Source of the DNA: a virus
Taxonomy: Duplodnaviria > Caudoviricetes
DNA length: 64,000 nucleotides
IMG/VR virus record: IMGVR_UViG_3300029305_005280
Reading direction: 5' to 3' (one strand)
The position numbers and the translations under genes were made by a program. The notes under the pieces were generated by a model. It saw only the letters and a program-made list of their open reading frames with translations, was not told the origin of the DNA and ran no database searches. Below, one piece after another: positions 1 to 64,000 of this stretch (the stretch's first letter is position 1; every line of letters begins with the position of its first letter).

Positions 1-1
1 T

Positions 2-592
2 TTGCAGAGAAACATTGATGAGTGTAATAGCAGATTATCCGAAATAAAGTTACAAATAGAAGCGTTAACACAGGATATACTGTATAATAATAATGTTAAG
101 AGTGATTTACAAACACGGCTCGATATTATTTCAAAATTCAATACAGTTGTCACAAGAGATTTTAGAGGTTACTTGCTTTTGAATGTCATCAAGTTTATCA
201 ACGAAAAAGCAAAGGAATATTCTCAAGATATCTTTGATACTGATAGAATTGAATTTAAACTTGATGGAAACTTATTGTCCATTACATATGATGGAAAACA
301 GTATGAAACATTGAGTGGTGGAGAAAAACAAAAAGTTGATATTATCATTCAATTTGCAATTAGAGATATGATGTGTAAATTTCTTGGTTTTTCGTCAAAC
401 ATTCTTGTGGTCGATGAAATATTTGATAACCTTGATAGAATAGGTTGCGAAAAAGTTATAAATCTTATTTCCACTAAATTATCAGATATCAGTAGCGTGT
501 ACATTATATCACATCACTCTGACATTGATATACCTTATGACAGAGAACTGGTAGTTGTAAAAGATGCAAATGGTGTGAGCAAGATAAGATGA
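2..592 (+). CDS. SbcC/Rad50/gp46-like ABC-ATPase recombination nuclease subunit, C-terminal part (5' truncated by window)
   Basis: Coiled coil, then ABC signature LSGGE, Walker B ILVVDEIFDNLD and H-loop IISHH. Confidence 0.9.
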   Translation: MQRNIDECNSRLSEIKLQIEALTQDILYNNNVKSDLQTRLDIISKFNTVVTRDFRGYLLLNVIKFINEKAKEYSQDIFDTDRIEFKLDGNLLSITYDGKQYETLSGGEKQKVDIIIQFAIRDMMCKFLGFSSNILVVDEIFDNLDRIGCEKVINLISTKLSDISSVYIISHHSDIDIPYDRELVVVKDANGVSKIR

Positions 593-1440
593 CATACACA
601 AAACCAACAAATATTTCATATACTGAAATGTGTATATATATTGATGAAAATATATATACTGATTCATTTGATGAAACAACTGTTTATCAATATTTATATC
701 ATATCATAATGATGCTTGCAAAACAAGCACAATTGTTTAGTAGACATCATTATTATGATTCATTTGCTATATATGGAGCAAATCGAGTTTATTTTAGGTT
801 GACAAATAAAAAACAATGGCAACCTAATGAAGATAACACTGGATATAAGATGCAAAGGATAAAGAGTGTACTTAATTATATAAAGAATATTCTTTATCAT
901 TTGAAAGTTGATTTTGAGCAAGAGGAATATGCTCAAACATTAAAAGTTATTGAAGCTAAAGACCTTGAAGTTGATTACAGCAGAATTATATCTAATTCAG
1001 TTGATTCATTGACACTGATTGATTTTGAGAGTACACTTGGAAATGTTAATCGAACTTGCGAGAAATTTTTATCAACCCTACCATATAAGAAGACTACAAG
1101 CGAGTGGTTAAATATTTATATAAGTGTGATGTTATCATTTTTGAACAGTGTTACATTATCAAAAATGCAAGCTAAAAGAATAGCACATTTGGAGGGCACA
1201 GGAAGATTAAAAGATTCTCATATTGATAATTTTTATACTACAAATGAAAAAGGTTCCACAATATTATTTCATTTGCCAAAATCAATGGAGAATTACATAA
1301 CAGTATTAACACGACAACTTAAGCATATTGTTGCAAAAGATTTAAGTGAAATACTACATACAAATATATCGCAAGATATGATGTTATTAGAATCTGAAGC
1401 ATATATCAAGGAGTGTGAAAGTACACAAGATGAATATTAA
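589..1440 (+). CDS. Hypothetical protein, possibly a divergent phage sigma factor
   Basis: 283-aa ORF coupled to the gp46-like gene; helical pattern loosely like sigma region 2; function is a guess. Confidence 0.3.
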   Translation: MTYTKPTNISYTEMCIYIDENIYTDSFDETTVYQYLYHIIMMLAKQAQLFSRHHYYDSFAIYGANRVYFRLTNKKQWQPNEDNTGYKMQRIKSVLNYIKNILYHLKVDFEQEEYAQTLKVIEAKDLEVDYSRIISNSVDSLTLIDFESTLGNVNRTCEKFLSTLPYKKTTSEWLNIYISVMLSFLNSVTLSKMQAKRIAHLEGTGRLKDSHIDNFYTTNEKGSTILFHLPKSMENYITVLTRQLKHIVAKDLSEILHTNISQDMMLLESEAYIKECESTQDEY

Positions 1441-1819
1441 GAATGAAATCAATAATCTTAAAACAGTAGACATCTATAGTTTAATGATGTTTGCATTATA
1501 TAAGATGAGTGATATACCTGAATATTCAGCGTTGAGTCAACTTGCATATATACTTGATAGAGATAGTTTACTTAAACTTTGTGAGTTTTATGGTGGTTTA
1601 ACTATAACAATTCCAACTGTTGATGAATTGGAAAATATGTTATATGCTTTGCTATTGTATCAAGAAGTGGATATTGAACATAAAGATTACAATAAGGCAC
1701 TTGAAGTGCTACATAAAAAAGATTTACCCATTGACATAATTGAGAATAACTATGTTAATGTTAAAGATATATTGAAAAATTACAATTTTAATTCAGGTAG
1801 AAATAAAGATGCTATTTAG
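1415..1819 (+). CDS. Mor-like transcription activator (start may be ATG 1430)
   Basis: LLKLCEFYGGLTITIP resembles the Mor-family L..F(Y)GG..I.IP motif. Confidence 0.45.
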   Translation: MKVHKMNIKNEINNLKTVDIYSLMMFALYKMSDIPEYSALSQLAYILDRDSLLKLCEFYGGLTITIPTVDELENMLYALLLYQEVDIEHKDYNKALEVLHKKDLPIDIIENNYVNVKDILKNYNFNSGRNKDAI

Positions 1820-2015
1820 GGACAAATTGTATTATATATTAGAGGAACTCAATAGTCATAAAAGAACACCTAATCAGGTTATGCAGAGTTGTATTGAAGA
1901 TAGGTTAGAGAGTTCCTTGAACTCTTACAAGCACTCTTTGGAAAATAGTTATTCTTACTTAAGCACCAAAGATGAAATGAACGTGCTTAAAAAATTAAAC
2001 AGAGGTTTAAAATGA
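1809..2015 (+). CDS. Hypothetical protein
   Basis: ORF overlapping both neighbours in an operon. Confidence 0.6.
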   Translation: MLFRDKLYYILEELNSHKRTPNQVMQSCIEDRLESSLNSYKHSLENSYSYLSTKDEMNVLKKLNRGLK

Positions 2016-2338
2016 GAAATTTGCTTGAAGACCTTTCAGTTCTGACTACTGTGGGTAAGTATAACTATGAGGAATTGGCCAATAAAACAATTGCAATATT
2101 GAGTCATAATGTGGAAGAATCAATTTGTGATAAAGAGGAACTAGTTACCACTGATATTGGAATTGGCCAATTAACAATAGCGTGTGTTGATGATAGAATA
2201 TATTATAAATTCATTCCGTCACGTAAACTTGAAACCTCAATAAAAGATACGTTTAGAAATAAACAGAGTGCTCTAAAGTTAGAAATTGATGAAACACTCG
2301 GAAAAAGAATAACTAATACATATAAGGATTTGTTTTGA
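2012..2338 (+). CDS. Hypothetical protein
   Basis: ORF with GAGG RBS, overlaps neighbours. Confidence 0.65.
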   Translation: MRNLLEDLSVLTTVGKYNYEELANKTIAILSHNVEESICDKEELVTTDIGIGQLTIACVDDRIYYKFIPSRKLETSIKDTFRNKQSALKLEIDETLGKRITNTYKDLF

Positions 2339-2850
2339 TGGATGAATTAGTAAAAGGAGTTCCACCGCTGGATTTAATTCCCTTGGACGAAAAAACAGCG
2401 TTGATAGCTCAGCAGATTCTTGATGAGCAAGATATTGATAAGGTAAAGGATTTAACAGCATTATTCAATCTAAATGCTCAAAAAAGAAACGTAATGAGGG
2501 TTATCAAAATGAATGGATTACTTGATAAAGTTACAGACCAAGTAATCGAACGTTTTGAAAAGTATCCTGCAAACTTTAGTAATGATGATTTGATTAAATA
2601 TATGCAAGTTACTGAAAACGCGATTGACCGGGCAAATAAAAATCTTAATCTCGTTGAGGAAACACCAGCAATTCAGCTGATGCAGAATAATCAAGTTAAC
2701 ATAAATATTGATAATGGACTTGACAGAGACTCAAGGGAAAAGGTACTAGATGCAGTTAAGGCTATATTAGCAAATGCAACCAAACCTGAACCTAAAGTAG
2801 TTGATGTTATCGAAATTAAGGAAGATAAAGGTGAAGACAATGATACCTAA
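2335..2850 (+). CDS. Hypothetical helical protein
   Basis: 171-aa ORF in operon. Confidence 0.7.
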   Translation: MMDELVKGVPPLDLIPLDEKTALIAQQILDEQDIDKVKDLTALFNLNAQKRNVMRVIKMNGLLDKVTDQVIERFEKYPANFSNDDLIKYMQVTENAIDRANKNLNLVEETPAIQLMQNNQVNINIDNGLDRDSREKVLDAVKAILANATKPEPKVVDVIEIKEDKGEDNDT

Positions 2851-4051
2851 TGCAACCAAAAGAGGTCAAAATGAATCAGAACAGTCATATATTGAGAGGT
2901 TATTACTATTAAAAATAACCAAGAAAACTAAGTTGAGCTGGGCTGAAATTAGTGACCTAATATATAATAACACCGGTAGATATAAATCAGTTAATGCTTG
3001 GAAACATCAAGGTTACAAGCTATTTGATAGATTAAACAGACCTGTTGAGACTTCAAACAATGATTCTGAAGTTATTGATGAATTGAAAGATGTCATTCAG
3101 GAATACAAAAAAGAAAGAATCAAAACTCAAGAAGAAAGAACCCAGAATCAAGCATATGTTAGACGTATTGCTCGTGAGGAGTCAATCATTGAAATCGCAA
3201 AATACTTTGCTGATACAATGTCAAGTAAAAAGATTCTTCCTGAAAAGACTTGGGCTATGACATCTGACTCCACAAATGAAGCAATATTGCAGTTAAGTGA
3301 CTGGCATTATGGCATTGAGGTTAACAATTATTGGAATAAGTTTAATCCTGATATTTGTGAACAAAGAATTACTGCTTTGAGAAATGAAGTAATTAGATTT
3401 TGTCAAACTAATGAGGTAAGAAAGTTACATATTGTAAATCTGTCAGACCTTATCGCTGGCAGAATACACTCAACAATCAGACTTGAATCAAGATGTGATG
3501 TTATCAGTCAAACAATGAGAGTTGCAGAATTGCTTGCAGAATTTATCTCAGATGTTATGATAAATGCAGATGTTGAAGTTGAATACTACGATTGTCTTGA
3601 TAATCATTCAAGATTAGAGCCAATCAAATCAGATTCCCTTGAGCTTGAATCATTAGTAAGAATTATTCCTTGGTACTTAAAATTAAGACTTGAGCACTAT
3701 GATGATATAACAATACATGAAAATGAATACAGCGATGATATTATTACATTTGATGTGATGGAGGGCAGATATCGAGTAGCTGGTGTACATGGTCATAAAG
3801 ATAGACCTAACAAAGTTATCGATAGTTTGACTCTTATGACAAAAACTCACTACGATTTAATCTTAAGTGCTCATTTACATCATTTCTCGTGTGATGAAAA
3901 GAATGAAACACTACATATTAGTAATGGTTCATTGATGGGTACCGACACTTATGCAAAAGATTTAAGATTAAGTTCGAAAGCATCTCAGAATATTATATTA
4001 GTTAATGCAGATTCAGTAGCAGCTGATATCCATAGAATTATTCTTAACTAA
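2840..4051 (+). CDS. Calcineurin-like metallophosphoesterase
   Basis: Motifs LSDWHYG, SDLIAG, DNHSR, VHGH, AHLHH; AAGGTG RBS before ATG 2840. Confidence 0.85.
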   Translation: MIPNATKRGQNESEQSYIERLLLLKITKKTKLSWAEISDLIYNNTGRYKSVNAWKHQGYKLFDRLNRPVETSNNDSEVIDELKDVIQEYKKERIKTQEERTQNQAYVRRIAREESIIEIAKYFADTMSSKKILPEKTWAMTSDSTNEAILQLSDWHYGIEVNNYWNKFNPDICEQRITALRNEVIRFCQTNEVRKLHIVNLSDLIAGRIHSTIRLESRCDVISQTMRVAELLAEFISDVMINADVEVEYYDCLDNHSRLEPIKSDSLELESLVRIIPWYLKLRLEHYDDITIHENEYSDDIITFDVMEGRYRVAGVHGHKDRPNKVIDSLTLMTKTHYDLILSAHLHHFSCDEKNETLHISNGSLMGTDTYAKDLRLSSKASQNIILVNADSVAADIHRIILN

Positions 4052-4140
4052 TTGTATATATAAATAGTTAAGTTTCATACTATACTATAAATCAAAGGTA
4101 AGTCCTGAAAAGGTAAGTCCAATTGTAAAGGAGATATAAT

Positions 4141-4554
4141 ATGAGGTACTATAGCGATGAATTAAAACAATTTTTTGACACTGAGGAAAGTTTACTTTCC
4201 GCTGAGGAAACTGCAAGACAAAAGCAGGAATCTGCAAAGGCAACAAAAGCAAAGTATGCAAAAGCAGTTGAAGATGCAGATAAGGCAGTTGATAATGCAT
4301 ATGAAGCATTGAAAAATGCAAGAGCAGAAGTGCAAAAACTTCAAGAAGAATACGATAAAAAAGTTGATTCTATCATGAATCCTGTTAGAGAACACTTGAA
4401 GCTTATGCAAAAGGAGAGAGCCGATGCAATAAGAGCATTCAATGAAAAATATGGTGTATATACAACAACTTATACTGGAACTAAAGCATTGAATGAGTTC
4501 TTGAAGCTCGATGATTTTTGTAATAATTTCTTTGACAGAAAATTCTTTTTTTAA
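4141..4554 (+). CDS. Hypothetical coiled-coil protein
   Basis: AAGGAG RBS, Ala/Lys/Glu-rich helix. Confidence 0.75.
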   Translation: MRYYSDELKQFFDTEESLLSAEETARQKQESAKATKAKYAKAVEDADKAVDNAYEALKNARAEVQKLQEEYDKKVDSIMNPVREHLKLMQKERADAIRAFNEKYGVYTTTYTGTKALNEFLKLDDFCNNFFDRKFFF

Positions 4555-4685
4555 TATATAAAATTAAGAAGCTTAACTATTGACAGATAACATTTGAGAT
4601 ACTTTAAATATAGATTATGTATGCCTATTATTTGATTTTACTCAAGTGGTAGGCATTTTATTTTATGAAAGGATAACTTAAAGAT

Positions 4686-5018
4686 ATGGCAAGAAAAGAT
4701 TTTGATGCATACTATTTACAATTGTATAAGCAATACAATGAGTTAAAAAATAATCTTGCAGAAATGTCACAGGAAGTTAACGAAGGTATGATGCCTCCTG
4801 AACGAATGGAGCAGTTGAAAGCAACTATACAACCGGTAAAAAATAGTTTTGAAATGCTGAGCTATATTAAATACTTACTTGATAAACCTACACGTAAGTC
4901 AAAACATGAAGGGTATGCAAAAAGAAATAAAAACATACTCAAGATGAGTGAAAATAATACAGCTGATGATGTTATTCATCGTAATCAAGCTGTGCTAGAG
5001 TCTCTTAAACAACGATAA
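4686..5018 (+). CDS. Hypothetical protein
   Basis: ORF with AAGGA RBS. Confidence 0.7.
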   Translation: MARKDFDAYYLQLYKQYNELKNNLAEMSQEVNEGMMPPERMEQLKATIQPVKNSFEMLSYIKYLLDKPTRKSKHEGYAKRNKNILKMSENNTADDVIHRNQAVLESLKQR

Positions 5019-5019
5019 A

Positions 5020-5319
5020 TTGTATGTAAAATTGGAGATAAATATGAAAGAATTATTATCAAAAATAGGCATTACACAGCCTGGTTATTTTTCAAAAGAC
5101 AAGAATTATGTAATTGATTTTGAATCAGACGCTGAATTTAATAAGGCATTTAGCAGACTTGATAAAAGTGACCTTGTTGAAGAAAATGATGATTCGAGTG
5201 TTGTTAATCTTAATGTGACAAATGTACTGTACACTAATGAAGATTATTCACTTAATCTGATTGCTGATTTTGAGCAAGACACATATAAACTTGTTGTTAC
5301 ACAGTTAAAGGAGAACTAA
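5020..5319 (+). CDS. Hypothetical protein (likely start ATG 5044)
   Basis: GGAG RBS upstream of MKELL. Confidence 0.65.
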   Translation: MYVKLEINMKELLSKIGITQPGYFSKDKNYVIDFESDAEFNKAFSRLDKSDLVEENDDSSVVNLNVTNVLYTNEDYSLNLIADFEQDTYKLVVTQLKEN

Positions 5320-5322
5320 AAG

Positions 5323-6081
5323 ATGTCAGCTAAGATAATTAAATTTGTTGATAAGTATGTTAAAGACATTGTTACGGACTATGATGCATTATCTGTTCGT
5401 TGTGATGAATTTGATATGACTAAAAAAGGAAAAGAATTACAAGATATTACCTTGCACCTAAAGAACACAATTCGTGCAAATCCTGATATGGTTGCATTAT
5501 CTGCTAATCAAATTGGATTTGATAAAAGAATTATCTGTTTGAATTTCAATGGTGACATTAGAACATTTGTTAATCCGATTATAACAAGAGTTGCAGGGTT
5601 TGAACTATCAAGAGAAACTTGTCATTCAATTCCTGATAAAACATTTATTAGAACAAGATATAACAAGATTGAAGTTACATATCAGACTCCGTTAGGCAAG
5701 GTTGAGTCGGTTGAATTGCTTGGCTTAGCTGCAAGAATTTTCCAGCATCATGTTGACCATCTTGATGGATTGCTTTTATCAGATATTGGACTTGAAATTG
5801 ATGCTGATTTCGACAATGCTACGGATGAAGAACGCAAGGAAGTTATTGATATGTATCTTGATTCTTTAGACTTAACACGTAAACAGTTAGAGGAAGATAT
5901 CAAGACCGACAAAGATGCACAGCAGCTTGCGGATGCAGCACGATTTATTGAAAGTGTTAGAAAAGGTGAAACAGTAGTTGAAAGTGTTCCTTTAACTGAT
6001 GATGAGATTGCCGAAATTGAAGCAATGAAAGAAGAAGCTGAAAATTCAGTCGTTGAATCTGATACGAAAGGTGACGAATAA
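5323..6081 (+). CDS. def: Peptide deformylase-like protein with degenerate catalytic motifs
   Basis: VALSANQIG (motif 1), ETCHSIP (EGCLS motif), QHHVDHLDG (HExDH motif, Glu replaced by His); acidic C-terminal extension. Confidence 0.8.
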   Translation: MSAKIIKFVDKYVKDIVTDYDALSVRCDEFDMTKKGKELQDITLHLKNTIRANPDMVALSANQIGFDKRIICLNFNGDIRTFVNPIITRVAGFELSRETCHSIPDKTFIRTRYNKIEVTYQTPLGKVESVELLGLAARIFQHHVDHLDGLLLSDIGLEIDADFDNATDEERKEVIDMYLDSLDLTRKQLEEDIKTDKDAQQLADAARFIESVRKGETVVESVPLTDDEIAEIEAMKEEAENSVVESDTKGDE

Positions 6082-6569
6082 TGTCTATCAATAATGGTAC
6101 AATCAACGCACTGATACAATTAAATGGCGGAGACTTTGATAGTACAAAGCAACTTGAAGAGCGTGAACCCTATATTACCTCTGATTATTACATGTATGTG
6201 GGGCAAGGTGTTGAGGGAAATCTTCCTATAACACCCATTAAAGTAAGGCAGGCGGACAGAGCAGGCCTTGCTGATACTTTAGTTGCAGGGACAGTTGAAA
6301 TTAAAAATAGTGTAATCAAAGTTGCAAGTAGTATTACAATACAAGATAAATCAATAAAGTCAAACACTACAGGAAGTTCTACTCTTGAGGGCTTTAATGT
6401 AAAGAGTAATAATATTACACCAGCTTCAGGTACAGGAACTATTTCAACAATGAATTTATCAGAGATAAAGAGAATACAGCTAGTTAAAGGTCAATCATAT
6501 GGCACTGAAGCTGAAAAGAATGCTTTAACTGATGTAAAAGTAGGGCAGTTATTTTTTGTTGTGGGGTGA
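6081..6569 (+). CDS. Putative virion/tail-associated protein
   Basis: Ser/Thr/Gly-rich, C-terminal GQLFFVV typical of fibre-associated proteins; precedes the Ig-repeat gene. Confidence 0.45.
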   Translation: MSINNGTINALIQLNGGDFDSTKQLEEREPYITSDYYMYVGQGVEGNLPITPIKVRQADRAGLADTLVAGTVEIKNSVIKVASSITIQDKSIKSNTTGSSTLEGFNVKSNNITPASGTGTISTMNLSEIKRIQLVKGQSYGTEAEKNALTDVKVGQLFFVVG

Positions 6570-6573
6570 TTAG

Positions 6574-8514
6574 ATGTCATTTACAAAAGACACAAATACA
6601 ATTGCATTATTTGCGTCAACAGGTGACTTCCACGGACAAATCAAATTGTCTGCAACAAGGAATATTGTGAACAATACCTTTACTGTAAAAGTAGAAGGTG
6701 TTAGGGCATATTGTAAGTATGGGTGGAATTTTGCAACAAATGTTGAGGTTAGATTAGCAACTGATAGTTCCGGAAGTGGTGCGGTTTCCGACACAGGTAA
6801 GATTAGTTCATCAGGTAGCAATTCGTATAAAGGATGGTTGCCAAGTAGCGGGTATAGTGACACTGCAACATGTTCAAAAACATTCAGTGCGAATGCCGAT
6901 GGGACTTGTCCTGCAGTTTATCTATATGCAAGATTTTACAATAATAGTGTTTACTGGATAAATGCAGGAAAAAGCACAAAAGTTGAGACAACTTATCACG
7001 CTAATATTAGTAGTTCCGTGCAGTCTGATGCAGGCGGTCAGATTGATAGAAGCGGTCCCACCGTTTCAATAAGTAAAGGAACAGAAGCAGTAACATCAAT
7101 TAGTTTTACTGGCAGCTCTAATGCAAATTGTGACCAATGGCAGTATCAGCTTGATGGTGGAAGTTGGACCTCTTGTGATTGGAGTGAGGGTAAAGGAAGT
7201 TCAAAAACTTTAACTGTTACAGAAGGTTCACATAATGTCAGATTGTGGGCCAGAAGAACTTACAATCATGTTGGTGGTTATTCGGGTTACGTGTATTATG
7301 ACACCACAAGACCTACAATAAGTGATTTTACAATGACTCCAACAAGTAGCACAACCGCTACTGTTAAGTTTAAATGCAATAAAGACTGCAATTGGTATCT
7401 TGAAGGGCCTGACGGAACAATATTAACAAGTTGGTCTTCTGCAGTTAGTGCTAATACACAAGTTAGTAAATCAGTCACTGTTTCCAGCACAAATGGGACA
7501 TATACATTACACGTAAGGCGAACAAGCAACAGTTCGTTAACAAAGACAGCAACTACAACTTGTGATACAGTTTTACCAACAATAAACACATTTACAATGA
7601 CTCCTGTTAATGGAACGACTGCTAATATTAAGTTTAAATGTAATAAATCATTTAATTATTACATAAAGAAACCTGATGGCACAACAACTTCTTGGTCAGG
7701 TACATATGCAGCTAATACAGAGCATTCAGTTAATTTGACTGTCAGTTCAGTGAGCGGTACTTATACATTGTATGTCAGAAGAACATCAGCAAACTGCTTA
7801 ACTGCAAGTAAAACAGCGACTTGCGATACAAGATTACCTGTCATTGAAAGTTTTACTTTGACACCAATTAGTGCAACTCAAGCTAATGCTTATATCAAAG
7901 TATCATTAGCTTCAACGTGGTCAATAAATACTTCATCAGTAAATGACCCAACGGGTTCTGCAAATCTTACATATTCTGGCATTGTAACTCTTGATGAAAA
8001 CCAGAATAAGTCGTATACATTGACGGTTGCAAGAACAAGTTGTAGCGGATTAACTGCAACTAAAACTGTTGTTTGTGACACCACAAGACCTACAATAAAC
8101 ATCAAAGATGTTTCAACTCTTGCAAATACAGTCACTTTTACTGCAGAATCAAATGTGCCTTGCAAGAATTGGAAGTACATAATAAAATATAAAACAAATA
8201 GTGCTGATAAGACAGCAGTATTTAACAGTGGTAGCACCTCAAGCAAGACATTTACTATCAATGATGTAAGAATGAACGAAGAGTTTGAACTTCATGTTGA
8301 AGCTACAAAAGTTTCAAACGGAGCTCTTGGTACAACAAAGTATGCTGAAACAATAACTTGTTTGGGTATCGGGCATATTGTTAAAGATAATCAAAACAAG
8401 GAAAAACTTGTTACAGCTTATGTATATACGCAAGATAAGGGATGGGTATCTGCTGTCCCCTATATTTGCACAAGTATTAAAAATGGTAAACCACAATGGG
8501 ATTATGGTCGATAA
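6574..8514 (+). CDS. Virion structural/adhesin protein with ~5 Ig/FN3-like repeats
   Basis: ~87-aa repeats starting (C/Y)DT..P.I..FT.TP; Ser/Thr-rich beta composition. Confidence 0.7.
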   Translation: MSFTKDTNTIALFASTGDFHGQIKLSATRNIVNNTFTVKVEGVRAYCKYGWNFATNVEVRLATDSSGSGAVSDTGKISSSGSNSYKGWLPSSGYSDTATCSKTFSANADGTCPAVYLYARFYNNSVYWINAGKSTKVETTYHANISSSVQSDAGGQIDRSGPTVSISKGTEAVTSISFTGSSNANCDQWQYQLDGGSWTSCDWSEGKGSSKTLTVTEGSHNVRLWARRTYNHVGGYSGYVYYDTTRPTISDFTMTPTSSTTATVKFKCNKDCNWYLEGPDGTILTSWSSAVSANTQVSKSVTVSSTNGTYTLHVRRTSNSSLTKTATTTCDTVLPTINTFTMTPVNGTTANIKFKCNKSFNYYIKKPDGTTTSWSGTYAANTEHSVNLTVSSVSGTYTLYVRRTSANCLTASKTATCDTRLPVIESFTLTPISATQANAYIKVSLASTWSINTSSVNDPTGSANLTYSGIVTLDENQNKSYTLTVARTSCSGLTATKTVVCDTTRPTINIKDVSTLANTVTFTAESNVPCKNWKYIIKYKTNSADKTAVFNSGSTSSKTFTINDVRMNEEFELHVEATKVSNGALGTTKYAETITCLGIGHIVKDNQNKEKLVTAYVYTQDKGWVSAVPYICTSIKNGKPQWDYGR

Positions 8515-8523
8515 AGATAGAAG

Positions 8524-9138
8524 GTGAAATTGATGAATGATATAGTGTTGAAAGGAATACTAAAAGATATTGAACCTTCACACAATATTGATGGAATTAG
8601 CTTTGATAAAGCGAAGCTGATTGCAAAAAGAACCAATGGTGACGAAGATGTCATCAATCTAAGATTCAAATCTTTTAGTAACAGATATAAAGAAAATGAT
8701 GAAGTTACTTTACAAGGTAACATTCGTTCATATTCATATAAAGTATCAGAAGATAAGAATAAAGTTGTTATCTATGTGTTCACTTATTTTGATGAACCCG
8801 ATGAAATTGAAGAGGGTGTAACTAATAAAGTTACTATTGATGGCAGAATTTGCAAAATAAATGAGTTAAGAACAAACAAGAATAATAGACAAAATATTCA
8901 CTTCATTGTTGCAAATAATCTTATGTCAGGTGACGGCACAAAGAGACTTAACAGTTATATTCCTTGTATTGCTTGGAATAATCTTGCAAGAGAATTATCA
9001 AAGTTAACAGTTAATACAAAAATACAACTTAAGGGTGAATTGCACTCAAGAGAACATAAGAAAGTTCATGAAAATGGTGATGTTGAAATTCGTGTTGCTC
9101 ACGAACTTCTTGTACTTGGATATGAGGTGCTTGCATAA
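8524..9138 (+). CDS. ssb: Single-stranded DNA-binding protein, tandem OB-fold (clostridial type)
   Basis: NKVTIDGRI...SYIPCIAWN...GELHSRE; two OB-like halves. Confidence 0.85.
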   Translation: MKLMNDIVLKGILKDIEPSHNIDGISFDKAKLIAKRTNGDEDVINLRFKSFSNRYKENDEVTLQGNIRSYSYKVSEDKNKVVIYVFTYFDEPDEIEEGVTNKVTIDGRICKINELRTNKNNRQNIHFIVANNLMSGDGTKRLNSYIPCIAWNNLARELSKLTVNTKIQLKGELHSREHKKVHENGDVEIRVAHELLVLGYEVLA

Positions 9139-9488
9139 TGCAGTTTGATTACTTGTATTCAATGCAAGCTACTGGTTCACTTGAAATTGAAGATGTAGGT
9201 AATTGTGCTATTATTGCTACTACTGGTCTTTTTCAAGAGTATATTCTTATTATAAAAACAGAAGGTGGAGATACTCAAATATTGCAGTACGGTCCACAAT
9301 GGGTTGAAGAGGATATGCCTATATTAAGTGAAGTTAGTTGCACATATAGCAGATTCCAATACAATCAACGAAAGATTGAGCGTTATATAGATACCTGGTT
9401 AAATAGTAAAACTATTGCACAACAGGCGATAGCGGTCACAATCGAGGAAGCAAAAGAACATTTGAAAGATATGAGGACTTTTGTATGA
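9138..9488 (+). CDS. Hypothetical protein
   Basis: GAGGTG RBS, coupled TAATG. Confidence 0.7.
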   Translation: MQFDYLYSMQATGSLEIEDVGNCAIIATTGLFQEYILIIKTEGGDTQILQYGPQWVEEDMPILSEVSCTYSRFQYNQRKIERYIDTWLNSKTIAQQAIAVTIEEAKEHLKDMRTFV

Positions 9489-9688
9489 TTGAGAGAGATA
9501 AAGTTAAAGATTATAGCGGAAGAATTATTGGATTTGTTGATTATGACACAACAAATGGTAATAAGATTGTCAGAGATTTCTATGGAAAAATTCTCGGCAA
9601 ATACAATAAAAGGTTGAACATTACAACAGACTTTTACGGGCGCACTGTTGCCAAGGGAGACCGTTGTTTAATGTTACTACATAAATAA
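9485..9688 (+). CDS. Small beta-hairpin repeat protein
   Basis: Three D(Y/F)(S/Y)G(R/K) repeats. Confidence 0.6.
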   Translation: MIERDKVKDYSGRIIGFVDYDTTNGNKIVRDFYGKILGKYNKRLNITTDFYGRTVAKGDRCLMLLHK

Positions 9689-9690
9689 TA

Positions 9691-9722
9691 TAGTTGACTT
9701 TTCGTTTCTTATACATTATAAT
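9691..9722 (+). promoter_or_regulatory. SigmaA-type phage early promoter (TAGTTGA-N19-TATAAT family)
   Basis: TTGACT-N17-TATAAT; same 32-bp motif recurs >20 times. Confidence 0.85.
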
Positions 9723-9755
9723 ATAAATGTAAAAAGGAAAGGAAGGTCAATTTTT

Positions 9756-10232
9756 ATGACACTAATTGAAAGAAGAAAAGCAAAATATCCTGAGACAGCT
9801 ACATTCCATTATCATAATGCTAACCCAAAGAATAAAATAACAACTGATTGTGTTATTAGGGCATTAAGTGTTGGAATGGAAAAATCCTACGAAGATGTTG
9901 TTATGGAAATGGCAAAGTTTCAATGCGAAACAGGATTCGACATGAGTAGCACAGAGGGGATTGATAGATACCTCAAGAAGAATGGTTGGACTCGTTGTAA
10001 ACAACCTAAAAAAGATGATGGTACGAAATACACAGGCAAAGAGTTCTGTATGACACTCTCACACCCAATCTATAGTGAGGAATTAAATCTGTGCAAAGAG
10101 CCTTTTAATTGGCATAGAGTTATTGCTGATTGTGGAGGACATCATATCGTAGCAATTGTAGAAGGGCAGATATGGGACACTTGGAATTCCACTGCAGGTT
10201 CGATAGGTATTGTATGGGTCAAGACTGATTGA
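9756..10232 (+). CDS. Conserved phage protein, papain-like Cys/His/Asp motif pattern
   Basis: DCVIRAL...HIVAI..GQIWDTWNS. Confidence 0.5.
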   Translation: MTLIERRKAKYPETATFHYHNANPKNKITTDCVIRALSVGMEKSYEDVVMEMAKFQCETGFDMSSTEGIDRYLKKNGWTRCKQPKKDDGTKYTGKEFCMTLSHPIYSEELNLCKEPFNWHRVIADCGGHHIVAIVEGQIWDTWNSTAGSIGIVWVKTD

Positions 10233-10245
10233 CCCATACTTTTTT
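10212..10245 (+). terminator. Rho-independent terminator
   Basis: GTATGGGTCA/TGACCCATAC hairpin + T run. Confidence 0.85.
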
Positions 10246-10319
10246 AACATTTCATTGGTGTATTCATACCCCTAAATTGTATAACTTAATATAGAAATAT
10301 TTGATACTGGAGACATTAC

Positions 10320-12566
10320 ATGAAAGTTATAAAAAGAAATGGAGCAGAAGTTGAATTTGACTCTGCTAAGATTGAACGTGCGCTTGAGAAAGCAAATGAT
10401 TCAATTGATATTAAAAGTAAAAGAATCAGCAAAAAACTAATCAGATTGATTGCTGAAGAAATATCGGAAGCATACATTACTTCAAAACGAACACGTAATG
10501 TTGAATATATTCAAGACCAAATTGAAAATAAGTTAATTGATTACAATGCTTATGCGGTTGCAAAAGAATATATTACATATAGATATAAGAGAACATTAGG
10601 AAGAACATCTAGTACAACTAATGATAAAATCATGGCGTTACTAGATAATGATAACGAAGAACTAAAGCAGGAAAATAGCAATAAGAATCCTGTTATTGCA
10701 TCAACACAGAGAGATTATATGGCGGGAGAGATTAGTAAGGATATTACTACACGTATCTTATTGTCTGATGATATTGTTGATGCACATAATCAAGGTATCA
10801 TACATTTCCATGATGCTGATTATTTTGCTCAGCACATCTTTAATTGTTGCTTAGTTAACCTTGAGGATATGCTTCAGAATGGAACCGTTATAAGCGGTAC
10901 CTTGATTGAAAAGCCTCATTCTTTCTCAACTGCTTGTAATATTGCTACACAGATTATTGCTCAGATTGCAAGTAATCAGTATGGTGGGCAAACGATTAGT
11001 TTAGCACATCTTGCTCCTTTTGTTGAGATAAGTAGACAAAAGATTCGTAAACAAGTGGAAGCTGAACAGAAATTAGCATTTGAATCTTGTCATGCAGGTA
11101 CACTTACTGAGTTTTCAGACAAGATGAAAGATGCTATTGAGCGTATAACGGAGCAGAGAGTTGCAGAGGAAGTAAAAAGAGGAATTCAAACTATTCAATA
11201 CCAAGTTGTAACTCTTATGACAACTAATGGTCAAGCGCCTTTCTTGTCAGTTAATATGTATCTTAACGAAGCTAAGAATGAAGAAGAAAAGATTGACCTT
11301 GCTTTAGTTATTGAAGAATTCCTCAGACAAAGAATTGAAGGAGTTAAGAACGAGAAGGGTGTTTGGATTACTCCTGCATTCCCGAAACTCCTATATGTGT
11401 TAGAAGAGGACAATTGTAGAGAGGGAACTAAATATTGGTATTTAACACAACTAGCAGCAAAATGTACTGCTAAGAGAATGGTTCCTGACTATATTTCAGA
11501 AAAGAAAATGCTTGAATATAAGATAAATGCAGATGGTACAGGTTCTTGTTATCCTTGTATGGGTTGCCGTTCTTTCTTAACTCCTTGGAGGACAAAGGAA
11601 GATAAATCTAAATCAAAAATTCAAGCAGGTAACAAATTCTATGGAAGATTCAATCAGGGTGTTGTGACAATAAACCTTGTTGATGTGGGTCTGTCTGCTG
11701 AAAAAGATTTAGATAGATTTTGGAGTGAATTTGATGCAAGATTAGAGTTATGCCACAAAGCATTACAGTTGCGACATGAAAGACTTGCTAATACAACAAG
11801 TGATACATCACCTATACACTGGCAACACGGTGCTATTGCTCGTTTAGATAAAGGTGAAAGCATTCATGATTTGTTACATGATGGCTATTCAACTATATCA
11901 CTTGGTTATGCAGGTTTGTGGGAATGCGTTTATGCTCTTACTGGTAAGAAATTAACCGAAACTGAGGGTGAAACTTTAGGGCTAGAGATTATGCAGCACA
12001 TGAACGATAAGTGCAAAGAATGGAAGGAAGCAGAAAATATTGACTATTCTGTTTATGGCACACCTATTGAGTCTGTTACCTACAAGTTTGCAAAAGCGTG
12101 TCAGGAAAGATATGGTATTATTGATGGTGTAACTGATAAAAATTATATTACAAATAGCTACCATATTCATGTTACCGAGCCGATTGATGCTTTTGATAAA
12201 TTAGCAACAGAAGCAAGATTCCAAAAGTTATCTCCCGGTGGAGCAATTAGTTATATTGAAGTACCAAATCTACAAAATAACCTCGAAGCTGTATTGTCAG
12301 TAATCAAATTTATCTATGACAATATTATGTATGCTGAGCTAAACACCAAAAGTGATTACTGTCACGTTTGTGGTTATGATGGTGAGATTTTAATACAAGA
12401 GGATTCAAATGGTAAACTATTCTGGGAATGCCCCAACTGTGGTAACACTGACCAAGATAAAATGAATGTAGCCAGAAGAACCTGTGGATATATTGGAACT
12501 GAGTTTTGGAATCAAGGACGCACACAAGAAATCAAAGAACGAGTAGTGCATTTAGGTAATGAATAA
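10320..12566 (+). CDS. nrdD: Class III anaerobic ribonucleoside-triphosphate reductase
   Basis: N-terminal ATP cone (MKVIKRNG), NCCL, MGCRSFL, CxxC...CxxC zinc site, glycyl-radical RTCGYIG. Confidence 0.97.
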   Translation: MKVIKRNGAEVEFDSAKIERALEKANDSIDIKSKRISKKLIRLIAEEISEAYITSKRTRNVEYIQDQIENKLIDYNAYAVAKEYITYRYKRTLGRTSSTTNDKIMALLDNDNEELKQENSNKNPVIASTQRDYMAGEISKDITTRILLSDDIVDAHNQGIIHFHDADYFAQHIFNCCLVNLEDMLQNGTVISGTLIEKPHSFSTACNIATQIIAQIASNQYGGQTISLAHLAPFVEISRQKIRKQVEAEQKLAFESCHAGTLTEFSDKMKDAIERITEQRVAEEVKRGIQTIQYQVVTLMTTNGQAPFLSVNMYLNEAKNEEEKIDLALVIEEFLRQRIEGVKNEKGVWITPAFPKLLYVLEEDNCREGTKYWYLTQLAAKCTAKRMVPDYISEKKMLEYKINADGTGSCYPCMGCRSFLTPWRTKEDKSKSKIQAGNKFYGRFNQGVVTINLVDVGLSAEKDLDRFWSEFDARLELCHKALQLRHERLANTTSDTSPIHWQHGAIARLDKGESIHDLLHDGYSTISLGYAGLWECVYALTGKKLTETEGETLGLEIMQHMNDKCKEWKEAENIDYSVYGTPIESVTYKFAKACQERYGIIDGVTDKNYITNSYHIHVTEPIDAFDKLATEARFQKLSPGGAISYIEVPNLQNNLEAVLSVIKFIYDNIMYAELNTKSDYCHVCGYDGEILIQEDSNGKLFWECPNCGNTDQDKMNVARRTCGYIGTEFWNQGRTQEIKERVVHLGNE

Positions 12567-13128
12567 TGGACGCATTTTAATATCAAGTATTTTAGCAGGA
12601 ATAATGATATCAGGTGCAACTATAAGTTATATAAATGCTCCCACATTGATTAGTGGAGCATTTATATTTTCTATAGGATTACTAACAATACTACAATTTA
12701 AGTTAAAGCTGTACACAGGAGTAGTTAGTTATGCAGCATCATTGAAAGACCTTATGTCTTTGGGTATTGTAGTATCAGGTAATATTATTGGTTGTTGTTT
12801 GATGTTTCTATTTCCGTCAGAAGTTGCTATTGATATTGTACAACAAAAGTTATTAACACCATATGTTGTATTGTTTGTTGAAGCCGTACTGTGCAATATA
12901 TTGATATATGTTGCAGTGGAATCTTATAAGAATAATCATATCATCGTTGTAGTATTTGCAGTTGCAGCTTTTATATTTGCGGGATTTGAACATTCGATTG
13001 CGAATATTTGTTTCTTCATATCAGCAAGAATGTTTACACTTAATGTCTTAATAAACATTATAGTTGTTATGTTAGGCAATGCTTTAGGTGGTATCTTATT
13101 TCATAGATTAAGGAAGTTAGTAAGATAA
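12559..13128 (+). CDS. Formate/nitrite transporter (FNT, FocA-like)
   Basis: ~6 TM helices; LYTG, GNIIG, CNIL, GFEHSIAN, GNALGG motifs. Confidence 0.88.
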   Translation: MNNGRILISSILAGIMISGATISYINAPTLISGAFIFSIGLLTILQFKLKLYTGVVSYAASLKDLMSLGIVVSGNIIGCCLMFLFPSEVAIDIVQQKLLTPYVVLFVEAVLCNILIYVAVESYKNNHIIVVVFAVAAFIFAGFEHSIANICFFISARMFTLNVLINIIVVMLGNALGGILFHRLRKLVR

Positions 13129-13638
13129 ATGAAAGTTGCAAAGATTGAAAAAAATTCAGTTTCTAATGGGCCTGGGGTTAGAGTTGTTGTTTGGTGTCAG
13201 GGGTGTTCAATACAATGCCCTGAATGTCATAACAAAGGTACTTGGGACCCTGAAGGTGGAGAATATATAACCCAGTTTGATGTTATAAGTATTTTTGAGG
13301 AACTTGAAAAACCTTGGGTTAGAGGCATCACATTCTCGGGTGGACACCCACTTGAAGATTACAATATTGAAGGTGTCATTGAATTAGCAAGTAATATCAA
13401 AGAAAAGTTTCCTGAAAAAGATATATGGTTGTACACAGGGTTGAAATTATGTTTCAATGATTTCAGTGATAATACTTCTTTAACAACTTGTTTACGATTG
13501 TGTGATGTTGTAGTTGATGGTCCATATATCAATGAATTAAGAAATATAAGTTTACCATATTGTGGCAGTTCCAATCAAAGAGTTATTGATGTAGAGAGAA
13601 CACTTGAAAATAAAGAAATAACATTATACAAAGAATAG
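13129..13638 (+). CDS. nrdG: Anaerobic RNR activating radical-SAM enzyme
   Basis: NGPGVRVVVWCQGCSIQCPECHN, SGGHP, VVVDGPY, GSSNQRVID. Confidence 0.96.
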   Translation: MKVAKIEKNSVSNGPGVRVVVWCQGCSIQCPECHNKGTWDPEGGEYITQFDVISIFEELEKPWVRGITFSGGHPLEDYNIEGVIELASNIKEKFPEKDIWLYTGLKLCFNDFSDNTSLTTCLRLCDVVVDGPYINELRNISLPYCGSSNQRVIDVERTLENKEITLYKE

Positions 13639-13698
13639 CATTTTACTGCTATTCTTTTTTTTTGTTTAGTTGAAATATCTTTACTGTCAATATATAAT
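13631..13698 (+). terminator. Terminator immediately followed by TAGTTGA promoter (13667-13698)
   Basis: AAGAATAGCA/TGCTATTCTT + T tract, then TTGAAA-N17-TATAAT. Confidence 0.8.
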
Positions 13699-13730
13699 AA
13701 AGTTAGAAAATAAAAAAAGAGGTAATAAAT

Positions 13731-13973
13731 ATGCACACATATGTTGACCATCAAGGAATTTGGCGTTGTAGTTGTGGTACCATTCGTGATTTTGCTGAAA
13801 CTATTGTTGAACACGTTTGCCCTTTTATTGACAGTATTGTAACTTGTATCTTTAATGATAAGATGTTTACAGTGACTAAAACTGATACAGTAGAGATGAT
13901 AATCAATAGATGGAATGATGTAGATTATAACAATTACGAATATAGACTTGTTGAACGTTTAGTTGTAAAATGA
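13731..13973 (+). CDS. Hypothetical protein
   Basis: GAGGT RBS after promoter. Confidence 0.65.
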   Translation: MHTYVDHQGIWRCSCGTIRDFAETIVEHVCPFIDSIVTCIFNDKMFTVTKTDTVEMIINRWNDVDYNNYEYRLVERLVVK

Positions 13974-14200
13974 GTATACTTACTATATAATAAATATGTA
14001 GATTAAAAAAGGAAGGTTGATTACATAATGACGTTGAAAAAGATTGGAAATCTAATTTCGTACATAATGGCATTTGCAAGTATTTTACTTCTTACGTGGA
14101 TGTTCTTTAGTTGGGTTGAAGTTGTTTCGCATAATCTTGAACCTGGCTATGTTTACAGTAATGCTAATTTCTTTACATGGATGCTGGAGGTAGTTAAATA

Positions 14201-14740
14201 ATGAAATTGATGATTGACATTCTAGAGGAAATGCTTCCTTTTGGATTAAAGATTGAACACTATAAAGAGCACAGTACAAAGTATACAATTACACTTGTAT
14301 ACAAAGCAAGTTATGGTACAATGGCAACTGTAGAACTACCTAAGATGGTAATTCCTGGCACTGAAAAAGAAATGTGCGGTTATGCTATTTGTACTGCAAT
14401 GTCAACTATTATGATTAATCAGAATAATCTTATTGAAGCAAAAGAATGGATGGATATGATTGTATCTGGTGAGTATAAGACCTTGGGTGTTAGGCCTATT
14501 GGTTGGTCTGTATGTAAGCTTCAACAAAGATATATAAATAGTCAACCCTGTTATCAGTATCAAACTTTATATGAGTTCATTGAAACATACGAGGAAGCTG
14601 ACCTTCTTGCACAGTATGAAATGAAGCGTAAATGTGGCAATGATTTGATATTTATATTCCCCGGTGCAAACAGGAACCTCAGTGATGAGGAAAGGGAACA
14701 AGTTAAAGAGCTTGCTAGAAAGTATAAGGTGGAAAAGTAA
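14201..14740 (+). CDS. Hypothetical protein
   Basis: GGAGGT RBS. Confidence 0.7.
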   Translation: MKLMIDILEEMLPFGLKIEHYKEHSTKYTITLVYKASYGTMATVELPKMVIPGTEKEMCGYAICTAMSTIMINQNNLIEAKEWMDMIVSGEYKTLGVRPIGWSVCKLQQRYINSQPCYQYQTLYEFIETYEEADLLAQYEMKRKCGNDLIFIFPGANRNLSDEEREQVKELARKYKVEK

Positions 14741-15126
14741 TGAGTTATAAATACGGAAGAAGTAACTGGTCTGATAATTCAGGTTGTGGTGGGATTATTT
14801 TTGTGGCAGTGATTATTGTTATCATGTTTGTTTGTTCACTTGCTGCTGTTTTACATACAACTGAATACACAAATCTTACAGTAACTGATAAAAGTTACTC
14901 TGGTGAGTCTGATGGATATATTGTGTGGTTTGAAGATGCTAATGGTACTCAGTATGAATTTGAAAATTCGGATTCATTACTAAGGGGTAAATTCAATTCA
15001 GGAACAATTCAAGGTAAACTTAAAGAAGGTTGTACATACAATATTACAACCACAGGATGGAGAATTCCATTGTTTAGCGCATACCCAAATATTATTGAGT
15101 ATCAATTAGTCGAAGATAAAGAATAA
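14740..15126 (+). CDS. Membrane-anchored conserved phage protein (DUF1523-like)
   Basis: N-terminal TM; KFNS..IQG.L..G..Y.I...GWRIP..S.YPNII. Confidence 0.6.
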   Translation: MSYKYGRSNWSDNSGCGGIIFVAVIIVIMFVCSLAAVLHTTEYTNLTVTDKSYSGESDGYIVWFEDANGTQYEFENSDSLLRGKFNSGTIQGKLKEGCTYNITTTGWRIPLFSAYPNIIEYQLVEDKE

Positions 15127-15143
15127 TTGATACAGGAGGAAGG

Positions 15144-15797
15144 TTGTTATATATGTCAGGTATTTTTGGTATAGATGAAGTTTTTGAGTTACTTGGTAAA
15201 GATGCATTATCAATTGAAACTGTAAATAAGAAAAGTCGTGAAAGTATCGAAGTTGAAGGATTTAAAGTATATCGGCAATCTTTAAGATATGCCACTTTCT
15301 ATCAAAAAGGCACAACTTGTGTTTGTTGTGGACGACAGGGAGCTTATTTTAAGTTAGAAGAGGATACTGACGGCACTAGTCCTGAAAGAAGACATTTTAA
15401 TCTTTATTCTGAAGATGGAATGTTGATGACTAAAGACCATATTCGACCTCTTAAACTTAAAGGTGAAGACCATATTGATAATATGCAGACCCTTTGTGAA
15501 GAATGTAATAAAGCAAAGGGTAGTAAATATAGTTGTATGCTGGAAACTATTGTTGCTCGTAATACTGAAAATCCTGAAAATGAACATAATTTTCTTAAGT
15601 TAGAGGACGCAGTTGTTTACATTTGTGATAAGCGACATATATTAGGAAACAAATCAAAACCAGGTAAATTAGCACGTAAGGTAGTTAAGGTTACTCAAGA
15701 TATACTTAATGCAATAAACATGAAAGAACCCTACAATGGTTTTGAGTGGTTTATAGAAGATAGGTTATGGGAGGGCAAGTCCTACGGTGAACAGTAG
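15144..15797 (+). CDS. HNH endonuclease domain protein
   Basis: CVCC; TKDHIRP..KG.D.IDNMQTLCEECNKAKG. Confidence 0.85.
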   Translation: MLYMSGIFGIDEVFELLGKDALSIETVNKKSRESIEVEGFKVYRQSLRYATFYQKGTTCVCCGRQGAYFKLEEDTDGTSPERRHFNLYSEDGMLMTKDHIRPLKLKGEDHIDNMQTLCEECNKAKGSKYSCMLETIVARNTENPENEHNFLKLEDAVVYICDKRHILGNKSKPGKLARKVVKVTQDILNAINMKEPYNGFEWFIEDRLWEGKSYGEQ

Positions 15798-15960
15798 AGA
15801 ATTGAAAGATTTAAAGTATCTTGCATACAAGGAATCAAAGAATTATAATCTTGCTCCCAGTGTGCAGATTGAAGCAATGAAAGCTTATGCACTTCTTTGT
15901 ATTGCAGAGAAGTTGGACATAGAAAAAGAAAATAAAGAGGTGAAAGAAACTGATTATTGA
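15787..15960 (+). CDS. Small hypothetical protein (57 aa, not in ORF track)
   Basis: GTG start after GGAGG; fills the gap between HNH and RNA ligase. Confidence 0.5.
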   Translation: MNSRELKDLKYLAYKESKNYNLAPSVQIEAMKAYALLCIAEKLDIEKENKEVKETDY

Positions 15961-17110
15961 TGGAAAGAGAGCTCTGGTATACATAACTACTCTTGATGAA
16001 ATCAAACCCATCGAAGGATATGACAGAGTTGAACATGGTCGTGTTGGCGGTTGGTGGTGTATTATCAATAAAGCCGATAATATGACTGTTGGAGACAAAG
16101 TTGTATACTTTGAGGTTGATAGTAAGGTTCCTGATAAGGACGAACGATTTGCATTTCTTGAGAAGAGACATTATAAGATTAAGACTCTAAAGATGTGTAA
16201 AGTTTTGTCACAGGGTCTTATTATGCCTATTTCCGCATTTCCTGAATTAGAAGGAAAAGATGTAGGAACTGATGTCACTGAGATTCTAAAAGTTGTATAT
16301 GCAGAAGCAGAAGACAATACTCGTAAGAATGGCAACCCTAATGCAAAATATGATTCAATGAAATCACGCCATAAGAAACTATTCAAGAAGCCTTGGGCAA
16401 GATGGATGATGAAACGAGCTTGGGGGAGAAAGGTCATGTTTTTCTTCTTTGGTAAAAAGAAAGATAATCCTCGTGGATTTCCTTCTTTTATTTCGAAGAC
16501 TGATGAAGAACGAATTGAAAACCAGCCCTGGCGACTACAGGAAGATAGAGAATGGTTAACAACTGAAAAGCTTGATGGTACCTCTTGTACATACGCTCTT
16601 GAACGTAAGGGTAGGAATAAATTTGAGTTCTACGTTTGTTCTCGTAATGTAAGACAAGCGGACGAAAATCAAGTTACATATCACGACCATAATATCTATT
16701 GGGACCTTGCATTTAAGTACAATATTGAACAACATCTTAAAGATTATCTTGATTTACATACTGATTACAAGTGGGTATGTATTCAAGGTGAGGGTGTTGG
16801 TTCAGTACAAGGGAACCCACTTAAACTTGACTCTGATGACCTATACATATTCAACTTTAAAACTTCAGAATATGGAAGACACGGCTCATTGGAAGGAAAG
16901 GATATTGTTGAAGGCTGGGGTATGAAATGGGTACCTATCCTTGGTGTTGTCAAACTTCCTGAAACAATGGAAGAAATGAAAGAGCAAGCGGAAGGTAGTT
17001 CAGTTGTAAATCCTAAAGTACTTCGTGAAGGCATCGTTTACAGAAGCCTTGATGGAAAAGAATCATTTAAGAATGTAGCAAATTCATATTTGCTTAAACA
17101 TAATTCATAA
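15950..17110 (+). CDS. RNA ligase (Rnl2/DRB0094-type), probable CTG start
   Basis: TEKLDGTS (motif I), IQGE, EGIVYR, SFK; the frame upstream of ATG 16082 is open and encodes the family N-terminus. Confidence 0.88.
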   Translation: MIIDGKRALVYITTLDEIKPIEGYDRVEHGRVGGWWCIINKADNMTVGDKVVYFEVDSKVPDKDERFAFLEKRHYKIKTLKMCKVLSQGLIMPISAFPELEGKDVGTDVTEILKVVYAEAEDNTRKNGNPNAKYDSMKSRHKKLFKKPWARWMMKRAWGRKVMFFFFGKKKDNPRGFPSFISKTDEERIENQPWRLQEDREWLTTEKLDGTSCTYALERKGRNKFEFYVCSRNVRQADENQVTYHDHNIYWDLAFKYNIEQHLKDYLDLHTDYKWVCIQGEGVGSVQGNPLKLDSDDLYIFNFKTSEYGRHGSLEGKDIVEGWGMKWVPILGVVKLPETMEEMKEQAEGSSVVNPKVLREGIVYRSLDGKESFKNVANSYLLKHNS

Positions 17111-17129
17111 TTATTAAGGAGAAAGATAA

Positions 17130-18083
17130 ATGGCTATTGCAATTATTCTATGTTTAGTTTTCCTGGCTCTTATTGCAGGAACTATTGTTTATGCTGTCCG
17201 TAGTTACAGCAAGGTTGAATCCTCGTATTATAGTGAACAGTCAGAAAAGACTATTGCTAAGAACAAGAAGCTCAAGAAGCAAGGACTTATCGCAATTGTT
17301 CTCTGTGTAATCTGTGTAATTGGATTTATTTTCATCCCTTGGTCATTCCATACTGTTGACCAGAGTGAAGTAGCAGTTGTTAAGTCTCTCGGTAAGATTA
17401 AGAATACTCGTGATGCTGGTACATATTTTGATTTCTGGGTACTCAATTCTTACACAACGTATAGCACTAAGGTACAGGAAGTAACTCTGGAAGATATGGC
17501 ATACTCGAGTGATGCACAGCAAATGACACTTGCAATTAAATTCCAGTATCAGATTATGCCCGATAAGATTAAGGAAATTACCACACAGTATGGCAACCTT
17601 ACAACTCTTGAAGCTCGAATTACACCAACTGTTAGAGATAAAGTAAAAGGTGTTTGCTCTTCACTTACTGCTATGGAAATCATTGCACAGCGTGAAACAC
17701 TTTCAGCTAAAGCATTTGAATCTGTAAAAGACGCACTTGGTACTGGATATCATGTAAATATCACAAGTGTAGCAATTACTAACATTGATTTTAGTGACCA
17801 GTTTGAAACAGCTGTTGAAGAGAAGATGATTGCAGAACAGCAAGCACTCAAGGCTGAATATGAAAATGAAGCAAAGGTAGCAAAAGCAGAAGCTGATGCA
17901 AAGGCAAAATTGCTTGAAGCAGAGGCGCAAGCGGAAGCAAATAAACTTCTTCAGAATTCTATCACTGACAAGACCCTCAAAGAAAAGTATCTCGACAAGT
18001 GGGACGGTAAGCTACCTGAAGTAGTTGCAGGAGAAGATATTTCAATGATTCTTCCTTCTTATGGTGAAGATGCAGCTAACTAA
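17130..18083 (+). CDS. SPFH/prohibitin (band 7) membrane protein
   Basis: Two N-terminal TMs, NIDFSDQFETAVEEK, AEA-rich coil, KWDGKLP. Confidence 0.92.
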   Translation: MAIAIILCLVFLALIAGTIVYAVRSYSKVESSYYSEQSEKTIAKNKKLKKQGLIAIVLCVICVIGFIFIPWSFHTVDQSEVAVVKSLGKIKNTRDAGTYFDFWVLNSYTTYSTKVQEVTLEDMAYSSDAQQMTLAIKFQYQIMPDKIKEITTQYGNLTTLEARITPTVRDKVKGVCSSLTAMEIIAQRETLSAKAFESVKDALGTGYHVNITSVAITNIDFSDQFETAVEEKMIAEQQALKAEYENEAKVAKAEADAKAKLLEAEAQAEANKLLQNSITDKTLKEKYLDKWDGKLPEVVAGEDISMILPSYGEDAAN

Positions 18084-18097
18084 CATTGATGAATAAT

Positions 18098-18131
18098 AAA
18101 TAGCTGCAAGGAATACCTTGCAGCTATTTTT
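18098..18131 (+). terminator. Rho-independent terminator
   Basis: AAATAGCTGCAAGG/CCTTGCAGCTATTT perfect hairpin + Ts. Confidence 0.9.
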
Positions 18132-18148
18132 GTATATAGAGGTTAAAC

Positions 18149-18628
18149 ATGAAATTTGAAAAAATAAGTTACTCTCAGTTTAAGAAAGATAATCTAGATA
18201 TTTTTATTGGTTATGAACAGATTAAGCTGCCTAAGAGAGCCACAATGTATTCGGCAGGTTATGATATTTTTAGTGTATGCTCCTTTGAATTAAAACCTAG
18301 ACAAAGTATACTGCTGCCAACTGGAATTAAAGCACAACTTGATTGTGACAAAGTGCTGGTTATTGCACCAAGAAGTGGTCAAGGGTTCAAATATAAAGTA
18401 CAACTTTACAATACAGTTGGAATTATCGACGCTGACTATTATAATAATGAAAAGAATGAAGGTCATATGTGGGTAAAACTCTACAATGACTCACCTGATG
18501 GAGAAACTCTAAGCATAACAGCAGGGGATGCAATCTGTCAGGGTATCATAATGCCATACTTTACAGTTGAAGGAGATAATGTTGATGATGTTCGAACAGG
18601 TGGGTTCGGTAGCACAAGTGAACATTGA
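18149..18628 (+). CDS. dut: Trimeric dUTPase
   Basis: SAGYD, PRSG, GIIDADY, ICQG, RTGGFGST. Confidence 0.96.
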   Translation: MKFEKISYSQFKKDNLDIFIGYEQIKLPKRATMYSAGYDIFSVCSFELKPRQSILLPTGIKAQLDCDKVLVIAPRSGQGFKYKVQLYNTVGIIDADYYNNEKNEGHMWVKLYNDSPDGETLSITAGDAICQGIIMPYFTVEGDNVDDVRTGGFGSTSEH

Positions 18629-19970
18629 TATTGAAAAAGATATCTATGACTTTTGTAACCAGATAAAGTCAACCTCTTCCACAAATGAGAAGAAAGCTAT
18701 AATTGCTAAATATCAAGGTAACAAAGGTGTTGAAGAGTTTCTTAAATTCCTTTTTGACAAAACAATTGTTACGGGAATTAGTAAACAGAAAATGCATAAA
18801 GTATTGAGTGGTTCGGTTGAACTGCCACATGAACATAAATGTAAATCAATACTTGAAATTATTGAATATTTGAAAGAGCACAATACAGGAACTGATGTTG
18901 ATATCAATGTATGTCAGGATTATATTAGTTTAGTTTATTGTAATGCACTGTTCAGACCTGGTTTCATTTCTGAAGAATTAGCACTTGAATATAAAGATAT
19001 GCTTGAAAAGATTATTACCAAGTCACTAAGGTTAGGTATTGATACTAAACTTGTTAACAATGCTATTCCCGGACTGATTAAAGTGCATGAAGTGCAGCAA
19101 GCAAATGCACTTAAAAATGTCAAGTTAAAAGATAACGAATGGATTTGTTTGTCCGAAAAGTTAAACGGTAATCGTGCAACTTACATTGATGGAAAGTTGA
19201 TTAGTAGGCAAGGAAAAGAGTTTACAAATGTTGACCATATAATCAAAGATTTGAATCGTCTCAGAAGTAACTTTGATGTCAATATGGTCTTTGATGGTGA
19301 GATTATACGAAAGAATGTTGACAACCTAAGTGATAATGAAAACTTTCGTATTGGTACAGGACTACTAACATCAGACGCAGAGGACAAGACCGCTTTATCT
19401 TTTGTAATCTTCGATTTGCTGCCTTGCAGTGAGTTTAAAAATGGTCAAAGTAAACTAACCTATAAGGATAGAATGAGCCAAATGTGCCAAGTTTGTGAGT
19501 GGATTTCAAACGGGGCATATAATCATATTGGTGTTGTAGATTTTCTGTACGAAGGAAATGACCATTCAATGATTGAAACTTGTCTTGCAGAAATGGATTC
19601 TCAGGGCAAAGAGGGTTGTATGCTTGCACGTGATGTTCCTTATTATTGTAAACGACATAACGGTTTACTTAAGGTAAAAACTTTCTACACAATGGACCTT
19701 GAGGTTGTGGGATTTGAAGAAGGCAAAGGTAGACTTGAAGGTACTTTGGGTGCATTGATTGTTAAGTACAAGGACAATCTTGTTGGTGTTGGTGGTTTCA
19801 CAGATGTAATGAAGGACGAAATATGGAATAATAGAGATAAGTATCTTGGACGTATTGCAGAAGTAAAATACAAAGAAATTACTCATGATAAAGTGACAGG
19901 AAAAGAAAGTTTACAATTCCCCACATTTGTACAATTTAGAGAAGAAGGAAAACAAGTTAGTTACGATTAA
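18567..19970 (+). CDS. ATP-dependent DNA ligase (likely start GTG 18618)
   Basis: SEKLNGNR, FDGEI, IFD, EGCM, LLKVK, OB domain, SLQFPTF. Confidence 0.93.
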   Translation: MKEIMLMMFEQVGSVAQVNIDIEKDIYDFCNQIKSTSSTNEKKAIIAKYQGNKGVEEFLKFLFDKTIVTGISKQKMHKVLSGSVELPHEHKCKSILEIIEYLKEHNTGTDVDINVCQDYISLVYCNALFRPGFISEELALEYKDMLEKIITKSLRLGIDTKLVNNAIPGLIKVHEVQQANALKNVKLKDNEWICLSEKLNGNRATYIDGKLISRQGKEFTNVDHIIKDLNRLRSNFDVNMVFDGEIIRKNVDNLSDNENFRIGTGLLTSDAEDKTALSFVIFDLLPCSEFKNGQSKLTYKDRMSQMCQVCEWISNGAYNHIGVVDFLYEGNDHSMIETCLAEMDSQGKEGCMLARDVPYYCKRHNGLLKVKTFYTMDLEVVGFEEGKGRLEGTLGALIVKYKDNLVGVGGFTDVMKDEIWNNRDKYLGRIAEVKYKEITHDKVTGKESLQFPTFVQFREEGKQVSYD

Positions 19971-20029
19971 TAGTTGAATATTTTTTCCATATACTATATA
20001 ATAAAATAAAAAAGTAAAGGAGCATAACA

Positions 20030-20224
20030 ATGACTGTTAGTAAATTAAGAGAAATTCTTGCAATCATTGACCCCGACACAGAAGTAAAGATTAAAATTGA
20101 CACTTGGGACATGAGAGATAAGGATTGTTTTGTTGCAAGTGTTAGTATGAGTACAAATGAGAATGGAGAACTTGTTGCGACATTACATCATGGCGTACAT
20201 GAAAAAGTAGAAGATGACGAGTAA
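20030..20224 (+). CDS. Hypothetical protein
   Basis: AAGGAG RBS after promoter at 19971-20002. Confidence 0.7.
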   Translation: MTVSKLREILAIIDPDTEVKIKIDTWDMRDKDCFVASVSMSTNENGELVATLHHGVHEKVEDDE

Positions 20225-21404
20225 TATATTTATTCCAAAAAGATTAAAAGTTGGTTTCAATGAAAGGTCTGATACTTATTCAAAGAAACTTGCTTATGTT
20301 ATCTACTGGGACGATAAAGGAAAACTTCGTAAACAAGATTCGTGGGAACATTGGAGAGACAAGAATATTGAACCTGAAGAATATGATAATACACCAACTG
20401 AAGGTTTTGTACTAAACAAAAATGTTGGTGGTTATGCATATCATTGGGATGCAAGAAAGTCCTATATTCGTATCTATGACCCAAGAGGATTTGAATTTGA
20501 AATCACTCTTCCAAATCTTCTATACATACTTGAAAATACAAACAGCGTAAAAGGTAAGGGCCTCGAAGGAGAATTTGTTTACGGTTGGGATGGCAAAGAT
20601 TTATTACTGGTTCCTGTTTGTGCTCCAGAATATCAAGCGATGGAAAAGAGAACTAATCTATTATTCCACGGCGAGTATATTAAAGGTAAAGATTTAAAGG
20701 TTGGTTATACATATACAAATGCCAATGGAGGGCGATATGTGTATCTTGGAAAGCATGACCTGTGGAGCCTACATTATAGTGATTTCAATGAGAATGACAC
20801 ATATCGGATAAATCAATTTTGTACAGAAAATCCTGATTATACTTTGAATACCGCTGTTCCCTATGTAGAATACGTAAAACCTTACAGTAAAGGTAAAAGG
20901 TTCTGGTTCTTTGAATTAGCAACAGGATTAACGATTAACTATTCTTCAGTGACGAAACGATTTTATTCCGTTGAAGAGCACCCACACAAAGACTATCATA
21001 TCTTTGAAGACCATATATCACATGATAGTGAGTGGTCGCCCATTGATTACACAAAAACCGAATATCATACAGTTACTTTTGATGAGCTTAAAGAGCATAT
21101 ACAGCCATATATTGATAGATGTACATATGTTGAAACAACTACTTATCTATCACTTAATTCAAAAGGTGTACTTGAAAAAGTATTTGTTAGATGTGTAAAA
21201 AATAAGGAATTAAACAAAGTTGTGTTGTACGCATCTTCAAATCGTGATAATAGGTATTGGGGTTATTCTGCAAACGAAGCTCATCGAGTATCTTCACTTG
21301 AGGAAATGTTTAATAAATTTAAGCCAGTTAAAGTTGTGCAATATTTAGAGAATGGCAATGAATATAGATGGAGAGGAGCTTACATACGTGGCTACACAGA
21401 ATGA
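20214..21404 (+). CDS. Conserved hypothetical phage protein
   Basis: 396-aa ORF; RIYDPRGFEFEIT and GEFVYGW motifs typical of large phages. Confidence 0.75.
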   Translation: MTSNIFIPKRLKVGFNERSDTYSKKLAYVIYWDDKGKLRKQDSWEHWRDKNIEPEEYDNTPTEGFVLNKNVGGYAYHWDARKSYIRIYDPRGFEFEITLPNLLYILENTNSVKGKGLEGEFVYGWDGKDLLLVPVCAPEYQAMEKRTNLLFHGEYIKGKDLKVGYTYTNANGGRYVYLGKHDLWSLHYSDFNENDTYRINQFCTENPDYTLNTAVPYVEYVKPYSKGKRFWFFELATGLTINYSSVTKRFYSVEEHPHKDYHIFEDHISHDSEWSPIDYTKTEYHTVTFDELKEHIQPYIDRCTYVETTTYLSLNSKGVLEKVFVRCVKNKELNKVVLYASSNRDNRYWGYSANEAHRVSSLEEMFNKFKPVKVVQYLENGNEYRWRGAYIRGYTE

Positions 21405-21804
21405 TGCACTCATCATGGTGCTAAAAACAAGATTGAAAAGAAAAAAAGAAAAACTTGGTTCAAAAATAAAGTTTGAACCCAAAACCACTTGTATTATTGA
21501 GTTATTTGGCGAGAAAGTTAATATCCATACACTTAGAATTGGAACCATTGAACCATACCTATTGTTACTAAAGTCGATGGTTGATGCGTGTGATTTTTCA
21601 CCCGTCAGTGCTACCTCTTGTGTCATGGCAGGATTTACACTAGAAGATTGGTATAATGATTTTGTGTCCAAATACAACTCACTCAAATACGCCGATGATG
21701 CTGCTGAGTTAGCTAAGCTTGAGAAAAAGTTAGATGTTATGTTATCTAATGATAAAAAGATTGAACTTGAAATTGAGGAAATTTCAAAGTTACTTGGTGA
21801 CTGA
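21352..21804 (+). CDS. Hypothetical protein
   Basis: ORF in operon. Confidence 0.65.
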   Translation: MAMNIDGEELTYVATQNDALIMVLKTRLKRKKEKLGSKIKFEPKTTCIIELFGEKVNIHTLRIGTIEPYLLLLKSMVDACDFSPVSATSCVMAGFTLEDWYNDFVSKYNSLKYADDAAELAKLEKKLDVMLSNDKKIELEIEEISKLLGD

Positions 21805-22307
21805 TGATGTCAAATGAGTATAAAGATTGGATAGCAGAATTTACTCCCGTTCAAAGACGTAATCTGGAGTTATGTTCAAAATATCCAATTCTATGCATTC
21901 GTTCACGAAAAGATGGAAAAGTCTCAGATGAATACGATTATTCGATGACTGAATTTGATGACATTCCTCCGGGTTGGAGAAGTGCATTTGGTAAAGAATG
22001 GGCACAAGAAATTCAGGAAGCAATAAATGAGCTTCCTGAAGACATTCGTGAACAAGTGTATATAACACAGTTAAAAGAAAAATATGGATGTTTTCGACAA
22101 TATTTCAGTCATTATACCGATAAGTTAAGAGAAGTTATCCGCAAGTATGAAGCTAAATCTGAACGAATATGCATACATTGTGGTAAACCTGCTACAAAAA
22201 TTTCAACAGGTTGGATTAGCCCTTGGTGTGATGATTGTGCGAATGTAATACATGATACTTGCGTTGATATTGATGAATATTTTAAGGAGATTAAATCTGA
22301 TGATTAA
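21804..22307 (+). CDS. Conserved phage protein with Zn ribbon
   Basis: QLKEKYG..R.Y, CxxC..P...GW..WCDDC. Confidence 0.65.
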   Translation: MMSNEYKDWIAEFTPVQRRNLELCSKYPILCIRSRKDGKVSDEYDYSMTEFDDIPPGWRSAFGKEWAQEIQEAINELPEDIREQVYITQLKEKYGCFRQYFSHYTDKLREVIRKYEAKSERICIHCGKPATKISTGWISPWCDDCANVIHDTCVDIDEYFKEIKSDD

Positions 22308-22722
22308 CATTTTAGAATTGTTGTGGATTGTTCCTTTATGTTTGTTCGTCGGCTTTCTTGGTTCTTCTTTTATACTTGGGGCAACTAAAGGAAATAAAGA
22401 ATATGAGGCATATCAAAATGGTTATACAAATGGTTTCAATGACGCACTTGCCAAGATGAATAAGAAGGTGCCGACAGAATGATTTTTGGTTATTTTGAGA
22501 CGCTTGAGGAATTGTATGACCGAGGACTTGACTCTGACTTCAATATGTTTGAGGACAAAACAGGTGGATTTATATATCTAATACATATCTCAGGTCAGAT
22601 TGAAATGATTTTTATTGAAGATTGTGATGATTTAAGTCAGTACTTTACATATAAATTGTCACATATAGAAGAAAACCCTTCCGAAATGACACTACGAATT
22701 TATGTTGAGGAGCAAGAAAATC

Positions 22723-23115
22723 ATGAATAATATTGACGGATTAATCAATGATGGTGGTGACCGCATTTCCTATGGTGACGGAAATGCTATAAGAGAGCCA
22801 TCTACAGGAAAAGGAAGATATGACCTTATATCACCATTTGGTATTGATAGAATTGCCAAATGGTACGAACTAGGTGCAAAGAAGTATGCAGACCGAAATT
22901 GGGAAAAAGGTATGCCATTTTCCCGTTATGTGGACTCTGCAAAAAGACATCTTAATAAGTATGTAATGGGTATGGAAGATGAAGACCACCTTGCTGCTGC
23001 TTGTTGGAATATCATTGCAATTATGCACCATCAAGAACTTGGTGAATTACATTTCGATGATATGCCTCATTACTTATGTCCAAGACCACTGACAGATAAC
23101 AAGGAGATTGAATAA
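22723..23115 (+). CDS. dATP/dGTP diphosphohydrolase-like protein (DUF5664 type)
   Basis: GKGRYDL...YELGAKKY..RNWEKG...RHL...EDHLAAACWN. Confidence 0.8.
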   Translation: MNNIDGLINDGGDRISYGDGNAIREPSTGKGRYDLISPFGIDRIAKWYELGAKKYADRNWEKGMPFSRYVDSAKRHLNKYVMGMEDEDHLAAACWNIIAIMHHQELGELHFDDMPHYLCPRPLTDNKEIE

Positions 23116-23602
23116 AATGAAAAAGTATAGTAATTATAATGATAAGGCAAGTTATGACACTTGCAGCTGTAGTGCAAACGCCATTAGTGGTAGCACTGTA
23201 TTCGGGCATGCATTTACACAGAATAATAATGGCGTTTTGTCTAATGCAGTATATATTGGTCGCCAGTATTTAAAGAAGCATAAGCTTCCTGGTGATATCA
23301 GGTTTGTTGATGATAATGGTAAACTTGAACAGATGTATATTAAGCAAGTCATCTATCGTAATCCTGCAACTATTGTATTTTGGAGTGACGGTAGCAAGAC
23401 TGTTTGTAAGTGTTCAGGTGGAGACAAATACAATCCTGAGACAGGTCTTGCTATTTGTATCTTGAAGAAAATGTGTGGAGCATCTTCCGTTAAGAGTACT
23501 CTTACCACTTGGTGCCCTATGGAGGAAGATTATAAGAAAGGTAGAAAGCCTGTTATTGTATCAATCAAAGAAGTAAGAGCAAAAGAAAAGAAATCTAAGT
23601 AA
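23108..23602 (+). CDS. Conserved hypothetical phage protein
   Basis: NPATIVFWSDGSKTVCKC..GD.Y.PETG motif. Confidence 0.65.
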   Translation: MNKMKKYSNYNDKASYDTCSCSANAISGSTVFGHAFTQNNNGVLSNAVYIGRQYLKKHKLPGDIRFVDDNGKLEQMYIKQVIYRNPATIVFWSDGSKTVCKCSGGDKYNPETGLAICILKKMCGASSVKSTLTTWCPMEEDYKKGRKPVIVSIKEVRAKEKKSK

Positions 23603-23859
23603 ATTAGTTGATATTATTGACTTTCCATATTATAATATAGACATAAATTAAAAGGAAGGTTGATAAAGATGGCAGAAATGAATTATATGTATGTCCTTAT
23701 TGATGGTGTGAATAAGATTCATTATGGTGCTTGGGATGATGAATTTAAAGCTCGTGAAAAAGCAAGAGAGTATGAAAGTCTAAATCATCTTCCCAAGGGT
23801 CAAATTGATATTTACGAGATACCTCATTGGGAATTTCATTTCAAAGAAAATATGTAATT

Positions 23860-23891
23860 TAGTTGGATATCAAACAAAGATATATTATAAT
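23860..23891 (+). promoter_or_regulatory. Promoter driving the large ncRNA
   Basis: TAGTTGG-N19-TATAAT; no ORF downstream. Confidence 0.75.
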
Positions 23892-23930
23892 AGTAAATGT
23901 AAAATAAATAATAAATTTGTTTTACAAATA

Positions 23931-24920
23931 GGTGCCACGAAGCCCGAATTAAGACACTATGGTTAGAGTTAAGAGCCCGCCGTAGCTTGTGTACAAGTGG
24001 GAATAAGAAGCAGCAGTGGTAAATGGAGTGTGATGAACAGCCTATACATAATCTGGTTGAGGGTGTGGAACCATTCAATGTAGTCTATTTTGAAGTGACA
24101 AGATTGATAAAAACCCTAAAAGGAAATTTCGGTTGAACTCCGATATATCTATGAGGATGCACTGTGGAATAGCAACAAAAATACTACATTACGCGTAAGC
24201 AAGTTAGTTGAGTTGTTCCTCATAGACTAACCGCCCGCAGGCCATTAACTAGTATAGGCCGTTCCAGTATTGGCGGATGATTAAGGACAGTAGGGACAAC
24301 TTCGCCTGCCGAGAGAATGAAGCTCGCTCAGGTAAAAGCCATAAGCCACCTGGTAACAGGTCCGTGGAACTAAAATGCTGAGAGATAAGTTGTCAGATAA
24401 TCAGTGGGAAAGATTATCAAACATTCCGTAGTGAGTATAAAGCCATATTCAAGTATGCTACAATGTACAAACTCAATGAAACAGTGAATAAACTGTATTT
24501 ACCACGCTTGACCGTGAGGTGAAATTCCCTGGCAGGTCTGACTAAATACGACATAAGTAACTGATTAGCCATCCGTACAATGGTTGAATTGAGATGTAGC
24601 AGAGTTTAGCACAACGATAGCTCAAGGGAAGAGCACCAGCCGTGAGGGCTGGGGGTTGGAGTCCGAATCTTCTGAGTGTGACCAAAAAGAAAAACTCTTA
24701 AAAATACAAGAGTATGAAGTAACAAGGTAACAATGATTAGCAAACGGTTAGTCGCCAAGAGTGGTAAGAAAAGACTGTTGGAAGTGGTTGCAAACATGAA
24801 CCCAACCCTTGTTCCCATAGGTGAAAGTCCTATGGCGGAGAATGCGTTTTATTGAATGGTGCAAGCATTGGAATCTGATGCTTTGGTAAGTGTTGAACGA
24901 GGTGAGAATCCTCGGCACCA
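23931..24920 (+). ncRNA. Large structured RNA, GOLLD-like
   Basis: ~990 nt, no credible ORF, raised GC; 5' GGTGCC pairs with 3' GGCACC; T-loop-like hairpins CGAGG-TGAGAAT-CCTCG and CCATAGG-TGAAAGT-CCTATGG; embedded tRNA-like element; next to phage tRNA array. Confidence 0.7.
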
Positions 24921-25006
24921 AATGGATTGATGATTAGACTAAATAACGATAACACTTGCATTTTCATAACTTTTATTGTATATAAAATAGTTCTTAGATT
25001 AAATAT

Positions 25007-25091
25007 GCGGGATTGGTGGAATTGGCAGACACAAGGGACTTAAAATCCCTCGGGTCAAACCGTACCGGTTCAAGTCCGGTATCCCGCACCA
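25007..25091 (+). tRNA. tRNA-Leu(TAA)
   Basis: Cloverleaf, loop CTTAAAA, long variable arm, CCA. Confidence 0.95.
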
Positions 25092-25154
25092 ATGTCTGAG
25101 TTTGCAAGTGTTCACCGAAGACATAAATCCTAAACTTGCACAACCTTCCTATAT

Positions 25155-25229
25155 GCAGCGTTACCTCAATGGTTAGAGGGCACGCCTTATAAGCGTGTCA
25201 CGTTGGTTCAACTCCATCACGCTGTACCA
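25155..25229 (+). tRNA. tRNA-Ile(TAT)
   Basis: CACGC-CTTATAA-GCGTG, CCA. Confidence 0.88.
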
Positions 25230-25289
25230 ATTACAAGTCTAAGTGTTACTTAGCGTGGGTACTACGATAGTGCCACCCTCCTTTTATAT

Positions 25290-25364
25290 GGCGCCATCGT
25301 CTAAAGGTTAGGACACGAGACCTTCAATCTCGTAATCCGGGTTCGAGTCCCGGTGGCGTCACCA
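25290..25364 (+). tRNA. tRNA-Glu(TTC), C33 variant
   Basis: CGAGA-CCTTCAA-TCTCG; Glu-type D arm; CCA. Confidence 0.85.
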
Positions 25365-25723
25365 GTCTCGGAGCAAGACGCGCAAGCTGTCCCGTTTGAG
25401 GCCTTTGGACGTGAAAAGGCAAGTTTGATACCGGAGTTCGCTAGAAAACCTACCGGCGCGTGTTAATTTGTTTTTGTTAGTTTAACAGGGTTTACGCATA
25501 TTAACTAAACATAAACTATCCGGATGTAACTGGTATTCGTAAATAATTAGTCCGGCCGGCTAATTATGCAGTTATTTATTTAAAATAACTTATTGAAGAA
25601 GAGTTCGAGTCTCTGACCTAATGGACTTACAGAATGTGAATTATATCTCTTTGTCACATACAGTAAATCGTTCGAGTCGACAAGGGCAGGTGCAATACAT
25701 AAGTTAAAAGGGAATTCAAATAT

Positions 25724-25799
25724 TGGGGTGTCGCCAAGTGGTAAGGCACAGGACTTTGACTCCTGCATTCCGGTGGTTCGAATCCACCCACCCCAGCCA
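25724..25799 (+). tRNA. tRNA-Gln(TTG)
   Basis: CAGGA-CTTTGAC-TCCTG; U1-A72; CCA. Confidence 0.95.
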
Positions 25800-26058
25800 A
25801 AGGTAGCCATACCCTATATTAAATAGTGCAAAAATGGTCGAAAGTCAAATGTTAATAAGACTCCAGTTCGGTGCATGAACAGGTTAGCGGATATGCATAG
25901 GTGCTCATATTGGTTAAAAGTAAGGGGTTGCCGAAATTCGACTTTACAAGGGAGTGGAAGCACAACCACAGTATATAAACCCCTACCCCATTTGATTTAT
26001 GTGGGTTAAAAGATAGTGTGAGAAGTGCACTCTCCAATTTCTATAAATCATTATATAA

Positions 26059-26158
26059 CACAGTATAGTTTAGTGGCAAAAAACAACCGAATCCCAGGTA
26101 ACAGACAATCCTCACAAGGGATTAAGATACTCAAGTTCGATTCTTGATGCTGTGTCCA
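26059..26158 (+). ncRNA. tRNA-like RNA with replaced anticodon region
   Basis: Acceptor CACAGTA/TGCTGTG + TCCA, D-like arm, T arm TCAAG-TTCGATT-CTTGA; no canonical anticodon arm. Confidence 0.7.
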
Positions 26159-26334
26159 CACGCTATGGTTTTTAGATTCCTTGAGCGTTTTGAACTCCGT
26201 GCAGAACTGAGGACGCTTGGTTTAGAGCAAAACAACAAAGGGCGCTATGACTCTTGAAAGAATAGAGCAAGTCAAATTTGATAATAGTGGCGTTTATGCG
26301 AGTGGGCCGACTACACAGGGAAACTTCGCTACAT

Positions 26335-26409
26335 ATACCCTTGGTGTAATTAGTAGCACGATAGTCTCCAAAACTATTAGTCAAGGTTCAAGTCCTTGAG
26401 GGTATGCCA
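26335..26409 (+). tRNA. tRNA-Trp(CCA)
   Basis: ATAGT-CTCCAAA-ACTAT; CCA. Confidence 0.92.
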
Positions 26410-26478
26410 AGATTAGTTGAATAATTGCTCGAAAGGGCTTATTATATAAAATAGAAAGATAAGTAAAGGATGAAGAAA

Positions 26479-26777
26479 ATGTTTAAGAAAAAGACAAAAG
26501 TAATTGCCCCCCCCCGACCACTCAGGAAATGATTGCTTCGGCAACAAAGAAGATTGAATCAGATATTGTAGCATATAGTGCACAAAAAGATTCTGCACTG
26601 AGTGTATTTCGACAGACTGCAAATAGACTTGAGTCTGTAAACAAGGGACTTACAAATTCGGTTAAGGACCTTGATACTTTAATGAATTTTGCATGTAAGC
26701 AGAAAGAGTCTGTTGAAAAAGCAATTGCAGATAACGAAGCAGTTCGTAATAAGATTCTTGACATTATCGGAAAATAA
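26479..26777 (+). CDS. Coiled-coil protein, reading frame broken at a C9 tract (26507-26515)
   Basis: RBS-linked ATG 26479 is out of frame with ORF 26529-26777; C7 or C10 would fuse them. Confidence 0.6.
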
Positions 26778-26812
26778 TACATAATGAGGCAATATTTTAT
26801 TGCCTCTGATAT

Positions 26813-26889
26813 GCGGAATTGACGCAACTGGTCAGCGTGTCTCCCTTACAAGGAGAAAGTTATAGGTTCGAGTCCTATATTCCGCACCA
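26813..26889 (+). tRNA. tRNA-Val(TAC)
   Basis: TCTCC-CTTACAA-GGAGA; CCA. Confidence 0.93.
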
Positions 26890-27529
26890 GTTGGAGAGAT
26901 GGTACTACCTTAACTTCACTCCGTAGGGTAACGCTTACAACAAAGATTAGTAAGGTACGCATTTTTGGTTTCAGGTAAGACTTTCTATGGTGTTAATAAA
27001 GAAAGGAAATTAAAGTTGCAGCTGGGTTGGTAAACCTCTTTAACGGGAGAAAGCTTCCTCATTGTAACCAAGTGTAGTTATTAGGTACGACATAAGGCCT
27101 TATGCCGGTATAACAGCACTTGTTTATATATAGAATATGCTTGTGAAAAATTTTGCGTATCATGTAAGGCTGTCCGTTGAGGTTGAGCATATTCATTGCA
27201 TATACTGGTGGGACGGCGCCCAACCCTTAAATGAGTGGCTCACGATATCGATGCCAGTATTCATGTTTTCTATATAACTTTATTTCATATGCATTCCCCT
27301 TTCAATAATACATATAAGATAAAGTTTCGAAGTCCAAGCGGTGAAAGTCCGGCAAGACCTGAAAGAAGGAACTTGGCAAATTACTTTAAACATAAGGTGC
27401 TCCGATATAGCATATAGATACTAGTTCATATATATGCCAGCACTCCAAGTAGACAACTGAGTCGAAGTACGGATTTGATAGAGTCGAGCAGGAGCTAAGT
27501 GGAATTTGAGAAACAGCCTTTATATACTT

Positions 27530-27606
27530 GCAACCGTACATCAGGTGGTTAGATGGCTCGCCTGATAAGCGAGATGTCGAAGGTTCGAGTCCTTCCGGTT
27601 GCACCA
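27530..27606 (+). tRNA. tRNA-Ile(GAT)
   Basis: CTCGC-CTGATAA-GCGAG; CCA. Confidence 0.93.
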
Positions 27607-27858
27607 AATCCTGATTGCTGTCACCAAAACAGAATCATACAAGTGTGTGCTTGTGCACTATTCAAAGTTGGAGACGAATAGTGAAAACATAGACCTCTGA
27701 GCTCCAACAAAGAGTGTCTTATCCGAGTTGTGGGTTGTAGGATATTTGAAACTGAGGCAAGATGGTAGGAAACAAGCAAATAGTCCTTATCTAGTATATA
27801 ATAGAAGACGCGGCATAAAATTTGTAACCGCACTTGTAGTAAGTTTACCTTTATATAT

Positions 27859-27934
27859 GTGCCTGTAGCTCAGTTGGTAGAGCACGTGACTTTTAATCAC
27901 GGGGTCCCGAGTTCGAGCCTCGGCAGGCACACCA
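27859..27934 (+). tRNA. tRNA-Lys(TTT)
   Basis: CGTGA-CTTTTAA-TCACG; CCA. Confidence 0.96.
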
Positions 27935-27940
27935 ATATAT

Positions 27941-28019
27941 GCCTCTGTAGCTCATCTGCGGTCAGAGCGCTGGTCTGAAAAACCAGAGGTTGTCTGTTCG
28001 ACTCAGACCGGAGGCACCA
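27941..28019 (+). tRNA. tRNA-Phe(GAA)
   Basis: CTGGT-CTGAAAA-ACCAG; CCA. Confidence 0.92.
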
Positions 28020-28167
28020 GCGTTGGAAATGAAACTACCCAATGTTTGAGACAAGCTCACAAAGATGCTTGAAGCCCGCAAGGCAAAGTGTTGTCCACAT
28101 CAGTCACTTTAGAGGTGGATAGGTTATAAAGTAGGTATACATATAATATAACTGACGGTGACAATAT

Positions 28168-28237
28168 GGGTGTATACTTTAAGTGGTAAAAACTAATGCT
28201 ATATATTAGATTGCTGGTTCGAGCCCAGCTGCGCCCA
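28168..28237 (+). pseudogene. Degenerate tRNA / tRNA-like RNA
   Basis: Acceptor GGGTGTA/TGCGCCC, T arm GCTGG-TTCGAGC-CCAGC, weak D arm, non-canonical loop, no CCA tail. Confidence 0.65.
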
Positions 28238-28252
28238 AGCTCTCCTATATAT

Positions 28253-28329
28253 GCCGGTGTAGCCGAATTGGCATAGGCGCTTGTCTTAGGAACAAGTTTT
28301 TGCAGGTTCGAGTCCTGTCACCGGTACCA
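28253..28329 (+). tRNA. tRNA-Leu(TAG) lacking the long variable arm
   Basis: CTTGT-CTTAGGA-ACAAG; variable region only TTTTT; CCA. Confidence 0.9.
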
Positions 28330-28443
28330 GCGCTTGTCTTAGCGTGGAAGTTTCAAATATAAGACGTAACGCAAGGGAAGCCAAGGCGTGTTCATTATTA
28401 CGCGAGTAATGACAAAGTGGTGCACCACAAGGCTGCCTCCTAT

Positions 28444-28520
28444 GCCGCAGTGGCTCAGATGGCAAGAGCACTCCGTTCATACCGGAGAGGTCACTGGTTC
28501 AAGGCCAGTCTGCGGCACCA
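28444..28520 (+). tRNA. tRNA-Met(CAT) elongator (or Ile2)
   Basis: CTCCG-TTCATAC-CGGAG; G1-C72; CCA. Confidence 0.88.
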
Positions 28521-28735
28521 GAAGGTCAAGCCCCTTCGTACAAGGCTATGCGTTTAAGCTATGCATTCCGACATAATGCAGAGTTCATAAGTTTATTCTT
28601 TAAAGCTTATCGTGTATGAGGTTTATTACTTTTTGTTACCCAAACCCCACGAAATAGGGCAACCAGCAAAAATCAAAAGCGGAATTGATTTACTTTCGAC
28701 AACATGCAGAAGTACAATGCATGTAAATCATGTAA

Positions 28736-28800
28736 AGAAATGTGTGGTGTAAATTGGTAGCATTCACGATGGGTAAGAGGTTCAATTCCTCTACATTTCT
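28736..28800 (+). ncRNA. Anticodon-less tRNA-like element
   Basis: AGAAATGT/ACATTTCT stem, D arm GTGT-AAATTGGTA-GCAT, T arm AGAGG-TTCAATT-CCTCT, only ~12 nt between D and T arms. Confidence 0.65.
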
Positions 28801-28882
28801 TGACAAGGCATAGAGCAAATGGCCTGCCTATTGCAAGGGCTAATAAATGTGCAGAACCCGTCATACTTAATGCGGGACATAT

Positions 28883-28969
28883 GGGTGGATATACCGTAAG
28901 TGGTAGCGGGGCAGACTGTAAATCTGCTGCCTAACGGCTCGGGTGGTTCGACTCCATCTCCACCCACCA
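28883..28969 (+). tRNA. tRNA-Tyr(GTA)
   Basis: GCAGA-CTGTAAA-TCTGC; long variable arm; CCA. Confidence 0.95.
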
Positions 28970-29190
28970 GAGGGAAGTTGACTTTTTGTATTTCAAACAC
29001 ACCTACTAATAGTGGTAGTAAATACTATAATATATTGTCCTGGCAGACAAAAACCAGTGAAATAAAGAATTGCTGCGGGGTATAAGTGCGTGGTAGTGAC
29101 CGTCGCCTCAACAATGCTTAAGGATATCGTCAAATGCCGATTATTGGGATATAGTAACGAATAAATCTGGGAATAGTTACATAGATTTAT

Positions 29191-29265
29191 CCAGATGTAA
29201 GTCAATGGTAGACGGCGAAGTTTGGGACTTCGTAGCTGGGGGTTCGAATCCCTCCATCTGGACCA
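29191..29265 (+). tRNA. tRNA-Pro(TGG)
   Basis: CGAAG-TTTGGGA-CTTCG; C1-G72; CCA. Confidence 0.93.
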
Positions 29266-29272
29266 TTTATTT

Positions 29273-29347
29273 GCCCTCATAGTTCAATGGATAGAACAAG
29301 GGTCTTCTAAACCCTAAATCTAAGTTCGATTCTTAGTGAGGGTGCCA
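29273..29347 (+). tRNA. tRNA-Arg(TCT)
   Basis: AGGGT-CTTCTAA-ACCCT; CCA. Confidence 0.95.
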
Positions 29348-29665
29348 CTAGACGGATTGAGGTCTTGCATAGGTTAGAAAGTAAAAAGGTACGACACTTT
29401 TCCTATAAACCAGTGACTCACACTGTAGAGACTACTAAGAGCTGTGAGGAAAGTCCGATGTGCTCACAGACGCTCAGACAGTAGGCAGCGACGAATAGGC
29501 CTAGTGAAGATGATAACTTTGATAATCAAATAAAAATCCGGTCCAAAGTAAGCATAATATACTAAGTGGCATACATGAGATATTGGTTGGGCAGTGCTTC
29601 GCCTATTTAATCAAAAGCTAGTGTATGTACCCCCAGTTTTCCGGATGGGTCTGGGTAGTTTATCT

Positions 29666-29756
29666 GGAGGAGTACCCAAGTGGTTGAAGGGTCCGGTCTT
29701 GAAAACCGGTAGGTCGGGCAACCGGCGCGGGAGTTCGAATCTCCCCTCCTCCGCCA
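29666..29756 (+). tRNA. tRNA-Ser(TGA)
   Basis: CCGGT-CTTGAAA-ACCGG; long arm; GCCA. Confidence 0.96.
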
Positions 29757-29866
29757 AATCTAAAACACTTGTGGTTCAAGGTTCATGAGTATTCCGTTCG
29801 ATTCGGAAGTAATAAATGGATGATGTAACAATCTCTCATGTTTTTAGTGGTTCAATTCCACTTTAT

Positions 29867-29956
29867 GGAGCGATGGGTGAGAGGTTGAAACCACCTCCCT
29901 GCTAAGGAGGCGAGGTCTACGGGCCTCCGACAGTTCGAATCTGTCTCGCTCCGCCA
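29867..29956 (+). tRNA. tRNA-Ser(GCT)
   Basis: CCTCC-CTGCTAA-GGAGG; long arm; GCCA. Confidence 0.95.
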
Positions 29957-29961
29957 TATAT

Positions 29962-30050
29962 GGTAGCCGTGGTGGAATTGGTAGACACGCTGGATTGTGG
30001 CTCCAGTACTCTTTTGAGTTGTGAGAGTTCAAGTCTCTCCGGTTACCCCA
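29962..30050 (+). tRNA. tRNA-His(GTG) with a long variable arm
   Basis: G-1:C73, CTGGA-TTGTGGC-TCCAG, extra arm ACTC-TTTT-GAGT, CCA. Confidence 0.88.
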
Positions 30051-30079
30051 GATAAAATATAATAACTGAGGTGTTTACG

Positions 30080-30196
30080 ATGCTAAGAGATAAACTTTAC
30101 TATGAAAATAGAATTAGTTTGCTTTCTAATAGAGCAAAAGAGAATCAAAGAATCATTGCGAAACTAAAAAGAAAGCTAAGACAACTTGAGGCATAA
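30080..30196 (+). CDS. Small basic peptide (38 aa, not in ORF track)
   Basis: GAGGTG RBS; MLRDKLYYENRISLLSNRAKENQRIIAKLKRKLRQLEA. Confidence 0.55.
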   Translation: MLRDKLYYENRISLLSNRAKENQRIIAKLKRKLRQLEA

Positions 30197-30203
30197 TAAC
30201 AGA

Positions 30204-31013
30204 ATGAATCATAATAAATATGGTTGTAAACCTCCTCAAATTGATGTAAGAGACTACAAACTTGCAAAAACCGCAGTTGACGCCTCTTCCTTACCTGTCG
30301 CATATGTTCCTATGCAATTACCAGCAGTTAAAAATCAAAAAAGTGTTTCTTCTTGTGTAGCACATACAACAAGTTCGATTCTTGAATTCCATGATATTGA
30401 AAATGGTAATACATTATCAACTAACTTCATATATGGTATTCAAAAACAATTTTGTGGACATGAAGGCTCAGGAATGTATTTGAGAGATGCTTGTAAAATT
30501 GTTAAAGAATATGGCGATATGCTCGAAAGTGACTGCTCTGGTAACGACGAAATACCTAAGTGCTGGGAGATTGCACAGGATGCCCTTAATAACGATAAAT
30601 GCAAAAAGAATGCACAGGCGTTTAAAGTAAAATCTTATTTCAATTGTTCCAGTAATAATGACATTAAAAGAGCAATCTATGAATACGGGCCTGTTTTATG
30701 TTCTATTAAATGGTATGATACGTTCAAAGTGGATAAAGATGGTGCTCTTGAAGGAGCTCAAAAAGGTGACTATGGTTATCATGCAGTAATGATTTATGGA
30801 TGGAATTCAACAGGATTTTTGTGTCAAAATAGTTGGGGCAAAAATTGGGGCGTAAATGGTAGATTTGTTCTTCCTTATAGTATCCCAGTTGCGGAAGCAA
30901 AGGGCTTAGTCGACGAAGAAACATCAAATATTATTATTCCTAAAAGAAATAAATTTTTAGATTTTATTTATAAGATTGTAAATGCCATTGTTAACTTTTT
31001 CAAAGGTAAGTAG
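30204..31013 (+). CDS. Papain-family (C1) cysteine peptidase
   Basis: NQKSVSSCVA (Gln/Cys), YHAVMIYGW (His), QNSWG..WG..G (Asn). Confidence 0.92.
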   Translation: MNHNKYGCKPPQIDVRDYKLAKTAVDASSLPVAYVPMQLPAVKNQKSVSSCVAHTTSSILEFHDIENGNTLSTNFIYGIQKQFCGHEGSGMYLRDACKIVKEYGDMLESDCSGNDEIPKCWEIAQDALNNDKCKKNAQAFKVKSYFNCSSNNDIKRAIYEYGPVLCSIKWYDTFKVDKDGALEGAQKGDYGYHAVMIYGWNSTGFLCQNSWGKNWGVNGRFVLPYSIPVAEAKGLVDEETSNIIIPKRNKFLDFIYKIVNAIVNFFKGK

Positions 31014-31023
31014 GTGCTAATCA

Positions 31024-31749
31024 ATGAGTGTTGATACATCATTAAAAACCGAAGTATTTGAAAAAGGTGTAAGAAAGAATTCTTTCATTCAGGATAATAA
31101 CAAGTGGTATAATACAACGGGTGTTGGTGGATATTCAACATGTATTGTTGGTAGCCCATCAAGAAGTGGTGCAAATGTTCTTTGCAATTGTGTAGGGCTT
31201 GCTAATGGGGCATTTAATGAAACATATGTTAAATGTAAGCAAACATTAGATTCATCCTTTGTACCTAAACAATATTATGCTTTTACTTCCAATGGTAATA
31301 CGACAATAACAAGAGCAAAATCATTAGGACTAGAAACTATTGACCCTTCAGGTATTCCTCCTCTTGGTGGTTTAATCTCTTGGGGTGGAGGAGCCAATCA
31401 CGTTGCATATATAGCTGATGTTATTGATAATGACACTATAGTTATAGTACAGGCAGGTTATGACACGCCAGTATGGTCTCAGAGAAATACCGCTGATACA
31501 GGTTGGGTATGTGATGCAAGAACTATAAAAAGAGGTTCTTCGAATCTGTGGGCATATCAGAATTCAGTTCCAAGTGGCACTGTTTGTCAAGGATTTGTTG
31601 TTAATCCTGCAGTAGCTGATGCAATAGAAGCAATATATGGAGTTAGACTTGGTAATCAATTATATTCTGCTCATATATGGAAAGATGGTAAATGGAATAA
31701 AACAATTCCTCACCTGTGGTCAAATGGTAAATGGAATAAAACAAATTAA
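31024..31749 (+). CDS. CHAP-domain peptidoglycan hydrolase
   Basis: NCVGLA (Cys), P.LGGLISW..GANHVAYI (His), QGFV. Confidence 0.8.
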   Translation: MSVDTSLKTEVFEKGVRKNSFIQDNNKWYNTTGVGGYSTCIVGSPSRSGANVLCNCVGLANGAFNETYVKCKQTLDSSFVPKQYYAFTSNGNTTITRAKSLGLETIDPSGIPPLGGLISWGGGANHVAYIADVIDNDTIVIVQAGYDTPVWSQRNTADTGWVCDARTIKRGSSNLWAYQNSVPSGTVCQGFVVNPAVADAIEAIYGVRLGNQLYSAHIWKDGKWNKTIPHLWSNGKWNKTN

Positions 31750-31906
31750 AAATTATTAAAGATTTAGTTGAATCTTCTCAATTTACATAATATAATTATT
31801 GTATAATATAAAGTAGCATAAAACACAAGATTGCAAAAAAACTTGTTTGTGAGAGTTTTAAACCATCGGTGCCTGCACTGGTAGTATTTTAAATCACAAC
31901 CTATAT

Positions 31907-31982
31907 TCCCACTTAGCTCAGTCGGTAGAGCACTCGGCTGTTAACCAAGCGGTCGCAGGTTCGAGCCCTGCAGTGGGAGCCA
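31907..31982 (+). tRNA. tRNA-Asn(GTT)
   Basis: Loop CTGTTAA (one stem mismatch); GCCA. Confidence 0.93.
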
Positions 31983-32117
31983 CAGGTCCACTGTTAGGTG
32001 TTTTCATACGACCTGTACAAATAAACATTTTAGAAAACATGTGGTGCTTAAAGGTATGGTAAGACATATGTGCTTACGAAGCGTTTCGACCAATGTCCGA
32101 CTCGAAACGAATCATTT

Positions 32118-32192
32118 GCTGGCGTGGCTCAATGGTAGAGCAGCTGATTTGTAATCAGCAGGTTGCAGGTTCGACTCCTGTCGCCAGCTCCA
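32118..32192 (+). tRNA. tRNA-Thr(TGT)
   Basis: GCTGA-TTTGTAA-TCAGC; CCA. Confidence 0.96.
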
Positions 32193-32196
32193 ATAT

Positions 32197-32272
32197 GGGG
32201 CCATAACTCAACTGGGAGAGTGCCTGCTTTGCAAGCAGGATGTTAGGGGTTCAAGTCCCCTTGGTTCCACCA
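32197..32272 (+). tRNA. tRNA-Ala(TGC)
   Basis: CCTGC-TTTGCAA-GCAGG; G3:U70; CCA. Confidence 0.95.
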
Positions 32273-32344
32273 ATAGTTTCATAGAGTTCTAATAAACTAT
32301 GTGCTTGTCACTTTAAGAAGTGAGTGGGTATAAAGTCCCACAAA

Positions 32345-33003
32345 TTCGTACCTTGAAAGATGTATACAATATAACTCAGTGATAAACATAAGGTACGCTC
32401 CTTATGCTGAGAGGAGCCCTAATTCTTCGGAAACGATTCCACGACAGAGAAACGTAAGAGGATACTCGGAAAAATGTCGTTACTTTGAGTAGTGATATTC
32501 AAAGTTGCAGAAGTAAACTTCAATGGAATGGGCTCTGTGCTGAGGTTATTGCAAGTAATGGTAAAGTGGGCATCGCACTCGTAATAGAGGCTATCGTTAA
32601 TACCGATAGCTGAATCCAAGTTAGGATTTTAGCTGGTGACTGTAATCAAACCTTGTGAAATACCACCAAGAGTGTTGGTCGTGATGTTCTTGAAAAAGAA
32701 AGTATAAGGTGCTCATCCAGTTTCCGAGTAGCCGAAGACCAGTGGTAATTGAAGAAACAAATAATTTAGAAAGTAAGATTATCAAATTCTTCTGAATAGA
32801 CGGTGAAAGGTGCAGGTAATCAGTCCTGCTATAGCTTGTGTGGTCCAGGGTCCCGCCGTTAACGGGAAGCCCAGACTTCGTGGCAAGAAGTTAGGGGTCG
32901 CTACCCGAAGCTCAGACTTGTCATCTATATGACCGAATATACTTGAAAATAATTATCAGTAATCCGAAGGGATAGTTGTTGTATATATCTTTAAAGGTAC
33001 GAA
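32345..33003 (+). ncRNA. Large structured RNA, ROOL-like
   Basis: 659 nt, no credible ORF, closed by a long terminal helix TTCGTACCTTGAAAGATGTATACAA / TTGTATATATCTTTAAAGGTACGAA; internal hairpins GCAGG-TAATCAGT-CCTGC and GGG-GTCGCTA-CCC; flanked by tRNAs. Confidence 0.75.
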
Positions 33004-33043
33004 AAGTGTGCCGTTCGCTTGCGGCTAATCAAGCGAGTTATAT

Positions 33044-33119
33044 CGCGGAGTGATGCAGTGGTCAGCAATTTGGGCTCATAACCCAAAAGTCAGTGGTTCG
33101 AATCCACTCTCCGCAACCA
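33044..33119 (+). tRNA. Initiator tRNA-fMet(CAT)
   Basis: C1:A72 mismatch, GGG/CCC in anticodon stem, loop CTCATAA. Confidence 0.94.
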
Positions 33120-33210
33120 GCTGTTTAGGTTTTACATTTGTTGTACAGTTCAGCGTGTCAAACTACAAACAAATGCGGTTTATAGGCATTGTCCGATAAC
33201 AATGACTTAT

Positions 33211-33285
33211 GGTCTCTTGGTGAAGTGGTTATCATATGTGCCTGTCACGCACAAGTCACGAGTTCAATTCTCGTAGGGACCGCCA
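33211..33285 (+). tRNA. tRNA-Asp(GTC)
   Basis: TGTGC-CTGTCAC-GCACA; GCCA. Confidence 0.93.
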
Positions 33286-33306
33286 TAGTACATCAAAGCT
33301 TATAAT

Positions 33307-33340
33307 AAAAAGAGTATCAAGTTAGATTGGTACTCTTTTT
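33307..33340 (+). terminator. Terminator closing the tRNA/ROOL operon
   Basis: AAAAAGAGTATCAA/TTGGTACTCTTTTT hairpin. Confidence 0.85.
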
Positions 33341-33412
33341 ATTTTTAGTTGATTTATTACAACTGTCAATATATAATATAAGTGAAGAAAACGAAAAGGA
33401 AGGGTATCAAAA

Positions 33413-33643
33413 ATGAATATCAATGAAATTACAATGGGAATGACTCCGCAAGAAAAAGACATCTATTTCGCTCATATGGAAAAAAGACATAAAGAAGAAC
33501 AAGAAAAAGTTGAGCTTGAAAGAGCTCAAACAAGAGCATATAAAGAATCTTTAATTGAAGACATAATGAAAAGTAAGCCTAATTCTGATATTGAATATTT
33601 AAAGAAGCTTTCTATCAGGTCGTTGGAAAGAATATGGTGCTAA
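33413..33643 (+). CDS. Hypothetical protein
   Basis: Promoter 33346-33377 + GGAAGG RBS. Confidence 0.7.
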   Translation: MNINEITMGMTPQEKDIYFAHMEKRHKEEQEKVELERAQTRAYKESLIEDIMKSKPNSDIEYLKKLSIRSLERIWC

Positions 33644-33954
33644 AAATGCAAATAACAAAACATTGGTTGGAGCGAGAATTTCGTATCCAGTTTATAAAAG
33701 ATAAAATAGGAGTTGGAAATCCTGTTAATTCATTTAGAGTTGATAAAGGACATCCTGATGGTCCTGAAATACATACTTTAACTGATACAGGTATCATAAT
33801 AATTAAAAATGCTTATACAGGTAATCTAATAACAATGCTTATAGCAAGGCCCGGACAGGTGCAAAGATATTATGAACGACAAAGAATGGCTGCTCCACCC
33901 GATTTAATTAAAACTGCGGTAAAGCATCAAAGGTTAGGTTACAATGAAATATAG
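33634..33954 (+). CDS. Conserved hypothetical phage protein
   Basis: VDKGHPDGPEIH.LTDTGIIII.N...LIT.LIARPGQ. Confidence 0.7.
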   Translation: MVLKMQITKHWLEREFRIQFIKDKIGVGNPVNSFRVDKGHPDGPEIHTLTDTGIIIIKNAYTGNLITMLIARPGQVQRYYERQRMAAPPDLIKTAVKHQRLGYNEI

Positions 33955-33993
33955 TTGAATATTCAACTTACATATATTATAATATAAACATAA

Positions 33994-34407
33994 TTGATAA
34001 GGAAGGTTGGTTATATGGGATACGAAAGTAAACTTTATGTTGTGGATGTAAAAGATGACAATAGTATGTGCCTTGGTCCTAAAGGAATGAAATGGGGTCA
34101 GGTTATTGCAACATTTGAATTAAGCGTTTTTGAACCTGTTAGAAACTATTTCAAAACTAGAACAAACACAGATTGTTATATCTATGCCGATGATGGTAAT
34201 ACAATAATCTTAGAGGATAGATATGGTAATCCTTTAACAGAATCAAACATTGAACCTCTTGTAAACCTTCTTAAAGAAGAAGCTCTTGATGATTCTTTTG
34301 GAGGTCAACCCTATCGTAGAATAAAGCCCTGTCTTGCAATGTTGGAGATGTTTATGCTCAATTCTTCGCAGTGGGGCAATCTTAAAGTATTACATTATGG
34401 GTATTAA
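33994..34407 (+). CDS. Hypothetical protein (likely start MGYESK)
   Basis: Promoter 33952-33983, GGAAGG RBS. Confidence 0.7.
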   Translation: MIRKVGYMGYESKLYVVDVKDDNSMCLGPKGMKWGQVIATFELSVFEPVRNYFKTRTNTDCYIYADDGNTIILEDRYGNPLTESNIEPLVNLLKEEALDDSFGGQPYRRIKPCLAMLEMFMLNSSQWGNLKVLHYGY

Positions 34408-34470
34408 GTTGAAATAATCAACATAATATATTATAATGATATATGAAGAAAGACAAAGGAGTGTTCTTAG

Positions 34471-36120
34471 ATGAGTAAATTATCTAAAGCAGTTGAAGCA
34501 ATGCACGAAGATGTAGTGCTTCGTAAAGATGAAACAGAAGTTAACTTTATGGGTGGTGACTCCTACAAGTTAAATCCGCTTGAAACCTTGAAGATGATTA
34601 GTGCTTCTTCCATCTTTGGTGAACCTTCTTACTACCGTGACGGCAGAAGTGCAAAGAAAACACTTTACAAGGTAGACAGGCTTGTAAAAGATTGGCTCAT
34701 TATTCCTGACCGCTATGTAGGTAAAAATACAGAGCAAATCATGGAGTCTGCAATTGATGCAGCACTGGAGTATGATTTTGGCGCGACGCTTGAGTGGGCA
34801 ACTACTTTGCGTAATGATTTCTTTATGCGTCTTAATCCTCAAGTCATTATGGTAAGAGCAGCTATGCATCCTAACCGTAAAGAATGGACCGAGGCTAATC
34901 CTGGCAAATTCAATGAATATAATCAGATGGTTATGAAGCGTGCAGATGAGCCTATGTCTCAGATGGCTTACTATCTGTATCTTAATAAAGGTAAGAAGAA
35001 TAAGATTCCTTCTGTTATTAAACGCTCTTGGGCTGACAATCTGAGCAAGCTGAATCGTTACAAGGTTGCTAAATACAAGAATCATGAAATTGGAATGATT
35101 AACGGTGTACGCCTTTGCCACGCAAATTCCAAAGTTCTTGATGAACTGATGACCAGTGGCACCGTTGAAGTTTCTGAGGATTCTAAAACTTGGGAAAATC
35201 TTCGTTCAGAAGGAAAGACCTGGGAAGAAATCTTTGATACTGTAGATATGGGCCATATGGCATTACTGAGAAATATCAGAGGCGTTTTCTCCGAATCTGA
35301 CAACAAGGACCTTTTTGTAAGATACATGACTAAACTTAAATCAACTGTAAAAGATGGAAAGCAATTTCCTTTCAGATACTGGTCTGCAATCCAAGCTGTT
35401 CAAGGCAGTAACTGTAACTTTAAACCCTTAATCATTGATGCCCTTGAAGAATGTATGGATATTGCGGTTGATAACTATCCCAAGCTAAGAGGCAAAACAA
35501 TGTGCCTATCAGATAACTCTGGCTCTGCTTGGGGAGCTGTAACAACTGAGTACGGCTCTGTGACTGTTGCAAATATTGATAATCTTTCCTCTGTTATTAC
35601 TGCAGCTTGTTCCGATGAAGGATATGTTGGTAAGTTTGGTGACAGATTGATTACCCATCCTATCAGCAAACGCAGAGGTATTCTGTCTCAAGCAGAAGCA
35701 ATTACTCGTGATAGAGACCGAGATGTTGGCGGTGGTACTGAAGGCGGTATCTGGGAATTCTTCAGAAGTGCTATTGATAAGAAAGAACACTGGGACAATA
35801 TCTTTATCTATTCTGATATGCAAGCAGGACATGGTGGTCTGTATGGCACAAGTTCTCAATACAATGACTATCGTCGTAGAGGATATGATATTGGAAACCA
35901 TATCAATGTGTTCAAACTTGTACAGGATTATAGAAAAATTGTTAATCCCAAAGTAAATGTATTCTCTATTCAAACAGCAGGTTATACTAATAACTTGATG
36001 CCTGAGATGGCATACAGAACTGCAATTTTGAGTGGTTGGACTGGCAAGGAAGCTTCTTTTGCGGAAGAGTACATTCGTCAGTGGGATGAAATTGAAACAA
36101 AAAATTCTAAAAAGAATTAG
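34471..36120 (+). CDS. rsr: Ro60/Rsr-like TROVE-domain RNA-binding protein
   Basis: NFMGG..Y start, EPSYY, VAKYK, TWE, MALLRNIR, QFPFRYWSA, vWA MIDAS-like SDNSGS, YSDMQ, LSGW; own promoter 34406-34437. Confidence 0.93.
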   Translation: MSKLSKAVEAMHEDVVLRKDETEVNFMGGDSYKLNPLETLKMISASSIFGEPSYYRDGRSAKKTLYKVDRLVKDWLIIPDRYVGKNTEQIMESAIDAALEYDFGATLEWATTLRNDFFMRLNPQVIMVRAAMHPNRKEWTEANPGKFNEYNQMVMKRADEPMSQMAYYLYLNKGKKNKIPSVIKRSWADNLSKLNRYKVAKYKNHEIGMINGVRLCHANSKVLDELMTSGTVEVSEDSKTWENLRSEGKTWEEIFDTVDMGHMALLRNIRGVFSESDNKDLFVRYMTKLKSTVKDGKQFPFRYWSAIQAVQGSNCNFKPLIIDALEECMDIAVDNYPKLRGKTMCLSDNSGSAWGAVTTEYGSVTVANIDNLSSVITAACSDEGYVGKFGDRLITHPISKRRGILSQAEAITRDRDRDVGGGTEGGIWEFFRSAIDKKEHWDNIFIYSDMQAGHGGLYGTSSQYNDYRRRGYDIGNHINVFKLVQDYRKIVNPKVNVFSIQTAGYTNNLMPEMAYRTAILSGWTGKEASFAEEYIRQWDEIETKNSKKN

Positions 36121-36125
36121 TGATT

Positions 36126-36157
36126 TAGTTGATAAATGAAGCATAAAGCTTTATAAT
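36126..36157 (+). promoter_or_regulatory. Promoter for the Y-RNA-like array
   Basis: TAGTTGA-N19-TATAAT; no ORF downstream. Confidence 0.8.
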
Positions 36158-36189
36158 ATAAATGTAGAAAGATAATTAAATATTGACAA

Positions 36190-36296
36190 CTGCTTGATGC
36201 AGAGACAGATGCTTACTTCATTGGTTGAAAATTTGTCTTGAAAACGAATACAGCAGGTTCGAGTCCTGTATTAGCATCTTCATTATTCTCAAGCAG
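36190..36296 (+). ncRNA. Y RNA (YrlA-like) unit 1, Ser(UGA) anticodon arm + T arm cargo
   Basis: CTGCTTGA/TCAAGCAG, AGATGCT/AGCATCT; GATGCAG, TTACTTC, TATTCTC; ATTTGT-CTTGAAA-ACGAAT; GCAGG-TTCGAGT-CCTGT. Confidence 0.85.
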
Positions 36297-36317
36297 GACC
36301 TTCCTTTATGGAATAGT

Positions 36318-36421
36318 ATTTCTGATGCAGTAAATCAAGTTACTTCAGGCTTTGACTTTTAATCAAAATACCTAATAGACTTAAAATCTATCAATACACT
36401 TGATTTGATATTCTCAGAAAT
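36318..36421 (+). ncRNA. Y RNA-like unit 2, two bare anticodon arms Lys(UUU) + Leu(UAA)
   Basis: ATTTCTGA/TCAGAAAT, AAATCAAGT/ACTTGATTT; TTTGA-CTTTTAA-TCAAA and ATAGA-CTTAAAA-TCTAT. Confidence 0.85.
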
Positions 36422-36441
36422 TATTGTATAAAATATATAAC

Positions 36442-36609
36442 ATGTGTGAAGCAGGGAGATTAGTTACTTCGAAAGGTTTGGTCTGTTAAACCCGAAGTCG
36501 TTGGTTCGAATCCAACCATTGTTAGTAACGGCGAGTGAAAGCAATGTAACTCAGCTGGAAAGAGTGCGTGTAAATTTAGAAATTTACTAATTTCATTATT
36601 CTCACACAT
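36442..36609 (+). ncRNA. Y RNA-like unit 3, circularly permuted Asn(GUU)-type tRNA cargo
   Basis: ATGTGTGA/TCACACAT, GAGATTAGT/ACTAATTTC; order anticodon loop CTGTTAA, T arm, acceptor CATTGT/GCAATG, D arm. Confidence 0.85.
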
Positions 36610-36624
36610 CTATTTAAAAGTAAT

Positions 36625-36774
36625 ATTTACGATGCAGTCATATCAGTTACTTCGTTGCATTGGGTGCCTGGTGTCATTGGTTCGAGTCCAATATTCCCGC
36701 CCATTTATGCGGGAATTAGCTCAGTCGGTAGAGCACAGTAGAAATTATTAGCTGATATATTTATTCTCGTAAAT
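36625..36774 (+). ncRNA. Y RNA-like unit 4, circularly permuted Pro(UGG)-type tRNA cargo
   Basis: ATTTACGA/TCGTAAAT, ATATCAGT/GCTGATAT; loop ATTGGGT, T arm, ATTCCCGC-CCA-TTTAT-GCGGGAAT, D arm TAGCTCAGTCGGTAGAGCA. Confidence 0.88.
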
Positions 36775-36791
36775 TTTTAATTTGATGTTAT

Positions 36792-36912
36792 AGCTGAAGC
36801 AGACTACAGAGTTACTTCAAATACATAGTACTAATGTTATATTATATAAAAGAACAAAATATGTTAGCCGTGAGCTTACATAGATAAACACTCTGTAACT
36901 TAATTCTCAGCT
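36792..36912 (+). ncRNA. Y RNA-like unit 5, AT-rich cargo
   Basis: AGCTGA/TCAGCT, TACAGAGT/ACTCTGTA; GAAGCAG, TTACTTC, AATTCTC; no tRNA motif inside. Confidence 0.78.
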
Positions 36913-36918
36913 TTATTT

Positions 36919-36995
36919 GCGGGATTGGTGTTTAATGGTTAGCATCTCAGTCTTCCAAACTGATGGTGAGGGTTCGAGTCCCTTATCCCGCTCCA
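36919..36995 (+). tRNA. tRNA-Gly(TCC)
   Basis: TCAGT-CTTCCAA-ACTGA; U73; CCA. Confidence 0.95.
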
Positions 36996-37231
36996 GCCTC
37001 CATTCCGCTCTTGCGGGATAAAATATAGAGTATAAGTAGCGCTTATTTGCGAGCAGTTTATGCTCTATAAAAGTTAAAAATTTCGCCCTTGTTGTGGTGA
37101 CAGGACAAATAAACAATATTGTGTCATGTTTTCATGATTCCTCCTTCCTTTCCATATAATAATGCACCTCCTTTTAATATATCGTTGACACAAGGCGGAT
37201 TAAACATACATAGACAACTTGAGGATAAGAA

Positions 37232-37786
37232 ATGCAAAAAGTAATTGTAACAGATATGGATGATGTTCTTGTTAATTTACTAGAACATTGGCTTGAATAT
37301 CTTAATATTCGATATAATTGTAGGGTAGAATGTGAAGATGTAGTTGAATGGGATATGTCAAAAGCATATCCAATGCTGACACCCGAACAACTTTATGGTG
37401 CTCTTAGTGATGAAGAACTGTGGAAAACAGTTACTCCTAAAGAAGATGCAATCAAATATCTTACACAATTGCATGACGAGGGTTATAAAATACTTGTTGC
37501 TACCGCAGCAAGCTACAATACGATAAAAACAAAACTTGTTAATGCACTATTTCCTTATTTCAAGTTTTTAACATATAAAGACATAATCATGATTCATGAT
37601 AAGCATCTATTAAAATGTGATATTATTGTTGATGATTATCATGAAAATCTTAAAGGTAGCGATGCAATAAAGATACTCGTTACCGCACCTTATAATCAAC
37701 ATTGTGACAAGATGATATATGATTTCCGTGTTAATGGTTGGAAAGAAATATATCAAATTATTCATGAATTGGAGAATGTACATTGA
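37232..37786 (+). CDS. 5'(3')-deoxyribonucleotidase (HAD, NT5C-like)
   Basis: DMDDVL, VAT, K.L...DIIVDDY, PYN. Confidence 0.9.
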   Translation: MQKVIVTDMDDVLVNLLEHWLEYLNIRYNCRVECEDVVEWDMSKAYPMLTPEQLYGALSDEELWKTVTPKEDAIKYLTQLHDEGYKILVATAASYNTIKTKLVNALFPYFKFLTYKDIIMIHDKHLLKCDIIVDDYHENLKGSDAIKILVTAPYNQHCDKMIYDFRVNGWKEIYQIIHELENVH

Positions 37787-38013
37787 ATAGAATTCGTATC
37801 AGATTAGATACACAAACAGATGTTCTCAATCTTGTAAATATTGCAAGTTCTCTTGGTGAAGATGTTAAAATCTATCTTGAGGATAATGAAGGACATGTTG
37901 CTAATGCTAAGTCATTGATGGGCTGTATGTATGGTAAAGTTGAATTTAAAGAACCTTATCTACGTAGTGAGTACTCAATGCTTAGTGACAAATTTAGAGA
38001 TTTTCTTGTTTGA
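37783..38013 (+). CDS. HPr-like protein
   Basis: LVNIASS...KIYL......ANAKSLMG (Ser46 motif); no His15 motif. Confidence 0.7.
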   Translation: MNRIRIRLDTQTDVLNLVNIASSLGEDVKIYLEDNEGHVANAKSLMGCMYGKVEFKEPYLRSEYSMLSDKFRDFLV

Positions 38014-38033
38014 CATAATCAACTTTCCTAGAT

Positions 38034-38068
38034 AAAAAGCACCGATTTTCGTCGGTGCTTTTTATTTT
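38034..38068 (+). terminator. Rho-independent terminator (promoter follows at 38069-38100)
   Basis: AAAAAGCACCGA/TCGGTGCTTTTT. Confidence 0.9.
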
Positions 38069-38795
38069 TAGTTGAAATATATTGACAGTTAATATATAAT
38101 ATGATTGTAAAGAGAGATAGGAAGGTTGATAAAAATTGAATATGTTGAAGTTCTATCTTATTTTTGCAAAGTTGTATCCATTGGAAATCCATTTAAAGAA
38201 TCAAAGTAAGGTATTTATACCTCAAACAACTAAACTCCTTGCACAGCCTAAGCAAACTAATGATAAAGGAAGGTAATCAAAAAATGAAGAGAGCAAGAGG
38301 ATTAGAAGTATTAGAAAATGTTTCACACAAAGGCTTGTATAGTGTACTGATTTTCTATAAATCTCCTATAACCAATGAGATTGAAGAAAGGCACATGTAT
38401 GCAGATGCAAATGCTGAATGCATTCAAATTGCAGAAAAATGGTTAGCTGAATATTGTAACCTTGATATTCCTTGCATAATATATCTTAACGGCGGTATTT
38501 ATCTAATGCATAAACACGATATGATTGAATTTGAAGAATAAAAAAAAGCAGGAATAAACATCCCTGCTTAAAAATCTATATATAATATAAACTAATAATA
38601 TTATTATAATTATTAAATATAATAATACTTATATTACTTAGCCCCTTAATTAAATATAGTTGTTCATACAATTAAAAATTCCTGAAATCTAAGGAAATTA
38701 TAAAAACTTTTAAAAAAAATTTAATTGATAGTTGAAATAAAGTAACTATCAATATATAATATGTATGTAAAATAAATTAAAGGAAGGTTTTATTT

Positions 38796-39761
38796 ATGGC
38801 ACACGAAGTAGAAAACATTATGTATGTAAGCAATGAGGAAAATGGACGATTTGTTCCCTGGCACGGTTTAGGAACAGCAGTAGCAGAAGCACCTACCTCT
38901 GCAGAGGCAATTAAACTTGCAGGCCTTGATTGGGTAGTTGAATCTAAACCTGTATTTACTGACAGTGGAATTGAAATTCCTAACTATAAAGCAAATATTA
39001 GAGACATTGACCAAAAGGTTCTTGGTGTTGTTTCAAATCGTTATCAGGTTGTACAAAATAAAGATGCATTTGACTTTACAGATGCTCTTATTGGAGAAGG
39101 GTGCCGATATGAAACAGCTGGTTCTCTTTGTGGTGGAAAAAGAATTTTCTTGCTTGCGAGAATGCCTGAATCAAAAATCTTAGATGACAGTTTTGAAAAT
39201 TATATCTGTTTTACTAATAGTCACGATGGATTTTCTTCCATTAAAGCAGTTATGACTCCTGTAAGAGTTGTATGCCAGAATACATTAAGTCTTGCTCTTA
39301 GCAGTGCAAAGAGACAGTGGTCTACAAAACACATTGGTAATCTTGATAGTAAACTTGCAGAAGCAAGACATACTCTTGAACTTGCTAATGATTATATGAC
39401 TGAATTTGGAAAAGCAGCAGATATTCTTGCTCATACTAAAGTTACTGATGCAGAAGTTGAAGCAATCCTCGATGAGTTGTTTCCTGTGAAAGAAGAAGAT
39501 AGTGACCGTCGTAAAAGAAATATTCAGGAAGTTAAGGACCAGTTTATGGTTTGTATGCTTGCTCCAGATATTCTTAAGTTTAAAGGTACTGCTTGGTCTG
39601 CAGTAAATGCAGCAAGTGACTGGGCAACACATACAGCCCCAAAGAGAATGACAGATAACTATCAGGAAAATAATTTTAATAGAGTACTTGATGGTCATAT
39701 TGTTATTGATACTTTCTTCCAGAAGCTGATGGAAAAAGCAACAAGTAAAGTTATTGTTTAG
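38796..39761 (+). CDS. DUF932/TIGR03299-type phage/plasmid protein
   Basis: MAHEVE, PWHGLG, YQVVQN..AF.F, YETAGSL.GG, NSHDG, TPVRVVCQNTL. Confidence 0.9.
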   Translation: MAHEVENIMYVSNEENGRFVPWHGLGTAVAEAPTSAEAIKLAGLDWVVESKPVFTDSGIEIPNYKANIRDIDQKVLGVVSNRYQVVQNKDAFDFTDALIGEGCRYETAGSLCGGKRIFLLARMPESKILDDSFENYICFTNSHDGFSSIKAVMTPVRVVCQNTLSLALSSAKRQWSTKHIGNLDSKLAEARHTLELANDYMTEFGKAADILAHTKVTDAEVEAILDELFPVKEEDSDRRKRNIQEVKDQFMVCMLAPDILKFKGTAWSAVNAASDWATHTAPKRMTDNYQENNFNRVLDGHIVIDTFFQKLMEKATSKVIV

Positions 39762-39816
39762 TTGATAAATCAGTACACTTCTCATATAATATAAGTGTAA
39801 AATAAATATATGGGAA

Positions 39817-40404
39817 GTGTATTTCCATATCAAAGGAAGGTTGTTAAGTATGAAAGCATTAGAAAGAGATGTTATTCTGAATGAAGCAAAAGAGGTTAAA
39901 AATGGTTGTATTACAAGAATTTGTTACAAAACTGAGCTTCCAGTTAAAGCAGAATTCAAGCATCAAGGCTACAAGGTATACAAGGTGGTTGAGACCTCTG
40001 CCCGATTGGGTGTTAACTATCATAAGATTGCCAGTGTAATTGCACGGAAAGCTGAAGAAGGGCTGAAAGAAACCCTACAAAGAGCTAATAACTATGAATG
40101 GGTACTGGCTAACAAAGTTCGTCACAATACCAACACCGGAAAAGATTACTTGTATGTTGCATCTTTTAACAAAGGGCATCACACTAAATCATATTTTGTA
40201 GTTTGCGGCCCCGATACAACAGCAGAATGGTTAACCACAGAAGATTTTATTGATGCTTACAAAGGTATCTTGATTCCTTCTTACTGGAGCAATCGTGGCC
40301 AGGGTGGAAGCGAAGTTAAGAATATTTCATTTGAAAATATCTATCGTATCGGTGGTAGTGGTGAAAAGATTGACACTCTATATCAACATGCCAGCCAGTT
40401 TTAA
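39817..40404 (+). CDS. Hypothetical protein (likely start ATG 39850)
   Basis: Promoter 39759-39790, GGAAGG RBS. Confidence 0.7.
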   Translation: MYFHIKGRLLSMKALERDVILNEAKEVKNGCITRICYKTELPVKAEFKHQGYKVYKVVETSARLGVNYHKIASVIARKAEEGLKETLQRANNYEWVLANKVRHNTNTGKDYLYVASFNKGHHTKSYFVVCGPDTTAEWLTTEDFIDAYKGILIPSYWSNRGQGGSEVKNISFENIYRIGGSGEKIDTLYQHASQF

Positions 40405-40689
40405 CACAGCTATTGTATATAATATTTGTTGAACACATTTATATTGTCGAGCGTGGTTAGCGCTACGCTCGATTTTATAATATATAAACTAAGATAAAAT
40501 CAAATCTAATGTCTTAGTTTAACATTAGACTACAACTGAGCAAAAAGCTCAACATTGAATTAAACACAATAGAAAGAAGCGGAGGTACTATTTTAACATA
40601 ACTAGCGATAGCGAAGAGTACACACAATCGTCTATCGGCAAAAATAATATGATGGTTAGTTGCTCTTCTTAAATCGAAGGGAGTAAGTA

Positions 40690-41445
40690 ATGAATATTAT
40701 TTTTAAGATACTAAGATATCTTAAGAAGTACAGCAATCTAATAAAAATCATTGTTGTTGGACTACTTGTGGTTGTTTGCATTTTGCAGGCTATACAAGTA
40801 AACAACTATAAATCTTCATACCAAGAAGAATTGAATTTGGGTTCAACAATCAAAACAGAACTTGATTCAATAAAACAACAGAATAGTGAGTTAAAAACTC
40901 AATTATCTGAATATGAACAAATCATATCAGAGAAGGACAACCAAATCCAACAGCTTCAAAAAGATGTTCAAGAGCTTGAGGACACTGCTGCAAAATTAGC
41001 AACAGCTGTTAAGACAGGAAAAGTTGAAGCTGACGGTAACTACAATCAAGCCCAGAAGGTATGGAATTATTTAAGAGACCTTGGTCTTAATGAATATGTC
41101 TGTGCTGGTATTGTTGGTAATATAATGGCAGAAGTTGGTGGTCAAACACTTGATATTTCAAGGTGGCCTCAATACAGTCAAGGCACATATTACGGAATAT
41201 GTCAATGGGCCGGAAGTAGGAAGAACAGACTTCTAAATGATTTTGGCACAACACTTGAAGACCAAATCAGGTTTTTATCTGTTGAATTGTTTGAAGTAAT
41301 TCCGAAAGATAATTCTTTCTATAATATGCAAGATGAACAAGAAGCAGCATTATATTTTGCAAAATATTATGAGAGATGTAGTTCAAAGTATTATAGTGTA
41401 AGACAGAAAAATGCGACAAAAGCATTAGACTATTTTACAAGATAG
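40690..41445 (+). CDS. Membrane-anchored phage-tail-lysozyme-domain muramidase
   Basis: N-terminal TM + coiled coil; AGIVGNIMAE, YGICQW..SR, Q..F...EL, F..YYER. Confidence 0.85.
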   Translation: MNIIFKILRYLKKYSNLIKIIVVGLLVVVCILQAIQVNNYKSSYQEELNLGSTIKTELDSIKQQNSELKTQLSEYEQIISEKDNQIQQLQKDVQELEDTAAKLATAVKTGKVEADGNYNQAQKVWNYLRDLGLNEYVCAGIVGNIMAEVGGQTLDISRWPQYSQGTYYGICQWAGSRKNRLLNDFGTTLEDQIRFLSVELFEVIPKDNSFYNMQDEQEAALYFAKYYERCSSKYYSVRQKNATKALDYFTR

Positions 41446-41566
41446 TACTTAAGAGAAAATATGTTGAATTAAAAATAATAAACATATCAAAGAAAATAGT
41501 ACTTAAGATTTAACCTATGTAGTTTAATGAAAGTAAAAAATTTGAATAGATTTAGCTAGTTATATG

Positions 41567-41600
41567 AAAATGAGCAGGAGTTTATCTTCTGCTCATTTTT
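41567..41600 (+). terminator. Rho-independent terminator
   Basis: AAAATGAGCAGGAG/CTTCTGCTCATTTT. Confidence 0.85.
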
Positions 41601-41799
41601 CTTTTTAGTTGTAATATTCCATCTTATAATATATAATTATGTTGTAATAAGAAGGAGGTCAAATGTCATATGATGGTAAAAAATATCGTCACGGATGATG
41701 TGTTCACTGTTTGTGGTACACTTGGTGATGCATACATAATTTGTTATTATGGAGACATGATGGCAGTAACATTAGGAACAGTGTGGAAGGAGCATTGTA

Positions 41800-43590
41800 A
41801 TGAAATGTCCTAACTATATCAAAGAAGCGTTGAGGCAAAGAGCTAATCATGCAGACAGATTTACTGAACTAGATATAATGATTGCTGAATGGCTTGAAAA
41901 ACATGATTTGATTCATCTTGTTGAGGATTATGATATCCACGGTGGATGTGAATCATATGTAAATCCCAGCAATTCATCGGCTAGAATTTTAGAGGTGATT
42001 GAAAATGCTTGATAAGAAACATGATTGGCCTCAGTTCGTTGTTGCTTGGAGAACTAAGAACGGTCGTAATCAGTGGGAAGCTGTATCTAGAGAAAAGTTT
42101 GGGCCTTTTATATATTGGCTTGAGACAGAAAAGAAAGTTCCTAGGGCAAGTATACACTTCCATCAGTTAACAATTGCACATTGGCTGTATCCTGAATTGC
42201 ACAAAGGATGTAAAACTGTTTGGTTGAAAGACATATATACTGAGATATTTGGTGACAAAGAAGGTACTTATATTCCGCCGCAAGTGCAACCCGTCAAAAA
42301 AGAAAAAGATACATCTCCAAACTATGGTTATATATCTCCTGAGGGAGAATATTACAAATGTGCTTATGGAGGTCATCGAGAACTTGAAGATGAGCTTGTT
42401 GGTAAGATGAATAGATACAACAACGCTCAAAAGATACTTTTTGATGCTGGATGGTTATGTATTTATCATGACCCGTTTGCTCATGGTAGTTATGCTATCA
42501 TGATGGGAAATAAAAAAGAAATGACGGACAGACAATTAAAGTGTCTTGAAAGATTAAATGTACCTAGCACCTGTAGAGGTTTTGCGGAACACCTTGGAGG
42601 GGAATATTGATGGAAGCAGTATGTGAATGTATATCGAATCTAGCGTGTATAGGACTCATAGCTTGGATAGCTTATTTGATGTTAAGATAAAGGAGAATTA
42701 AAATGTCTAAAAGATATGCTTGGTCACGAAAAAGTGATGATGAGATTTGGAGGGGTGGTCCTTGTGACTCTATCAAAGAATGTGTTGAAGAAGCACTTGC
42801 AGAGGATTATGAGCTTGATGATAAGATTGCAATAGGATATGTTGTTGATTATAAAATAGACCATGATTTTGCTGATGATATTGTTTATCGATTATGTGAA
42901 GATGCATTTGATGAGGTTGGAGAAGCATCTGATGGATGGCTCGATGGTGCTAAAAAAGAAGAACTTGAAATACTTAATAATAGAGTTATGGAAGTGGTAA
43001 AGCAATGGCTCAAAGAAGTAAATGAGGAACCTACTTTCTTTAAAATCGAGCCCTTTGAATTCTGTACATTGAAAGAAGCACTTAGATTAAATAAAGATAA
43101 TCCGAAAGGTGGAAAAATAGTAAATAAAGATGATTGAAATTGTTGGAATCTTTGCAAGTTTATTTGTACTTGCATCACTACTATTTAAAACAAATACATA
43201 TAAAGGAGCTCTTACTTTAAGAGTACTCAATACTGTGGGCAGTATTTTATTTATTATCTACGGTTTTTGTTTATCTGCTTACAGCACCGCATTCCTTAAC
43301 ATTGCAGCAGTGGGCATCAATGTGTATCAAGCAGTAATTTTGAAGAGGCAATATAGATGACACAAACAGAATTAAGACAGAAATTATCAACAGAAGTTGA
43401 TATGTTAAAAGGTAATATTGCAAGGATATGTGTTACGGATGATTTCAATGAACTTGAACGTATGGTGTATTTTGCAATGAGAAGAATACATACCATTGAA
43501 GATACAAAACGAGAAATGATGCTCATTGAAAAATATGGTCCAGATTATATCAATAACACAATGAAATTGATTGATGCATTACCTTTATAA
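41800..43590 (+). other. Operon of small hypothetical genes (41800-42012, 41999-42610, 42703-43137, 43130-43360 YgjV-like membrane protein, 43357-43590)
   Basis: Tightly packed + strand ORFs with RBSs; 43130 ORF has 3 TMs and LRVLN.VGS.LFIIYG. Confidence 0.65.
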
Positions 43591-43613
43591 ATAAATGATG
43601 AAAGAGGAATAAG

Positions 43614-44321
43614 ATGGGAATATCAGTTAAACTTACAAGAATTACAGGTGACCCAATTCTTGCTATTGAGGAAGCCGCAAGTAATTGCTATGACACTGTA
43701 CCAACCGGTGATGGAAAGATTATGAAGCATTGCATTAAATCAGGACACACAAGTGTTACTGAATTTTGTGACCTAACTTTCCATATTGAGGGAGTTAGTC
43801 GAGCATTAAGTCACCAACTAGTGAGACATAGAATTGCTAGTTATGCACAACGCTCTCAGAGATACTGTAGTGAGGATGGTTTTAACTACGTAACACCTTA
43901 TACAATCAAAAGCAACGAAGCTGCAATTGTAATATATGAAAAGATTATGAAAGACCTTGCATTTAACTATAAGCTTCTTCAAGAGCTCGGCATTCCAAAT
44001 GAAGATGCCAGAATGATTCTTCCTAATGCTTGTGAAACACAGCTTGAGGTTAAGATGAATCTTAGAACATTTATGAATTTTATGAATGAAAGGCTTTGTA
44101 GTTGTGCTCAGTGGGAAATTAGATTACTTGCTCAGATGATGAGAAGTTTAGTTATTAAAGAAGTCCCCGAACTTGAACCTTATCTTGTTCCTAAGTGTGA
44201 AAAGAATGGTAAAGAGTTTGGTGCTTGTAATGAATCTAAATCTCGCAGTTGTGGTAAGCACCCAAGATTAGAAGAAATATTTGAAGATTATCATAACTAC
44301 AAAGATATGTGTGAAAGCTGA
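43614..44321 (+). CDS. thyX: Flavin-dependent thymidylate synthase
   Basis: GHTS..E, SRALSHQLVRHRIASYAQRSQRY, EDARMILP, AQWEIR. Confidence 0.97.
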   Translation: MGISVKLTRITGDPILAIEEAASNCYDTVPTGDGKIMKHCIKSGHTSVTEFCDLTFHIEGVSRALSHQLVRHRIASYAQRSQRYCSEDGFNYVTPYTIKSNEAAIVIYEKIMKDLAFNYKLLQELGIPNEDARMILPNACETQLEVKMNLRTFMNFMNERLCSCAQWEIRLLAQMMRSLVIKEVPELEPYLVPKCEKNGKEFGACNESKSRSCGKHPRLEEIFEDYHNYKDMCES

Positions 44322-46655
44322 TGGCGGATAAGATATATCTATATGGTGCTCGAGATATTACAACGGGCAAGTTAGTCTCTGATATTACCAACCCAAGAAG
44401 AAAATACTGGGACCGAAAAGGTAATGCACAAAGTGCTATTGACTACTATAATAGAACTTGTGCTAATAGACCGCGGAACCTTGGTTATGGTAATAAAGGA
44501 GTGCACGGGACTATTGAATTAGTTACATTTGAACTTGTGGAGGTTAAAAATGAAAGTAACAATTGAAATGGACAATCTTCAAGGTATTATTGAGGATGCT
44601 GCAAAGCAGAATACCAAGGAAGTAATTGAAGACTGGGTAAAAGAAAGAGCCCAATCAATCTTAGATAGAGATTATAAAGACATTATCAACGAAGTAGTTA
44701 CTGCTAAGATAAAAGAATATATTACTACATATATTGATTGTTATCAGATTTCTGTCGGCGGGGGACTTGATGGTACTCCCATTCAGTATTACACTCCAAG
44801 AGAGTATATCAATAAGATTATTACTGACACTTTCCGTGATAAGAAACTTACTACTTATGTAGAGCGTAGTTATGGTGGTAGAGACAAGAAAGAAGTAACT
44901 TTCGAAGAATTTATCAAAGAACATCTTAATCCCACATATGAAATTCAGCATCATATGGAAGCACTTGGAAAAAGTGTTAAGAATGAGGTTAGTGCTTTAC
45001 TTAAGAAGGAATATGATAAATCATTACAGAATGCTCTGTCCGGTGTTATTATGGATGTTATCATGGAAAATGAGGCATTTAAAAATGTCAATGATAACAT
45101 CAAACGCTTGGGTGATTGATTATGCAGGGTGAATTGTTGCATGATTACAAGTCTTGTGGGTATTGTGTACAAACTTGCTATGAGTGGGACACAGGATATG
45201 CAGAGTATGGATGCACACTAGGAGATAACAATCCTGATAAGAATGAGTGTGTTGAGGCAGTATGCCCACTTGATTGTAGATATAAAGTGGAAGAATAAAC
45301 AAATTCAAAAGGTGATAACGTATGACCATTTTATACCATGATGAGCGTACACCCAAAAAGGAATTGTACGATATTGCAGAACAGCTTAGAAAGGTTGTTG
45401 GCAAAGAGATTTTAGTGCTACCAAAAAACTTTGATATTTTACTTGATTGTTCAATTGACCAGTTAATCCAAGTTAGAGCAATGTTGGATGCAACAATACA
45501 GCAAAAGATTGAACAAGAATCAGATACACAGAATACATGCACTATTACAAAAGATGGTAAATATCTAAACTAATTACAAAGAGATAAGTTAACTGTTTAG
45601 TTGATTTATCTCTCTTTTTATTTTATAATAAGTTTAAAGAAAGAAGGAAGGAGAGTATTTTTAATTACATATTATTTGATGAGGAGTTATAGATATGAAA
45701 ATTCGTTATGCAGTAGAAATGGAAGTTGAATTACCTGATGATTTTACTGACGAAGAAGTGGATTTTAAAGTGGCTCTTCTTGCAGAAGGCAACGAATGTT
45801 GTTGGACAAAAGATGAAGATGTTTCGTTGTTTGGATATGATGATTAAAAAGTATGTTTAATGTCAACTACAGGATTAAAAATTTCACACAAGATTGAAGC
45901 TTTTACAAACTTTGTTACAGAGGCAACATCTATATACAGATATTGTGTTGAGATGCTTCATAAATGTGAAGGATTTGAATGCGATATACGTCATAAACTT
46001 GAATTAAAGCAGTACAAAGACCGAAATGAAAGGGCAAGATTGCACACGTTGCTTGAGAATTGTTTCAGAGACAGACGATATTACAAGGACCGTATTGAAG
46101 AACTTGAACCTTTCGTGTTGTTATTCGAGGATACTGCAAAGGAAAAAGAACAAAACACAAGGGCTAACAAGAGCTGTTTAAATGCAATCAAACAATCATT
46201 AGGTAATGTGCGTAAAGCAGAAAGTTATCATAAAGAAAGAACTTATAGACCTCGTGTGTTGAAAGATATGTATGGTGAAACAGATGTTAAATAAAGATAT
46301 ATTTACTAAGATAATTGTGTCTTGTCAAAAACTTGATAAAGTAATCAAGAATCAAGAAAAGATATTTGAATGTAATATGGAAGATGGGCCACTTTTAAAT
46401 GCGTGGGAAACTCTAATGAATCTATTGGTGGCTGAGTGTGAATTTGTTATTGATGATGAAATTGGACCTATTATATATGAATTTGCACTATGCAATAACT
46501 GGGGAAATGACTCAAAGAGTTACTACATTGAAGGTAAAGAATATCTTGTGTATGACGCAGAATCATTGTGGGACTATCTCGATGAAAAACTACAATATGA
46601 TGTAACACATTTTAAGAAAGAAGAGAGTTGCAATGAAACACACAGTTGTTGTTAA
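44321..46655 (+). other. Cluster of hypothetical genes (44321-44566, 44529-45119, 45116-45298, 45322-45573, 45860-46294, 46272-46655)
   Basis: Packed + strand ORFs, no recognisable motifs. Confidence 0.6.
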
Positions 46656-47187
46656 TTTGGCGGGCCCTCCGGGTGCAGGAAAAAGTACAGGGGCTGCAGA
46701 AATTTTTACAATCTTAAAGAAAAATAATATAAATTGTGAACTTGTTGCAGAATTTGCAAAAGATAAAACATGGGAACATAATAATAAAGCCCTTTCATGT
46801 CAGGAATATGTGTTTGGTAAGCAATCGTACAGACTTGCTAGATGTAGAGATGATGTTGATGTAATTGTTACTGACAGCCCTTTACCTTTATCCATTATCT
46901 ATAACACTAATCCATGTATTGAGGAATCGTTTCCAGAGTTGGTAATGGATATTTTTAACACATATGTTAATATGAATTTCTATATCAAACGAGTTAAACC
47001 ATATAATCCGAAAGGGCGTAATCAAACAGAATCAGAAAGTGATGCTTTGGGGCCTAAAATCAAAAAATTATATGACACATTGAAGATTCCCTATGAATGT
47101 GTCAATGGAGACGATGAGGGATATAGATATATAGCGCATCAAGTATTGTCTTTCCTAGAGGAGTTTAGAAATGGACTTAACGGTTAA
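46633..47187 (+). CDS. P-loop kinase/ATPase (NadR/AAA_28-like)
   Basis: GPPGAGKST, VTDSPL, Y.P.GR.Q. Confidence 0.8.
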   Translation: MKHTVVVNLAGPPGAGKSTGAAEIFTILKKNNINCELVAEFAKDKTWEHNNKALSCQEYVFGKQSYRLARCRDDVDVIVTDSPLPLSIIYNTNPCIEESFPELVMDIFNTYVNMNFYIKRVKPYNPKGRNQTESESDALGPKIKKLYDTLKIPYECVNGDDEGYRYIAHQVLSFLEEFRNGLNG

Positions 47188-47626
47188 GATTGGTAAGCTT
47201 GATAGACCTAACTTGAATAATGTGGTTTATAGCAAAGAATGCATTCAAAATGTAGAAAAACAAATTTTAGGAAATATAATTCCTGTAAAACTTATTACAA
47301 ATGATTTTTGGAATCAGACTGTGGCACCTGTTGGAAGTGCACAACTGGATACCGCATTATATCCCGAACTACATTTTAGTGTCAATATATGTGACCCAGA
47401 GGTAAAGAAATCAATTTATGAGTTACAGATGCAAATTTTAAATGAATATGCTCCTAAACTTATTGTTGACAGAAGCACAATTAAAAGACTTGTTTTTCAG
47501 CTTTGTGAAGATATTGAACTAACAAAAAATAACAAAGGATTAGTTATGAAAACTCTTTCTTCAAATCTAAAGGGTAAGGCAGATATGAAAATTGTATCTG
47601 ATGTAGTTAATGGGTTACTGTTATGA
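47171..47626 (+). CDS. Protein with GatB/YqeY-like C-terminus
   Basis: ILNEYAPK...NKGLVMKTL...LKGKADMKIVSDVV. Confidence 0.6.
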   Translation: MDLTVKIGKLDRPNLNNVVYSKECIQNVEKQILGNIIPVKLITNDFWNQTVAPVGSAQLDTALYPELHFSVNICDPEVKKSIYELQMQILNEYAPKLIVDRSTIKRLVFQLCEDIELTKNNKGLVMKTLSSNLKGKADMKIVSDVVNGLLL

Positions 47627-48325
47627 TGTTAGAGCCTTTAGCAGTAAAACTGCTTGATAAACACTATGAGCTTGAGGATGCTCTAACTCTTGAGGGGAAT
47701 TCTTTTTCTTTGAGAGTACGTTTAATCTTAAGAAGATTAAAAGCACACAAGGCAGCTAAAAAACTAGAGTCTTTATATAGGAAGTGATGTTGATGGGCAG
47801 CTACAAAGGATTACCAAAGGATACGACTATTGTATTCCCATCTTTGATAAGAACAGGACATGATATTATTTTAAAGGTTGTTTCTTATAATGAAGAGACA
47901 GAGTCATATGAAGTTGCAAGGGTGTATAAAGATAGAATCACACCAACAACTGAAAAGTTAACAGTTAAATCAATGGAGGCAAGAAACCCCTTGATTACTC
48001 TACCGGGAGGTATCCATGAAGCATAATGAAATGTTGTTTCAAGAAGCAATAGAATTTATTACACCTTTGCGTCCTATCAAAGTTGTATGGAATGATAAAA
48101 CAATTATTTACAATGATTATGACAGTGACAATGTGTGCACTGTTTTTGAAGACGGTACTAAGGCGTATGGAGAAATTTTCCCTCTTCAAGCTGTTATCTC
48201 TCAACGCCTTGGTCAAACTTTGGAAAAGTATGATGTGTTTGTAAAGAGTTTTAATGTTAAGATTGTTGATTATCATCATACGCTAGTATACTTGTATGGA
48301 TACAAAAAACGGAGGAAAAAGAAAA

Positions 48326-49159
48326 ATGACTAAAGATTCACTTGGTGACCGTATGAAGCATAACTACGAAAATCGTAGTAAAACATATCTAACGAGAAGA
48401 ATGCCTGTTATTATTAGATTAGATGGAAAAGCATTTCATTCATTCACTCGAGGATTTGAAAGACCTTATGATACTGTATTTCATACTGCAATGAACAATA
48501 CTTTGCAGTATCTATGCGAGAATATTCAAGGGTGTCGATTAGGTTATACACAGTCCGACGAAATAACATTATTATTAACTGATTATGAAAAATTAACAAC
48601 AGACGCTTGGTTTGATTATGCGGTACAAAAGATGTGCTCTGTCGCTGCATCTATGGCTACAATGGCCTTTAATAGATATTTTATGGATGCAGTAAATGTT
48701 GCTTACAATGAATTTACAAATGGTACTACTGATATTCAATCGTTCTACCCTAATATTAAGGATTTTGACAGATTGTTTGATACACGTTTTAGTAGAATCA
48801 ATACCGCTTGTTTTGATGAACGATGCTTTAATGTTCCTAAAGAGGAAGTTGCAAATTGTTTTATCTGGAGACAGCAAGATGCAACAAGAAATGCAATTCA
48901 AATGCTTGGGCAAACACATTTTTCTGATAAACAACTTGATGGTAAATCAAATAGCGAAGTTCAGGATATGTTAATGTTAGAAAAAGGTATCAATTTCAAC
49001 GATATGGCAACAGAATTCAAACGTGGTGTGTGCTGTTGTAAAATAGCAAATCCTGAGGAATCAACAACTATCGGTGTTCTGATTAGACCTCAATGGGTAA
49101 TTGATACTGAAATTCCTATCTTTACTCAAGATAGAAACTATATTGAGAGGTTTGTTTAA
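48326..49159 (+). CDS. thg1: tRNA-His guanylyltransferase-like (Thg1/TLP) 3'-5' polymerase
   Basis: IIRLDGKAFH.FT, YTQSDEI, FD.R.F..P, WRQQDA.RN. Confidence 0.94.
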   Translation: MTKDSLGDRMKHNYENRSKTYLTRRMPVIIRLDGKAFHSFTRGFERPYDTVFHTAMNNTLQYLCENIQGCRLGYTQSDEITLLLTDYEKLTTDAWFDYAVQKMCSVAASMATMAFNRYFMDAVNVAYNEFTNGTTDIQSFYPNIKDFDRLFDTRFSRINTACFDERCFNVPKEEVANCFIWRQQDATRNAIQMLGQTHFSDKQLDGKSNSEVQDMLMLEKGINFNDMATEFKRGVCCCKIANPEESTTIGVLIRPQWVIDTEIPIFTQDRNYIERFV

Positions 49160-49954
49160 TTGAAATTATTTGTAGTTAGCGATATACATTCTTTCTATAC
49201 ACCATTGAAAGAATCACTTGATAAAGCAGGGTTTGACCCCACCAATGAAAATCATTGGTTAATCAGCTGTGGAGACGCATTTGATAGGGGTCCACAAAGT
49301 AAAGAAGTTCTTGAATTTTTAATGAGTCTTGAGAGAAAGGTTCTTGTCAAAGGTAATCATGATATATTACTTAAAGAACTTTGTATGCGTGAATTTCCTT
49401 ACTCACATGATAAATCAAATGGTACTGTCAAAACTGTGATTAGTTTTGGTCACTTTGATGGACGTAATTTTGATGAATGCTGCCGAACAACCTGGAATAA
49501 AACTGCAAGATACAGAGAGTTATTAGTAAATTATTTTGAAACTCAAAATTATATCTTTGTTCATAGCTGGATACCCACTAATGTTAAATATGAAGGAGAA
49601 ATGAAACCTTGGTATCAACAAGGCAAGACTCTTACTTGGATGGAAGATTGGCGTAATGCTAATGACGTCGAATGGGAAGAGGCTATGTGGGGTAACCCCT
49701 TCAAGAGATGGCAAGAAGGTCTTAATAAAACAGGTAAAATAATAGTGTTTGGGCACTGGCACTGTTCTGCGGGGCACGCTATGCTGCACGAAGTAAAGGT
49801 ATCAGAAAATGAATCAGTAGGTACAATATCTGAATTTGAAGATGATGCCGTCTGGGACCCTTTTATTCATGATAATATTATTGGTATTGACCGATGCACA
49901 GCACACACTGGTGAAGTAAATGTGTTAGTACTGGAGGACGATTTTCTTGAGTGA
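49160..49954 (+). CDS. Metallophosphoesterase (Ser/Thr phosphatase-like)
   Basis: SDIHS, GDAFDRG, GNHD, FVHS, GHWH, ID. Confidence 0.9.
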   Translation: MKLFVVSDIHSFYTPLKESLDKAGFDPTNENHWLISCGDAFDRGPQSKEVLEFLMSLERKVLVKGNHDILLKELCMREFPYSHDKSNGTVKTVISFGHFDGRNFDECCRTTWNKTARYRELLVNYFETQNYIFVHSWIPTNVKYEGEMKPWYQQGKTLTWMEDWRNANDVEWEEAMWGNPFKRWQEGLNKTGKIIVFGHWHCSAGHAMLHEVKVSENESVGTISEFEDDAVWDPFIHDNIIGIDRCTAHTGEVNVLVLEDDFLE

Positions 49955-50997
49955 AAGTTTAAAACAAGATATATTAAATGCAGCAAGAGATGGCTACCAA
50001 CCAATAAATGACCCTTCAAAACAAACGGTGGATTGGTCCAAGCTTCCGACAACAGGAAGTAATGTCACCAAATTACCAAAGACATCAAGTGTTGAGGCAT
50101 ACATTCAATGTTTAGAGAATGAATTAATCAAACAGATTGCACTCAAGCAGAATGCTGAAAGTCATGCATCAACAATGGAAGCTATTGCAAACAAGTACTA
50201 TGAATTCTATTTGAAGGAGGTACATCGAAATGCGAAAGTTACATATTGGAAGAAAGCAATTTGTAAGCATTCTAGAATCAATTCAAAAAGGAATAGAAAA
50301 AAGAGACAAATTCAACAATGCAATGGAAGAAATTTCCGATAGCTACTTTATATGTGAACTTGGCAATGAGTGGCTAAATGCTTCAATAATTTTACTTGAG
50401 AAAGCAGTAAAAGATAAAGCTGAAACAATTAGTTGGTGGTTATGGGAAGATGTTGAAAAAGTTATATACATACCTCCAGAGCATCCAGATAATCCTTTTG
50501 GCAAAGAACTCAAAGTAAAAGTTGACACTCCTGATAGATTATATAGTTATTTTCAACGATATACTTAGATATAAAAGAAGTCAAAATAAATTAGTTGACT
50601 TCTTTTTATTTTTACCATATAATATAGTAAAGAAGGGAAGGTTGTTTATATGAATATAAGAAAATTTTTTAAAGTTATTGTATGGGTTGTTACAATTTTG
50701 CTGCTTCTGTATATTATAGCAGTGTCAGAAATTGATACACTTATCGGAATTGTCGGAGGAGTTTTGATTGCAATAATTGTTCCTCCAATCATTATGGGTA
50801 AGTTTGAAGTTGTTTCAAAACCCAGTAGAGAAAAGAAAGAAACTAAAAAGCAAAAGACAGTTGTAACGCATCCTACAAGTTGGTGGGTTGATAAAACTTA
50901 TGTTCCCGGTGTGGGATACAGGGACGATGAAGGTAATTATTATGATTACAATGGTATACCAAAACCGTCAACCGTTATTACGAGGGAGAAAAAGTAA
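49947..50997 (+). other. Hypothetical genes 49947-50342, 50230-50568, 50650-50997 (last has 2 TMs)
   Basis: Packed + strand ORFs. Confidence 0.55.
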
Positions 50998-51149
50998 TGG
51001 ATAAAAGAGTATTCAAAAAGACACCTGAAGAATTACAACTGTATCTACACTTTAAAAAACGTGGCTTTAAGATTGAAAATAAAAAAGGCAAGGGTTCCTA
51101 TAAAAGGAACCCTAAACATAAGGGTGATAAGAATGGACAAGAAGAGTAG
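50997..51149 (+). CDS. ArfA-like alternative ribosome-rescue peptide (50 aa, not in ORF track)
   Basis: MDKRVFKKTPEELQLYLHFKKRGFKIENKKGKGSYKRNPKHKGDKNGQEE; KKGKGSY.R..KH signature; TAATG coupling and GGAG RBS. Confidence 0.75.
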   Translation: MDKRVFKKTPEELQLYLHFKKRGFKIENKKGKGSYKRNPKHKGDKNGQEE

Positions 51150-51933
51150 AATAATGGAAAGACTACATCATGATATGATGTATGTTACTAATAAAGGTTA
51201 CAAAGTACTTGGTGTATTTCTACAAGGTAGTCAAAATTACAATCTTGACTATCCGGGTTCTGATATTGATACAAAGTGTATTGTTATTCCTTCATTTGAA
51301 GATATTGTTTTAAACAAACAACCTGCAAGTACTACTCTTATACTTGAGGATAATTCACATATTGATGTTAAAGATGTACGTCTTATGTGGCAGTGCTTCA
51401 AGAAACAAAACATTAACTTTCTTGAGATTCTATTTACAAAATATTATATAGTAAGTAGTAGATATGAATTGTTCTGGAATGATATGAGAGAAATCGCAGA
51501 ACGTATTGCACACTATAATAACTATGCTGCAGTTAACTGCATTGCGGGTATGGTTATGGAAAAGAATGCAGCGTTGTGTCACCCATATCCAACATTGAAG
51601 GACAAGATTGATAAGTATGGCTATGATAACAAGCAACTACATCATATTATTCGATGTGAAGAATTCTTACAGCGATATATTGATGGTGTTCCGTATAAAA
51701 AATGTTTAATTCCTTTGTTTCCTGAATACTTAATCAATGTTAAATCAACATATATGTATTCACTTGAAGAAGCAAAAGAAATAGCAAGAAAAGCTGTTGA
51801 AAATGTTAAAGAAATAAAACAGAAATATATGGACACACATCCTGTAAGCATTGATGACGGCGTTGAAACTACAATGACTGAAATACTTGTTGACATAATG
51901 AAAAGGTCTATTGCAGAGGACATCAAAGATTAG
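51133..51933 (+). CDS. Pol-beta-type nucleotidyltransferase
   Basis: LQGSQNYNL....SDIDTK, D.KD.R, N.NFLEILF, K.L.H..R. Confidence 0.85.
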   Translation: MDKKSRIMERLHHDMMYVTNKGYKVLGVFLQGSQNYNLDYPGSDIDTKCIVIPSFEDIVLNKQPASTTLILEDNSHIDVKDVRLMWQCFKKQNINFLEILFTKYYIVSSRYELFWNDMREIAERIAHYNNYAAVNCIAGMVMEKNAALCHPYPTLKDKIDKYGYDNKQLHHIIRCEEFLQRYIDGVPYKKCLIPLFPEYLINVKSTYMYSLEEAKEIARKAVENVKEIKQKYMDTHPVSIDDGVETTMTEILVDIMKRSIAEDIKD

Positions 51934-51995
51934 TTGTATTTTTAACTAAAGTATATTATAATAAAGTAAAGAAAACTTAATAAAGAGGTGAACTC

Positions 51996-52964
51996 GTGGA
52001 AACCTTTGTACCCACAAATTTAAAAATTCCCGAGTTTGTTATGCTTGTAGGTTTGCCAGGAAGTGGTAAATCATATCTAGCTGATATTCTTTTTGCTAAG
52101 AAATACAGCATACATAGCAGTGATGAAATAAGAAAAGAGTTATCAGGTGACATCAATAATCAAAATATAAATTCACAAGTATTTCAAACTTTACATAGAA
52201 GAATAAAAGATGATTTAAAAAATGGTATTAGTTGTGTTTATGATGCAACTAATATTAACTATAAAAAACGAATGTCATTTCTGCAAGAATTAAACAAGAT
52301 TCAATGCTTTAAGAGATGTATTATTATTGCAACCCCATATGAAGTTTGTTTAATGCAAAATGAGCAACGGGAACGTAAGGTTCCTGAGCAAGTTATTGAA
52401 CGCATGTATCGTAATTTTGATGTTCCTTATTATTTTGAGGGCTGGGACAATATTGAATTATTCTATGCAAAGGATTCATACAAAGAGGCTTATGGTGACT
52501 GGTCTTACTTTGTATTTGATACCCTTACATATAATCAGGATAACAAATATCATATCGAAACACTTGGAGAACATTGTCGTAAGTGTAAAGAATATGTAGA
52601 AAATTACAATAATAAAACAACTCTTAAAGGAACGCATATTGCTCACGCTCAAAGAGTCGCTGCTGCATTACATGATTGTGGTAAGCCTTTTTGCAAAACA
52701 TTCGAAGATACAAAAGGTAATATCACTGAAAGTGCACATTATTACAATCATGAAAAAGTAGGTAGTTATAACTCTTTATTTTATGAAACTGAAACTCAGT
52801 TAACACCGATTAGATTGTATATTGCAGCATTGATACGATGGCACATGCAAATGCATTTTATTGATAATCAACCACACGCAAAAGGAAAGTATATAAAGTT
52901 ATTTGGTGAAGAATTCTACAAAGAGCTGGAGGTATTACATAATGGAGACAAACAAGCACATTAA
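51996..52964 (+). CDS. Polynucleotide kinase (AAA_33) fused to HD phosphohydrolase
   Basis: GLPGSGKS, SSD.IR, DATN, R.R.VP; H...L.EH, LHDCGKP, HYY.HE..G, WHM. Confidence 0.88.
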   Translation: METFVPTNLKIPEFVMLVGLPGSGKSYLADILFAKKYSIHSSDEIRKELSGDINNQNINSQVFQTLHRRIKDDLKNGISCVYDATNINYKKRMSFLQELNKIQCFKRCIIIATPYEVCLMQNEQRERKVPEQVIERMYRNFDVPYYFEGWDNIELFYAKDSYKEAYGDWSYFVFDTLTYNQDNKYHIETLGEHCRKCKEYVENYNNKTTLKGTHIAHAQRVAAALHDCGKPFCKTFEDTKGNITESAHYYNHEKVGSYNSLFYETETQLTPIRLYIAALIRWHMQMHFIDNQPHAKGKYIKLFGEEFYKELEVLHNGDKQAH

Positions 52965-53794
52965 CATTGATGACGCATTTGACTACAAACAGTATTTACA
53001 ATCAGCAAGAGACAAGATGCTTTCTGAAGCTTATGAGCAAGACGATGACTACTTACCAGATGACGATGTATGCGATGTTATTGAATTGTTTAGGGAGTAT
53101 ATGGATTGATGATACATATTTGTGATGAAGCACAAAATCATAATGTAATGGTTGTAAAAGAGAATGGTAAATTTAATGTTTACTCAAAATATTACAATCT
53201 TTATGATAAACCTAAGATAACAGACCCCGATTGGTATCTGTCCTTGAGGATAAAAGATATCAAGGTTTGTCCTTATTGTGGTGTAAAATTAAGTTAGTTG
53301 AATAATCTCCTTCCTTATATTATAATGTTATTGTAATAAGGAAGGAGATATTTTTATGATTATTCCTAAAAAGCACAAAAGGTGGCTAACTTTTAAGTGG
53401 AATGAAAGTACATATATTATAACTTCTCCTGAAAACGATAGAAGTATATATACTTTGTTTAAGCAGATTAGTAACACAGAATATGTACAGCTTGCTACAG
53501 GAAATAATTGCAAGAGGCTTGAAGACAAAGTGTATGAAGGAAAGTATAAGTGAGGTAGAGAGATGTTTATTAGAACATATAACAATAGGTTAATAAATGT
53601 TGACAATATTATCAAAGCAGAATTGTGTACAAGCAATAGAATGCTGAGTGAAAACGCACTTGTTGTTTGTACTACACTTGATAATTATGAAGTATTTCAG
53701 GGCACCAGGTATGATTGTGAAAATGCAATGACAACATTGTGTGAAGCTATTGCGAAAGGTGCTTCTCTAATCTCATATTACAAGGATGATATTG

Positions 53795-54190
53795 ATGAAA
53801 ATATGGGTTGATGATGTAAGAATTCCACCTTCGGGGTATGTTTGGTGTAAAAGTGTTGCGGAAGTCATTAAACTCATAGAGAATATAGATAATTTCAGTG
53901 ATGAGGTTATGGGTTGCGTACTTTCAGTTCCTGGGTTCTTTAATGTGCGAGAAGCAGATGGCTATATGCATAACTGGGTTTATTCGTCCTTAAATCCTCC
54001 CAAAATTGAACTCATTGATATAGACCATGATGCAGGTGAATATTCTCAGTATGGTGGGGATTATATAAAAATTCTAGACTGGCTTGAAGAGACCGGTCGT
54101 AATTATCCCATTCATATTCATTCAATGAACCCCGTAGGTGTTGAAAATATGAGAAGAATTATACAAAGAAATGGTTGGAAAGAACTATGA
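53795..54190 (+). CDS. Cyclic-phosphate-processing receiver-domain protein
   Basis: IWVDDVR.PP, IDIDHDAG, GGDY..IL.WLE, IHSMNPVG..NM. Confidence 0.8.
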   Translation: MKIWVDDVRIPPSGYVWCKSVAEVIKLIENIDNFSDEVMGCVLSVPGFFNVREADGYMHNWVYSSLNPPKIELIDIDHDAGEYSQYGGDYIKILDWLEETGRNYPIHIHSMNPVGVENMRRIIQRNGWKEL

Positions 54191-55174
54191 CACAAGAACA
54201 TAATCCGTATGAACACTGGGTTTCATGTTTAGAATGTATTTACATTGACGATTGTGAGATAAAAGAAGACCGTGATGGTTGTTTAGCAGGTGAAAGATAT
54301 GATGAGAAAACAAGTAATGGCAGATAAACAAGTAGTTGAGGATTTTCTTGCATTACTTAATTGTAAAGAAGGTTTAATTTCTACTTTAACTGGTCATGTT
54401 ATTACTTATAAAGAACTTCGGACATCAATCATAAATTGTCTTAATCAAGCAAGGGAAGATGGATACAATAAAGGCAGTATGGAAGCAAATATAAATGCAT
54501 CATATTATATAACTATGGGTAGAACATAAGGACCGGTGATATTGATGAGAATTCTTGAATATGGTTGGGTATGCCCTAAGCAAGTGAAATGTAATCATTG
54601 TGGGTCAATATTAGAGTATGTGCCCAAAGATTTAAAACTGTATAACGCTGGATATTATCTACTATGTCCCGTCTGTGATAAAAGGATTTATACAGATAAC
54701 TATCATAATAAACTTGTTAAAGAGAAATGTGGTTATATAAGTGACTGAAAAAGACACAGTAAAAGATTTTGTTGATTTTCTTAAAAAACACCCTGACAGT
54801 ATTATTTGTACGGGAGAGAATACATACACATACAAAACATTAAGAGATTCAATTGTTAGAACTTTATCAATGGCTTATGGTGATGGTGAAGTAAAAGGGT
54901 TCACCACTGCAAGGAGTATAGAACTTTTTGATAAAACATTGATTTCAAATAAAGAGGACTGGTAATCTACATGAAGCATTTTATGAGTAATCCTTGTGGT
55001 TATCCACACTGTATGGAATGGGAGTGCGAATATTGTAATCATTTCAAACCCTATTTCTTTAAGATTAGAGTGCCAAGATGGTTGGGCAGAATTCTATATG
55101 AAATTGAAGAGTACCTCTGGTTCAAAGATTACCGAAAGAAGCATCCTGATGCAGAAAGTAAGAGTGATTTTTAG

Positions 55175-55459
55175 ATGATTGTATGCGCAGCAATTAAAAT
55201 ACAAATGAAAAATTTAGACGAACCCACAATTATACCTTGTCGTAGACACGGTGATGGTTTTAAAATAATTAAAGATTTAGTTCAAGATAGAGAGGCATAT
55301 ACAGAAATTGCTCAAGGTTTTATTACCGATGAGGGTGAGTTCTTAAATAGAAGGCAAGCTTTTATTTACGCTTGTCAGTGTGGACAATTAAGTCAAACTA
55401 CCAAATGGTATAAACAAGACTATAATCAAGATGAACTATACTCGGAGGATTTATACTAG
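55175..55459 (+). CDS. Conserved phage protein
   Basis: IVCAA...RH...QGFIT..G.F..R..A...A...GQ...LYSEDLY. Confidence 0.7.
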   Translation: MIVCAAIKIQMKNLDEPTIIPCRRHGDGFKIIKDLVQDREAYTEIAQGFITDEGEFLNRRQAFIYACQCGQLSQTTKWYKQDYNQDELYSEDLY

Positions 55460-56156
55460 GATGTTGTATAATGCAGAAGCACTTTCAGAAAGATTAGCTC
55501 AACACGCAAAAGACTACAAGCAAGGTAAGACACAAGACTTTGAACAAGTATTCAAAGATTGTGAAGTAGCTTCTAATATGATTAAGGCATTGAAAAGAAG
55601 TAAGCATACAAAGAAAAGAGAGACTCAAAGGTTAAGAAGAAAGAATGAAGCACTGCGAGAAAGAATTAATCAGCTAGAATCAATTGAGAATCTTTACCTC
55701 AGAGGAGAAACTGTATAAAAATGAAATTTAAAAAACATATTTTTATCTTCCGTCATTGTAGTTCCATAACTGTAAAAAATGGATTTACATATCATAATGA
55801 AGGTAACTGGCATTGTATCTACACTGATGAGGATACAATAAAGCAAGAATGTTTGAGTAAATCAAAAGAGTATAAAAACTTTATGGATGTTTATAATGAT
55901 GTATCTGAGTTTTACTGTTTTTATGCAGGAAAAAGATTTATTGATGGCAAGTTAAGACTCGAAGAGTCCGATGGTTGGGGACAAACTTACAAGATATATC
56001 CCGACGATTTCAAGTCAGCAACGAATACATTTGAGTACAGGCATTCAGACATGAGTATATTATCTGCTGCTAAAAATTTATCAGCAGATGAGTTCATTGA
56101 ATATTGTGTTGATAGAGGATTAAAGATTAGTCCCATCAATATTCAGGAGTTAGATA

Positions 56157-56366
56157 ATGGAAAATAAATTTGGTTATTGTCCTTACTGTAATGCAGCACT
56201 TGAAGCTATCTGGTTTAAAGAGTATGAATATAAAAGAGCCTATGTTGATGGTTACTCTTCCATTTATAAAACAGGCTGATTTCGTTTAAATGTAAACTAC
56301 TTGTATTGTCCTGACTGTGAATATCAAACAACAGTTGATGATACATTTGCATTGGAGTGGAGATAG
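56157..56366 (+). pseudogene. Zn-ribbon gene with in-frame TGA at 56277
   Basis: CPYC ...KTG*FR... CPDC in one frame. Confidence 0.6.
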
Positions 56367-57604
56367 TGTTAACGCCATCTAATTTGAAAGTAATAAAATT
56401 TACATCTTACTGTTGCACGTCTGATGGTATACCTGTTGAGAGCACGGGAAAAGATGTATGCGTATTATTTAATAAAACACAGATTGATGAAAAAGAAGTT
56501 AGTAAATTGATTGATAACGGTATGTACGAATACGACGATAGAGTTGTAATACTTAATTCAAATCAACTCAAGTATATGGGAGACAAGAAATAAGATATGA
56601 GTAGTATATGTGGTGACTGTCACTTTTTGAACCTAACTGAAGAAAGACAGAACGAACTATATAATCTAACAGGAATGAAAAGTCATCATTTCTGTATGAA
56701 ATATAAGAAAATTTTAATACACTGGCCCAATAAAGAGCCGGACATAACTAGATGTGAGAAGTGTATTGCTTGTGACAATAAAGGAAATCAATCATAAACC
56801 TGAGCTCAGCATCAAGAACGCAACAGTGTCATTGTCATATGATGAAGTTCGTGATATTGCAAATGCTTTTGTATATCTTTTACATCAGGGTGAAAAAGAT
56901 TTCAAACCCTCGGAAAGCGAACTTGAATGTTTTAGAAAAAGAAAACAAGATTTCAATATTCTGTTTGATATTGTTAAGCATGGTCTTGTTACCCAGTTCA
57001 CTATCGACCGATACGCAACACCACAGGAATCAACTTGTCCTGCAGATTGTAAAGGAGTAACATACAATGACTGATTTATATTTTGGAATAAAACTTGTAA
57101 TAGGTGCAATTGTTACTGGATTCTTTGTTATTTGCTTGTTAGTTATCTTGTTTCAAGCATTTAAAGAGCAGATTCGACACAATAGAATTGATAAATACAT
57201 GACTTCAATTGGATTTAAAAGAGGACTTATTAGGACAGCCGCTTTTGGTGATAATCACACTTATGGATACAGAAAAGAGTATGACAATAGACACAGCGAG
57301 ATAATCGAAGATAACGAACTTAGAAATATGTCATTAAGAGAAATAAAGAAAAGGTGGAAGTAATATGAGACAAAAGAAATGCCCTGCTTGGAAAACATGT
57401 CGTAATGGGGCTGACGGTTGCTGGGAATTAGACCCTAAACTTTGTGTAAGATTTCTACCACTGGAAGGAACGCATGTTACAGAGATAAGCGGGTGTGTTG
57501 AAACACCACCTAATGTTGATTCATATGCATTTGCTCAATATTTTAGTAACTGGATTGAATCAATGGGATGGTCACATTGTTGTATGACAAGACCTTACAA
57601 AGAG

Positions 57605-57640
57605 GAACCTAAAGATGAGCCAAAAGATGAGCCAAAAGAT
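57605..57640 (+). repeat. 12-bp coding tandem repeat (EPKD x3)
   Basis: GAACCTAAAGAT GAGCCAAAAGAT GAGCCAAAAGAT. Confidence 0.85.
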
Positions 57641-60600
57641 ACTAAAAAACATTTTCTAAAGGGGTTGTGGAAATAATGTCAAAGCAGCAATCAATGGAAT
57701 TTATTGCAGGTTACATTTTTAATAAGATTGATAAACAACTACACGAAAATTTTTTGCACGACACTGTAGCTGAATTTGATGGTATGGCAACTATTCCTAA
57801 AGTTTGGTTCGGGCTTAAATGCAGTAAACAAGATAGTGTTGATTTAATCTATTCAGATAAAACATATTTTATTGAAAAACTTACAGCTTGTGTGGAAGAA
57901 TACTTTCCAACCGCAAGAATAAAGAAATTAACAATAGAACCCGTTAATCAGTATATAAGATTTTCATACACATTTGTAAAACATTTTGTCAAAAAGAAAA
58001 TGACTGTTAATGAAATTGAAAAAGAACTTGGCTACAAGATTGAAATAGTTGGTGATAACTAATGAATCAATATTATGTTATAAAGAATAAAGTTACTGGT
58101 TTGTACTTTAGAGGTAAAGGTGTAAATCGTTGGGGCAAGTATTTTAATCAAGCAAGTATATATCGTGTAAGAGGAATGGCAGAGCACACCATCAAAGAAG
58201 TATCTTGGCGTGGCGAAGAAGCCATAATAGTACCCATACAAATAATTGAAGGAGAATAAGTATGAAAATATATGTTGATAAGATACCGTTAAACGCTCTT
58301 GATTGTTTATTTTCTGCTAAACCTGCTCTAAGCAATGGTGTATTGTGTAACTGCCAGATAAAATATAGGCATTTTGATTCAGTTGACGGTATGTCATATT
58401 CATTTACACCCGGCCGATTTACTTGTAGTTTATGTGCTGCAGAAAAATGTCCTTACTTGGAGGAAATAAAAGATGGCAAGAATATTTAAGATAAGCGGTT
58501 ACTATATTGACCCAAATGATGATTGGTCAGAGGATGACCTTAAAATTGAATTGGAAGAACGCTTTGATTTAATTGATAAACATATTGAAGTTGAATCTGT
58601 TGATATTGGAGAATTTGAGGATGATAATCCTTTGAATAGATTTGACTCTCCCATTGAAGAATGCGAAAAATATTTTGAACAATGATTAAGAAGTCAGCAG
58701 ATAGTTGACTTCTTATTTTATATCATTTATAATAAATATAACGAAAGGAAGGTATCTATGATTGGTGAATTTGTAAAGATTAAAGTTGACCATGAAATTC
58801 ATAAGTGTGAAGTTTTATGTTTTATATCATGGGATAGCATTCTTAATGAAAACAAAACAACTTTGATGATAAGGCCTCATTTTCTTGGTTATTATAACCA
58901 TAGTTGGCCGGAATGGTTAACAAACTTATTTGAAAATGGTGTCCTTACTGTTGATATGGACGCTGAGGATAAGCCCATATTGCAGTTCATTGATGGTAAT
59001 ATTCTTTATGATGTAAATGAAAGGGACCTTATCCTCCGATATAAAACAGTGACAGGAAATGTGTCTTATCGTTATATGAGTCGTGAAGAATATGACGGTT
59101 GTCCAAAAGAAGAGTACCATGAGGTGAAATTTTAATGAATGAAGTAGCAAGAATTATCAAACAGCTTGCTGGTAAAAAGTATCCAATTAAAGTTGTAGCT
59201 GAAGATAACAAGGAATATATACTGATTGAAACTTTGTTTGCTTCGCAAGAGTGTCTTGAATATGCTTTGGAACATCATTACAATATAAAGTTTGATTGTT
59301 GCAACTGGTGTGATGCTTGCAGAGAACTTTGTAAATATCAAGAGTCGGGATTTAACATTGAGTTTAAGTATGAACAAGTTAAGTATGAAGGATTACTACT
59401 TGAGCCAAAAGTTATTGCTTACTGCACAAAGGAGTGGAATGATGCCGTTTAAAGTTCAAGAAAAAGAATTACCTAATAGAGTATTTGATGTATATGCAGT
59501 TAGAGACGATAAGACAGGCTATCCACATTTCCTTATATATAAAGTAAATGCTTGGGTATATGTTAGTGCAAAGCATTTTATTCCATACAAATCAAAGGAG
59601 ATGCTATATGGATAAACTTGACCATTTTGCACAAGATGTAAGTAATTACTTAAATTCACAATACCCTGAAAACTATTCTTTTGAATGTGTTGTGAATAAA
59701 AAGCCAGATTCTTTCAATATACCGAGAAATGAGAATGTCACGTTAATATGCAAAGTTAATGGAGAACATGTAAGAACACTCAATCCTAATGAATTAGTTA
59801 ACACATATGAACATTGGTTAAATGAATTCAATACATTATCAGGTCTCCACAGTCATTGGCAGATTGAGTTAGTAAGTGCATTGGAGGGTAAATAGATGAC
59901 TGAGCAAACATTTGAAAAAGCAAAGGAAATTCAAGCAAGAATAGATATGATTTCGGAAGCAATCAGTTGTATCAAACAATGCAAAGTTAGCGAAACTCAT
60001 TCACAATACTCTCTTGCGTCAATTGAAATACTAAAACAAGATGGATTCATTGTTGAGGATTGTAAAGTTGTTAATCACATAGTTATTGATGATGATATAC
60101 TTCATGACATTGAGTCTTTATTGTGGAAGAAATATGAAGAATCTTGCAGGGAGTTTGAAGCATTATGACAAAGTTACAAGATTTACTCAAAGAGCATCCT
60201 GAGTTAAGAAATAAGAAAGTTACTTATGCGGACTTACTTCAAATATTTAGCGATTTAGTTGATACTCTAACAAAGAGCTCAAATTCGTCTGTGGATGTAG
60301 TTAATAAGGTATTTAATGTGCTTGAAAAAACTATCGACCAACTAAGATATGAAAGACTTAGAGACCTGATGTTCATAGAAGCTATTATTGCTAAAGCAAA
60401 TCATATTGAGCAAGACTCAATTCATGCAAACTATAAAAACTTTTGTAATGAGTTTGACAAATTAAATGGAGGCAACAATACGAATGAAGATTGATATTGA
60501 CCCAGTAATAGAAGAAAAAGTAAGAACTATTGTTAAAGAATTGAATAATTATATCACCAATGGAAAATGGGAACTATTTAAGGCTGACTGTGAAGAATTG

Positions 60601-61149
60601 CTTGAAAAATTTCCATTGAATGACCTTTTAACAATGGGTTGTAAATTGCATAAATTGCCCACAACCAGATATCTTGAGTTACCTTATAAAGAGATAACTG
60701 AAGCTGACATCAATAAAATACTTATAAATGTGACTAAGTTTAATAGTATAAAATAACAAATAATATTGGAGACGATAAGATGACTAATTATGAGAAAGTA
60801 ATGAAAGAAATGACAGTCGAAAGAATGGCTGAAGTAAATGTAAAACTTGTTACTGTCAATAGTCGTAACTTGTTCTATATGACTTCTACAGGACAGTTAT
60901 TCCTACCTGAGCAATACGAAGCAGCTGTAAGATATGAATATGGTTGGTTAATGAGAGATGATGACTCAATAACTGACCCTAACGGTAATGCATCCGTTAA
61001 TAATGAAGAAGTTAATCAGGAAAATACTAATAAGAAGGAGTAAGATTGAATGGGAACAGGTGACAAGCCAATCTTATAAAAACAAAGGTAGTTGGATTTT
61101 ATATTCAACTACCTTATAATATTATATGTAAGAAAGGAAGGTAAAGAGA

Positions 61150-61815
61150 ATGGAAATTGTAAAAGGCAAACATATCATTCTAAAAAGAGACAAACAAAGT
61201 TATGATACAAATGTATGCGGTAAGTGGGAAAACTATTCTATAGATACTTATCAAGGAACAGTACTCAAAGAAGCAGCTCAACGATATAAAGTATTGTTAA
61301 AAAGTGGCTTTATTGATGACAAAGAATTTACATCACTTAAAAATAAGTTAAGCCAGATTCCTAACACACAACCGAGCACAATAGTTGACTTGTGGAGCCT
61401 TCCTGAAACCGAGGGTTATGTTACAGTTCCTAAAGCAGAAGAAAAGGCCATTGAAATCATAAAAGACATTATAGCCACTGAGCCTACGCCTATACAACCT
61501 GTACCTACTGAACAACCCTCACCAAAACCTAAGCAGGAAGCACCTCAAGTGCATTCGCACAAAGGAAAATGGGTAGTAACAGCAGGACTAAATAGAGTAG
61601 GCAGACAAAGATATGTTAGTATATATACAGATTGTGATGACCTAGATATAAGTGTGGTACCCTCACCCGTATCAAAAACAAAAGCATTAGAAGTACTTGC
61701 AAGAATAAAAAAAGAATACAAAGAGAAACAGAATAAAACAACTGCAACAATTGCAAAAAGGACAGAAGAAATAACATTTGAAATAGCACCTTGGACAGAC
61801 CCTTGGGGAGAATAA
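61150..61815 (+). CDS. Hypothetical two-domain protein with Pro-rich linker
   Basis: Promoter 61089-61120, GGAAGG RBS; EPTPIQPVPTEQPSPKP. Confidence 0.7.
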   Translation: MEIVKGKHIILKRDKQSYDTNVCGKWENYSIDTYQGTVLKEAAQRYKVLLKSGFIDDKEFTSLKNKLSQIPNTQPSTIVDLWSLPETEGYVTVPKAEEKAIEIIKDIIATEPTPIQPVPTEQPSPKPKQEAPQVHSHKGKWVVTAGLNRVGRQRYVSIYTDCDDLDISVVPSPVSKTKALEVLARIKKEYKEKQNKTTATIAKRTEEITFEIAPWTDPWGE

Positions 61816-61883
61816 AAAGTAAAATAGTAAAAAAGTAAGTGCTAAATTAAAACATAAAGTAATAAAACAGAGGTAACAGTAAA

Positions 61884-62318
61884 ATGACTTTAACATATTG
61901 GTTTGGAAGAGACGATGACCAAGAGTTTGAATTTGAACCTGATTATTATCAAATAAAAGAATTCTTAGAGAGCCAAGATGAAGCAGTGCTAGCAGAAGCA
62001 GCTGAAGAAGCATTTGATAAATTAAGTGAACAGCAGCAAAGCGAAATAATCACTGATTTAATCAACGATGGTTCATATAACCTACTTAAAAAGACACAAG
62101 TAGGAACAAATGTTAAATGGTCTATTAACTGGCAAGAGATGGTTAAAAAAGATAAAGATTGGGTTATCACAGAATTTGTATTTGACAACTTAGACCAATT
62201 TGAAGATGATATGAAAGATTATTTTCATAGAGAAGCCTCTGAACAATATGATGATGCTGAGGCATATAGAAAAGACCCTTATGGATACAATGGCGTATCT
62301 CCAAGAGACTTTTACTAA
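61884..62318 (+). CDS. Highly acidic hypothetical protein
   Basis: Asp/Glu-rich; C-terminal DPYGYNGVSPRDF. Confidence 0.7.
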   Translation: MTLTYWFGRDDDQEFEFEPDYYQIKEFLESQDEAVLAEAAEEAFDKLSEQQQSEIITDLINDGSYNLLKKTQVGTNVKWSINWQEMVKKDKDWVITEFVFDNLDQFEDDMKDYFHREASEQYDDAEAYRKDPYGYNGVSPRDFY

Positions 62319-62501
62319 TAAAATTATACTGCTGAATAATTTGAATTAAGCAGCGCCTAAGCAACAATATGATACGATAAGATTTCCTTGGGTTACCTAA
62401 TAAGGTTTCCTGAGGAATTTTTATTTTGCAAAGAATTTATGTTGATAGTTGAAATATATCTATTATCATATTATAATATAGTTGTAAAATAAAAAGGAAG
62501 G

Positions 62502-63856
62502 TTGTTAATTATGAATAAGGTTTTAAGTTGTTTACAATATGTTAAGGCAAGTGATATTTGGCCCACTGCTAATGATAATATTGATTATGGTCCTAAAGAA
62601 GGACTTTTAAGAGGCTATAATGTCCAGGTTCTTAAAGCAGATGGTACTCTTGGTTGGGATAGCTGTGAGTATATTAGAGGTACTATTGAAGAAGAAATCA
62701 ATAGTGAATTTAAACAGTGGTGGTATGCTGATAGAGGTGTTACTCCTACTGGTCGTATCTGCTTTAGAGGATATGCAGTTCCTAGTTATGATGGTACTGT
62801 TATTCCTTGTAATGTTTAAGGAGGGCTAGCATGATTGATTTTAAAACTAAGACACTTTATTTTGGTTATGGGGATATTGCTGTAGGTAACACAACTATAG
62901 CACTTCGATTTAGACAATTTGAACCATCTATGGAAGTAGGTGCAGATATAATTGATGGTGAAATGAATTTTACTTCAAACGGCATCAATATTTATCTGTG
63001 TAGTTATGCAGAAGTGGAATGTCTTGAAAGACTTCTTGATAAGATGACAGGAAGAGATTTCTTCTATTTTATCTTCAAAGAATGGACATTCAACTTTGCT
63101 AATTGGAATCCTAAATCAATTGAAGTTATCAAAGCACATTTAAACATTGTTAAGAATAATATGTTGGCGCCTATGGCTTGTTAGGAGGGCTTGTATGAAA
63201 ATAGTTTTAACACCTGCAGAAGTAAATCATATCGTTACTACTCATCTTGTTATGGAGAGTAAACTAGAACCTAATATACCTACTGATTGTACTTGGCGTA
63301 TAAATCAATTTAATGTTGCTCATTCTGAATTGGTGTATTCTCAAGAGGAGGTCAACAAGAATGTTGAAATTAGTTAACAAACTTCATACAATACTAAATG
63401 AAGTAAAAGGTTTTATTACTGGTTACAAATCAAGTATACCCAATATCATGATTGTAAACTACAATGATGATTACTATATGCTTGAATTCACTAAACTTAG
63501 GCCTATTGAAGTTACCGATAAGTTAAGAAAAGAATACCTCTTTGAAAAAACTACAAAAGAGGACGAACAGATGATTATCATGTCTGAAATGCTTAGAACT
63601 TTGAAACCTGAGGTGGAGGATAATGATGCAGATTATTAGTGAATATAAAACAGACAGACAAGGAAATGATTGTTGGATTACTGATTATATCTGTTTAGTT
63701 GAACTTGACCGTAATCTTTTTCTTTTGACATTTACAGAAAGAGTACAAGGTACTTGGACTGGTGATGTTAAAACTACTAAGACATCAATTCATACTGATT
63801 ATCATGAAGCACTATTAGCAATGAAACTCATAATTAACAAATTGGAGCGAGAATGA
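62502..63856 (+). other. Operon of hypothetical genes (62502-62819, 62831-63184, 63147-63377, 63313-63639, 63623-63856)
   Basis: Promoter 62446-62477, GGAAGG/GGAGG RBSs. Confidence 0.65.
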
Positions 63857-64000
63857 TGGATATTAAATGGAGAACATCAGAAACTATTGTAGCACTTTAC
63901 TATAGACGACCTTATGAAAATGAAAGGGAATTCATTTGTGTATGTGAGTCTGAAGAAGTTGCTAATGAGGAGATACATCGACTCAGAGAAGAATGGCCTG

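What the first reader, a model, noticed from the sequence alone, without database searches (positions are those of the whole stretch)
34406..36995. Ro60/TROVE gene followed by a five-unit Y-RNA-like array with different tRNA-derived cargo: candidate phage tRNA-decoy system
Seen: after the TROVE gene and a dedicated promoter come five tandem units (36190-36296, 36318-36421, 36442-36609, 36625-36774, 36792-36912). Each is [outer stem]-GAWGCAG-[inner stem]-TACTTC-[cargo]-[inner stem']-WATTCTC-[outer stem']. The stems differ in sequence yet always pair, while the three motifs are constant. Cargo is Ser(UGA) arm + T arm, Lys(UUU)+Leu(UAA) arms, a permuted Asn tRNA, a permuted Pro tRNA, or AT-rich sequence. 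Established: bacterial Ro60 (Rsr) binds adjacent Y RNAs; YrlA RNAs have a tRNA-like module; anticodon nucleases such as PrrC and PARIS AriB cut tRNA-Lys(UUU) in anti-phage defence. Inference: Ro60 serves as a stable display platform for a panel of anticodon loops that titrate host tRNA nucleases, or that recruit repair enzymes or PNPase.
Basis: partly seen in the sequence, partly recalled or inferred. Interest (0 to 1): 0.95.

Follow-up and report, generated by a model that had tools for sequence, protein, structure and literature searches.

The report
Phage Ro60 with five-unit Y-RNA array
A large herbivore-gut phage encodes a Ro60-type RNA-binding ring protein followed by five small RNAs that share one conserved "handle" but display different pieces of tRNA, including bare anticodon arms; this is a real, widespread and uncatalogued variant of the known Ro60/Y-RNA particle, and its proposed role as a decoy for tRNA-cutting defence enzymes is plausible but untested.

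Summary
The ORF is a true Ro60: its profile matches Thermus phage phiLo Ro60 (E 1e-33) and the predicted fold is HEAT ring plus vWA.

The same handle (outer stem, WGCRG bulge, inner stem, UUACUUC, WAUUC) occurs 1-7 times beside Ro60 in about 100 phage loci. It is always on the gene's strand and is absent from 843 kb of control viral DNA. Cultured Bacillus phage G also has it. The handle is a variant of the published YrlA/Yrl features (CGAA-type bulge, YUAY).

Units 3 and 4 are YrlA-type T/closed-acceptor/D modules. Units 1 and 2 carry anticodon-arm mimics. [quoted passage not shown] So this is a new variant of a known kind. The nuclease-decoy function remains untested; Hughes et al. 2020 already floated it for YrlA.

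The parts
34409..34437 (+). promoter-like site (TTGAAA-17-TATAAT) upstream of the Ro60 gene
   Evidence: Consensus scan, 11 of 12 positions; an AGGAG-type ribosome-binding site precedes the ATG at 34471. Consensus match only.
34471..36120 (+). Ro60/Rsr-like protein (549 aa): HEAT-repeat TROVE ring plus vWA domain with a DxSxS MIDAS motif
   Evidence: Pfam TROVE 27.4 bits (cut-off 23). The family profile hits phiLo Ro60 9L5Y/9KOP at E 1.3e-33, human and Xenopus Ro60 at 3e-10 and 1.5e-9, and Rsr at 0.004. The AF2 model has pTM 0.81; Foldseek's top hits are 9KOP (TM 0.76), 2NVO and 1YVP. D348, S350 and S352 are invariant in 19 homologs.
36129..36157 (+). promoter-like site (TTGATA-17-TATAAT) between Ro60 and unit 1
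   Evidence: Conserved in position in L001 only; most relatives have no room for it.
36190..36296 (+). Y-like unit 1: handle plus a cloverleaf-like cargo. It has a D-like hairpin, an anticodon-type arm at 36231-36249 (loop CUUGAAA) and a T arm at 36253-36269. The inner stem takes the place of the acceptor stem.
   Evidence: R1 38.4 bits, E 1.1e-6; fold; ARAGORN tRNA-Ser(tga) of 69 nt and Rfam tRNA 26.3 bits, below 29; 11-nt identity with the phage tRNA-Ser(UGA) anticodon arm but no long variable arm.
36318..36421 (+). Y-like unit 2: handle plus two bare anticodon-arm mimics, at 36351-36367 (loop CUUUUAA) and 36375-36391 (loop CUUAAAA)
   Evidence: R1 56.1 bits, E 6.7e-11; fold z -2.8; 13-nt and 11-nt identity with the phage's own tRNA-Lys(UUU) and tRNA-Leu(UAA) anticodon arms. 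The orthologs in L001 and L002 keep the CU-NNN-AA frame, and in L002 the triplets change to UCU and UCC.
36442..36609 (+). Y-like unit 3: handle plus a YrlA-type tRNA-like module (extended arm carrying CUGUUAA, T arm, closed acceptor-like stem, D arm)
   Evidence: R1 45.0 bits, E 2.9e-8; Rfam YrlA 28.2 bits, E 0.001, below the gathering score of 69; fold. Orthologs in L001, L002 and L006 have a canonical 5-bp/7-nt CUGUUAA arm.
36625..36774 (+). Y-like unit 4: handle plus a YrlA-type module (small UUGGG-containing hairpin, T arm, 8-bp closed acceptor-like stem, D arm)
   Evidence: R1 50.1 bits, E 1.8e-9; Rfam YrlA 32.8 bits, E 4.7e-5; the D arm is identical over 21 nt to the phage tRNA-Asn D arm; fold.
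36790..36914 (+). Y-like unit 5: handle plus AT-rich cargo with no tRNA-like feature
   Evidence: R1 41.2 bits, E 2.4e-7. The inner stem (UACAGAG) is conserved as the last unit of the L002, L004 and L049 arrays, while the cargo differs in length and sequence.
36919..36995 (+). tRNA-Gly(UCC), 4 nt after unit 5; probably on the same transcript
   Evidence: ARAGORN and Rfam tRNA 39.3 bits. In relatives the array is followed by a different tRNA (Asn, Ala, Leu), so only the tRNA-cluster context is conserved.

Best explanation
This is a phage Ro60/Y-RNA ribonucleoprotein locus.

The five units are a polycistronic array of Y RNAs, transcribed with or just after the Ro60 mRNA and running into tRNA-Gly. 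They are cut apart in the 15-21-nt AT-rich spacers.

Each unit has two parts:
(i) A constant handle: a 6-8-bp outer stem ending in G-A/U-C, a bulge WGCAG opposite WAUUC, a 7-bp inner stem closed by G-C, and the junction UUACUUC. This handle is the Ro60-binding module and is a diverged version of the published CGAA-type bulged stem and YUAY kink of YrlA and phiLo Yrl RNAs.
(ii) A variable, tRNA-derived effector module that projects from the handle. It can be an L-shaped tRNA body with a closed acceptor end (units 3 and 4), a cloverleaf-like body with an anticodon arm (unit 1), two bare anticodon arms (unit 2), or non-tRNA sequence (unit 5).

As with known Y RNAs, the handle would dock on the outside of the Ro60 ring, which stabilises the RNA. 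The module would bring Ro60 together with, or occupy, proteins that recognise tRNA.

The phage also carries 24 tRNAs and a heal-and-seal tRNA repair kit. The particle therefore most likely works in the phage-host conflict over tRNA integrity, presenting tRNA elbows and anticodon loops to tRNA-reading enzymes.

Shown here: the anatomy, the covariation, the Ro60 fold, the linkage to Ro60 and the anticodon-loop enrichment. Inferred: transcription and processing, Ro60 binding, and the identity of the proteins engaged.
For: - Model R1, which contains no window sequence, finds exactly the five units in the window.
- R1 gives 96 hits in 44 Ro60 loci, all on the Ro60 strand and almost all directly next to the gene.
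- R1 hits nothing in 843 kb of unrelated viral loci, apart from two pieces of Ro60-bearing contigs.
- No unit lies on the opposite strand in 134 loci.
- Both helices covary.
- In relatives L008, L009 and L011 the 5' bulge reads GGCGAAG, which is the published GNCGAAN0-1G Rsr-binding motif. UUAC matches YUAY.
- phiLo Ro60, the best PDB match (E 1.3e-33, TM 0.76), binds two adjacent stem-bulge-stem RNAs carrying CGAA.
- Units 3 and 4 hit Rfam YrlA over the whole model, below threshold.
- Cultured Bacillus phage G (gp540, 52.5% identical) has seven such units. One of them has a YrlA-like core at 36.2 bits.
- Anticodon-type hairpins are enriched: 50 against 10.8 +/- 3.1, maximum 22 in 300 shuffles.
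- The loop-proximal stem pairs equal those of the phage's cognate tRNAs.
- Context genes: RNA ligase, Band_7, Thg1-like, Metallophos, AAA_33 kinase and cREC_REC.
- No ORF of 50 aa or more overlaps 36145-36912.
Against:
- Rfam YrlA stays far below its gathering score, and cmscan aligns the handle one helix out of register.
- In this window the bulge motif is YGAWGCAG, not CGAA, so Ro60 recognition is assumed by homology.
- About half of all family units (70 of 133) have no recognisable tRNA feature. In phage G the short units show no anticodon arms. tRNA mimicry therefore cannot be the whole function.
- The pairing statistics are partly circular, because the units were selected by a pairing filter.
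Confidence: 0.72

Rival explanations
1. Anticodon-nuclease decoy, inhibitor or sentinel. Ro60-stabilised units present anticodon arms of particular tRNAs (Ser-UGA, Lys-UUU, Leu-UAA, Asn-GUU and others). These compete with real tRNAs for host anticodon nucleases of the PrrC, RloC, AriB, colicin E5/D or Cas13 type. Alternatively, they are cleaved first and so signal the attack to the phage repair genes.
For: - Anticodon-type loops with U33, a purine at 37 and real anticodon triplets are about 5-fold enriched.
- They keep the CU-NNN-AA frame while the triplet changes between orthologs: UUU/UAA in W and L001, UCU/UCC in L002.
- They copy the loop-proximal stem pairs of the phage's own cognate tRNAs.
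- The 'Ser' mimics lack the long variable arm, so they are not decoding tRNAs.
- The phage invests in tRNA repair (ligase, kinase, phosphoesterase, Thg1-like, cREC_REC), which implies that its tRNAs are attacked.
- Hughes et al. 2020 proposed competitive inhibition of an anticodon nuclease by YrlA.
- PrrC is known to be countered by phage tRNA repair (abstract of PMC2610378).
Against: - No nuclease, cleavage or rescue was tested.
- Titrating a catalytic nuclease requires tight non-productive binding or very high copy number.
- Half of the family's units, and the short units of phage G, carry no anticodon arm.
- The bias towards U34 and G34 triplets may simply be inherited from phage tRNA genes.
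- The host and its nucleases are unknown.
Confidence: 0.22
2. Classical RYPER-type tether. The modules serve mainly to tether Ro60 to host PNPase or other exoribonucleases, so that structured RNA (damaged tRNA, rRNA, host transcripts or CRISPR RNA precursors) is degraded. The tRNA-like folds mainly give nuclease-resistant, protein-dockable structure.
For: This is the only experimentally supported mechanism for bacterial Y RNAs (D. radiodurans and Salmonella). It was reproduced in vitro for phage phiLo Ro60 + Yrl + host PNPase, which is the closest solved homolog. It would also explain units without tRNA features.
Against: It does not explain why loops keep anticodon geometry with real, varying anticodons and cognate-like closing pairs, nor why 5-7 different modules are kept. 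No PNPase gene was seen among the window ORFs I scanned.
Confidence: 0.3
3. Scaffolded pro-tRNAs or a processing cassette. The handle is a leader-trailer duplex (for example an RNase III- or RNase P-guiding structure) around tRNA-like genes. The units are precursors that release functional tRNAs or tRNA fragments, and the adjacency to Ro60 is operon history.
For: In L008, L011 and L041 the handle encloses whole cloverleaves that score as tRNA (58.9 bits Lys-UUU). M. smegmatis YrlA is cut by RNase P and receives CCA. Stem/internal-loop/stem structures resemble phage RNase III sites (my own knowledge, not tested).
Against: - None of the 24 ordinary tRNAs of this window has the handle.
- The handle follows Ro60, not tRNAs, across about 100 loci.
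- In this window no unit has a free or separable 7-bp acceptor stem with a CCA.
- Units 2 and 5 contain no tRNA body.
- The 'Ser' cloverleaves lack the SerRS identity arm.
Confidence: 0.08
4. Decaying tRNA pseudogenes or a selfish repeat with no function.
For: The cargo is clearly derived from tRNA genes, and some cargo is AT-rich and unconserved (unit 5).
Against: Compensatory changes maintain both helices. Single-stranded motifs are invariant over Ro60 proteins only 50% identical. Unit order is conserved among W, L001 and L002. Strand and position relative to Ro60 are strict.
Confidence: 0.02

Closest known systems
Bacterial/phage YrlA-YrlB Y RNAs with Rsr (Rfam RF02553; Chen et al. 2014, PMC4201824; Wang et al. 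2018, 10.1101/312249)
   Same: They are encoded within a few kb of Ro60 on the same strand. The 5' and 3' ends pair into a bulged stem carrying a CGAA-type motif. A YUAY (here UUAC) sits at the junction. There is a tRNA-like module of T arm + closed acceptor-like stem + D arm (units 3 and 4). Each genome has several Y RNAs, only some of them tRNA-like, and they can be polycistronic with tRNA.
   Different: They score 28-33 bits against a gathering score of 69. The bulge motif is YGAWGCAG. There are five to seven units in tandem instead of about two. [quoted passage not shown]
Thermus phage phiLo Ro60 with Yrl1/Yrl2 (NAR 2025, PMC12135203; PDB 9KOP, 9L5Y)
   Same: It is the closest solved protein (profile E 1.3e-33, TM 0.76). 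It is phage-encoded, its adjacent partner RNAs are stem-bulge-stem RNAs with CGAA, and binding and a RYPER-like complex with host PNPase have been shown.
   Different: Only 18% identity in the structural alignment. It has two RNAs upstream, not five downstream, and no tRNA-part cargo is described in the passages I read. The host lineage is different.
Deinococcus radiodurans Yrn1/Yrn2 and RNAs a, b, d (Chen 2000/2014)
   Same: A cluster of about five small RNAs lies next to rsr and is co-transcribed with a tRNA. Yrn1 has a T arm plus an anticodon-like arm in non-permuted order, like unit 1.
   Different: The Yrn1 'anticodon loop' has 6 nt. Those RNAs do not share one common handle. Similarity to Yrn1 was judged by architecture only, not tested by sequence.
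Bacillus phage G gp540 locus (NC_023719)
   Same: The Ro60 is 52.5% identical over its full length. Seven R1 hits (21-51 bits) lie around the gene, five of them in tandem upstream. One has a YrlA-like core. The locus sits in a tRNA/tmRNA island.
   Different: The units lie upstream. The short units show no clear anticodon arms. None is annotated in the record. Chen 2014 and the phiLo paper list phage G among phages with a Y-like RNA, but I could not see their table.
Phage counter-measures to anticodon nucleases: T4 Pnk + Rnl1 repair of PrrC-cut tRNA-Lys; nuclease-resistant phage tRNAs
   Same: The same conflict is implied here by the ligase, kinase, phosphoesterase and Thg1-like genes and the 24 tRNAs. 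Lys-UUU is the most frequently displayed loop.
   Different: Those systems repair or replace tRNAs. A Ro60-borne display of anticodon arms would be a third strategy and is unproven. This comparison rests on my own knowledge plus the abstract of PMC2610378.

Membership tests
Ro60/Rsr protein (TROVE + vWA) | TROVE/HEAT-repeat ring domain | tested here: met
   Pfam TROVE 27.4 bits (cut-off 23), partial; profile vs PDB phiLo Ro60 E 1.3e-33 and human/Xenopus Ro60 about 1e-10 to 1e-9; Foldseek 9KOP TM 0.76, 2NVO and 1YVP at prob 1.00.
Ro60/Rsr protein (TROVE + vWA) | C-terminal vWA domain with a MIDAS (DxSxS) motif | tested here: met
   D348, S350 and S352 are invariant in 19 homologs; an alpha/beta domain follows residue 339 and Foldseek finds vWA hits.
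Ro60/Rsr protein (TROVE + vWA) | Binds Y RNA on the outer surface and stabilises it | not testable with these tools
   Needs EMSA or RIP; inferred from homology to phiLo Ro60.
Y RNA (general) | Encoded near Ro60 on the same strand | tested here: met
   70 nt downstream of the stop codon in the window; 96 of 96 R1 hits are on the Ro60 strand in 44 loci; none occurs in control loci lacking Ro60.
Y RNA (general) | 5' and 3' ends pair into a long bulged stem that carries the Ro60-binding motif | tested here: met
   Outer and inner helices with compensatory changes flank a conserved asymmetric bulge.
Y RNA (general) | Accumulates as a discrete small RNA dependent on Ro60 | not testable with these tools
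YrlA (Rfam RF02553) | Reaches the family's gathering score (69 bits) | tested here: not met
   32.8 and 28.2 bits for units 4 and 3; no hit for units 1, 2 and 5; no YrlA hit at gathering in 15 related loci.
YrlA (Rfam RF02553) | GNCGAAN0-1G motif near the 5' end | tested here: inconclusive
   The window has YGAWGCAG (CGAUG, UGAUG, UGAAG). Relatives L008, L009 and L011 have the exact GGCGAAG. Whether the window variant binds is untested.
YrlA (Rfam RF02553) | Conserved YUAY at the start of the module | tested here: met
   UUAC in all five units. All 57 distinct units have it, though UUAC was part of the search anchor there. It is also invariant in the 24 rows of alignment A2.
YrlA (Rfam RF02553) | tRNA-like module: T arm, closed acceptor-like stem, D arm; no anticodon loop | tested here: inconclusive
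   Met for units 3 and 4; 13 of 25 rotated modules are called tRNA-like by ARAGORN. Not met for unit 1 (non-permuted, with an anticodon arm), unit 2 (anticodon arms only) or unit 5 (none).
tRNA (for unit 1 cargo) | Scores as tRNA, with a free 7-bp acceptor stem and cognate identity elements | tested here: not met
   Rfam tRNA 26.3 bits, below 29. The acceptor position is taken by the inner stem that continues into the handle. 3-4 extra nucleotides lie at both junctions. There is no long variable arm, although the loop triplet is Ser-UGA.

The most novel reading that the evidence does not exclude
Phage Ro60 particles are a programmable display rack. One protein-binding handle carries interchangeable anticodon arms and tRNA bodies, and these act as non-productive substrates (decoys or inhibitors) or sentinels for host anticodon nucleases. 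The set of displayed anticodons would evolve with the host's nuclease repertoire. That would give Y RNAs' tRNA mimicry its first concrete function and would define a new class of RNA-based anti-defence.
Probability: 0.2. Interest if true: 0.85.

Novelty: new variant of a known kind. Interest (0 to 1): 0.62.

Why it matters
What the tRNA-like domain of bacterial Y RNAs is for has been open since 2014.

This phage family provides a natural series on one handle: a whole cloverleaf, an L-shaped body without a free end, an anticodon arm plus T arm, bare anticodon arms, and no tRNA part at all. In the searches run here the protein clade had more than 3,700 relatives at E <= 0.001.

The series says which tRNA parts matter. 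It points to anticodon-reading enzymes, which the published YrlA structure could not, and it gives ready-made variants for binding and rescue assays.

A cultured member, Bacillus phage G, makes the question directly testable. The handle model also finds Y RNAs that Rfam misses, so phage and gut-metagenome annotation would gain a new RNA family.

Tried and rejected
- **Pattern scans of viral contigs.** They were useless for a census, so I reused them as negative controls.
- **First pairing filter.** It was too lax, passing 49 of 249 chance anchors. After tightening, 8 of 258 pass.
- **RNAalifold on the MAFFT alignment.** It found only the outer helix, because the 3' linker varies by 1-2 nt. The inner helix was specified by hand.
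- **Rotating T/D-bearing cargo at the closed acceptor loop and running ARAGORN.** 13 of 25 were recognised as tRNA-like, but the anticodons it named lie at the artificial join.
- **phmmer of the single protein against the PDB.** No hit; the profile was needed.
- **blastn against GenBank phages.** It found only tRNA-Gly look-alikes and a weak phage G match.
- **Whole genome.** None is held for this window, so the handle could only be searched in the 64-kb window, not genome-wide.
- **Chen 2014 supplementary tables.** Not held, so I cannot say which phage G RNA they listed.
- **Ideas considered and dropped.** Anticodon-anticodon kissing with host tRNAs was dropped because the complements of the displayed triplets are mostly not anticodons. 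A CCA in the acceptor-loop of unit 4 is not conserved in L001 or L002.

Full report
**What is there.** The window is from a large phage. It has 24 tRNA genes (23 of them between 25007 and 33285) and a ROOL RNA at 32351-32994 at 284 bits. It also encodes anaerobic ribonucleotide reductase, ThyX and SSB, and a set of RNA/tRNA-repair genes:
- RNA ligase (16082-17107) next to a Band_7 gene
- Thg1-like protein (48296-49156)
- Metallophos phosphoesterase (49160-49951)
- AAA_33 kinase (51996-52961)
- cREC_REC protein (53786-54187)

The ORF 34471-36120 is followed by 800 nt with no ORF of 50 aa or more on either strand. That stretch holds the five units and then tRNA-Gly(UCC).

**The protein is a Ro60.** Pfam gives only a partial TROVE hit of 27.4 bits, and the single sequence finds nothing in the PDB. 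A profile of 19 homologs (A1) hits Thermus phage phiLo Ro60 (9L5Y/9KOP) at E 1.3e-33, human and Xenopus Ro60 at 3e-10 and 1.5e-9, and D. radiodurans Rsr at 0.004. The AlphaFold model (pLDDT 80.8, pTM 0.81) is a helical repeat domain followed by an alpha/beta domain. Its best Foldseek matches are 9KOP (TM 0.76), Rsr 2NVO and Ro60 1YVP, followed by vWA domains. The MIDAS DxSxS residues D348, S350 and S352 are invariant. The clade is large: more than 3,700 proteins at E <= 0.001 among the candidates scored, 53 IMG/VR loci, 80 metagenome loci kept of 168 and 22 MAG contigs labelled mostly as rumen or gut Clostridia. The last is only a weak hint about the host.

**The five units are real and are one family.**
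- All five carry GATGCAG or GAAGCAG, then a 9-10-nt segment ending in the 5' strand of the inner stem, then TTACTTC. At the 3' side they carry WATTCTC.
- Each folds as outer stem / asymmetric internal loop / inner stem / multiloop.
- For an independent test I aligned 24 short units from other phages (A2) and specified the two helices. The covariation score is 0.69 against 0.24 +/- 0.03 in shuffles (0/500), with 14 of 15 pairs changing on both sides, and the signal is lost when partners are slid.
- From that alignment I built covariance model R1. In the whole window, on both strands, R1 finds exactly the five units (56.1, 50.1, 45.0, 41.2 and 38.4 bits; E 6.7e-11 to 1.1e-6) and nothing else below E = 2.
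- Caveat: the training units were collected with a pairing filter, so the percent paired is inflated. The variety of pair types (4-6 per position) and the window result are not affected.

**Linkage to Ro60.**
- R1 gives 96 hits at E <= 0.001 in 44 Ro60 loci. All are on the Ro60 strand and nearly all are directly next to the gene.
- In 100 unrelated viral loci (843 kb), each containing a chance match to the 5' signature, the only hits are in L096 and L135. These are pieces of the Ro60-bearing contigs of L004 and L001.
- A regex-plus-pairing finder gave 133 distinct units in 65 loci and none on the opposite strand.
- In the clade with Ro60 at least 64% identical to the window's, the units form downstream arrays: window 5, L001 6, L002 7, L049 6, L007 5, L291 6.
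- In the 50-53% clade there are 2-3 units just upstream of the gene, and L008 and L011 have units on both sides.
- The order of unit types 1-2-3-4-5 is conserved among the window, L001 and L002, with one extra unit inserted in each of L001 and L002.
- Cultured Bacillus phage G (gp540, 52.5% identical over 99%) has seven R1 hits. Five are in tandem upstream of gp540, and none is annotated.

**Relation to known Y RNAs.**
- Chen et al. 2014 define YrlA by adjacency to rsr, a 5' GNCGAAN0-1G motif, a YUAY, and T, closed-acceptor and D arms. They note at least two Y RNAs per species, polycistronic transcripts with tRNA, and 22 phages with a YrlA.
- phiLo Ro60 binds two adjacent stem-bulge-stem RNAs with a CGAA motif and forms a RYPER-like complex with host PNPase.
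- Here the bulge is YGAWGCAG in the window and CGAAGCGG in the more distant clades. In L008, L009 and L011 it reads GGCGAAG, exactly the published motif. UUAC matches YUAY.
- Units 4 and 3 match Rfam YrlA over the full model but at 32.8 and 28.2 bits against a gathering score of 69. cmscan aligns the inner stem to YrlA's first helix, one helix out of register.
- No YrlA hit reaches gathering in 15 related loci. In phage G only the tRNA-like core of one unit is seen, at 36.2 bits.
- The family is therefore related to YrlA but is not captured by the catalogue.

**Cargo.**
- *Units 3 and 4* have the YrlA-type module. When T/D-bearing modules are rotated at the closed acceptor loop, ARAGORN of 25 tRNA-like, but it puts the anticodon arm at the join, where the handle emerges. 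That fits the YrlA crystal-structure geometry and does not fit a literal 'permuted tRNA-Asn/Pro'. In L001, L002 and L006 the unit-3 ortholog has a clean 5-bp/7-nt CUGUUAA arm followed by AGGUC and the T arm. In the window that arm is extended.
- *Unit 1* is a non-permuted cloverleaf-like body whose acceptor position is the inner stem. Its loop CUUGAAA and two closing pairs equal those of the phage's tRNA-Ser(UGA), but it lacks the long variable arm.
- *Unit 2* has two bare anticodon-arm mimics. One shares 13 nt with the phage's tRNA-Lys(UUU) arm and the other 11 nt with its tRNA-Leu(UAA) arm. In L002 the orthologous loops read CUUCUAA and CUUCCAA, so the frame is kept while the triplet changes.
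- *Family-wide*, 7-nt loops with the YU-NNN-R-N signature on stems of at least 4 bp (T loops excluded) number 50 in 133 units, against 10.8 +/- 3.1 in shuffled cargo, maximum 22 in 300. An earlier subset gave 27 against 6.5 +/- 2.4. The commonest triplets are UUU (9), UGA (6), UAA (4), GGU (4) and GUU (3).
- In L008, L011 and L041 the handle encloses whole cloverleaves that Rfam and ARAGORN call tRNA: Lys-UUU at 58.9 bits, plus Thr-GGU and Ser-GCU/UGA without the long arm.
- 70 of 133 units show no tRNA feature, including unit 5 and the short units of phage G.
- Wang et al. 2018 state that YrlA 'lacks the anticodon loop'. Anticodon-arm display is therefore the main difference from described Y RNAs.

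**Transcription.** A TTGATA-17-TATAAT match lies at 36129-36157, and L001 has the same arrangement. L002, L291, L007, L004, L006 and L008 have only 8-16 nt between the Ro60 stop codon and unit 1. Co-transcription with Ro60 is therefore the general arrangement, and the internal promoter is at most a local addition. tRNA-Gly starts 4 nt after unit 5. In relatives a different tRNA follows the array. No expression data could be obtained.

**Mechanism.**
- Best supported by homology: the handle docks on Ro60 and the module engages tRNA-recognising proteins.
- Which proteins is open. A PNPase tether is the only mechanism with experimental precedent, but it does not explain anticodon-specific, cognate-like loops.
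- The decoy, inhibitor or sentinel reading fits those loops and the phage's repair kit, and it has a published precursor (Hughes 2020). It is untested and cannot explain the units without tRNA parts.
- A processing-cassette reading is unlikely, because none of the 24 ordinary tRNAs carries the handle.

**Literature and earlier notes.** No paper in the searchable library combines Y RNA, anticodon, phage and decoy. Iyer et al. 2021 mention ROT/TROVE with a tRNA-like partner as an RNA-repair platform in some jumbo phages. This scan has already noted Ro60 plus handle-RNA arrays in other phage genomes.

**Verdict.** This is a new variant of a known kind (Ro60/Y RNA). The decoy mechanism is unproven, at about 0.2.

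Noticed in passing
window 32351-32994; L001 335-976: A ROOL RNA (Rfam RF03087, 284 and 277 bits) lies 1.5-3 kb upstream of the Ro60 gene in both the window and its closest relative. ROOL, the tRNA cluster and Ro60/Y RNAs therefore form one conserved 'RNA island'.
   Followed up: no
L017 3460-3672, L023 3452-3678, L033 3450-3675 and similar loci (Ro60 50-53% identical): The distant clade has one long unit (213-227 nt) with a conserved complex cargo. It ends in a GC-rich hairpin (CCUCCC-AUAA-GGAGGG) followed by ACCA just before the inner stem, which looks like an acceptor-minihelix with an NCCA end.
   Followed up: no
alignment A2, columns 66-70; window units 1-5 just before the 3' strand of the inner stem: A further semi-conserved element (AUAC or UUA) precedes the 3' strand of the inner stem, opposite UUACUUC. 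The two single strands may form a structured junction such as a kink.
   Followed up: no
window 16082-18080 and 46633-54187: The window holds a heal-and-seal RNA repair kit spread over two places. RNA ligase + Band_7 lie at 16-18 kb. An AAA_28 domain protein, a YqeY-like protein, a Thg1-like protein, a Metallophos phosphoesterase, an AAA_33 kinase and a cREC_REC protein lie at 46-54 kb.
   Followed up: partly
L007 6650-6773; L001 7077-7123: Rfam DUF3800-I (55.6 bits) and DUF3800-XI (39.4 bits) RNA motifs lie within about 0.5-2 kb downstream of the Y arrays in two relatives.
   Followed up: no
unit-4 orthologs: window 36655-36661, L002, L004, L005, L006: The small hairpin of the unit-4 type always has G at loop positions 5 and 6 (UUUGGGU, UUGGGGA, UUAGGGA, UUGAGGU), the G36-G37 pattern of TrmD-substrate tRNAs.
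   Followed up: no
L368 (Bacillus phage G) 3256-3859, 1779-1936, 9361-9427: Seven unannotated handle RNAs surround gp540 in a cultured phage, in an island that also has tRNAs and a tmRNA. This is a tractable system for experiments.
   Followed up: partly
window 28167-28238: A second tRNA-Ile(UAU)-like gene has an odd anticodon loop (GCUAUAU) and no encoded CCA. It scores only 35.5 bits and may be another non-decoding tRNA look-alike.
   Followed up: no
window 5323-6078: The phage encodes a peptide deformylase (Pfam 93.6 bits). With the tRNAs, this shows broad investment in translation.
   Followed up: no

What the first reader, a model, noticed from the sequence alone, without database searches (positions are those of the whole stretch)
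36351..36391. One small RNA carrying two naked anticodon stem-loops (Lys UUU and Leu UAA)
Seen: unit 2 has no T, D or acceptor arm, only TTTGA-CTTTTAA-TCAAA and ATAGA-CTTAAAA-TCTAT, each a 5-bp stem with a 7-nt loop. They share TGACTTTTAATCA with this phage's tRNA-Lys and GACTTAAAATC with its tRNA-Leu(TAA), while the outer pairs differ but still pair. Unit 1 likewise shares GTCTTGAAAAC with tRNA-Ser(TGA). Inference: the anticodon loop itself is under selection, unlike the T/D elbow mimicry known for YrlA. This is the strongest support for a decoy or sensor role.
Basis: partly seen in the sequence, partly recalled or inferred. Interest (0 to 1): 0.88.

Follow-up and report, generated by a model that had tools for sequence, protein, structure and literature searches.

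The report
Ro60-partner RNA displaying two anticodon arms
A gut phage encodes, next to its Ro60 RNA-binding protein, a small RNA whose only cargo is two copies of tRNA anticodon arms, one of them letter-for-letter the lysine-tRNA arm of many gut bacteria, which suggests a bait for proteins that read or cut tRNA anticodons.

Summary
Observation confirmed. Positions 36351-36367 and 36375-36391 are two hairpins with 5-bp stems and 7-nt loops (CUUUUAA, CUUAAAA). They are the whole cargo of unit 2 (36318-36421) in a five-unit Y-RNA-like array, which lies just after a Ro60/TROVE gene in a tRNA-rich phage from animal gut.

- **Hairpin 1.** Ten orthologues, whose Ro60 proteins are 73-91% identical, fold the same way. 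Its 25 nt are almost invariant. Its 17-nt arm equals the tRNA-Lys(UUU) anticodon arm of at least 117 bacterial species.
- **Hairpin 2.** It keeps the loop frame but changes the anticodon (UAA, UGA, UCC). It is lost or replaced in two lineages.
- **Across the family.** Anticodon-type hairpins are about 35-fold enriched over shuffles in the cargo. Variation concentrates on positions 34-36 (15 against 5 extra states, p = 0.004).
- **Context.** The window also encodes an RNA ligase, a P-loop kinase, a phosphoesterase and a Thg1-like enzyme.

So mimicry of the anticodon arm is real and under selection. Published YrlA RNAs lack an anticodon loop.

The decoy or bait function against host anticodon nucleases is plausible but untested (about 0.4). 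Expression rests only on weak metatranscriptome contigs.

This scan noted similar anticodon-displaying partner RNAs of Ro60-like proteins on other phage DNA before. I found no paper describing them.

The parts
34471..36120 (+). Ro60/TROVE-family gene (549 aa) with a conserved DxSxS (MIDAS-like) motif. It is the presumed protein partner of the RNA array.
   Evidence: Pfam TROVE scores 27.4 bits against a cut-off of 23. It is 52% identical to Bacillus phage G gp540, annotated as a TROVE ribonucleoprotein. A profile of 11 homologues hits Thermus phage Ro60 9KOP/9L5Y at E = 2.4e-27. D348, S350 and S352 are invariant.
36129..36157 (+). Sigma-70-like promoter (TTGATA-17-TATAAT) in front of the array.
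   Evidence: 11 of 12 consensus matches. This is a consensus match only. The number of such sites in the region does not exceed that in shuffles.
36190..36296 (+). Unit 1: the same handle carrying a D-like arm, an anticodon arm (TTTGT-CTTGAAA-ACGAA, Ser UGA) and a T arm. The handle stem stands in place of the acceptor stem.
   Evidence: Fold. ARAGORN miscalls it tRNA-Ser. Rfam tRNA scores 26.3 bits, below the cut-off. GTCTTGAAAAC is shared with tRNA-Ser.
36318..36421 (+). Unit 2, the RNA of the finding. Outer stem 36318-36325 / 36414-36421. Internal loop with UGCAG and GAUAUUC. Inner stem 36331-36340 / 36398-36407. Conserved GUUACUUC. The cargo is the two hairpins.
   Evidence: Folds. Alignment A1 has 10 orthologues. 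The inner stem covaries (AAATCAAG/CTTGATTT, GAAATGAG/CTCATTTC, TAAGTGAG/CTTGCTTT, GACTAGAG/CTCTATTC). The outer stem and handle motifs are invariant.
36347..36373 (+). Hairpin 1 with its base. AGG (36347-36349) pairs with CCU (36371-36373). The arm UUUGA-CUUUUAA-UCAAA (36351-36367) copies the tRNA-Lys(UUU) anticodon arm.
   Evidence: One loop change among 10 orthologues (U35C in L002), plus one stem change (L201) and a few in the flanks. The 17-mer preceded by AGAGC-N is the anticodon arm of tRNA-Lys(UUU) genes in at least 117 species-representative genomes. The phage's own tRNA-Lys stem is CGTGA/TCACG.
36375..36391 (+). Hairpin 2: AUAGA-CUUAAAA-UCUAU. Its loop and two closing pairs equal those of tRNA-Leu(UAA).
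   Evidence: Orthologue loops are CTTAAAA x4, CTTGAAA, TTTGAAA, CTTCCAC and CTTCCAA. The hairpin is absent in L205 and replaced by a hairpin with a 5-nt loop in L208. The stem does not match cellular tRNA-Leu stems in the sample examined.
36442..36609 (+). Unit 3: the handle carrying a permuted tRNA-like cargo (weak anticodon-type loop CTGTTAA, T arm, closed acceptor-like hairpin, D arm).
   Evidence: Rfam YrlA scores 28.2 bits, below the gathering score of 69. The orthologous loops change anticodon: GUU, UUU and GCU.
36625..36774 (+). Unit 4: the handle carrying a YrlA-like cargo (T arm, acceptor-like hairpin, D arm).
   Evidence: Rfam YrlA scores 32.8 bits, E = 6e-5, below the gathering score.
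36792..36912 (+). Unit 5: the same handle carrying an AT-rich cargo with no recognisable tRNA part.
36919..36995 (+). tRNA-Gly(UCC), which closes the array.
27859..27934 (+). The phage's tRNA-Lys(UUU), used as comparator (arm CGTGA-CTTTTAA-TCACG).
25007..25091 (+). The phage's tRNA-Leu(UAA), used as comparator (arm AGGGA-CTTAAAA-TCCCT).
16082..17110 (+). RNA ligase (Rnl2-type). It is context for tRNA damage and repair.
   Evidence: Pfam RNA_ligase E = 1.6e-15, plus the PHA02142 OB domain.
48296..49954 (+). Thg1-like 3'-5' nucleotidyltransferase (48296-49159) and metallophosphoesterase (49160-49954).
   Evidence: Pfam Thg1 E = 7.7e-29 and Metallophos E = 9.6e-17.
51996..52964 (+). P-loop kinase of the AAA_33 type, a candidate polynucleotide kinase.
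   Evidence: Pfam AAA_33 E = 3.3e-20.

Best explanation
Unit 2 is one of five tandem partner RNAs (Y-RNA-like) of the phage's Ro60 protein. A conserved handle presumably seats the RNA on the Ro60 ring. The handle is made of the closing stem, an internal loop with UGCAG and AUUCUC, an inner stem and GUUACUUC.

The handle displays a cargo that consists only of two tRNA anticodon-arm mimics. Hairpin 1 is an exact copy of a cellular tRNA-Lys(UUU) anticodon arm. Hairpin 2 is an anticodon loop whose three coding letters differ between related phages.

The most likely function is that the RNA is a protein-binding mimic. It would act as a bait or decoy, held and stabilised by Ro60, for factors that recognise tRNA anticodon arms. 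Host anticodon nucleases used in anti-phage defence are the prime candidates. It would work alongside the phage's own tRNA set and its RNA-repair enzymes.

Shown: the anatomy, the conservation, the covariation, the identity with real anticodon arms, and the linkage to Ro60. Inferred: binding to Ro60, expression as a discrete RNA, and the decoy function.
For: - **Anatomy and fold.**
- **Linkage to Ro60.** All 94 units found in 54 sequences (the window and 53 Ro60 loci) lie on the Ro60 strand and none on the other. The protein belongs to the Ro60 family of the Thermus phage protein that binds Y-like RNAs (PMC12135203).
- **Enrichment.** Anticodon-type hairpins number 22 against 0.6 expected. Their density is about 22-27 times that of surrounding DNA. 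34 of 97 unique cargos carry one, and 20 of those have no T-loop.
- **Hairpin 1.** It is almost invariant across orthologues whose Ro60 proteins are only 73-91% identical, while the inner handle stem covaries. Its 17-mer equals the arm of at least 117 cellular tRNA-Lys genes, many from Ruminococcus, Oscillospiraceae and uncultured gut Bacilli. That fits the animal-gut habitat.
- **Loop variation.** It concentrates on positions 34-36: 15 extra states in 3 columns against 5 in 4 columns, p = 0.0037. A37 never changes.
- **Phage tRNA sets.** The related phage G002 has no tRNA-Lys, tRNA-Leu(UAA) or tRNA-Arg(UCU). It carries C33-variant tRNA-Gly and tRNA-Ser loops, while its partner RNAs show the canonical loops.
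- **Context.** The window encodes an RNA ligase, a kinase, a phosphoesterase and a Thg1-like enzyme.
[quoted passage not shown] That string is kept in hairpin 1, in its UCU variant, and in the GUU variant of L005.
Against: - There is no functional or binding data of any kind.
- Expression rests on metatranscriptome contigs 90-95% identical to the window, which could derive from DNA.
- A decoy would have to compete with abundant cellular tRNA.
- AriB also needs D-loop contacts, which a bare arm lacks.
- The hairpin stems are AU-rich and weak. The two hairpins alone fold at -4.3 kcal/mol, z = -1.2.
- Hairpin 2 is lost in L205 and replaced in L208.
- Bacillus phage G, the only cultured relative, has five units with the same handle but no anticodon-type hairpin.
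- The Rfam YrlA model does not recognise unit 2.
- The host is unknown, so host mimicry is inferred from habitat only.
Confidence: 0.4

Rival explanations
1. The RNA is an adaptor or tether rather than a decoy. The anticodon arms would recruit a tRNA-handling enzyme to Ro60, as Y RNA tethers PNPase in Deinococcus. Candidates are the phage's own ligase, kinase or Thg1-like repair enzymes, or host enzymes such as lysyl-tRNA synthetase or the makers of xm5U34, t6A37 or i6A37. Ro60 would then be directed to damaged or misfolded tRNAs.
For: - Tethering is the established logic of Y RNAs (PMC4201824; PMC12135203).
- YrlA is modified by tRNA enzymes.
- Repair genes lie in the window.
- The displayed loops keep the determinants of A37 modification, U36-A37 or A36-A37-A38 (enzyme rules from my own knowledge).
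- All four anticodons seen in unit 2 (UUU, UAA, UCU, UCC) belong to tRNAs that carry xm5U34 in model bacteria (my own knowledge).
Against: - No partner enzyme is identified.
- The repair genes are 12-20 kb away and were not checked for co-occurrence with the array.
- The U35C change in L002 would hurt recognition by lysyl-tRNA synthetase.
- The variety of anticodons argues against a single enzyme partner.
Confidence: 0.25
2. The RNA is a damage sensor. The anticodon arms are sacrificial substrates. When a host nuclease cuts them, the RNA leaves or reshapes Ro60. That opens Ro60's cavity, or triggers a phage response, only when tRNAs are under attack.
For: - Y RNAs are described as gates of the Ro60 cavity (reviews cited).
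- In Salmonella the rsr-yrlA-rtcBA operon responds to damaged tRNAs (PMC7790460, abstract).
- The loops are exact copies of natural substrates.
Against: - This is purely an analogy.
- No signalling component is identified near the array.
- The evidence is the same as for the decoy model and does not separate the two.
Confidence: 0.1
3. The hairpins are an evolutionary relic. The cargos descend from tRNA genes, and the hairpins persist only as stable structural filler. The U-turn loop is kept because it is a good hairpin cap, not because anything reads it.
For: - Units 1, 3 and 4 are plainly tRNA-derived.
- The anticodon letters vary freely in hairpin 2.
- Hairpin 2 can be lost.
- Phage G units lack such hairpins.
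Against: - Hairpin 1 is almost invariant at the nucleotide level, stem included, while neighbouring stems covary and the rest of the cargo diverges.
- Anticodon-only cargos arose in many lineages: 20 unique modules.
- Two different arms in tandem cannot come from the decay of one tRNA.
- Variant loops are again exact natural anticodon loops, 7 of 8 in hairpin 2.
Confidence: 0.1
4. The hairpins are an RNA-RNA pairing module. The two loops would kiss each other, since UUUUAA and UUAAAA are mutually complementary, or would pair with codon-like sequences, for instance in the ribosomal decoding site.
For: In the window, L001, L203 and L207 the two loops are perfectly complementary over 6 nt (read directly from the sequences). 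Isolated anticodon arms bind the 30S A site (my own knowledge).
Against: The complementarity is lost in L002 (UUCUAA/UUCCAA), L204, L206 and L201, while the loop frame is kept. No messenger partner is identified.
Confidence: 0.05

Closest known systems
YrlA / Y RNAs of bacteria and phages (Rfam RF02553; Chen et al. 2014, PMC4201824; structure 10.1101/312249)
   Same: It is encoded next to a Ro60 gene. The 5' and 3' ends form a closing stem with an internal loop. The distal cargo mimics tRNA. Several RNAs occur per locus. Phage examples are known, including Bacillus phage G.
   Different: YrlA mimics the T/D elbow and the acceptor, and 'lacks the anticodon loop'. Unit 2 has only anticodon arms and no elbow. 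The YrlA model does not hit unit 2, and it hits units 3 and 4 only below threshold. The handle motifs (GAUGCAG, GUUACUUC, AUUCUC) are specific to this phage group.
Deinococcus radiodurans Yrn1
   Same: The Y stem takes the place of the acceptor stem, and a possible 'anticodon arm' with a 5-bp stem was noted (PMC4201824). Unit 1 of this array has the same orientation.
   Different: The Yrn1 loop has 6 nt and matches no tRNA. Here the loops have 7 nt and are identical to real anticodon loops, and unit 2 lacks all other tRNA parts.
Thermus phage phiLo Ro60 with Yrl1/Yrl2 (PMC12135203; PDB 9KOP, 9L5Y)
   Same: The protein family is homologous (profile E = 2.4e-27). It is a phage Ro60 with adjacent Y-like RNAs, proposed to subvert host RNA machinery.
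   Different: Yrl1 and Yrl2 were described by a stem-bulge-stem with a CGAA motif. tRNA is mentioned only twice in that paper, and no tRNA or anticodon mimicry appears in the passages I read.
Nuclease-resistant phage tRNAs (T5 tRNA-Lys, tRNA-Thr and tRNA-Asn against PARIS AriB; PMC12409363)
   Same: They answer the same presumed threat, host cleavage of anticodon arms, and involve the same tRNA identities (Lys UUU, Asn GUU, Thr). The authors raise the idea that viral tRNAs may also inhibit the nuclease.
   Different: Those are functional tRNAs that replace cut ones and carry escape mutations. Unit 2 cannot be charged, and it carries the unmutated cellular-type arm.
Partner RNAs of Ro60-like proteins displaying anticodon loops, noted by this scan in other phages (AI notes e1-5656911, e1-5643112, e1-5402594)
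   Same: A shared handle carries a copy of a tRNA anticodon arm. The coding letters change while the loop frame stays. The RNAs are linked to a Ro60-shaped protein.
   Different: Those notes describe a different handle (a clamp helix plus ACAGCAA) and often a more divergent protein. They are unpublished AI notes, not independent evidence.

Membership tests
Y RNA (Ro60 partner RNA) | Encoded beside a Ro60/TROVE gene, on the same strand | tested here: met
   The array starts 70 nt after the Ro60 stop codon. All 94 units in the 54 sequences scanned lie on the Ro60 strand.
Y RNA (Ro60 partner RNA) | 5' and 3' ends pair into a long stem interrupted by a conserved internal loop or bulge, the Ro60 binding site | tested here: met
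   The fold has an 8-bp outer stem, an internal loop and a 10-bp inner stem. All 10 orthologues fold alike, and the inner stem covaries. Whether this loop is the Ro60 site is inferred.
Y RNA (Ro60 partner RNA) | Physical binding to Ro60 | not testable with these tools
   This needs immunoprecipitation or a gel-shift assay.
YrlA (Rfam RF02553) | Score at or above the family's gathering threshold (69 bits) | tested here: not met
   Unit 2 gets no hit even at E <= 10. Units 3 and 4 score 28.2 and 32.8 bits.
YrlA (Rfam RF02553) | tRNA-like T arm, D arm and closed acceptor-like stem in the cargo | tested here: not met
   Unit 2 has no TTCRA T-loop and no D arm, only two anticodon-type hairpins.
tRNA | Cloverleaf with acceptor stem and 3' end, detectable by ARAGORN or Rfam RF00005 | tested here: not met
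   Neither tool calls unit 2.
tRNA anticodon arm (as a motif) | 5-bp stem and 7-nt loop with Y32, U33, purine 37, and a loop sequence found in real tRNAs | tested here: met
   Both hairpins qualify. Hairpin 1 matches cellular tRNA-Lys at 17 of 17 positions. The hairpin 2 loop equals the cellular and phage tRNA-Leu(UAA) loop.
Anticodon-nuclease decoy (functional class) | Binds or is cut by an anticodon nuclease and relieves the defence | not testable with these tools
   Only context is available: RNA-repair genes and literature on the susceptibility of isolated anticodon arms.

The most novel reading that the evidence does not exclude
Phage Ro60 particles are a modular counter-defence platform. 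Each array RNA shows a different piece of tRNA. The anticodon-only RNAs are traps for host anticodon nucleases of the PrrC, RloC, AriB or Cas13 kind. The swapping of the three anticodon letters between related phages would record an arms race over which tRNA the local hosts cut.
Probability: 0.3. Interest if true: 0.9.

Novelty: new variant of a known kind. Interest (0 to 1): 0.72.

Why it matters
The function of bacterial and phage Ro60/Y-RNA particles is still largely open. The known tRNA mimicry stops at the elbow and acceptor. A partner RNA whose only cargo is an exact lysine-tRNA anticodon arm points to a concrete class of binding partners, namely proteins that read anticodon arms. tRNA-cutting immune systems are now recognised as widespread, so the link is timely.

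The finding gives a directly testable hypothesis for what phage Ro60 is for. It may also reveal an RNA-based anti-defence strategy that complements resistant phage tRNAs and RNA repair. The Ro60 protein family is large: 3,344 relatives at E <= 1e-100.

Tried and rejected
- **Direct DNA search in phage records.** The array found nothing in 50,697 phage records.
- **Generic handle pattern in IMG/VR.** It returned mostly single, probably chance, matches.
- **18-mer specific to unit 2.** It found only contigs already in hand in IMG/VR and only chance matches in the metagenome collection. Orthologues came instead from Ro60 protein relatives.
- **Metatranscriptomes.** Four RNA runs hold contigs 90-95% identical to the window over the Ro60 gene and the array, for example 35713-36923 in one contig. 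Contigs cannot show ends, strand or level, and DNA carry-over is possible. I do not count this as proof of expression.
- **Single-sequence search of the PDB** with the Ro60 protein gave nothing. A profile was needed.
- **Kissing-loop idea.** Rejected because the loop complementarity is not conserved.
- **Terminator idea.** Rejected because the terminator scan found no site at either hairpin.
- **'ASLs mirror the phage's own tRNAs'.** Rejected for phage G002.
- **Bacillus phage G.** It has the same handle but no anticodon-type cargo, so it cannot serve directly as a model for this cargo.
- **Stem matches for other hairpins.** I looked for hairpin 2 and unit 1 stems in cellular tRNAs of 120 loci and found none. 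Only hairpin 1 is a whole-arm copy.
- **Not run.** Structure prediction of the protein and complex prediction. The latter takes no RNA.

Full report
**What is there.** The window is a phage region. It holds 23 tRNA genes at 25007-33285 and a ROOL RNA at 32351-32994. A 549-aa gene follows at 34471-36120. It passes the Pfam TROVE cut-off and is 52% identical to Bacillus phage G gp540. As a profile of 11 homologues it matches the solved Thermus phage Ro60 at E = 2.4e-27. A DxSxS motif is invariant.

Directly after this gene, behind a TTGATA-17-TATAAT site, come five tandem units and then tRNA-Gly. Every unit has the same handle. It consists of a closing stem, [A/U]GCAG, an inner stem and GUUACUUC on the 5' side, then the inner-stem complement, AUUCUC and the closing-stem complement on the 3' side. 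The cargo between the two sides differs:
- Unit 1 carries a D-like arm, an anticodon arm and a T arm.
- Units 3 and 4 carry permuted, YrlA-like tRNA bodies. Rfam YrlA scores 28 and 33 bits, below threshold.
- Unit 5 carries nothing recognisable.
- Unit 2, the finding, carries only two hairpins.

**Check of the observation.** The two hairpins lie exactly where stated. They share the stated strings with the phage's tRNA-Lys and tRNA-Leu(UAA), and unit 1 shares its string with tRNA-Ser(UGA). Each string occurs only at those two places in 64 kb.

The free fold of unit 2 gives the handle plus the two 5-bp/7-nt hairpins. Hairpin 1 is extended by AGG/CCU (-18 kcal/mol, z = -2.5).

**Is it more than chance?**
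- In 68 unique cargos from 53 Ro60 loci and the window, hairpins with a stem of at least 4 bp and a CT...AA loop number 22. Shuffles give 0.61 +/- 0.75.
- Density on the RNA strand of units is 3.8 per kb. It is 0.22 per kb on the opposite strand and 0.14-0.18 per kb in other DNA of the loci. Real tRNA genes have 6.3 per kb.
- All units lie on the Ro60 strand.
- After adding eight more loci, 34 of 97 unique cargos carry such a hairpin, and 20 of those have no T-loop.
- Lys UUU is the most often displayed (13 unit variants). Next come Ser UGA (9), Leu UAA (5) and Asn GUU (5).

**Orthologues of unit 2.** The 18-mer search found only contigs I already held. I therefore fetched DNA beside close Ro60 relatives. 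Ten orthologues resulted, with Ro60 proteins 73-91% identical. All fold into the same architecture without constraints.
- The inner stem covaries, while the closing stem and handle motifs are invariant.
- The 25 nt of hairpin 1 (GGCUUUGACUUUUAAUCAAAAUACC) are almost invariant, stem included. The only loop change is U35C in L002, which gives an Arg UCU loop.
- Hairpin 2 is plastic. Its loops are CUUAAAA in four, CUUGAAA or UUUGAAA in two, and CUUCCAA or CUUCCAC in two. In several of these the stem AUAGA/UCUAU is unchanged. The hairpin is missing in L205 and replaced by another hairpin in L208.

**Where the loops vary.** I compared six sets of orthologous anticodon-type loops: hairpins 1 and 2 of unit 2, two unit-1 types and two unit-3 types. 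The three anticodon columns hold 15 extra states and the four frame columns hold 5 (one-sided binomial p = 0.0037). A37 never varies, and U33 varies once. It is not met.

**Whose tRNA is copied?**
- The phage's own tRNA-Lys has the stem CGTGA/TCACG. The tRNA-Lys genes of four related phages have other stems again.
- The 17-mer of hairpin 1, in the context of a D stem, is the anticodon arm of bona fide tRNA-Lys(UUU) genes in at least 117 species-representative genomes. Many are Ruminococcus, Oscillospiraceae, Erysipelotrichaceae and uncultured gut Bacilli.
- The window's DNA is found in animal faecal and gut metagenomes from 15 studies.
- The other displayed arms share only the 7-nt loop with cellular tRNAs, plus two closing pairs for Leu.
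- The complete related phage G002 lacks tRNA-Lys, tRNA-Leu(UAA) and tRNA-Arg(UCU). Its tRNA-Gly and tRNA-Ser(UGA) have unusual C33 loops, while its partner RNAs show the canonical loops.

So the cargo is not a copy of the phage's own tRNA set. A cellular model for hairpin 1 is plausible, but the host is unknown.

**Context.** The window encodes an Rnl2-type RNA ligase, a Thg1-like enzyme, a metallophosphoesterase and an AAA_33 kinase. This is the kind of toolkit phages use to mend cut tRNAs. T4 Pnkp/Rnl1 against PrrC is the established example (my own knowledge).

**Literature.**
- Y RNAs beside Ro60 occur in more than 250 bacteria and phages and mimic tRNA (PMC4201824).
- The YrlA structure 'lacks the anticodon loop' (10.1101/312249).
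- Only D. radiodurans Yrn1 was modelled with a possible anticodon arm, and its loop has 6 nt.
- A phage Ro60 binds two adjacent Y-like RNAs and host PNPase (PMC12135203).
- PARIS AriB cuts tRNA-Lys(UUU), tRNA-Thr and tRNA-Asn and reads U36AAUC|A41 (PMC12409363). Hairpin 1 and its UCU and GUU variants keep that string.
- A Cas13 enzyme cuts isolated anticodon stem-loops (PMC13692257).
- Three searches found no paper on Y RNAs that display anticodon arms.

**Interpretation.** The identity as a Ro60 partner RNA with an anticodon-arm cargo is well supported, at about 0.9.

For function I favour a protein-binding mimic, a bait or decoy for anticodon-reading factors and above all host anticodon nucleases, at 0.4. 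Three observations lead me there. The arm is copied exactly and kept invariant. The identities shown are those that known defence nucleases hit. The phage invests in tRNAs and RNA repair.

An adaptor for tRNA enzymes (0.25), a cleavage sensor (0.1), a relic (0.1) and RNA-RNA pairing (0.05) remain open.

Weak points are these. There are no binding or expression data, only contig-level RNA cover. A decoy would compete with abundant tRNA. Hairpin 2 can be lost. Phage G has the handle without such cargo.

**Relation to earlier notes of this scan.** First-stage notes on this same window describe the array and the permuted tRNAs. Follow-up notes on other phage genomes report partner RNAs of Ro60-like proteins that display anticodon loops with changing coding letters, though on a different handle. 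I tested the claim independently on this family. Those notes are not independent evidence.

Noticed in passing
window 32351-32994: A full-length ROOL RNA (Rfam RF03087, 284 bits) sits inside the tRNA array, 1.5 kb upstream of the Ro60 gene.
   Followed up: no
window 25290-25364; L195/L196 (phage G002): Some phage tRNAs have C at the near-universal U33. Examples are the window's tRNA-Glu loop CCTTCAA, and in G002 tRNA-Gly CCTCCGA, tRNA-Ser(UGA) CCTGAAA and tRNA-Ala CCTGCAA. The partner RNAs of the same phages show the canonical loops. These may be nuclease-escape variants.
   Followed up: partly
window 16082-17110, 48296-49954, 51996-52964: An RNA-repair-type gene set: RNA ligase, Thg1-like enzyme, metallophosphoesterase and AAA_33 kinase. 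I did not check whether it co-occurs with the Ro60 array in related phages.
   Followed up: partly
window 36210-36278: ARAGORN calls unit 1 a tRNA-Ser(UGA). It lacks an acceptor stem and is embedded in the Y-like handle, so annotation pipelines will report it as a false tRNA.
   Followed up: yes
L009 about 2075-2115: An anticodon-only unit with loop CTTTAAA. Its anticodon UUA would read the stop codon UAA, and no normal tRNA has it.
   Followed up: no
L017, L019, L023, L026, L028, L029, L031, L033, L034, L045 (upstream of Ro60): More distant Ro60 loci carry a different conserved RNA of about 170 nt. It starts after the same TTACTTC motif and ends in ...GATTACCTC-loop-GAGGGACCA, a hairpin followed by ACCA, like a tRNA 3' end.
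   Followed up: no
L329 2260-2930 (Bacillus phage G, upstream of gp540): Five units with the same handle (GAAGCGG/GATGCGG ... AGTTACTTC ... ATCTC) lie in the 1-kb gap before the Ro60 gene of this cultured phage. None has an anticodon-type or T-loop hairpin by my criteria.
   Followed up: partly
L001 versus L203, unit 3: Two closely related phages differ in the unit-3 loop by a single letter in the middle of the anticodon: CTGTTAA (Asn) against CTGCTAA (Ser GCU).
   Followed up: partly
window 36792-36912: The cargo of unit 5 is AT-rich with no recognisable tRNA element. Its orthologues diverge strongly.
   Followed up: no

Follow-up and report, generated by a model that had tools for sequence, protein, structure and literature searches.

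The 64,000-nucleotide window analysed here, from the large uncultured gut phage IMGVR_UViG_3300029305_005280, contains a gene of 50 amino acids (50997-51149, + strand) that is supported by the ORF list, by its homologues, by purifying selection and by a match to PHROG 37108. The A-site segment and mRNA-channel tail of the encoded peptide share a statistically supported sequence homology with the bacterial ribosome rescue factor ArfA, and are preceded by an N-terminal module specific to this family. By analogy with ArfA, we consider it on balance probable that the product acts as a constitutive, release-factor-recruiting, ArfA-like phage rescue factor.

The link to ArfA rests on hhalign, PDB and Pfam results that point to the same protein. 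Comparison of the family profile with 22 enterobacterial ArfA sequences by hhalign gave a match of 95% probability (E 3.6e-8) over 26 columns, aligning window residues F19-N46 with ArfA F25-N50. This homologous stretch (F25-N50 in E. coli ArfA) is encoded at 51051-51134 (+), an assignment backed by hhalign, BLASTP, the PDB profile search and Pfam. Within the 26-column match the middle of the peptide is also aligned, F19-E27 with ArfA F25-K31, while BLASTP against E. coli ArfA finds 11 identities in 14 positions between N28-H41 and ArfA N32-H45, including the KH motif of the tail, present as K40-H41. Taken as a whole, the stretch at 51051-51134 (+) takes in the basic mRNA-channel tail NKKGKGSY-R--KH and, ahead of it, the A-site/RF2-strand region. 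A search of the entire PDB with the single protein matched six sequences, every one of them ArfA; the family profile retrieved the same six (E 1.8e-4 to 6.5e-4), and nothing else below 0.3.

ArfA is likewise the sole Pfam family matched (PF03889; E 0.0015, 18.4 bits, residues 27-42 against profile positions 29-44 of 44), and 105 of the 106 aligned family members match this profile at E<=0.01. The tail motif quoted in the initial annotation is indeed present, at residues 27-42, and the ArfA HMM search proposed there gives a match, with a score of 18.4 bits that lies under the gathering threshold of 25.5 bits for this 44-position model. The window protein and every tested relative score under that threshold; the best relatives reach 24.2-24.9 bits through the C-terminal half only (profile positions ~23-44), compared with 89.5 bits over positions 2-43 for E. 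coli ArfA. Because the score is sub-threshold and confined to the C-terminal half, the protein is, as judged from its sequence, an ArfA-like variant and no member of the family by Pfam rules. The ArfA-like identity originally proposed thus stands as far as a related small gene is concerned (PF03889 E 0.0015; hhalign 95%), and does not extend to a full-length, above-threshold family assignment.

The peptide belongs to a large family. A word-indexed search found 120 homologous proteins of 41-82 amino acids with 61-100% identity, and an exhaustive profile search found 301 clusters (50% identity) at E<=1e-3, of which the best 150 were listed; 114 of the 301 had E<=1e-10. An HMM match to PHROG 37108 (E 7.2e-7, 30.3 bits, residues 13-44 against profile positions 14-46 of 48) leads to a phage family of unknown function, and this adds no mechanism, as that family carries no functional annotation. 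An NCBIfam search with the window protein gave no match. Across 106 aligned members, G31 and G33 never vary and a further 16 positions, distributed over both halves of the protein, are conserved at 90% or above, forming the blocks EELQ, KRGF and KKGKGSY-R--K. Positions conserved to this level include K29, K30, K32, S34, Y35 and R37 in the tail, and E11, E12, L13, Q14, K21, R22, G23 and F24 in the N-terminal module. This module (EELQ-YL-F-KRGF, codons P10-F24, 51024-51068, + strand) is defined by conservation across the 106 sequences, by AlphaFold2 and by hhalign. The N-terminal half is conserved as strongly as the tail, which suggests a specific partner beyond electrostatic binding to the channel. 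Moreover, since this non-ArfA helix is equally conserved across members in unrelated gene contexts, the partner may well be a universal host component.

The N-terminal half is also where the peptide departs from ArfA. Residues 1-18 cannot be aligned with the ArfA N-terminus by hhalign or PF03889, and in place of the ArfA minidomain the window protein has a distinct helix (EELQ-YL-F). An AlphaFold2 monomer built from the family alignment places a helix at residues 10-21 and leaves the remainder, including K40-H41, extended; this off-ribosome model is of moderate confidence (mean pLDDT 71). In ArfA, the C-terminal region occupies the mRNA tunnel and His21-Glu30 the A site; Leu19, Leu24 and Phe25 bind Trp319 of RF2, and an N-terminal hydrophobic minidomain stabilises the open form of RF2 (PMC5378476). 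Among the ArfA minidomain residues I11, A18, L19, L24 and F25, only the last has an aligned counterpart, F19, and a different conserved hydrophobic helix lies at residues 10-21. Because the RF2-activating residues I11, A18, L19 and L24 have no aligned counterparts, release-factor recruitment by the window protein is proposed by analogy.

The length of the product is that of the active form of ArfA. E. coli ArfA truncated at Asn47 is active, shorter products are inactive, and truncations following Met40 abrogate release (PMC5378476). With N28 equivalent to ArfA N32, an offset of four, the 50-residue product ends at the equivalent of ArfA residue 54. Its length is therefore that of active truncated ArfA, with homology running back to F19 (ArfA F25). 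An in-frame TAG (51147-51149) follows directly after the tail.

From these elements we can propose a mechanism, in which ribosome binding and release-factor recruitment are both inferred from the likeness to ArfA. The extended basic tail at the C-terminus (N28-H41 and the residues after it) would slot into the mRNA entry channel of the 70S ribosome only if no mRNA occupies it, the situation of a ribosome that has reached the 3' end of a truncated mRNA. The F19-E27 segment would then be placed in the A site and, with the conserved helix at the N-terminus, would bring in a host class-I release factor and open it; that factor would hydrolyse the peptidyl-tRNA without a stop codon. By analogy the candidate partner would be RF2, RF1, or both as for ArfT. 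The initial annotation had assigned both channel entry and RF2 recruitment to the tail. The first is consistent with what is known of ArfA, whose KKGKGSY..KH tail senses the empty mRNA channel, but contact with RF2 is made by the mid and N-terminal portions of ArfA (PMC5378476), and it is here that the window protein differs.

Such an activity would probably serve to preserve a pool of usable ribosomes during infection, once mRNAs are being truncated by host RNases or RNA-targeting defences, in hosts that have neither ArfA nor ArfB. Candidate triggers would be toxin RNases, RNA-targeting CRISPR systems and abortive-infection nucleases that truncate mRNA, while damage to tRNA would be handled by the repair enzymes encoded next to the gene. 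A vacant channel is needed, so the peptide could act after mRNA cleavage but not directly on tRNA-starved ribosomes whose mRNA is intact. The earlier proposal of rescue after cleavage of either mRNA or tRNA by host toxins is therefore compatible with the first kind of damage and not with tRNA cleavage on an intact message.

The most serious alternative, which we nonetheless regard as unlikely, is that the peptide binds the ribosome through its tail only, occupying the channel and recruiting no release factor. It might in this way block tmRNA-SmpB, sparing phage proteins from degradation tagging, or it might hold host ribosomes idle or inhibit them, the N-terminal helix making some other contact. 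The limitation of ArfA homology to the mid and tail portions is consistent with this idea, as is the fact that the RF2-activating residues of ArfA are not recognisable. Against it, the aligned stretch begins at F19 (ArfA F25) and includes the A-site segment (ArfA His21-Glu30; PMC5378476), the product has the length of the active ArfA form, and the N-terminal helix is near-invariant in many gene contexts, as would be expected if its partner were a universal one of the release-factor type.

Two known systems provide useful points of comparison for the release-factor-recruiting function that we favour. ArfA itself (YhdL; PF03889; PDB 5MDV, 5U4I, 5MGP, 5H5U) is likewise a small basic peptide, with a near-identical tail (11/14) and the KH motif. 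It differs from the window protein in its N-terminal minidomain, in being encoded on proteobacterial chromosomes where the window family is found in phages whose hosts are probably Firmicutes, and in its expression from a non-stop, tmRNA-controlled gene, whereas the window gene has its own stop and neither a coding-strand RNase III hairpin nor a terminator. BrfA (YqkK; PDB 6SZS) is the RF2-dependent factor of the Firmicute B. subtilis, and comprises an N-terminal alpha-helix, an RF2-pairing strand and a basic KH tail (PMC8012679). The layout of helix and tail predicted for the window protein, by an AlphaFold2 model of moderate confidence, would resemble that of BrfA, but brfA is expressed from a terminator-truncated non-stop mRNA and the window gene has its own stop. 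No chain named BrfA was retrieved in the family-profile PDB search at E<=10. The KH motif is common to ArfA and BrfA, in which it is bound in a pocket of the channel (PMC8012679). In about half of the family members on the loci that we fetched it is replaced by F/L-K, so that this pocket contact would not be universal in the family.

The genomic setting adds a further dimension. The cluster surrounding the gene, all on the + strand, comprises a Thg1-like 3'-5' nucleotidyltransferase of a tRNA 5'-end repair family (48296-49159; PF04446, E 8e-29), a calcineurin-like metallophosphoesterase (49160-49954; PF00149, E 1e-16), a predicted membrane protein of 115 amino acids whose stop codon overlaps the ArfA-like start (50650-50997; same size and position in the related loci L074-L077), an RlaP-like nucleotidyltransferase of the RNA repair pathway Pol-beta family (51133-51933; PF10127, E 0.0022; PHROG 388, E 1e-14), and a polynucleotide-kinase-like P-loop kinase fused to an HD domain (51996-52964; AAA_33, E 3e-20; HD, E 0.028). 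Other products of the window include an RNA ligase, NrdD, a TROVE/Ro60-like protein and 25 tRNAs. The succession from Thg1 through phosphoesterase, ArfA-like gene and nucleotidyltransferase to kinase-HD is repeated in L005, L017 and L074-L077, and the RNA-repair cluster setting initially described is thereby confirmed and shown to be conserved in relatives. In L005, L017 and L074-L077 the nucleotidyltransferase lies directly 3' of the ArfA-like gene. L078 and L079 keep the same order with no Thg1 match and with extra genes inserted, at least one of them between the ArfA-like gene and the nucleotidyltransferase. In a separate lineage of ~150 kb contigs, the ArfA-like gene is followed by a cREC_REC protein, an RNA ligase, NT5C and NrdD.

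This close packing with repair genes, and the association of relatives with tRNA genes and RNA ligase, would fit a non-ribosomal role, in which the peptide is an RNA-binding accessory for tRNAs or broken ends that aids the nucleotidyltransferase and the kinase-HD protein, its resemblance to ArfA being convergent. We find this improbable. The motif is specific and not just basic, with G31 and G33 invariant and six further positions conserved at 90% or above, and ArfA is the sole PDB match and the sole consistent Pfam match. Nor is the association general across the family: RNA-repair neighbours, as detected with the window's own proteins, are present at ~14 of ~70 loci. Among 54 distinct family ORFs on the fetched loci, 25 lie in or near tRNA arrays and 29 have no tRNA gene nearby. 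The stop codon falls inside a downstream tRNA gene in 2 of the 54, a downstream tRNA starts <=30 nt past the stop in 8 and <=400 nt past it in 7, and in a further 8 tRNAs occur within 3 kb. For the rescue reading that we prefer, the conserved gene order and the 25 members associated with tRNA arrays count in favour, and the low share of loci with repair neighbours counts against.

Bacterial arfA and brfA are expressed from non-stop mRNAs generated by hairpins or terminators within the ORF, and are kept at low levels by tmRNA (PMC8012679). The window gene does not have this design: it ends in its own TAG, the terminator scan found no + strand terminator within or 3' of the ORF, and the hairpin in the gene, of nine base pairs, is not conserved. 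A scan of the 48-54 kb region against Rfam gave no RNA family match, so the hairpin corresponds to none of the catalogued elements. Given its own TAG, and neither a + strand terminator nor an Rfam element, the peptide would be produced whenever the operon is expressed. The position of the stop codon near the end of active truncated ArfA, and the packing of the gene in an RNA-repair operon, would make this production constitutive and unchecked by tmRNA. A promoter-like site (TTGACT-17 nt-TATAAT, 11/12; 50595-50623, + strand), a candidate identified by consensus scan only, which is not in itself evidence of function, sits in the sole upstream gap, and a putative transcription unit beginning there may comprise the membrane protein, the ArfA-like gene, the nucleotidyltransferase and the kinase-HD gene.

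The hairpin itself is real. As originally noted, the motif codons contain a perfect 9-bp stem with a 5-nt loop (51091-51113, codons K32-P39), which folding confirms at -14.9 kcal/mol locally. When the codons were resampled synonymously according to phage usage (20,000 trials), a fold as stable as this arose in 0.015% of cases (p = 1.5e-4), and the stem depends on TCC (5% of Ser) and AGG (8% of Arg), both of them rare codons. On the other hand, part of its complementarity is built in by Gly (GGN) and Pro (CCN) codons. The 64-kb window contains 8 distinct perfect 9-bp hairpins with loops of 3-8 nt, and stem-and-loop matches number 14 in the real window against a mean of 2.85 in window shuffles. 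Folding energies at the same codons in 35 further distinct sequences are 0 to -7.7 kcal/mol. Among the near-identical relatives aligned, L074 and L075 have an identical hairpin; it is degraded in L078, L079, L005 and L017. The common codons TCT, AGA and AAT disrupt the stem in L078 and L079, whose proteins are 86-90% identical, and the pairing seen in L005 is in a shifted register and so does not represent covariation. The hairpin is therefore rejected as a feature of the family, being absent beyond the closest relatives.

Could it nevertheless act as an ArfA-style regulatory element, with cleavage or termination producing a non-stop mRNA and hence peptide when tmRNA is saturated? The perfect stem, its need for the rare codons TCC and AGG (p = 1.5e-4) and the precedent of in-ORF hairpins and terminators in bacterial arfA and brfA (PMC8012679) speak for this, and some members that abut or enter tRNA genes may indeed have non-stop designs. 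For the window gene we think it very improbable. A cut within codons 32-39 would correspond to ArfA residues 36-43, below the minimal active N47 (PMC5378476), and the stem is broken in relatives of 86-90% identity. The gene has a normal stop codon, and sequence reading finds no T-run 3' of the stem on the + strand. Nine base pairs are also short for RNase III. A non-stop switch of the ArfA type is thus not upheld, on account both of the distribution of the hairpin in the family and of the length of the product that cutting would leave. The hairpin is probably a lineage-specific feature with a minor role; as alternatives, it might pause translation locally, stabilise the mRNA, or act as an antisense terminator. 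With regard to the last of these, the minus strand reads as the stem followed by TGCCTTTTTT and scores as terminator-like, this T-run being the antisense of Lys codons.

The 50-residue basic ORF described in the initial annotation, with 16 Lys/Arg against 7 Asp/Glu by sequence reading, is confirmed by the ORF list and the sequence, as is its TAATG coupling to the upstream gene (50995-50999), in which the upstream TAA (50995-50997) and the ATG (50997-50999) have the A at 50997 in common. A Shine-Dalgarno-like GAGGGAG (50982-50988, + strand) lies 8 nt 5' of this ATG by sequence reading. The described overlap with the nucleotidyltransferase start holds for the ATG at 51133, which gives a 17-nt overlap with the 3' end of the ArfA-like gene; as in-frame ATGs are also found at 51154 and 51175, the overlap depends on the start that is used. 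Compared with L078 (86% protein identity), the window gene shows 21 synonymous and 5 non-synonymous codon changes, and 20 of the 28 nucleotide differences fall at codon position 3. The pattern of substitution indicates that the ORF is under purifying selection and is a genuine gene. That the frame arose by chance in intergenic or overlapping sequence, an idea to which only its short length under the usual annotation cut-offs would lend itself, is so improbable as to be negligible, given hundreds of homologues that keep the reading frame, synonymous changes that greatly exceed non-synonymous ones, and a ribosome-binding site and conserved position; a spurious ORF is ruled out by the conservation and substitution pattern.

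The family is found almost only on phage contigs of 90-400 kb. In IMG/VR we located 55 family loci, on contigs of up to 402 kb. Among 185,579 prokaryotes (one genome per species) there were 12 family loci, each on a MAG contig, with bins assigned mostly to Bacilli, Clostridia, Oscillospiraceae and Acutalibacteraceae; two of these contigs are 158 and 176 kb long, and for that reason are probably phage genomes. The ArfA-like family is essentially phage-borne. A survey of >15,000 genomes, together with reviews, found ArfA only in Gamma- and some Betaproteobacteria, with Firmicutes almost devoid of both ArfA and ArfB, and BrfA in the B. subtilis group (PMC11633108, PMC8012679). The present family does not follow the proteobacterial restriction of ArfA, occurring on phage contigs, in Enterococcus phages and on MAG contigs mostly of Firmicutes type.

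The host of the window is inferred solely from protein-level relatives. The closest relatives of its NrdD are from uncultured human-faecal phages, then from an Enterocloster phage, while its nucleotidyltransferase matches nearly all come from phages of Bacillales hosts (Bacillus, Lysinibacillus, Brevibacillus, Alicyclobacillus), together with one uncultured human-gut phage. On the basis of the NrdD and nucleotidyltransferase relatives, the Enterococcus phages and the MAG bins, a Firmicute host is likely. Neither a megablast of the 48-53 kb region nor a tblastn with the divergent member P0116 gave a match among cultured phages.

RF-dependent rescue factors (ArfA, BrfA and ArfT) have been described as narrow, lineage-specific bacterial inventions. 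The carriage of canonical ArfA by phages is already recorded, in annotations and in one paper. ArfA of the canonical type is annotated in Pseudoalteromonas phage J2-1 and as g10 of Citromicrobium phage vB_CbaS-RXM, the latter mentioned in a single sentence (PMC8953757), and further copies, either without annotation or wrongly annotated, are present in Pseudomonas phage pf16 and Salmonella phage Arash. Phage ArfA is not mentioned in comparative studies of release factors and of jumbo phages (PMC6514570, PMC7824862). The copies from phages of Proteobacteria align with E. coli ArfA starting at its residue 4 or 14, whereas the window family has a different N-terminal half. Our literature searches found no description of this divergent family; the ArfA-like clade is unannotated, and the known phage ArfA records concern the canonical type.

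If the peptide is active, these phages would import a ribosome rescue capacity as part of a translation-maintenance toolkit directed against RNA-targeting defences, with a bearing on how the ArfA module has spread. An active peptide would also represent a natural, stop-codon-bearing and "always on" ArfA with a different activating module, of use in studies of RF2 opening. A broader and more tentative interpretation of the sequences, which in our view stops a little short of being probable, is that they represent a large unnamed clade derived from ArfA, present in large phages rich in tRNA genes that infect Gram-positive bacteria of the gut and rumen, hosts with no ArfA or ArfB. The clade would have acquired a new N-terminal helix to engage release factors and would serve to counter RNA-cleaving defences, its expression being constitutive in the window while sister copies that abut or enter tRNAs would be non-stop and gated by tmRNA; on this view the ArfA tail module would reside and travel mainly in phages. 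The idea of phage-encoded rescue is directly testable in cultured Enterococcus phages (EF1, the VRE9 series and H1) that carry a 48-residue homologue, which in EF1 is ASZ76726.1. The cultured carriers found are seven Enterococcus phage records only, these phages included; the gene is listed as a "hypothetical protein", and lies ~2.7 kb from a tRNA array.

In ten of the 54 distinct family members, a tRNA gene, mostly for tRNA-Glu or tRNA-Val, begins no more than 30 nt from the end of the ArfA-like ORF or contains that end. Among the fetched loci (L-numbers), the ORF end and the tRNA gene lie at 6153/6159 in L006 and L008, at 6138/6141 in L016 and at 6150/6156 in L063 and L064, while a gap of 20-23 nt separates the two in L012, L015 and L027. 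In L014 and L031 the ArfA-like stop codon falls 15-17 nt within the tRNA gene itself. If RNase P processes such a tRNA, the ArfA-like stop codon would end up at the very 3' terminus or be lost, a possible non-stop design. The window's own ArfA-like copy differs from them in lacking this arrangement.

Unusual endings, -D(R/K)CA or -FPACA directly before the stop, are common to tRNA-abutting members (L006, L008, L063, L064, L012, L015 and L027), and may reflect a constraint from the pre-tRNA leader rather than from the protein. Where the ArfA-like gene of related phages is embedded in a tRNA array, the phages additionally encode tRNAs whose anticodons (tca, cta, tta; ARAGORN) read stop codons, at 2616-2689 and 6575-6648 in L008, 3625-3715 in L010, 3847-3937 in L036 and 4605-4679 in L064. 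These anticodons hint at stop-codon reassignment in some carriers, and a connection with release-factor biology is conceivable.

The tail itself also varies. About half of the family (seen in the family alignment and at loci L002, L018-L020, L023, L028-L033, L039, L044-L045 and L065-L072) has F/L/M-K in place of the KH dipeptide, as in -NRQDFKKGE; such tails may contact the channel in another way, or the proteins that carry them may be a functional subclass. Homologues of the canonical ArfA type were found in cultured phages of proteobacteria, including Salmonella phage Arash (OQ632216.1, 57961-58074, annotated 'ribosomal protein L2') and Pseudomonas phage pf16 (131796-131912, annotated 'hypothetical protein').

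On a near-identical ENA contig of 158,400 bp, the ArfA-like ORF is called as a 68-aa protein (P0001), fused to an upstream stretch that is out of frame, presumably through a one-base length change in the run GAGAAAAAG just 5' of the start or through an assembly error. Read on the minus strand (51113-51091), the hairpin within the ArfA-like codons is followed by TGCCTTTTTT and scores as an intrinsic-terminator-like site; all ORFs of at least 250 aa in the window lie on the plus strand.

The RNA-maintenance toolkit of the window phage is unusually complete, with an array of 25 tRNA genes in 12 kb (25007-36995), a TROVE/Ro60-like gene embedded in that array (34471-36120; PF05731, E 2.5e-6), an RNA ligase (16082-17110) and NrdD (10320-12566).
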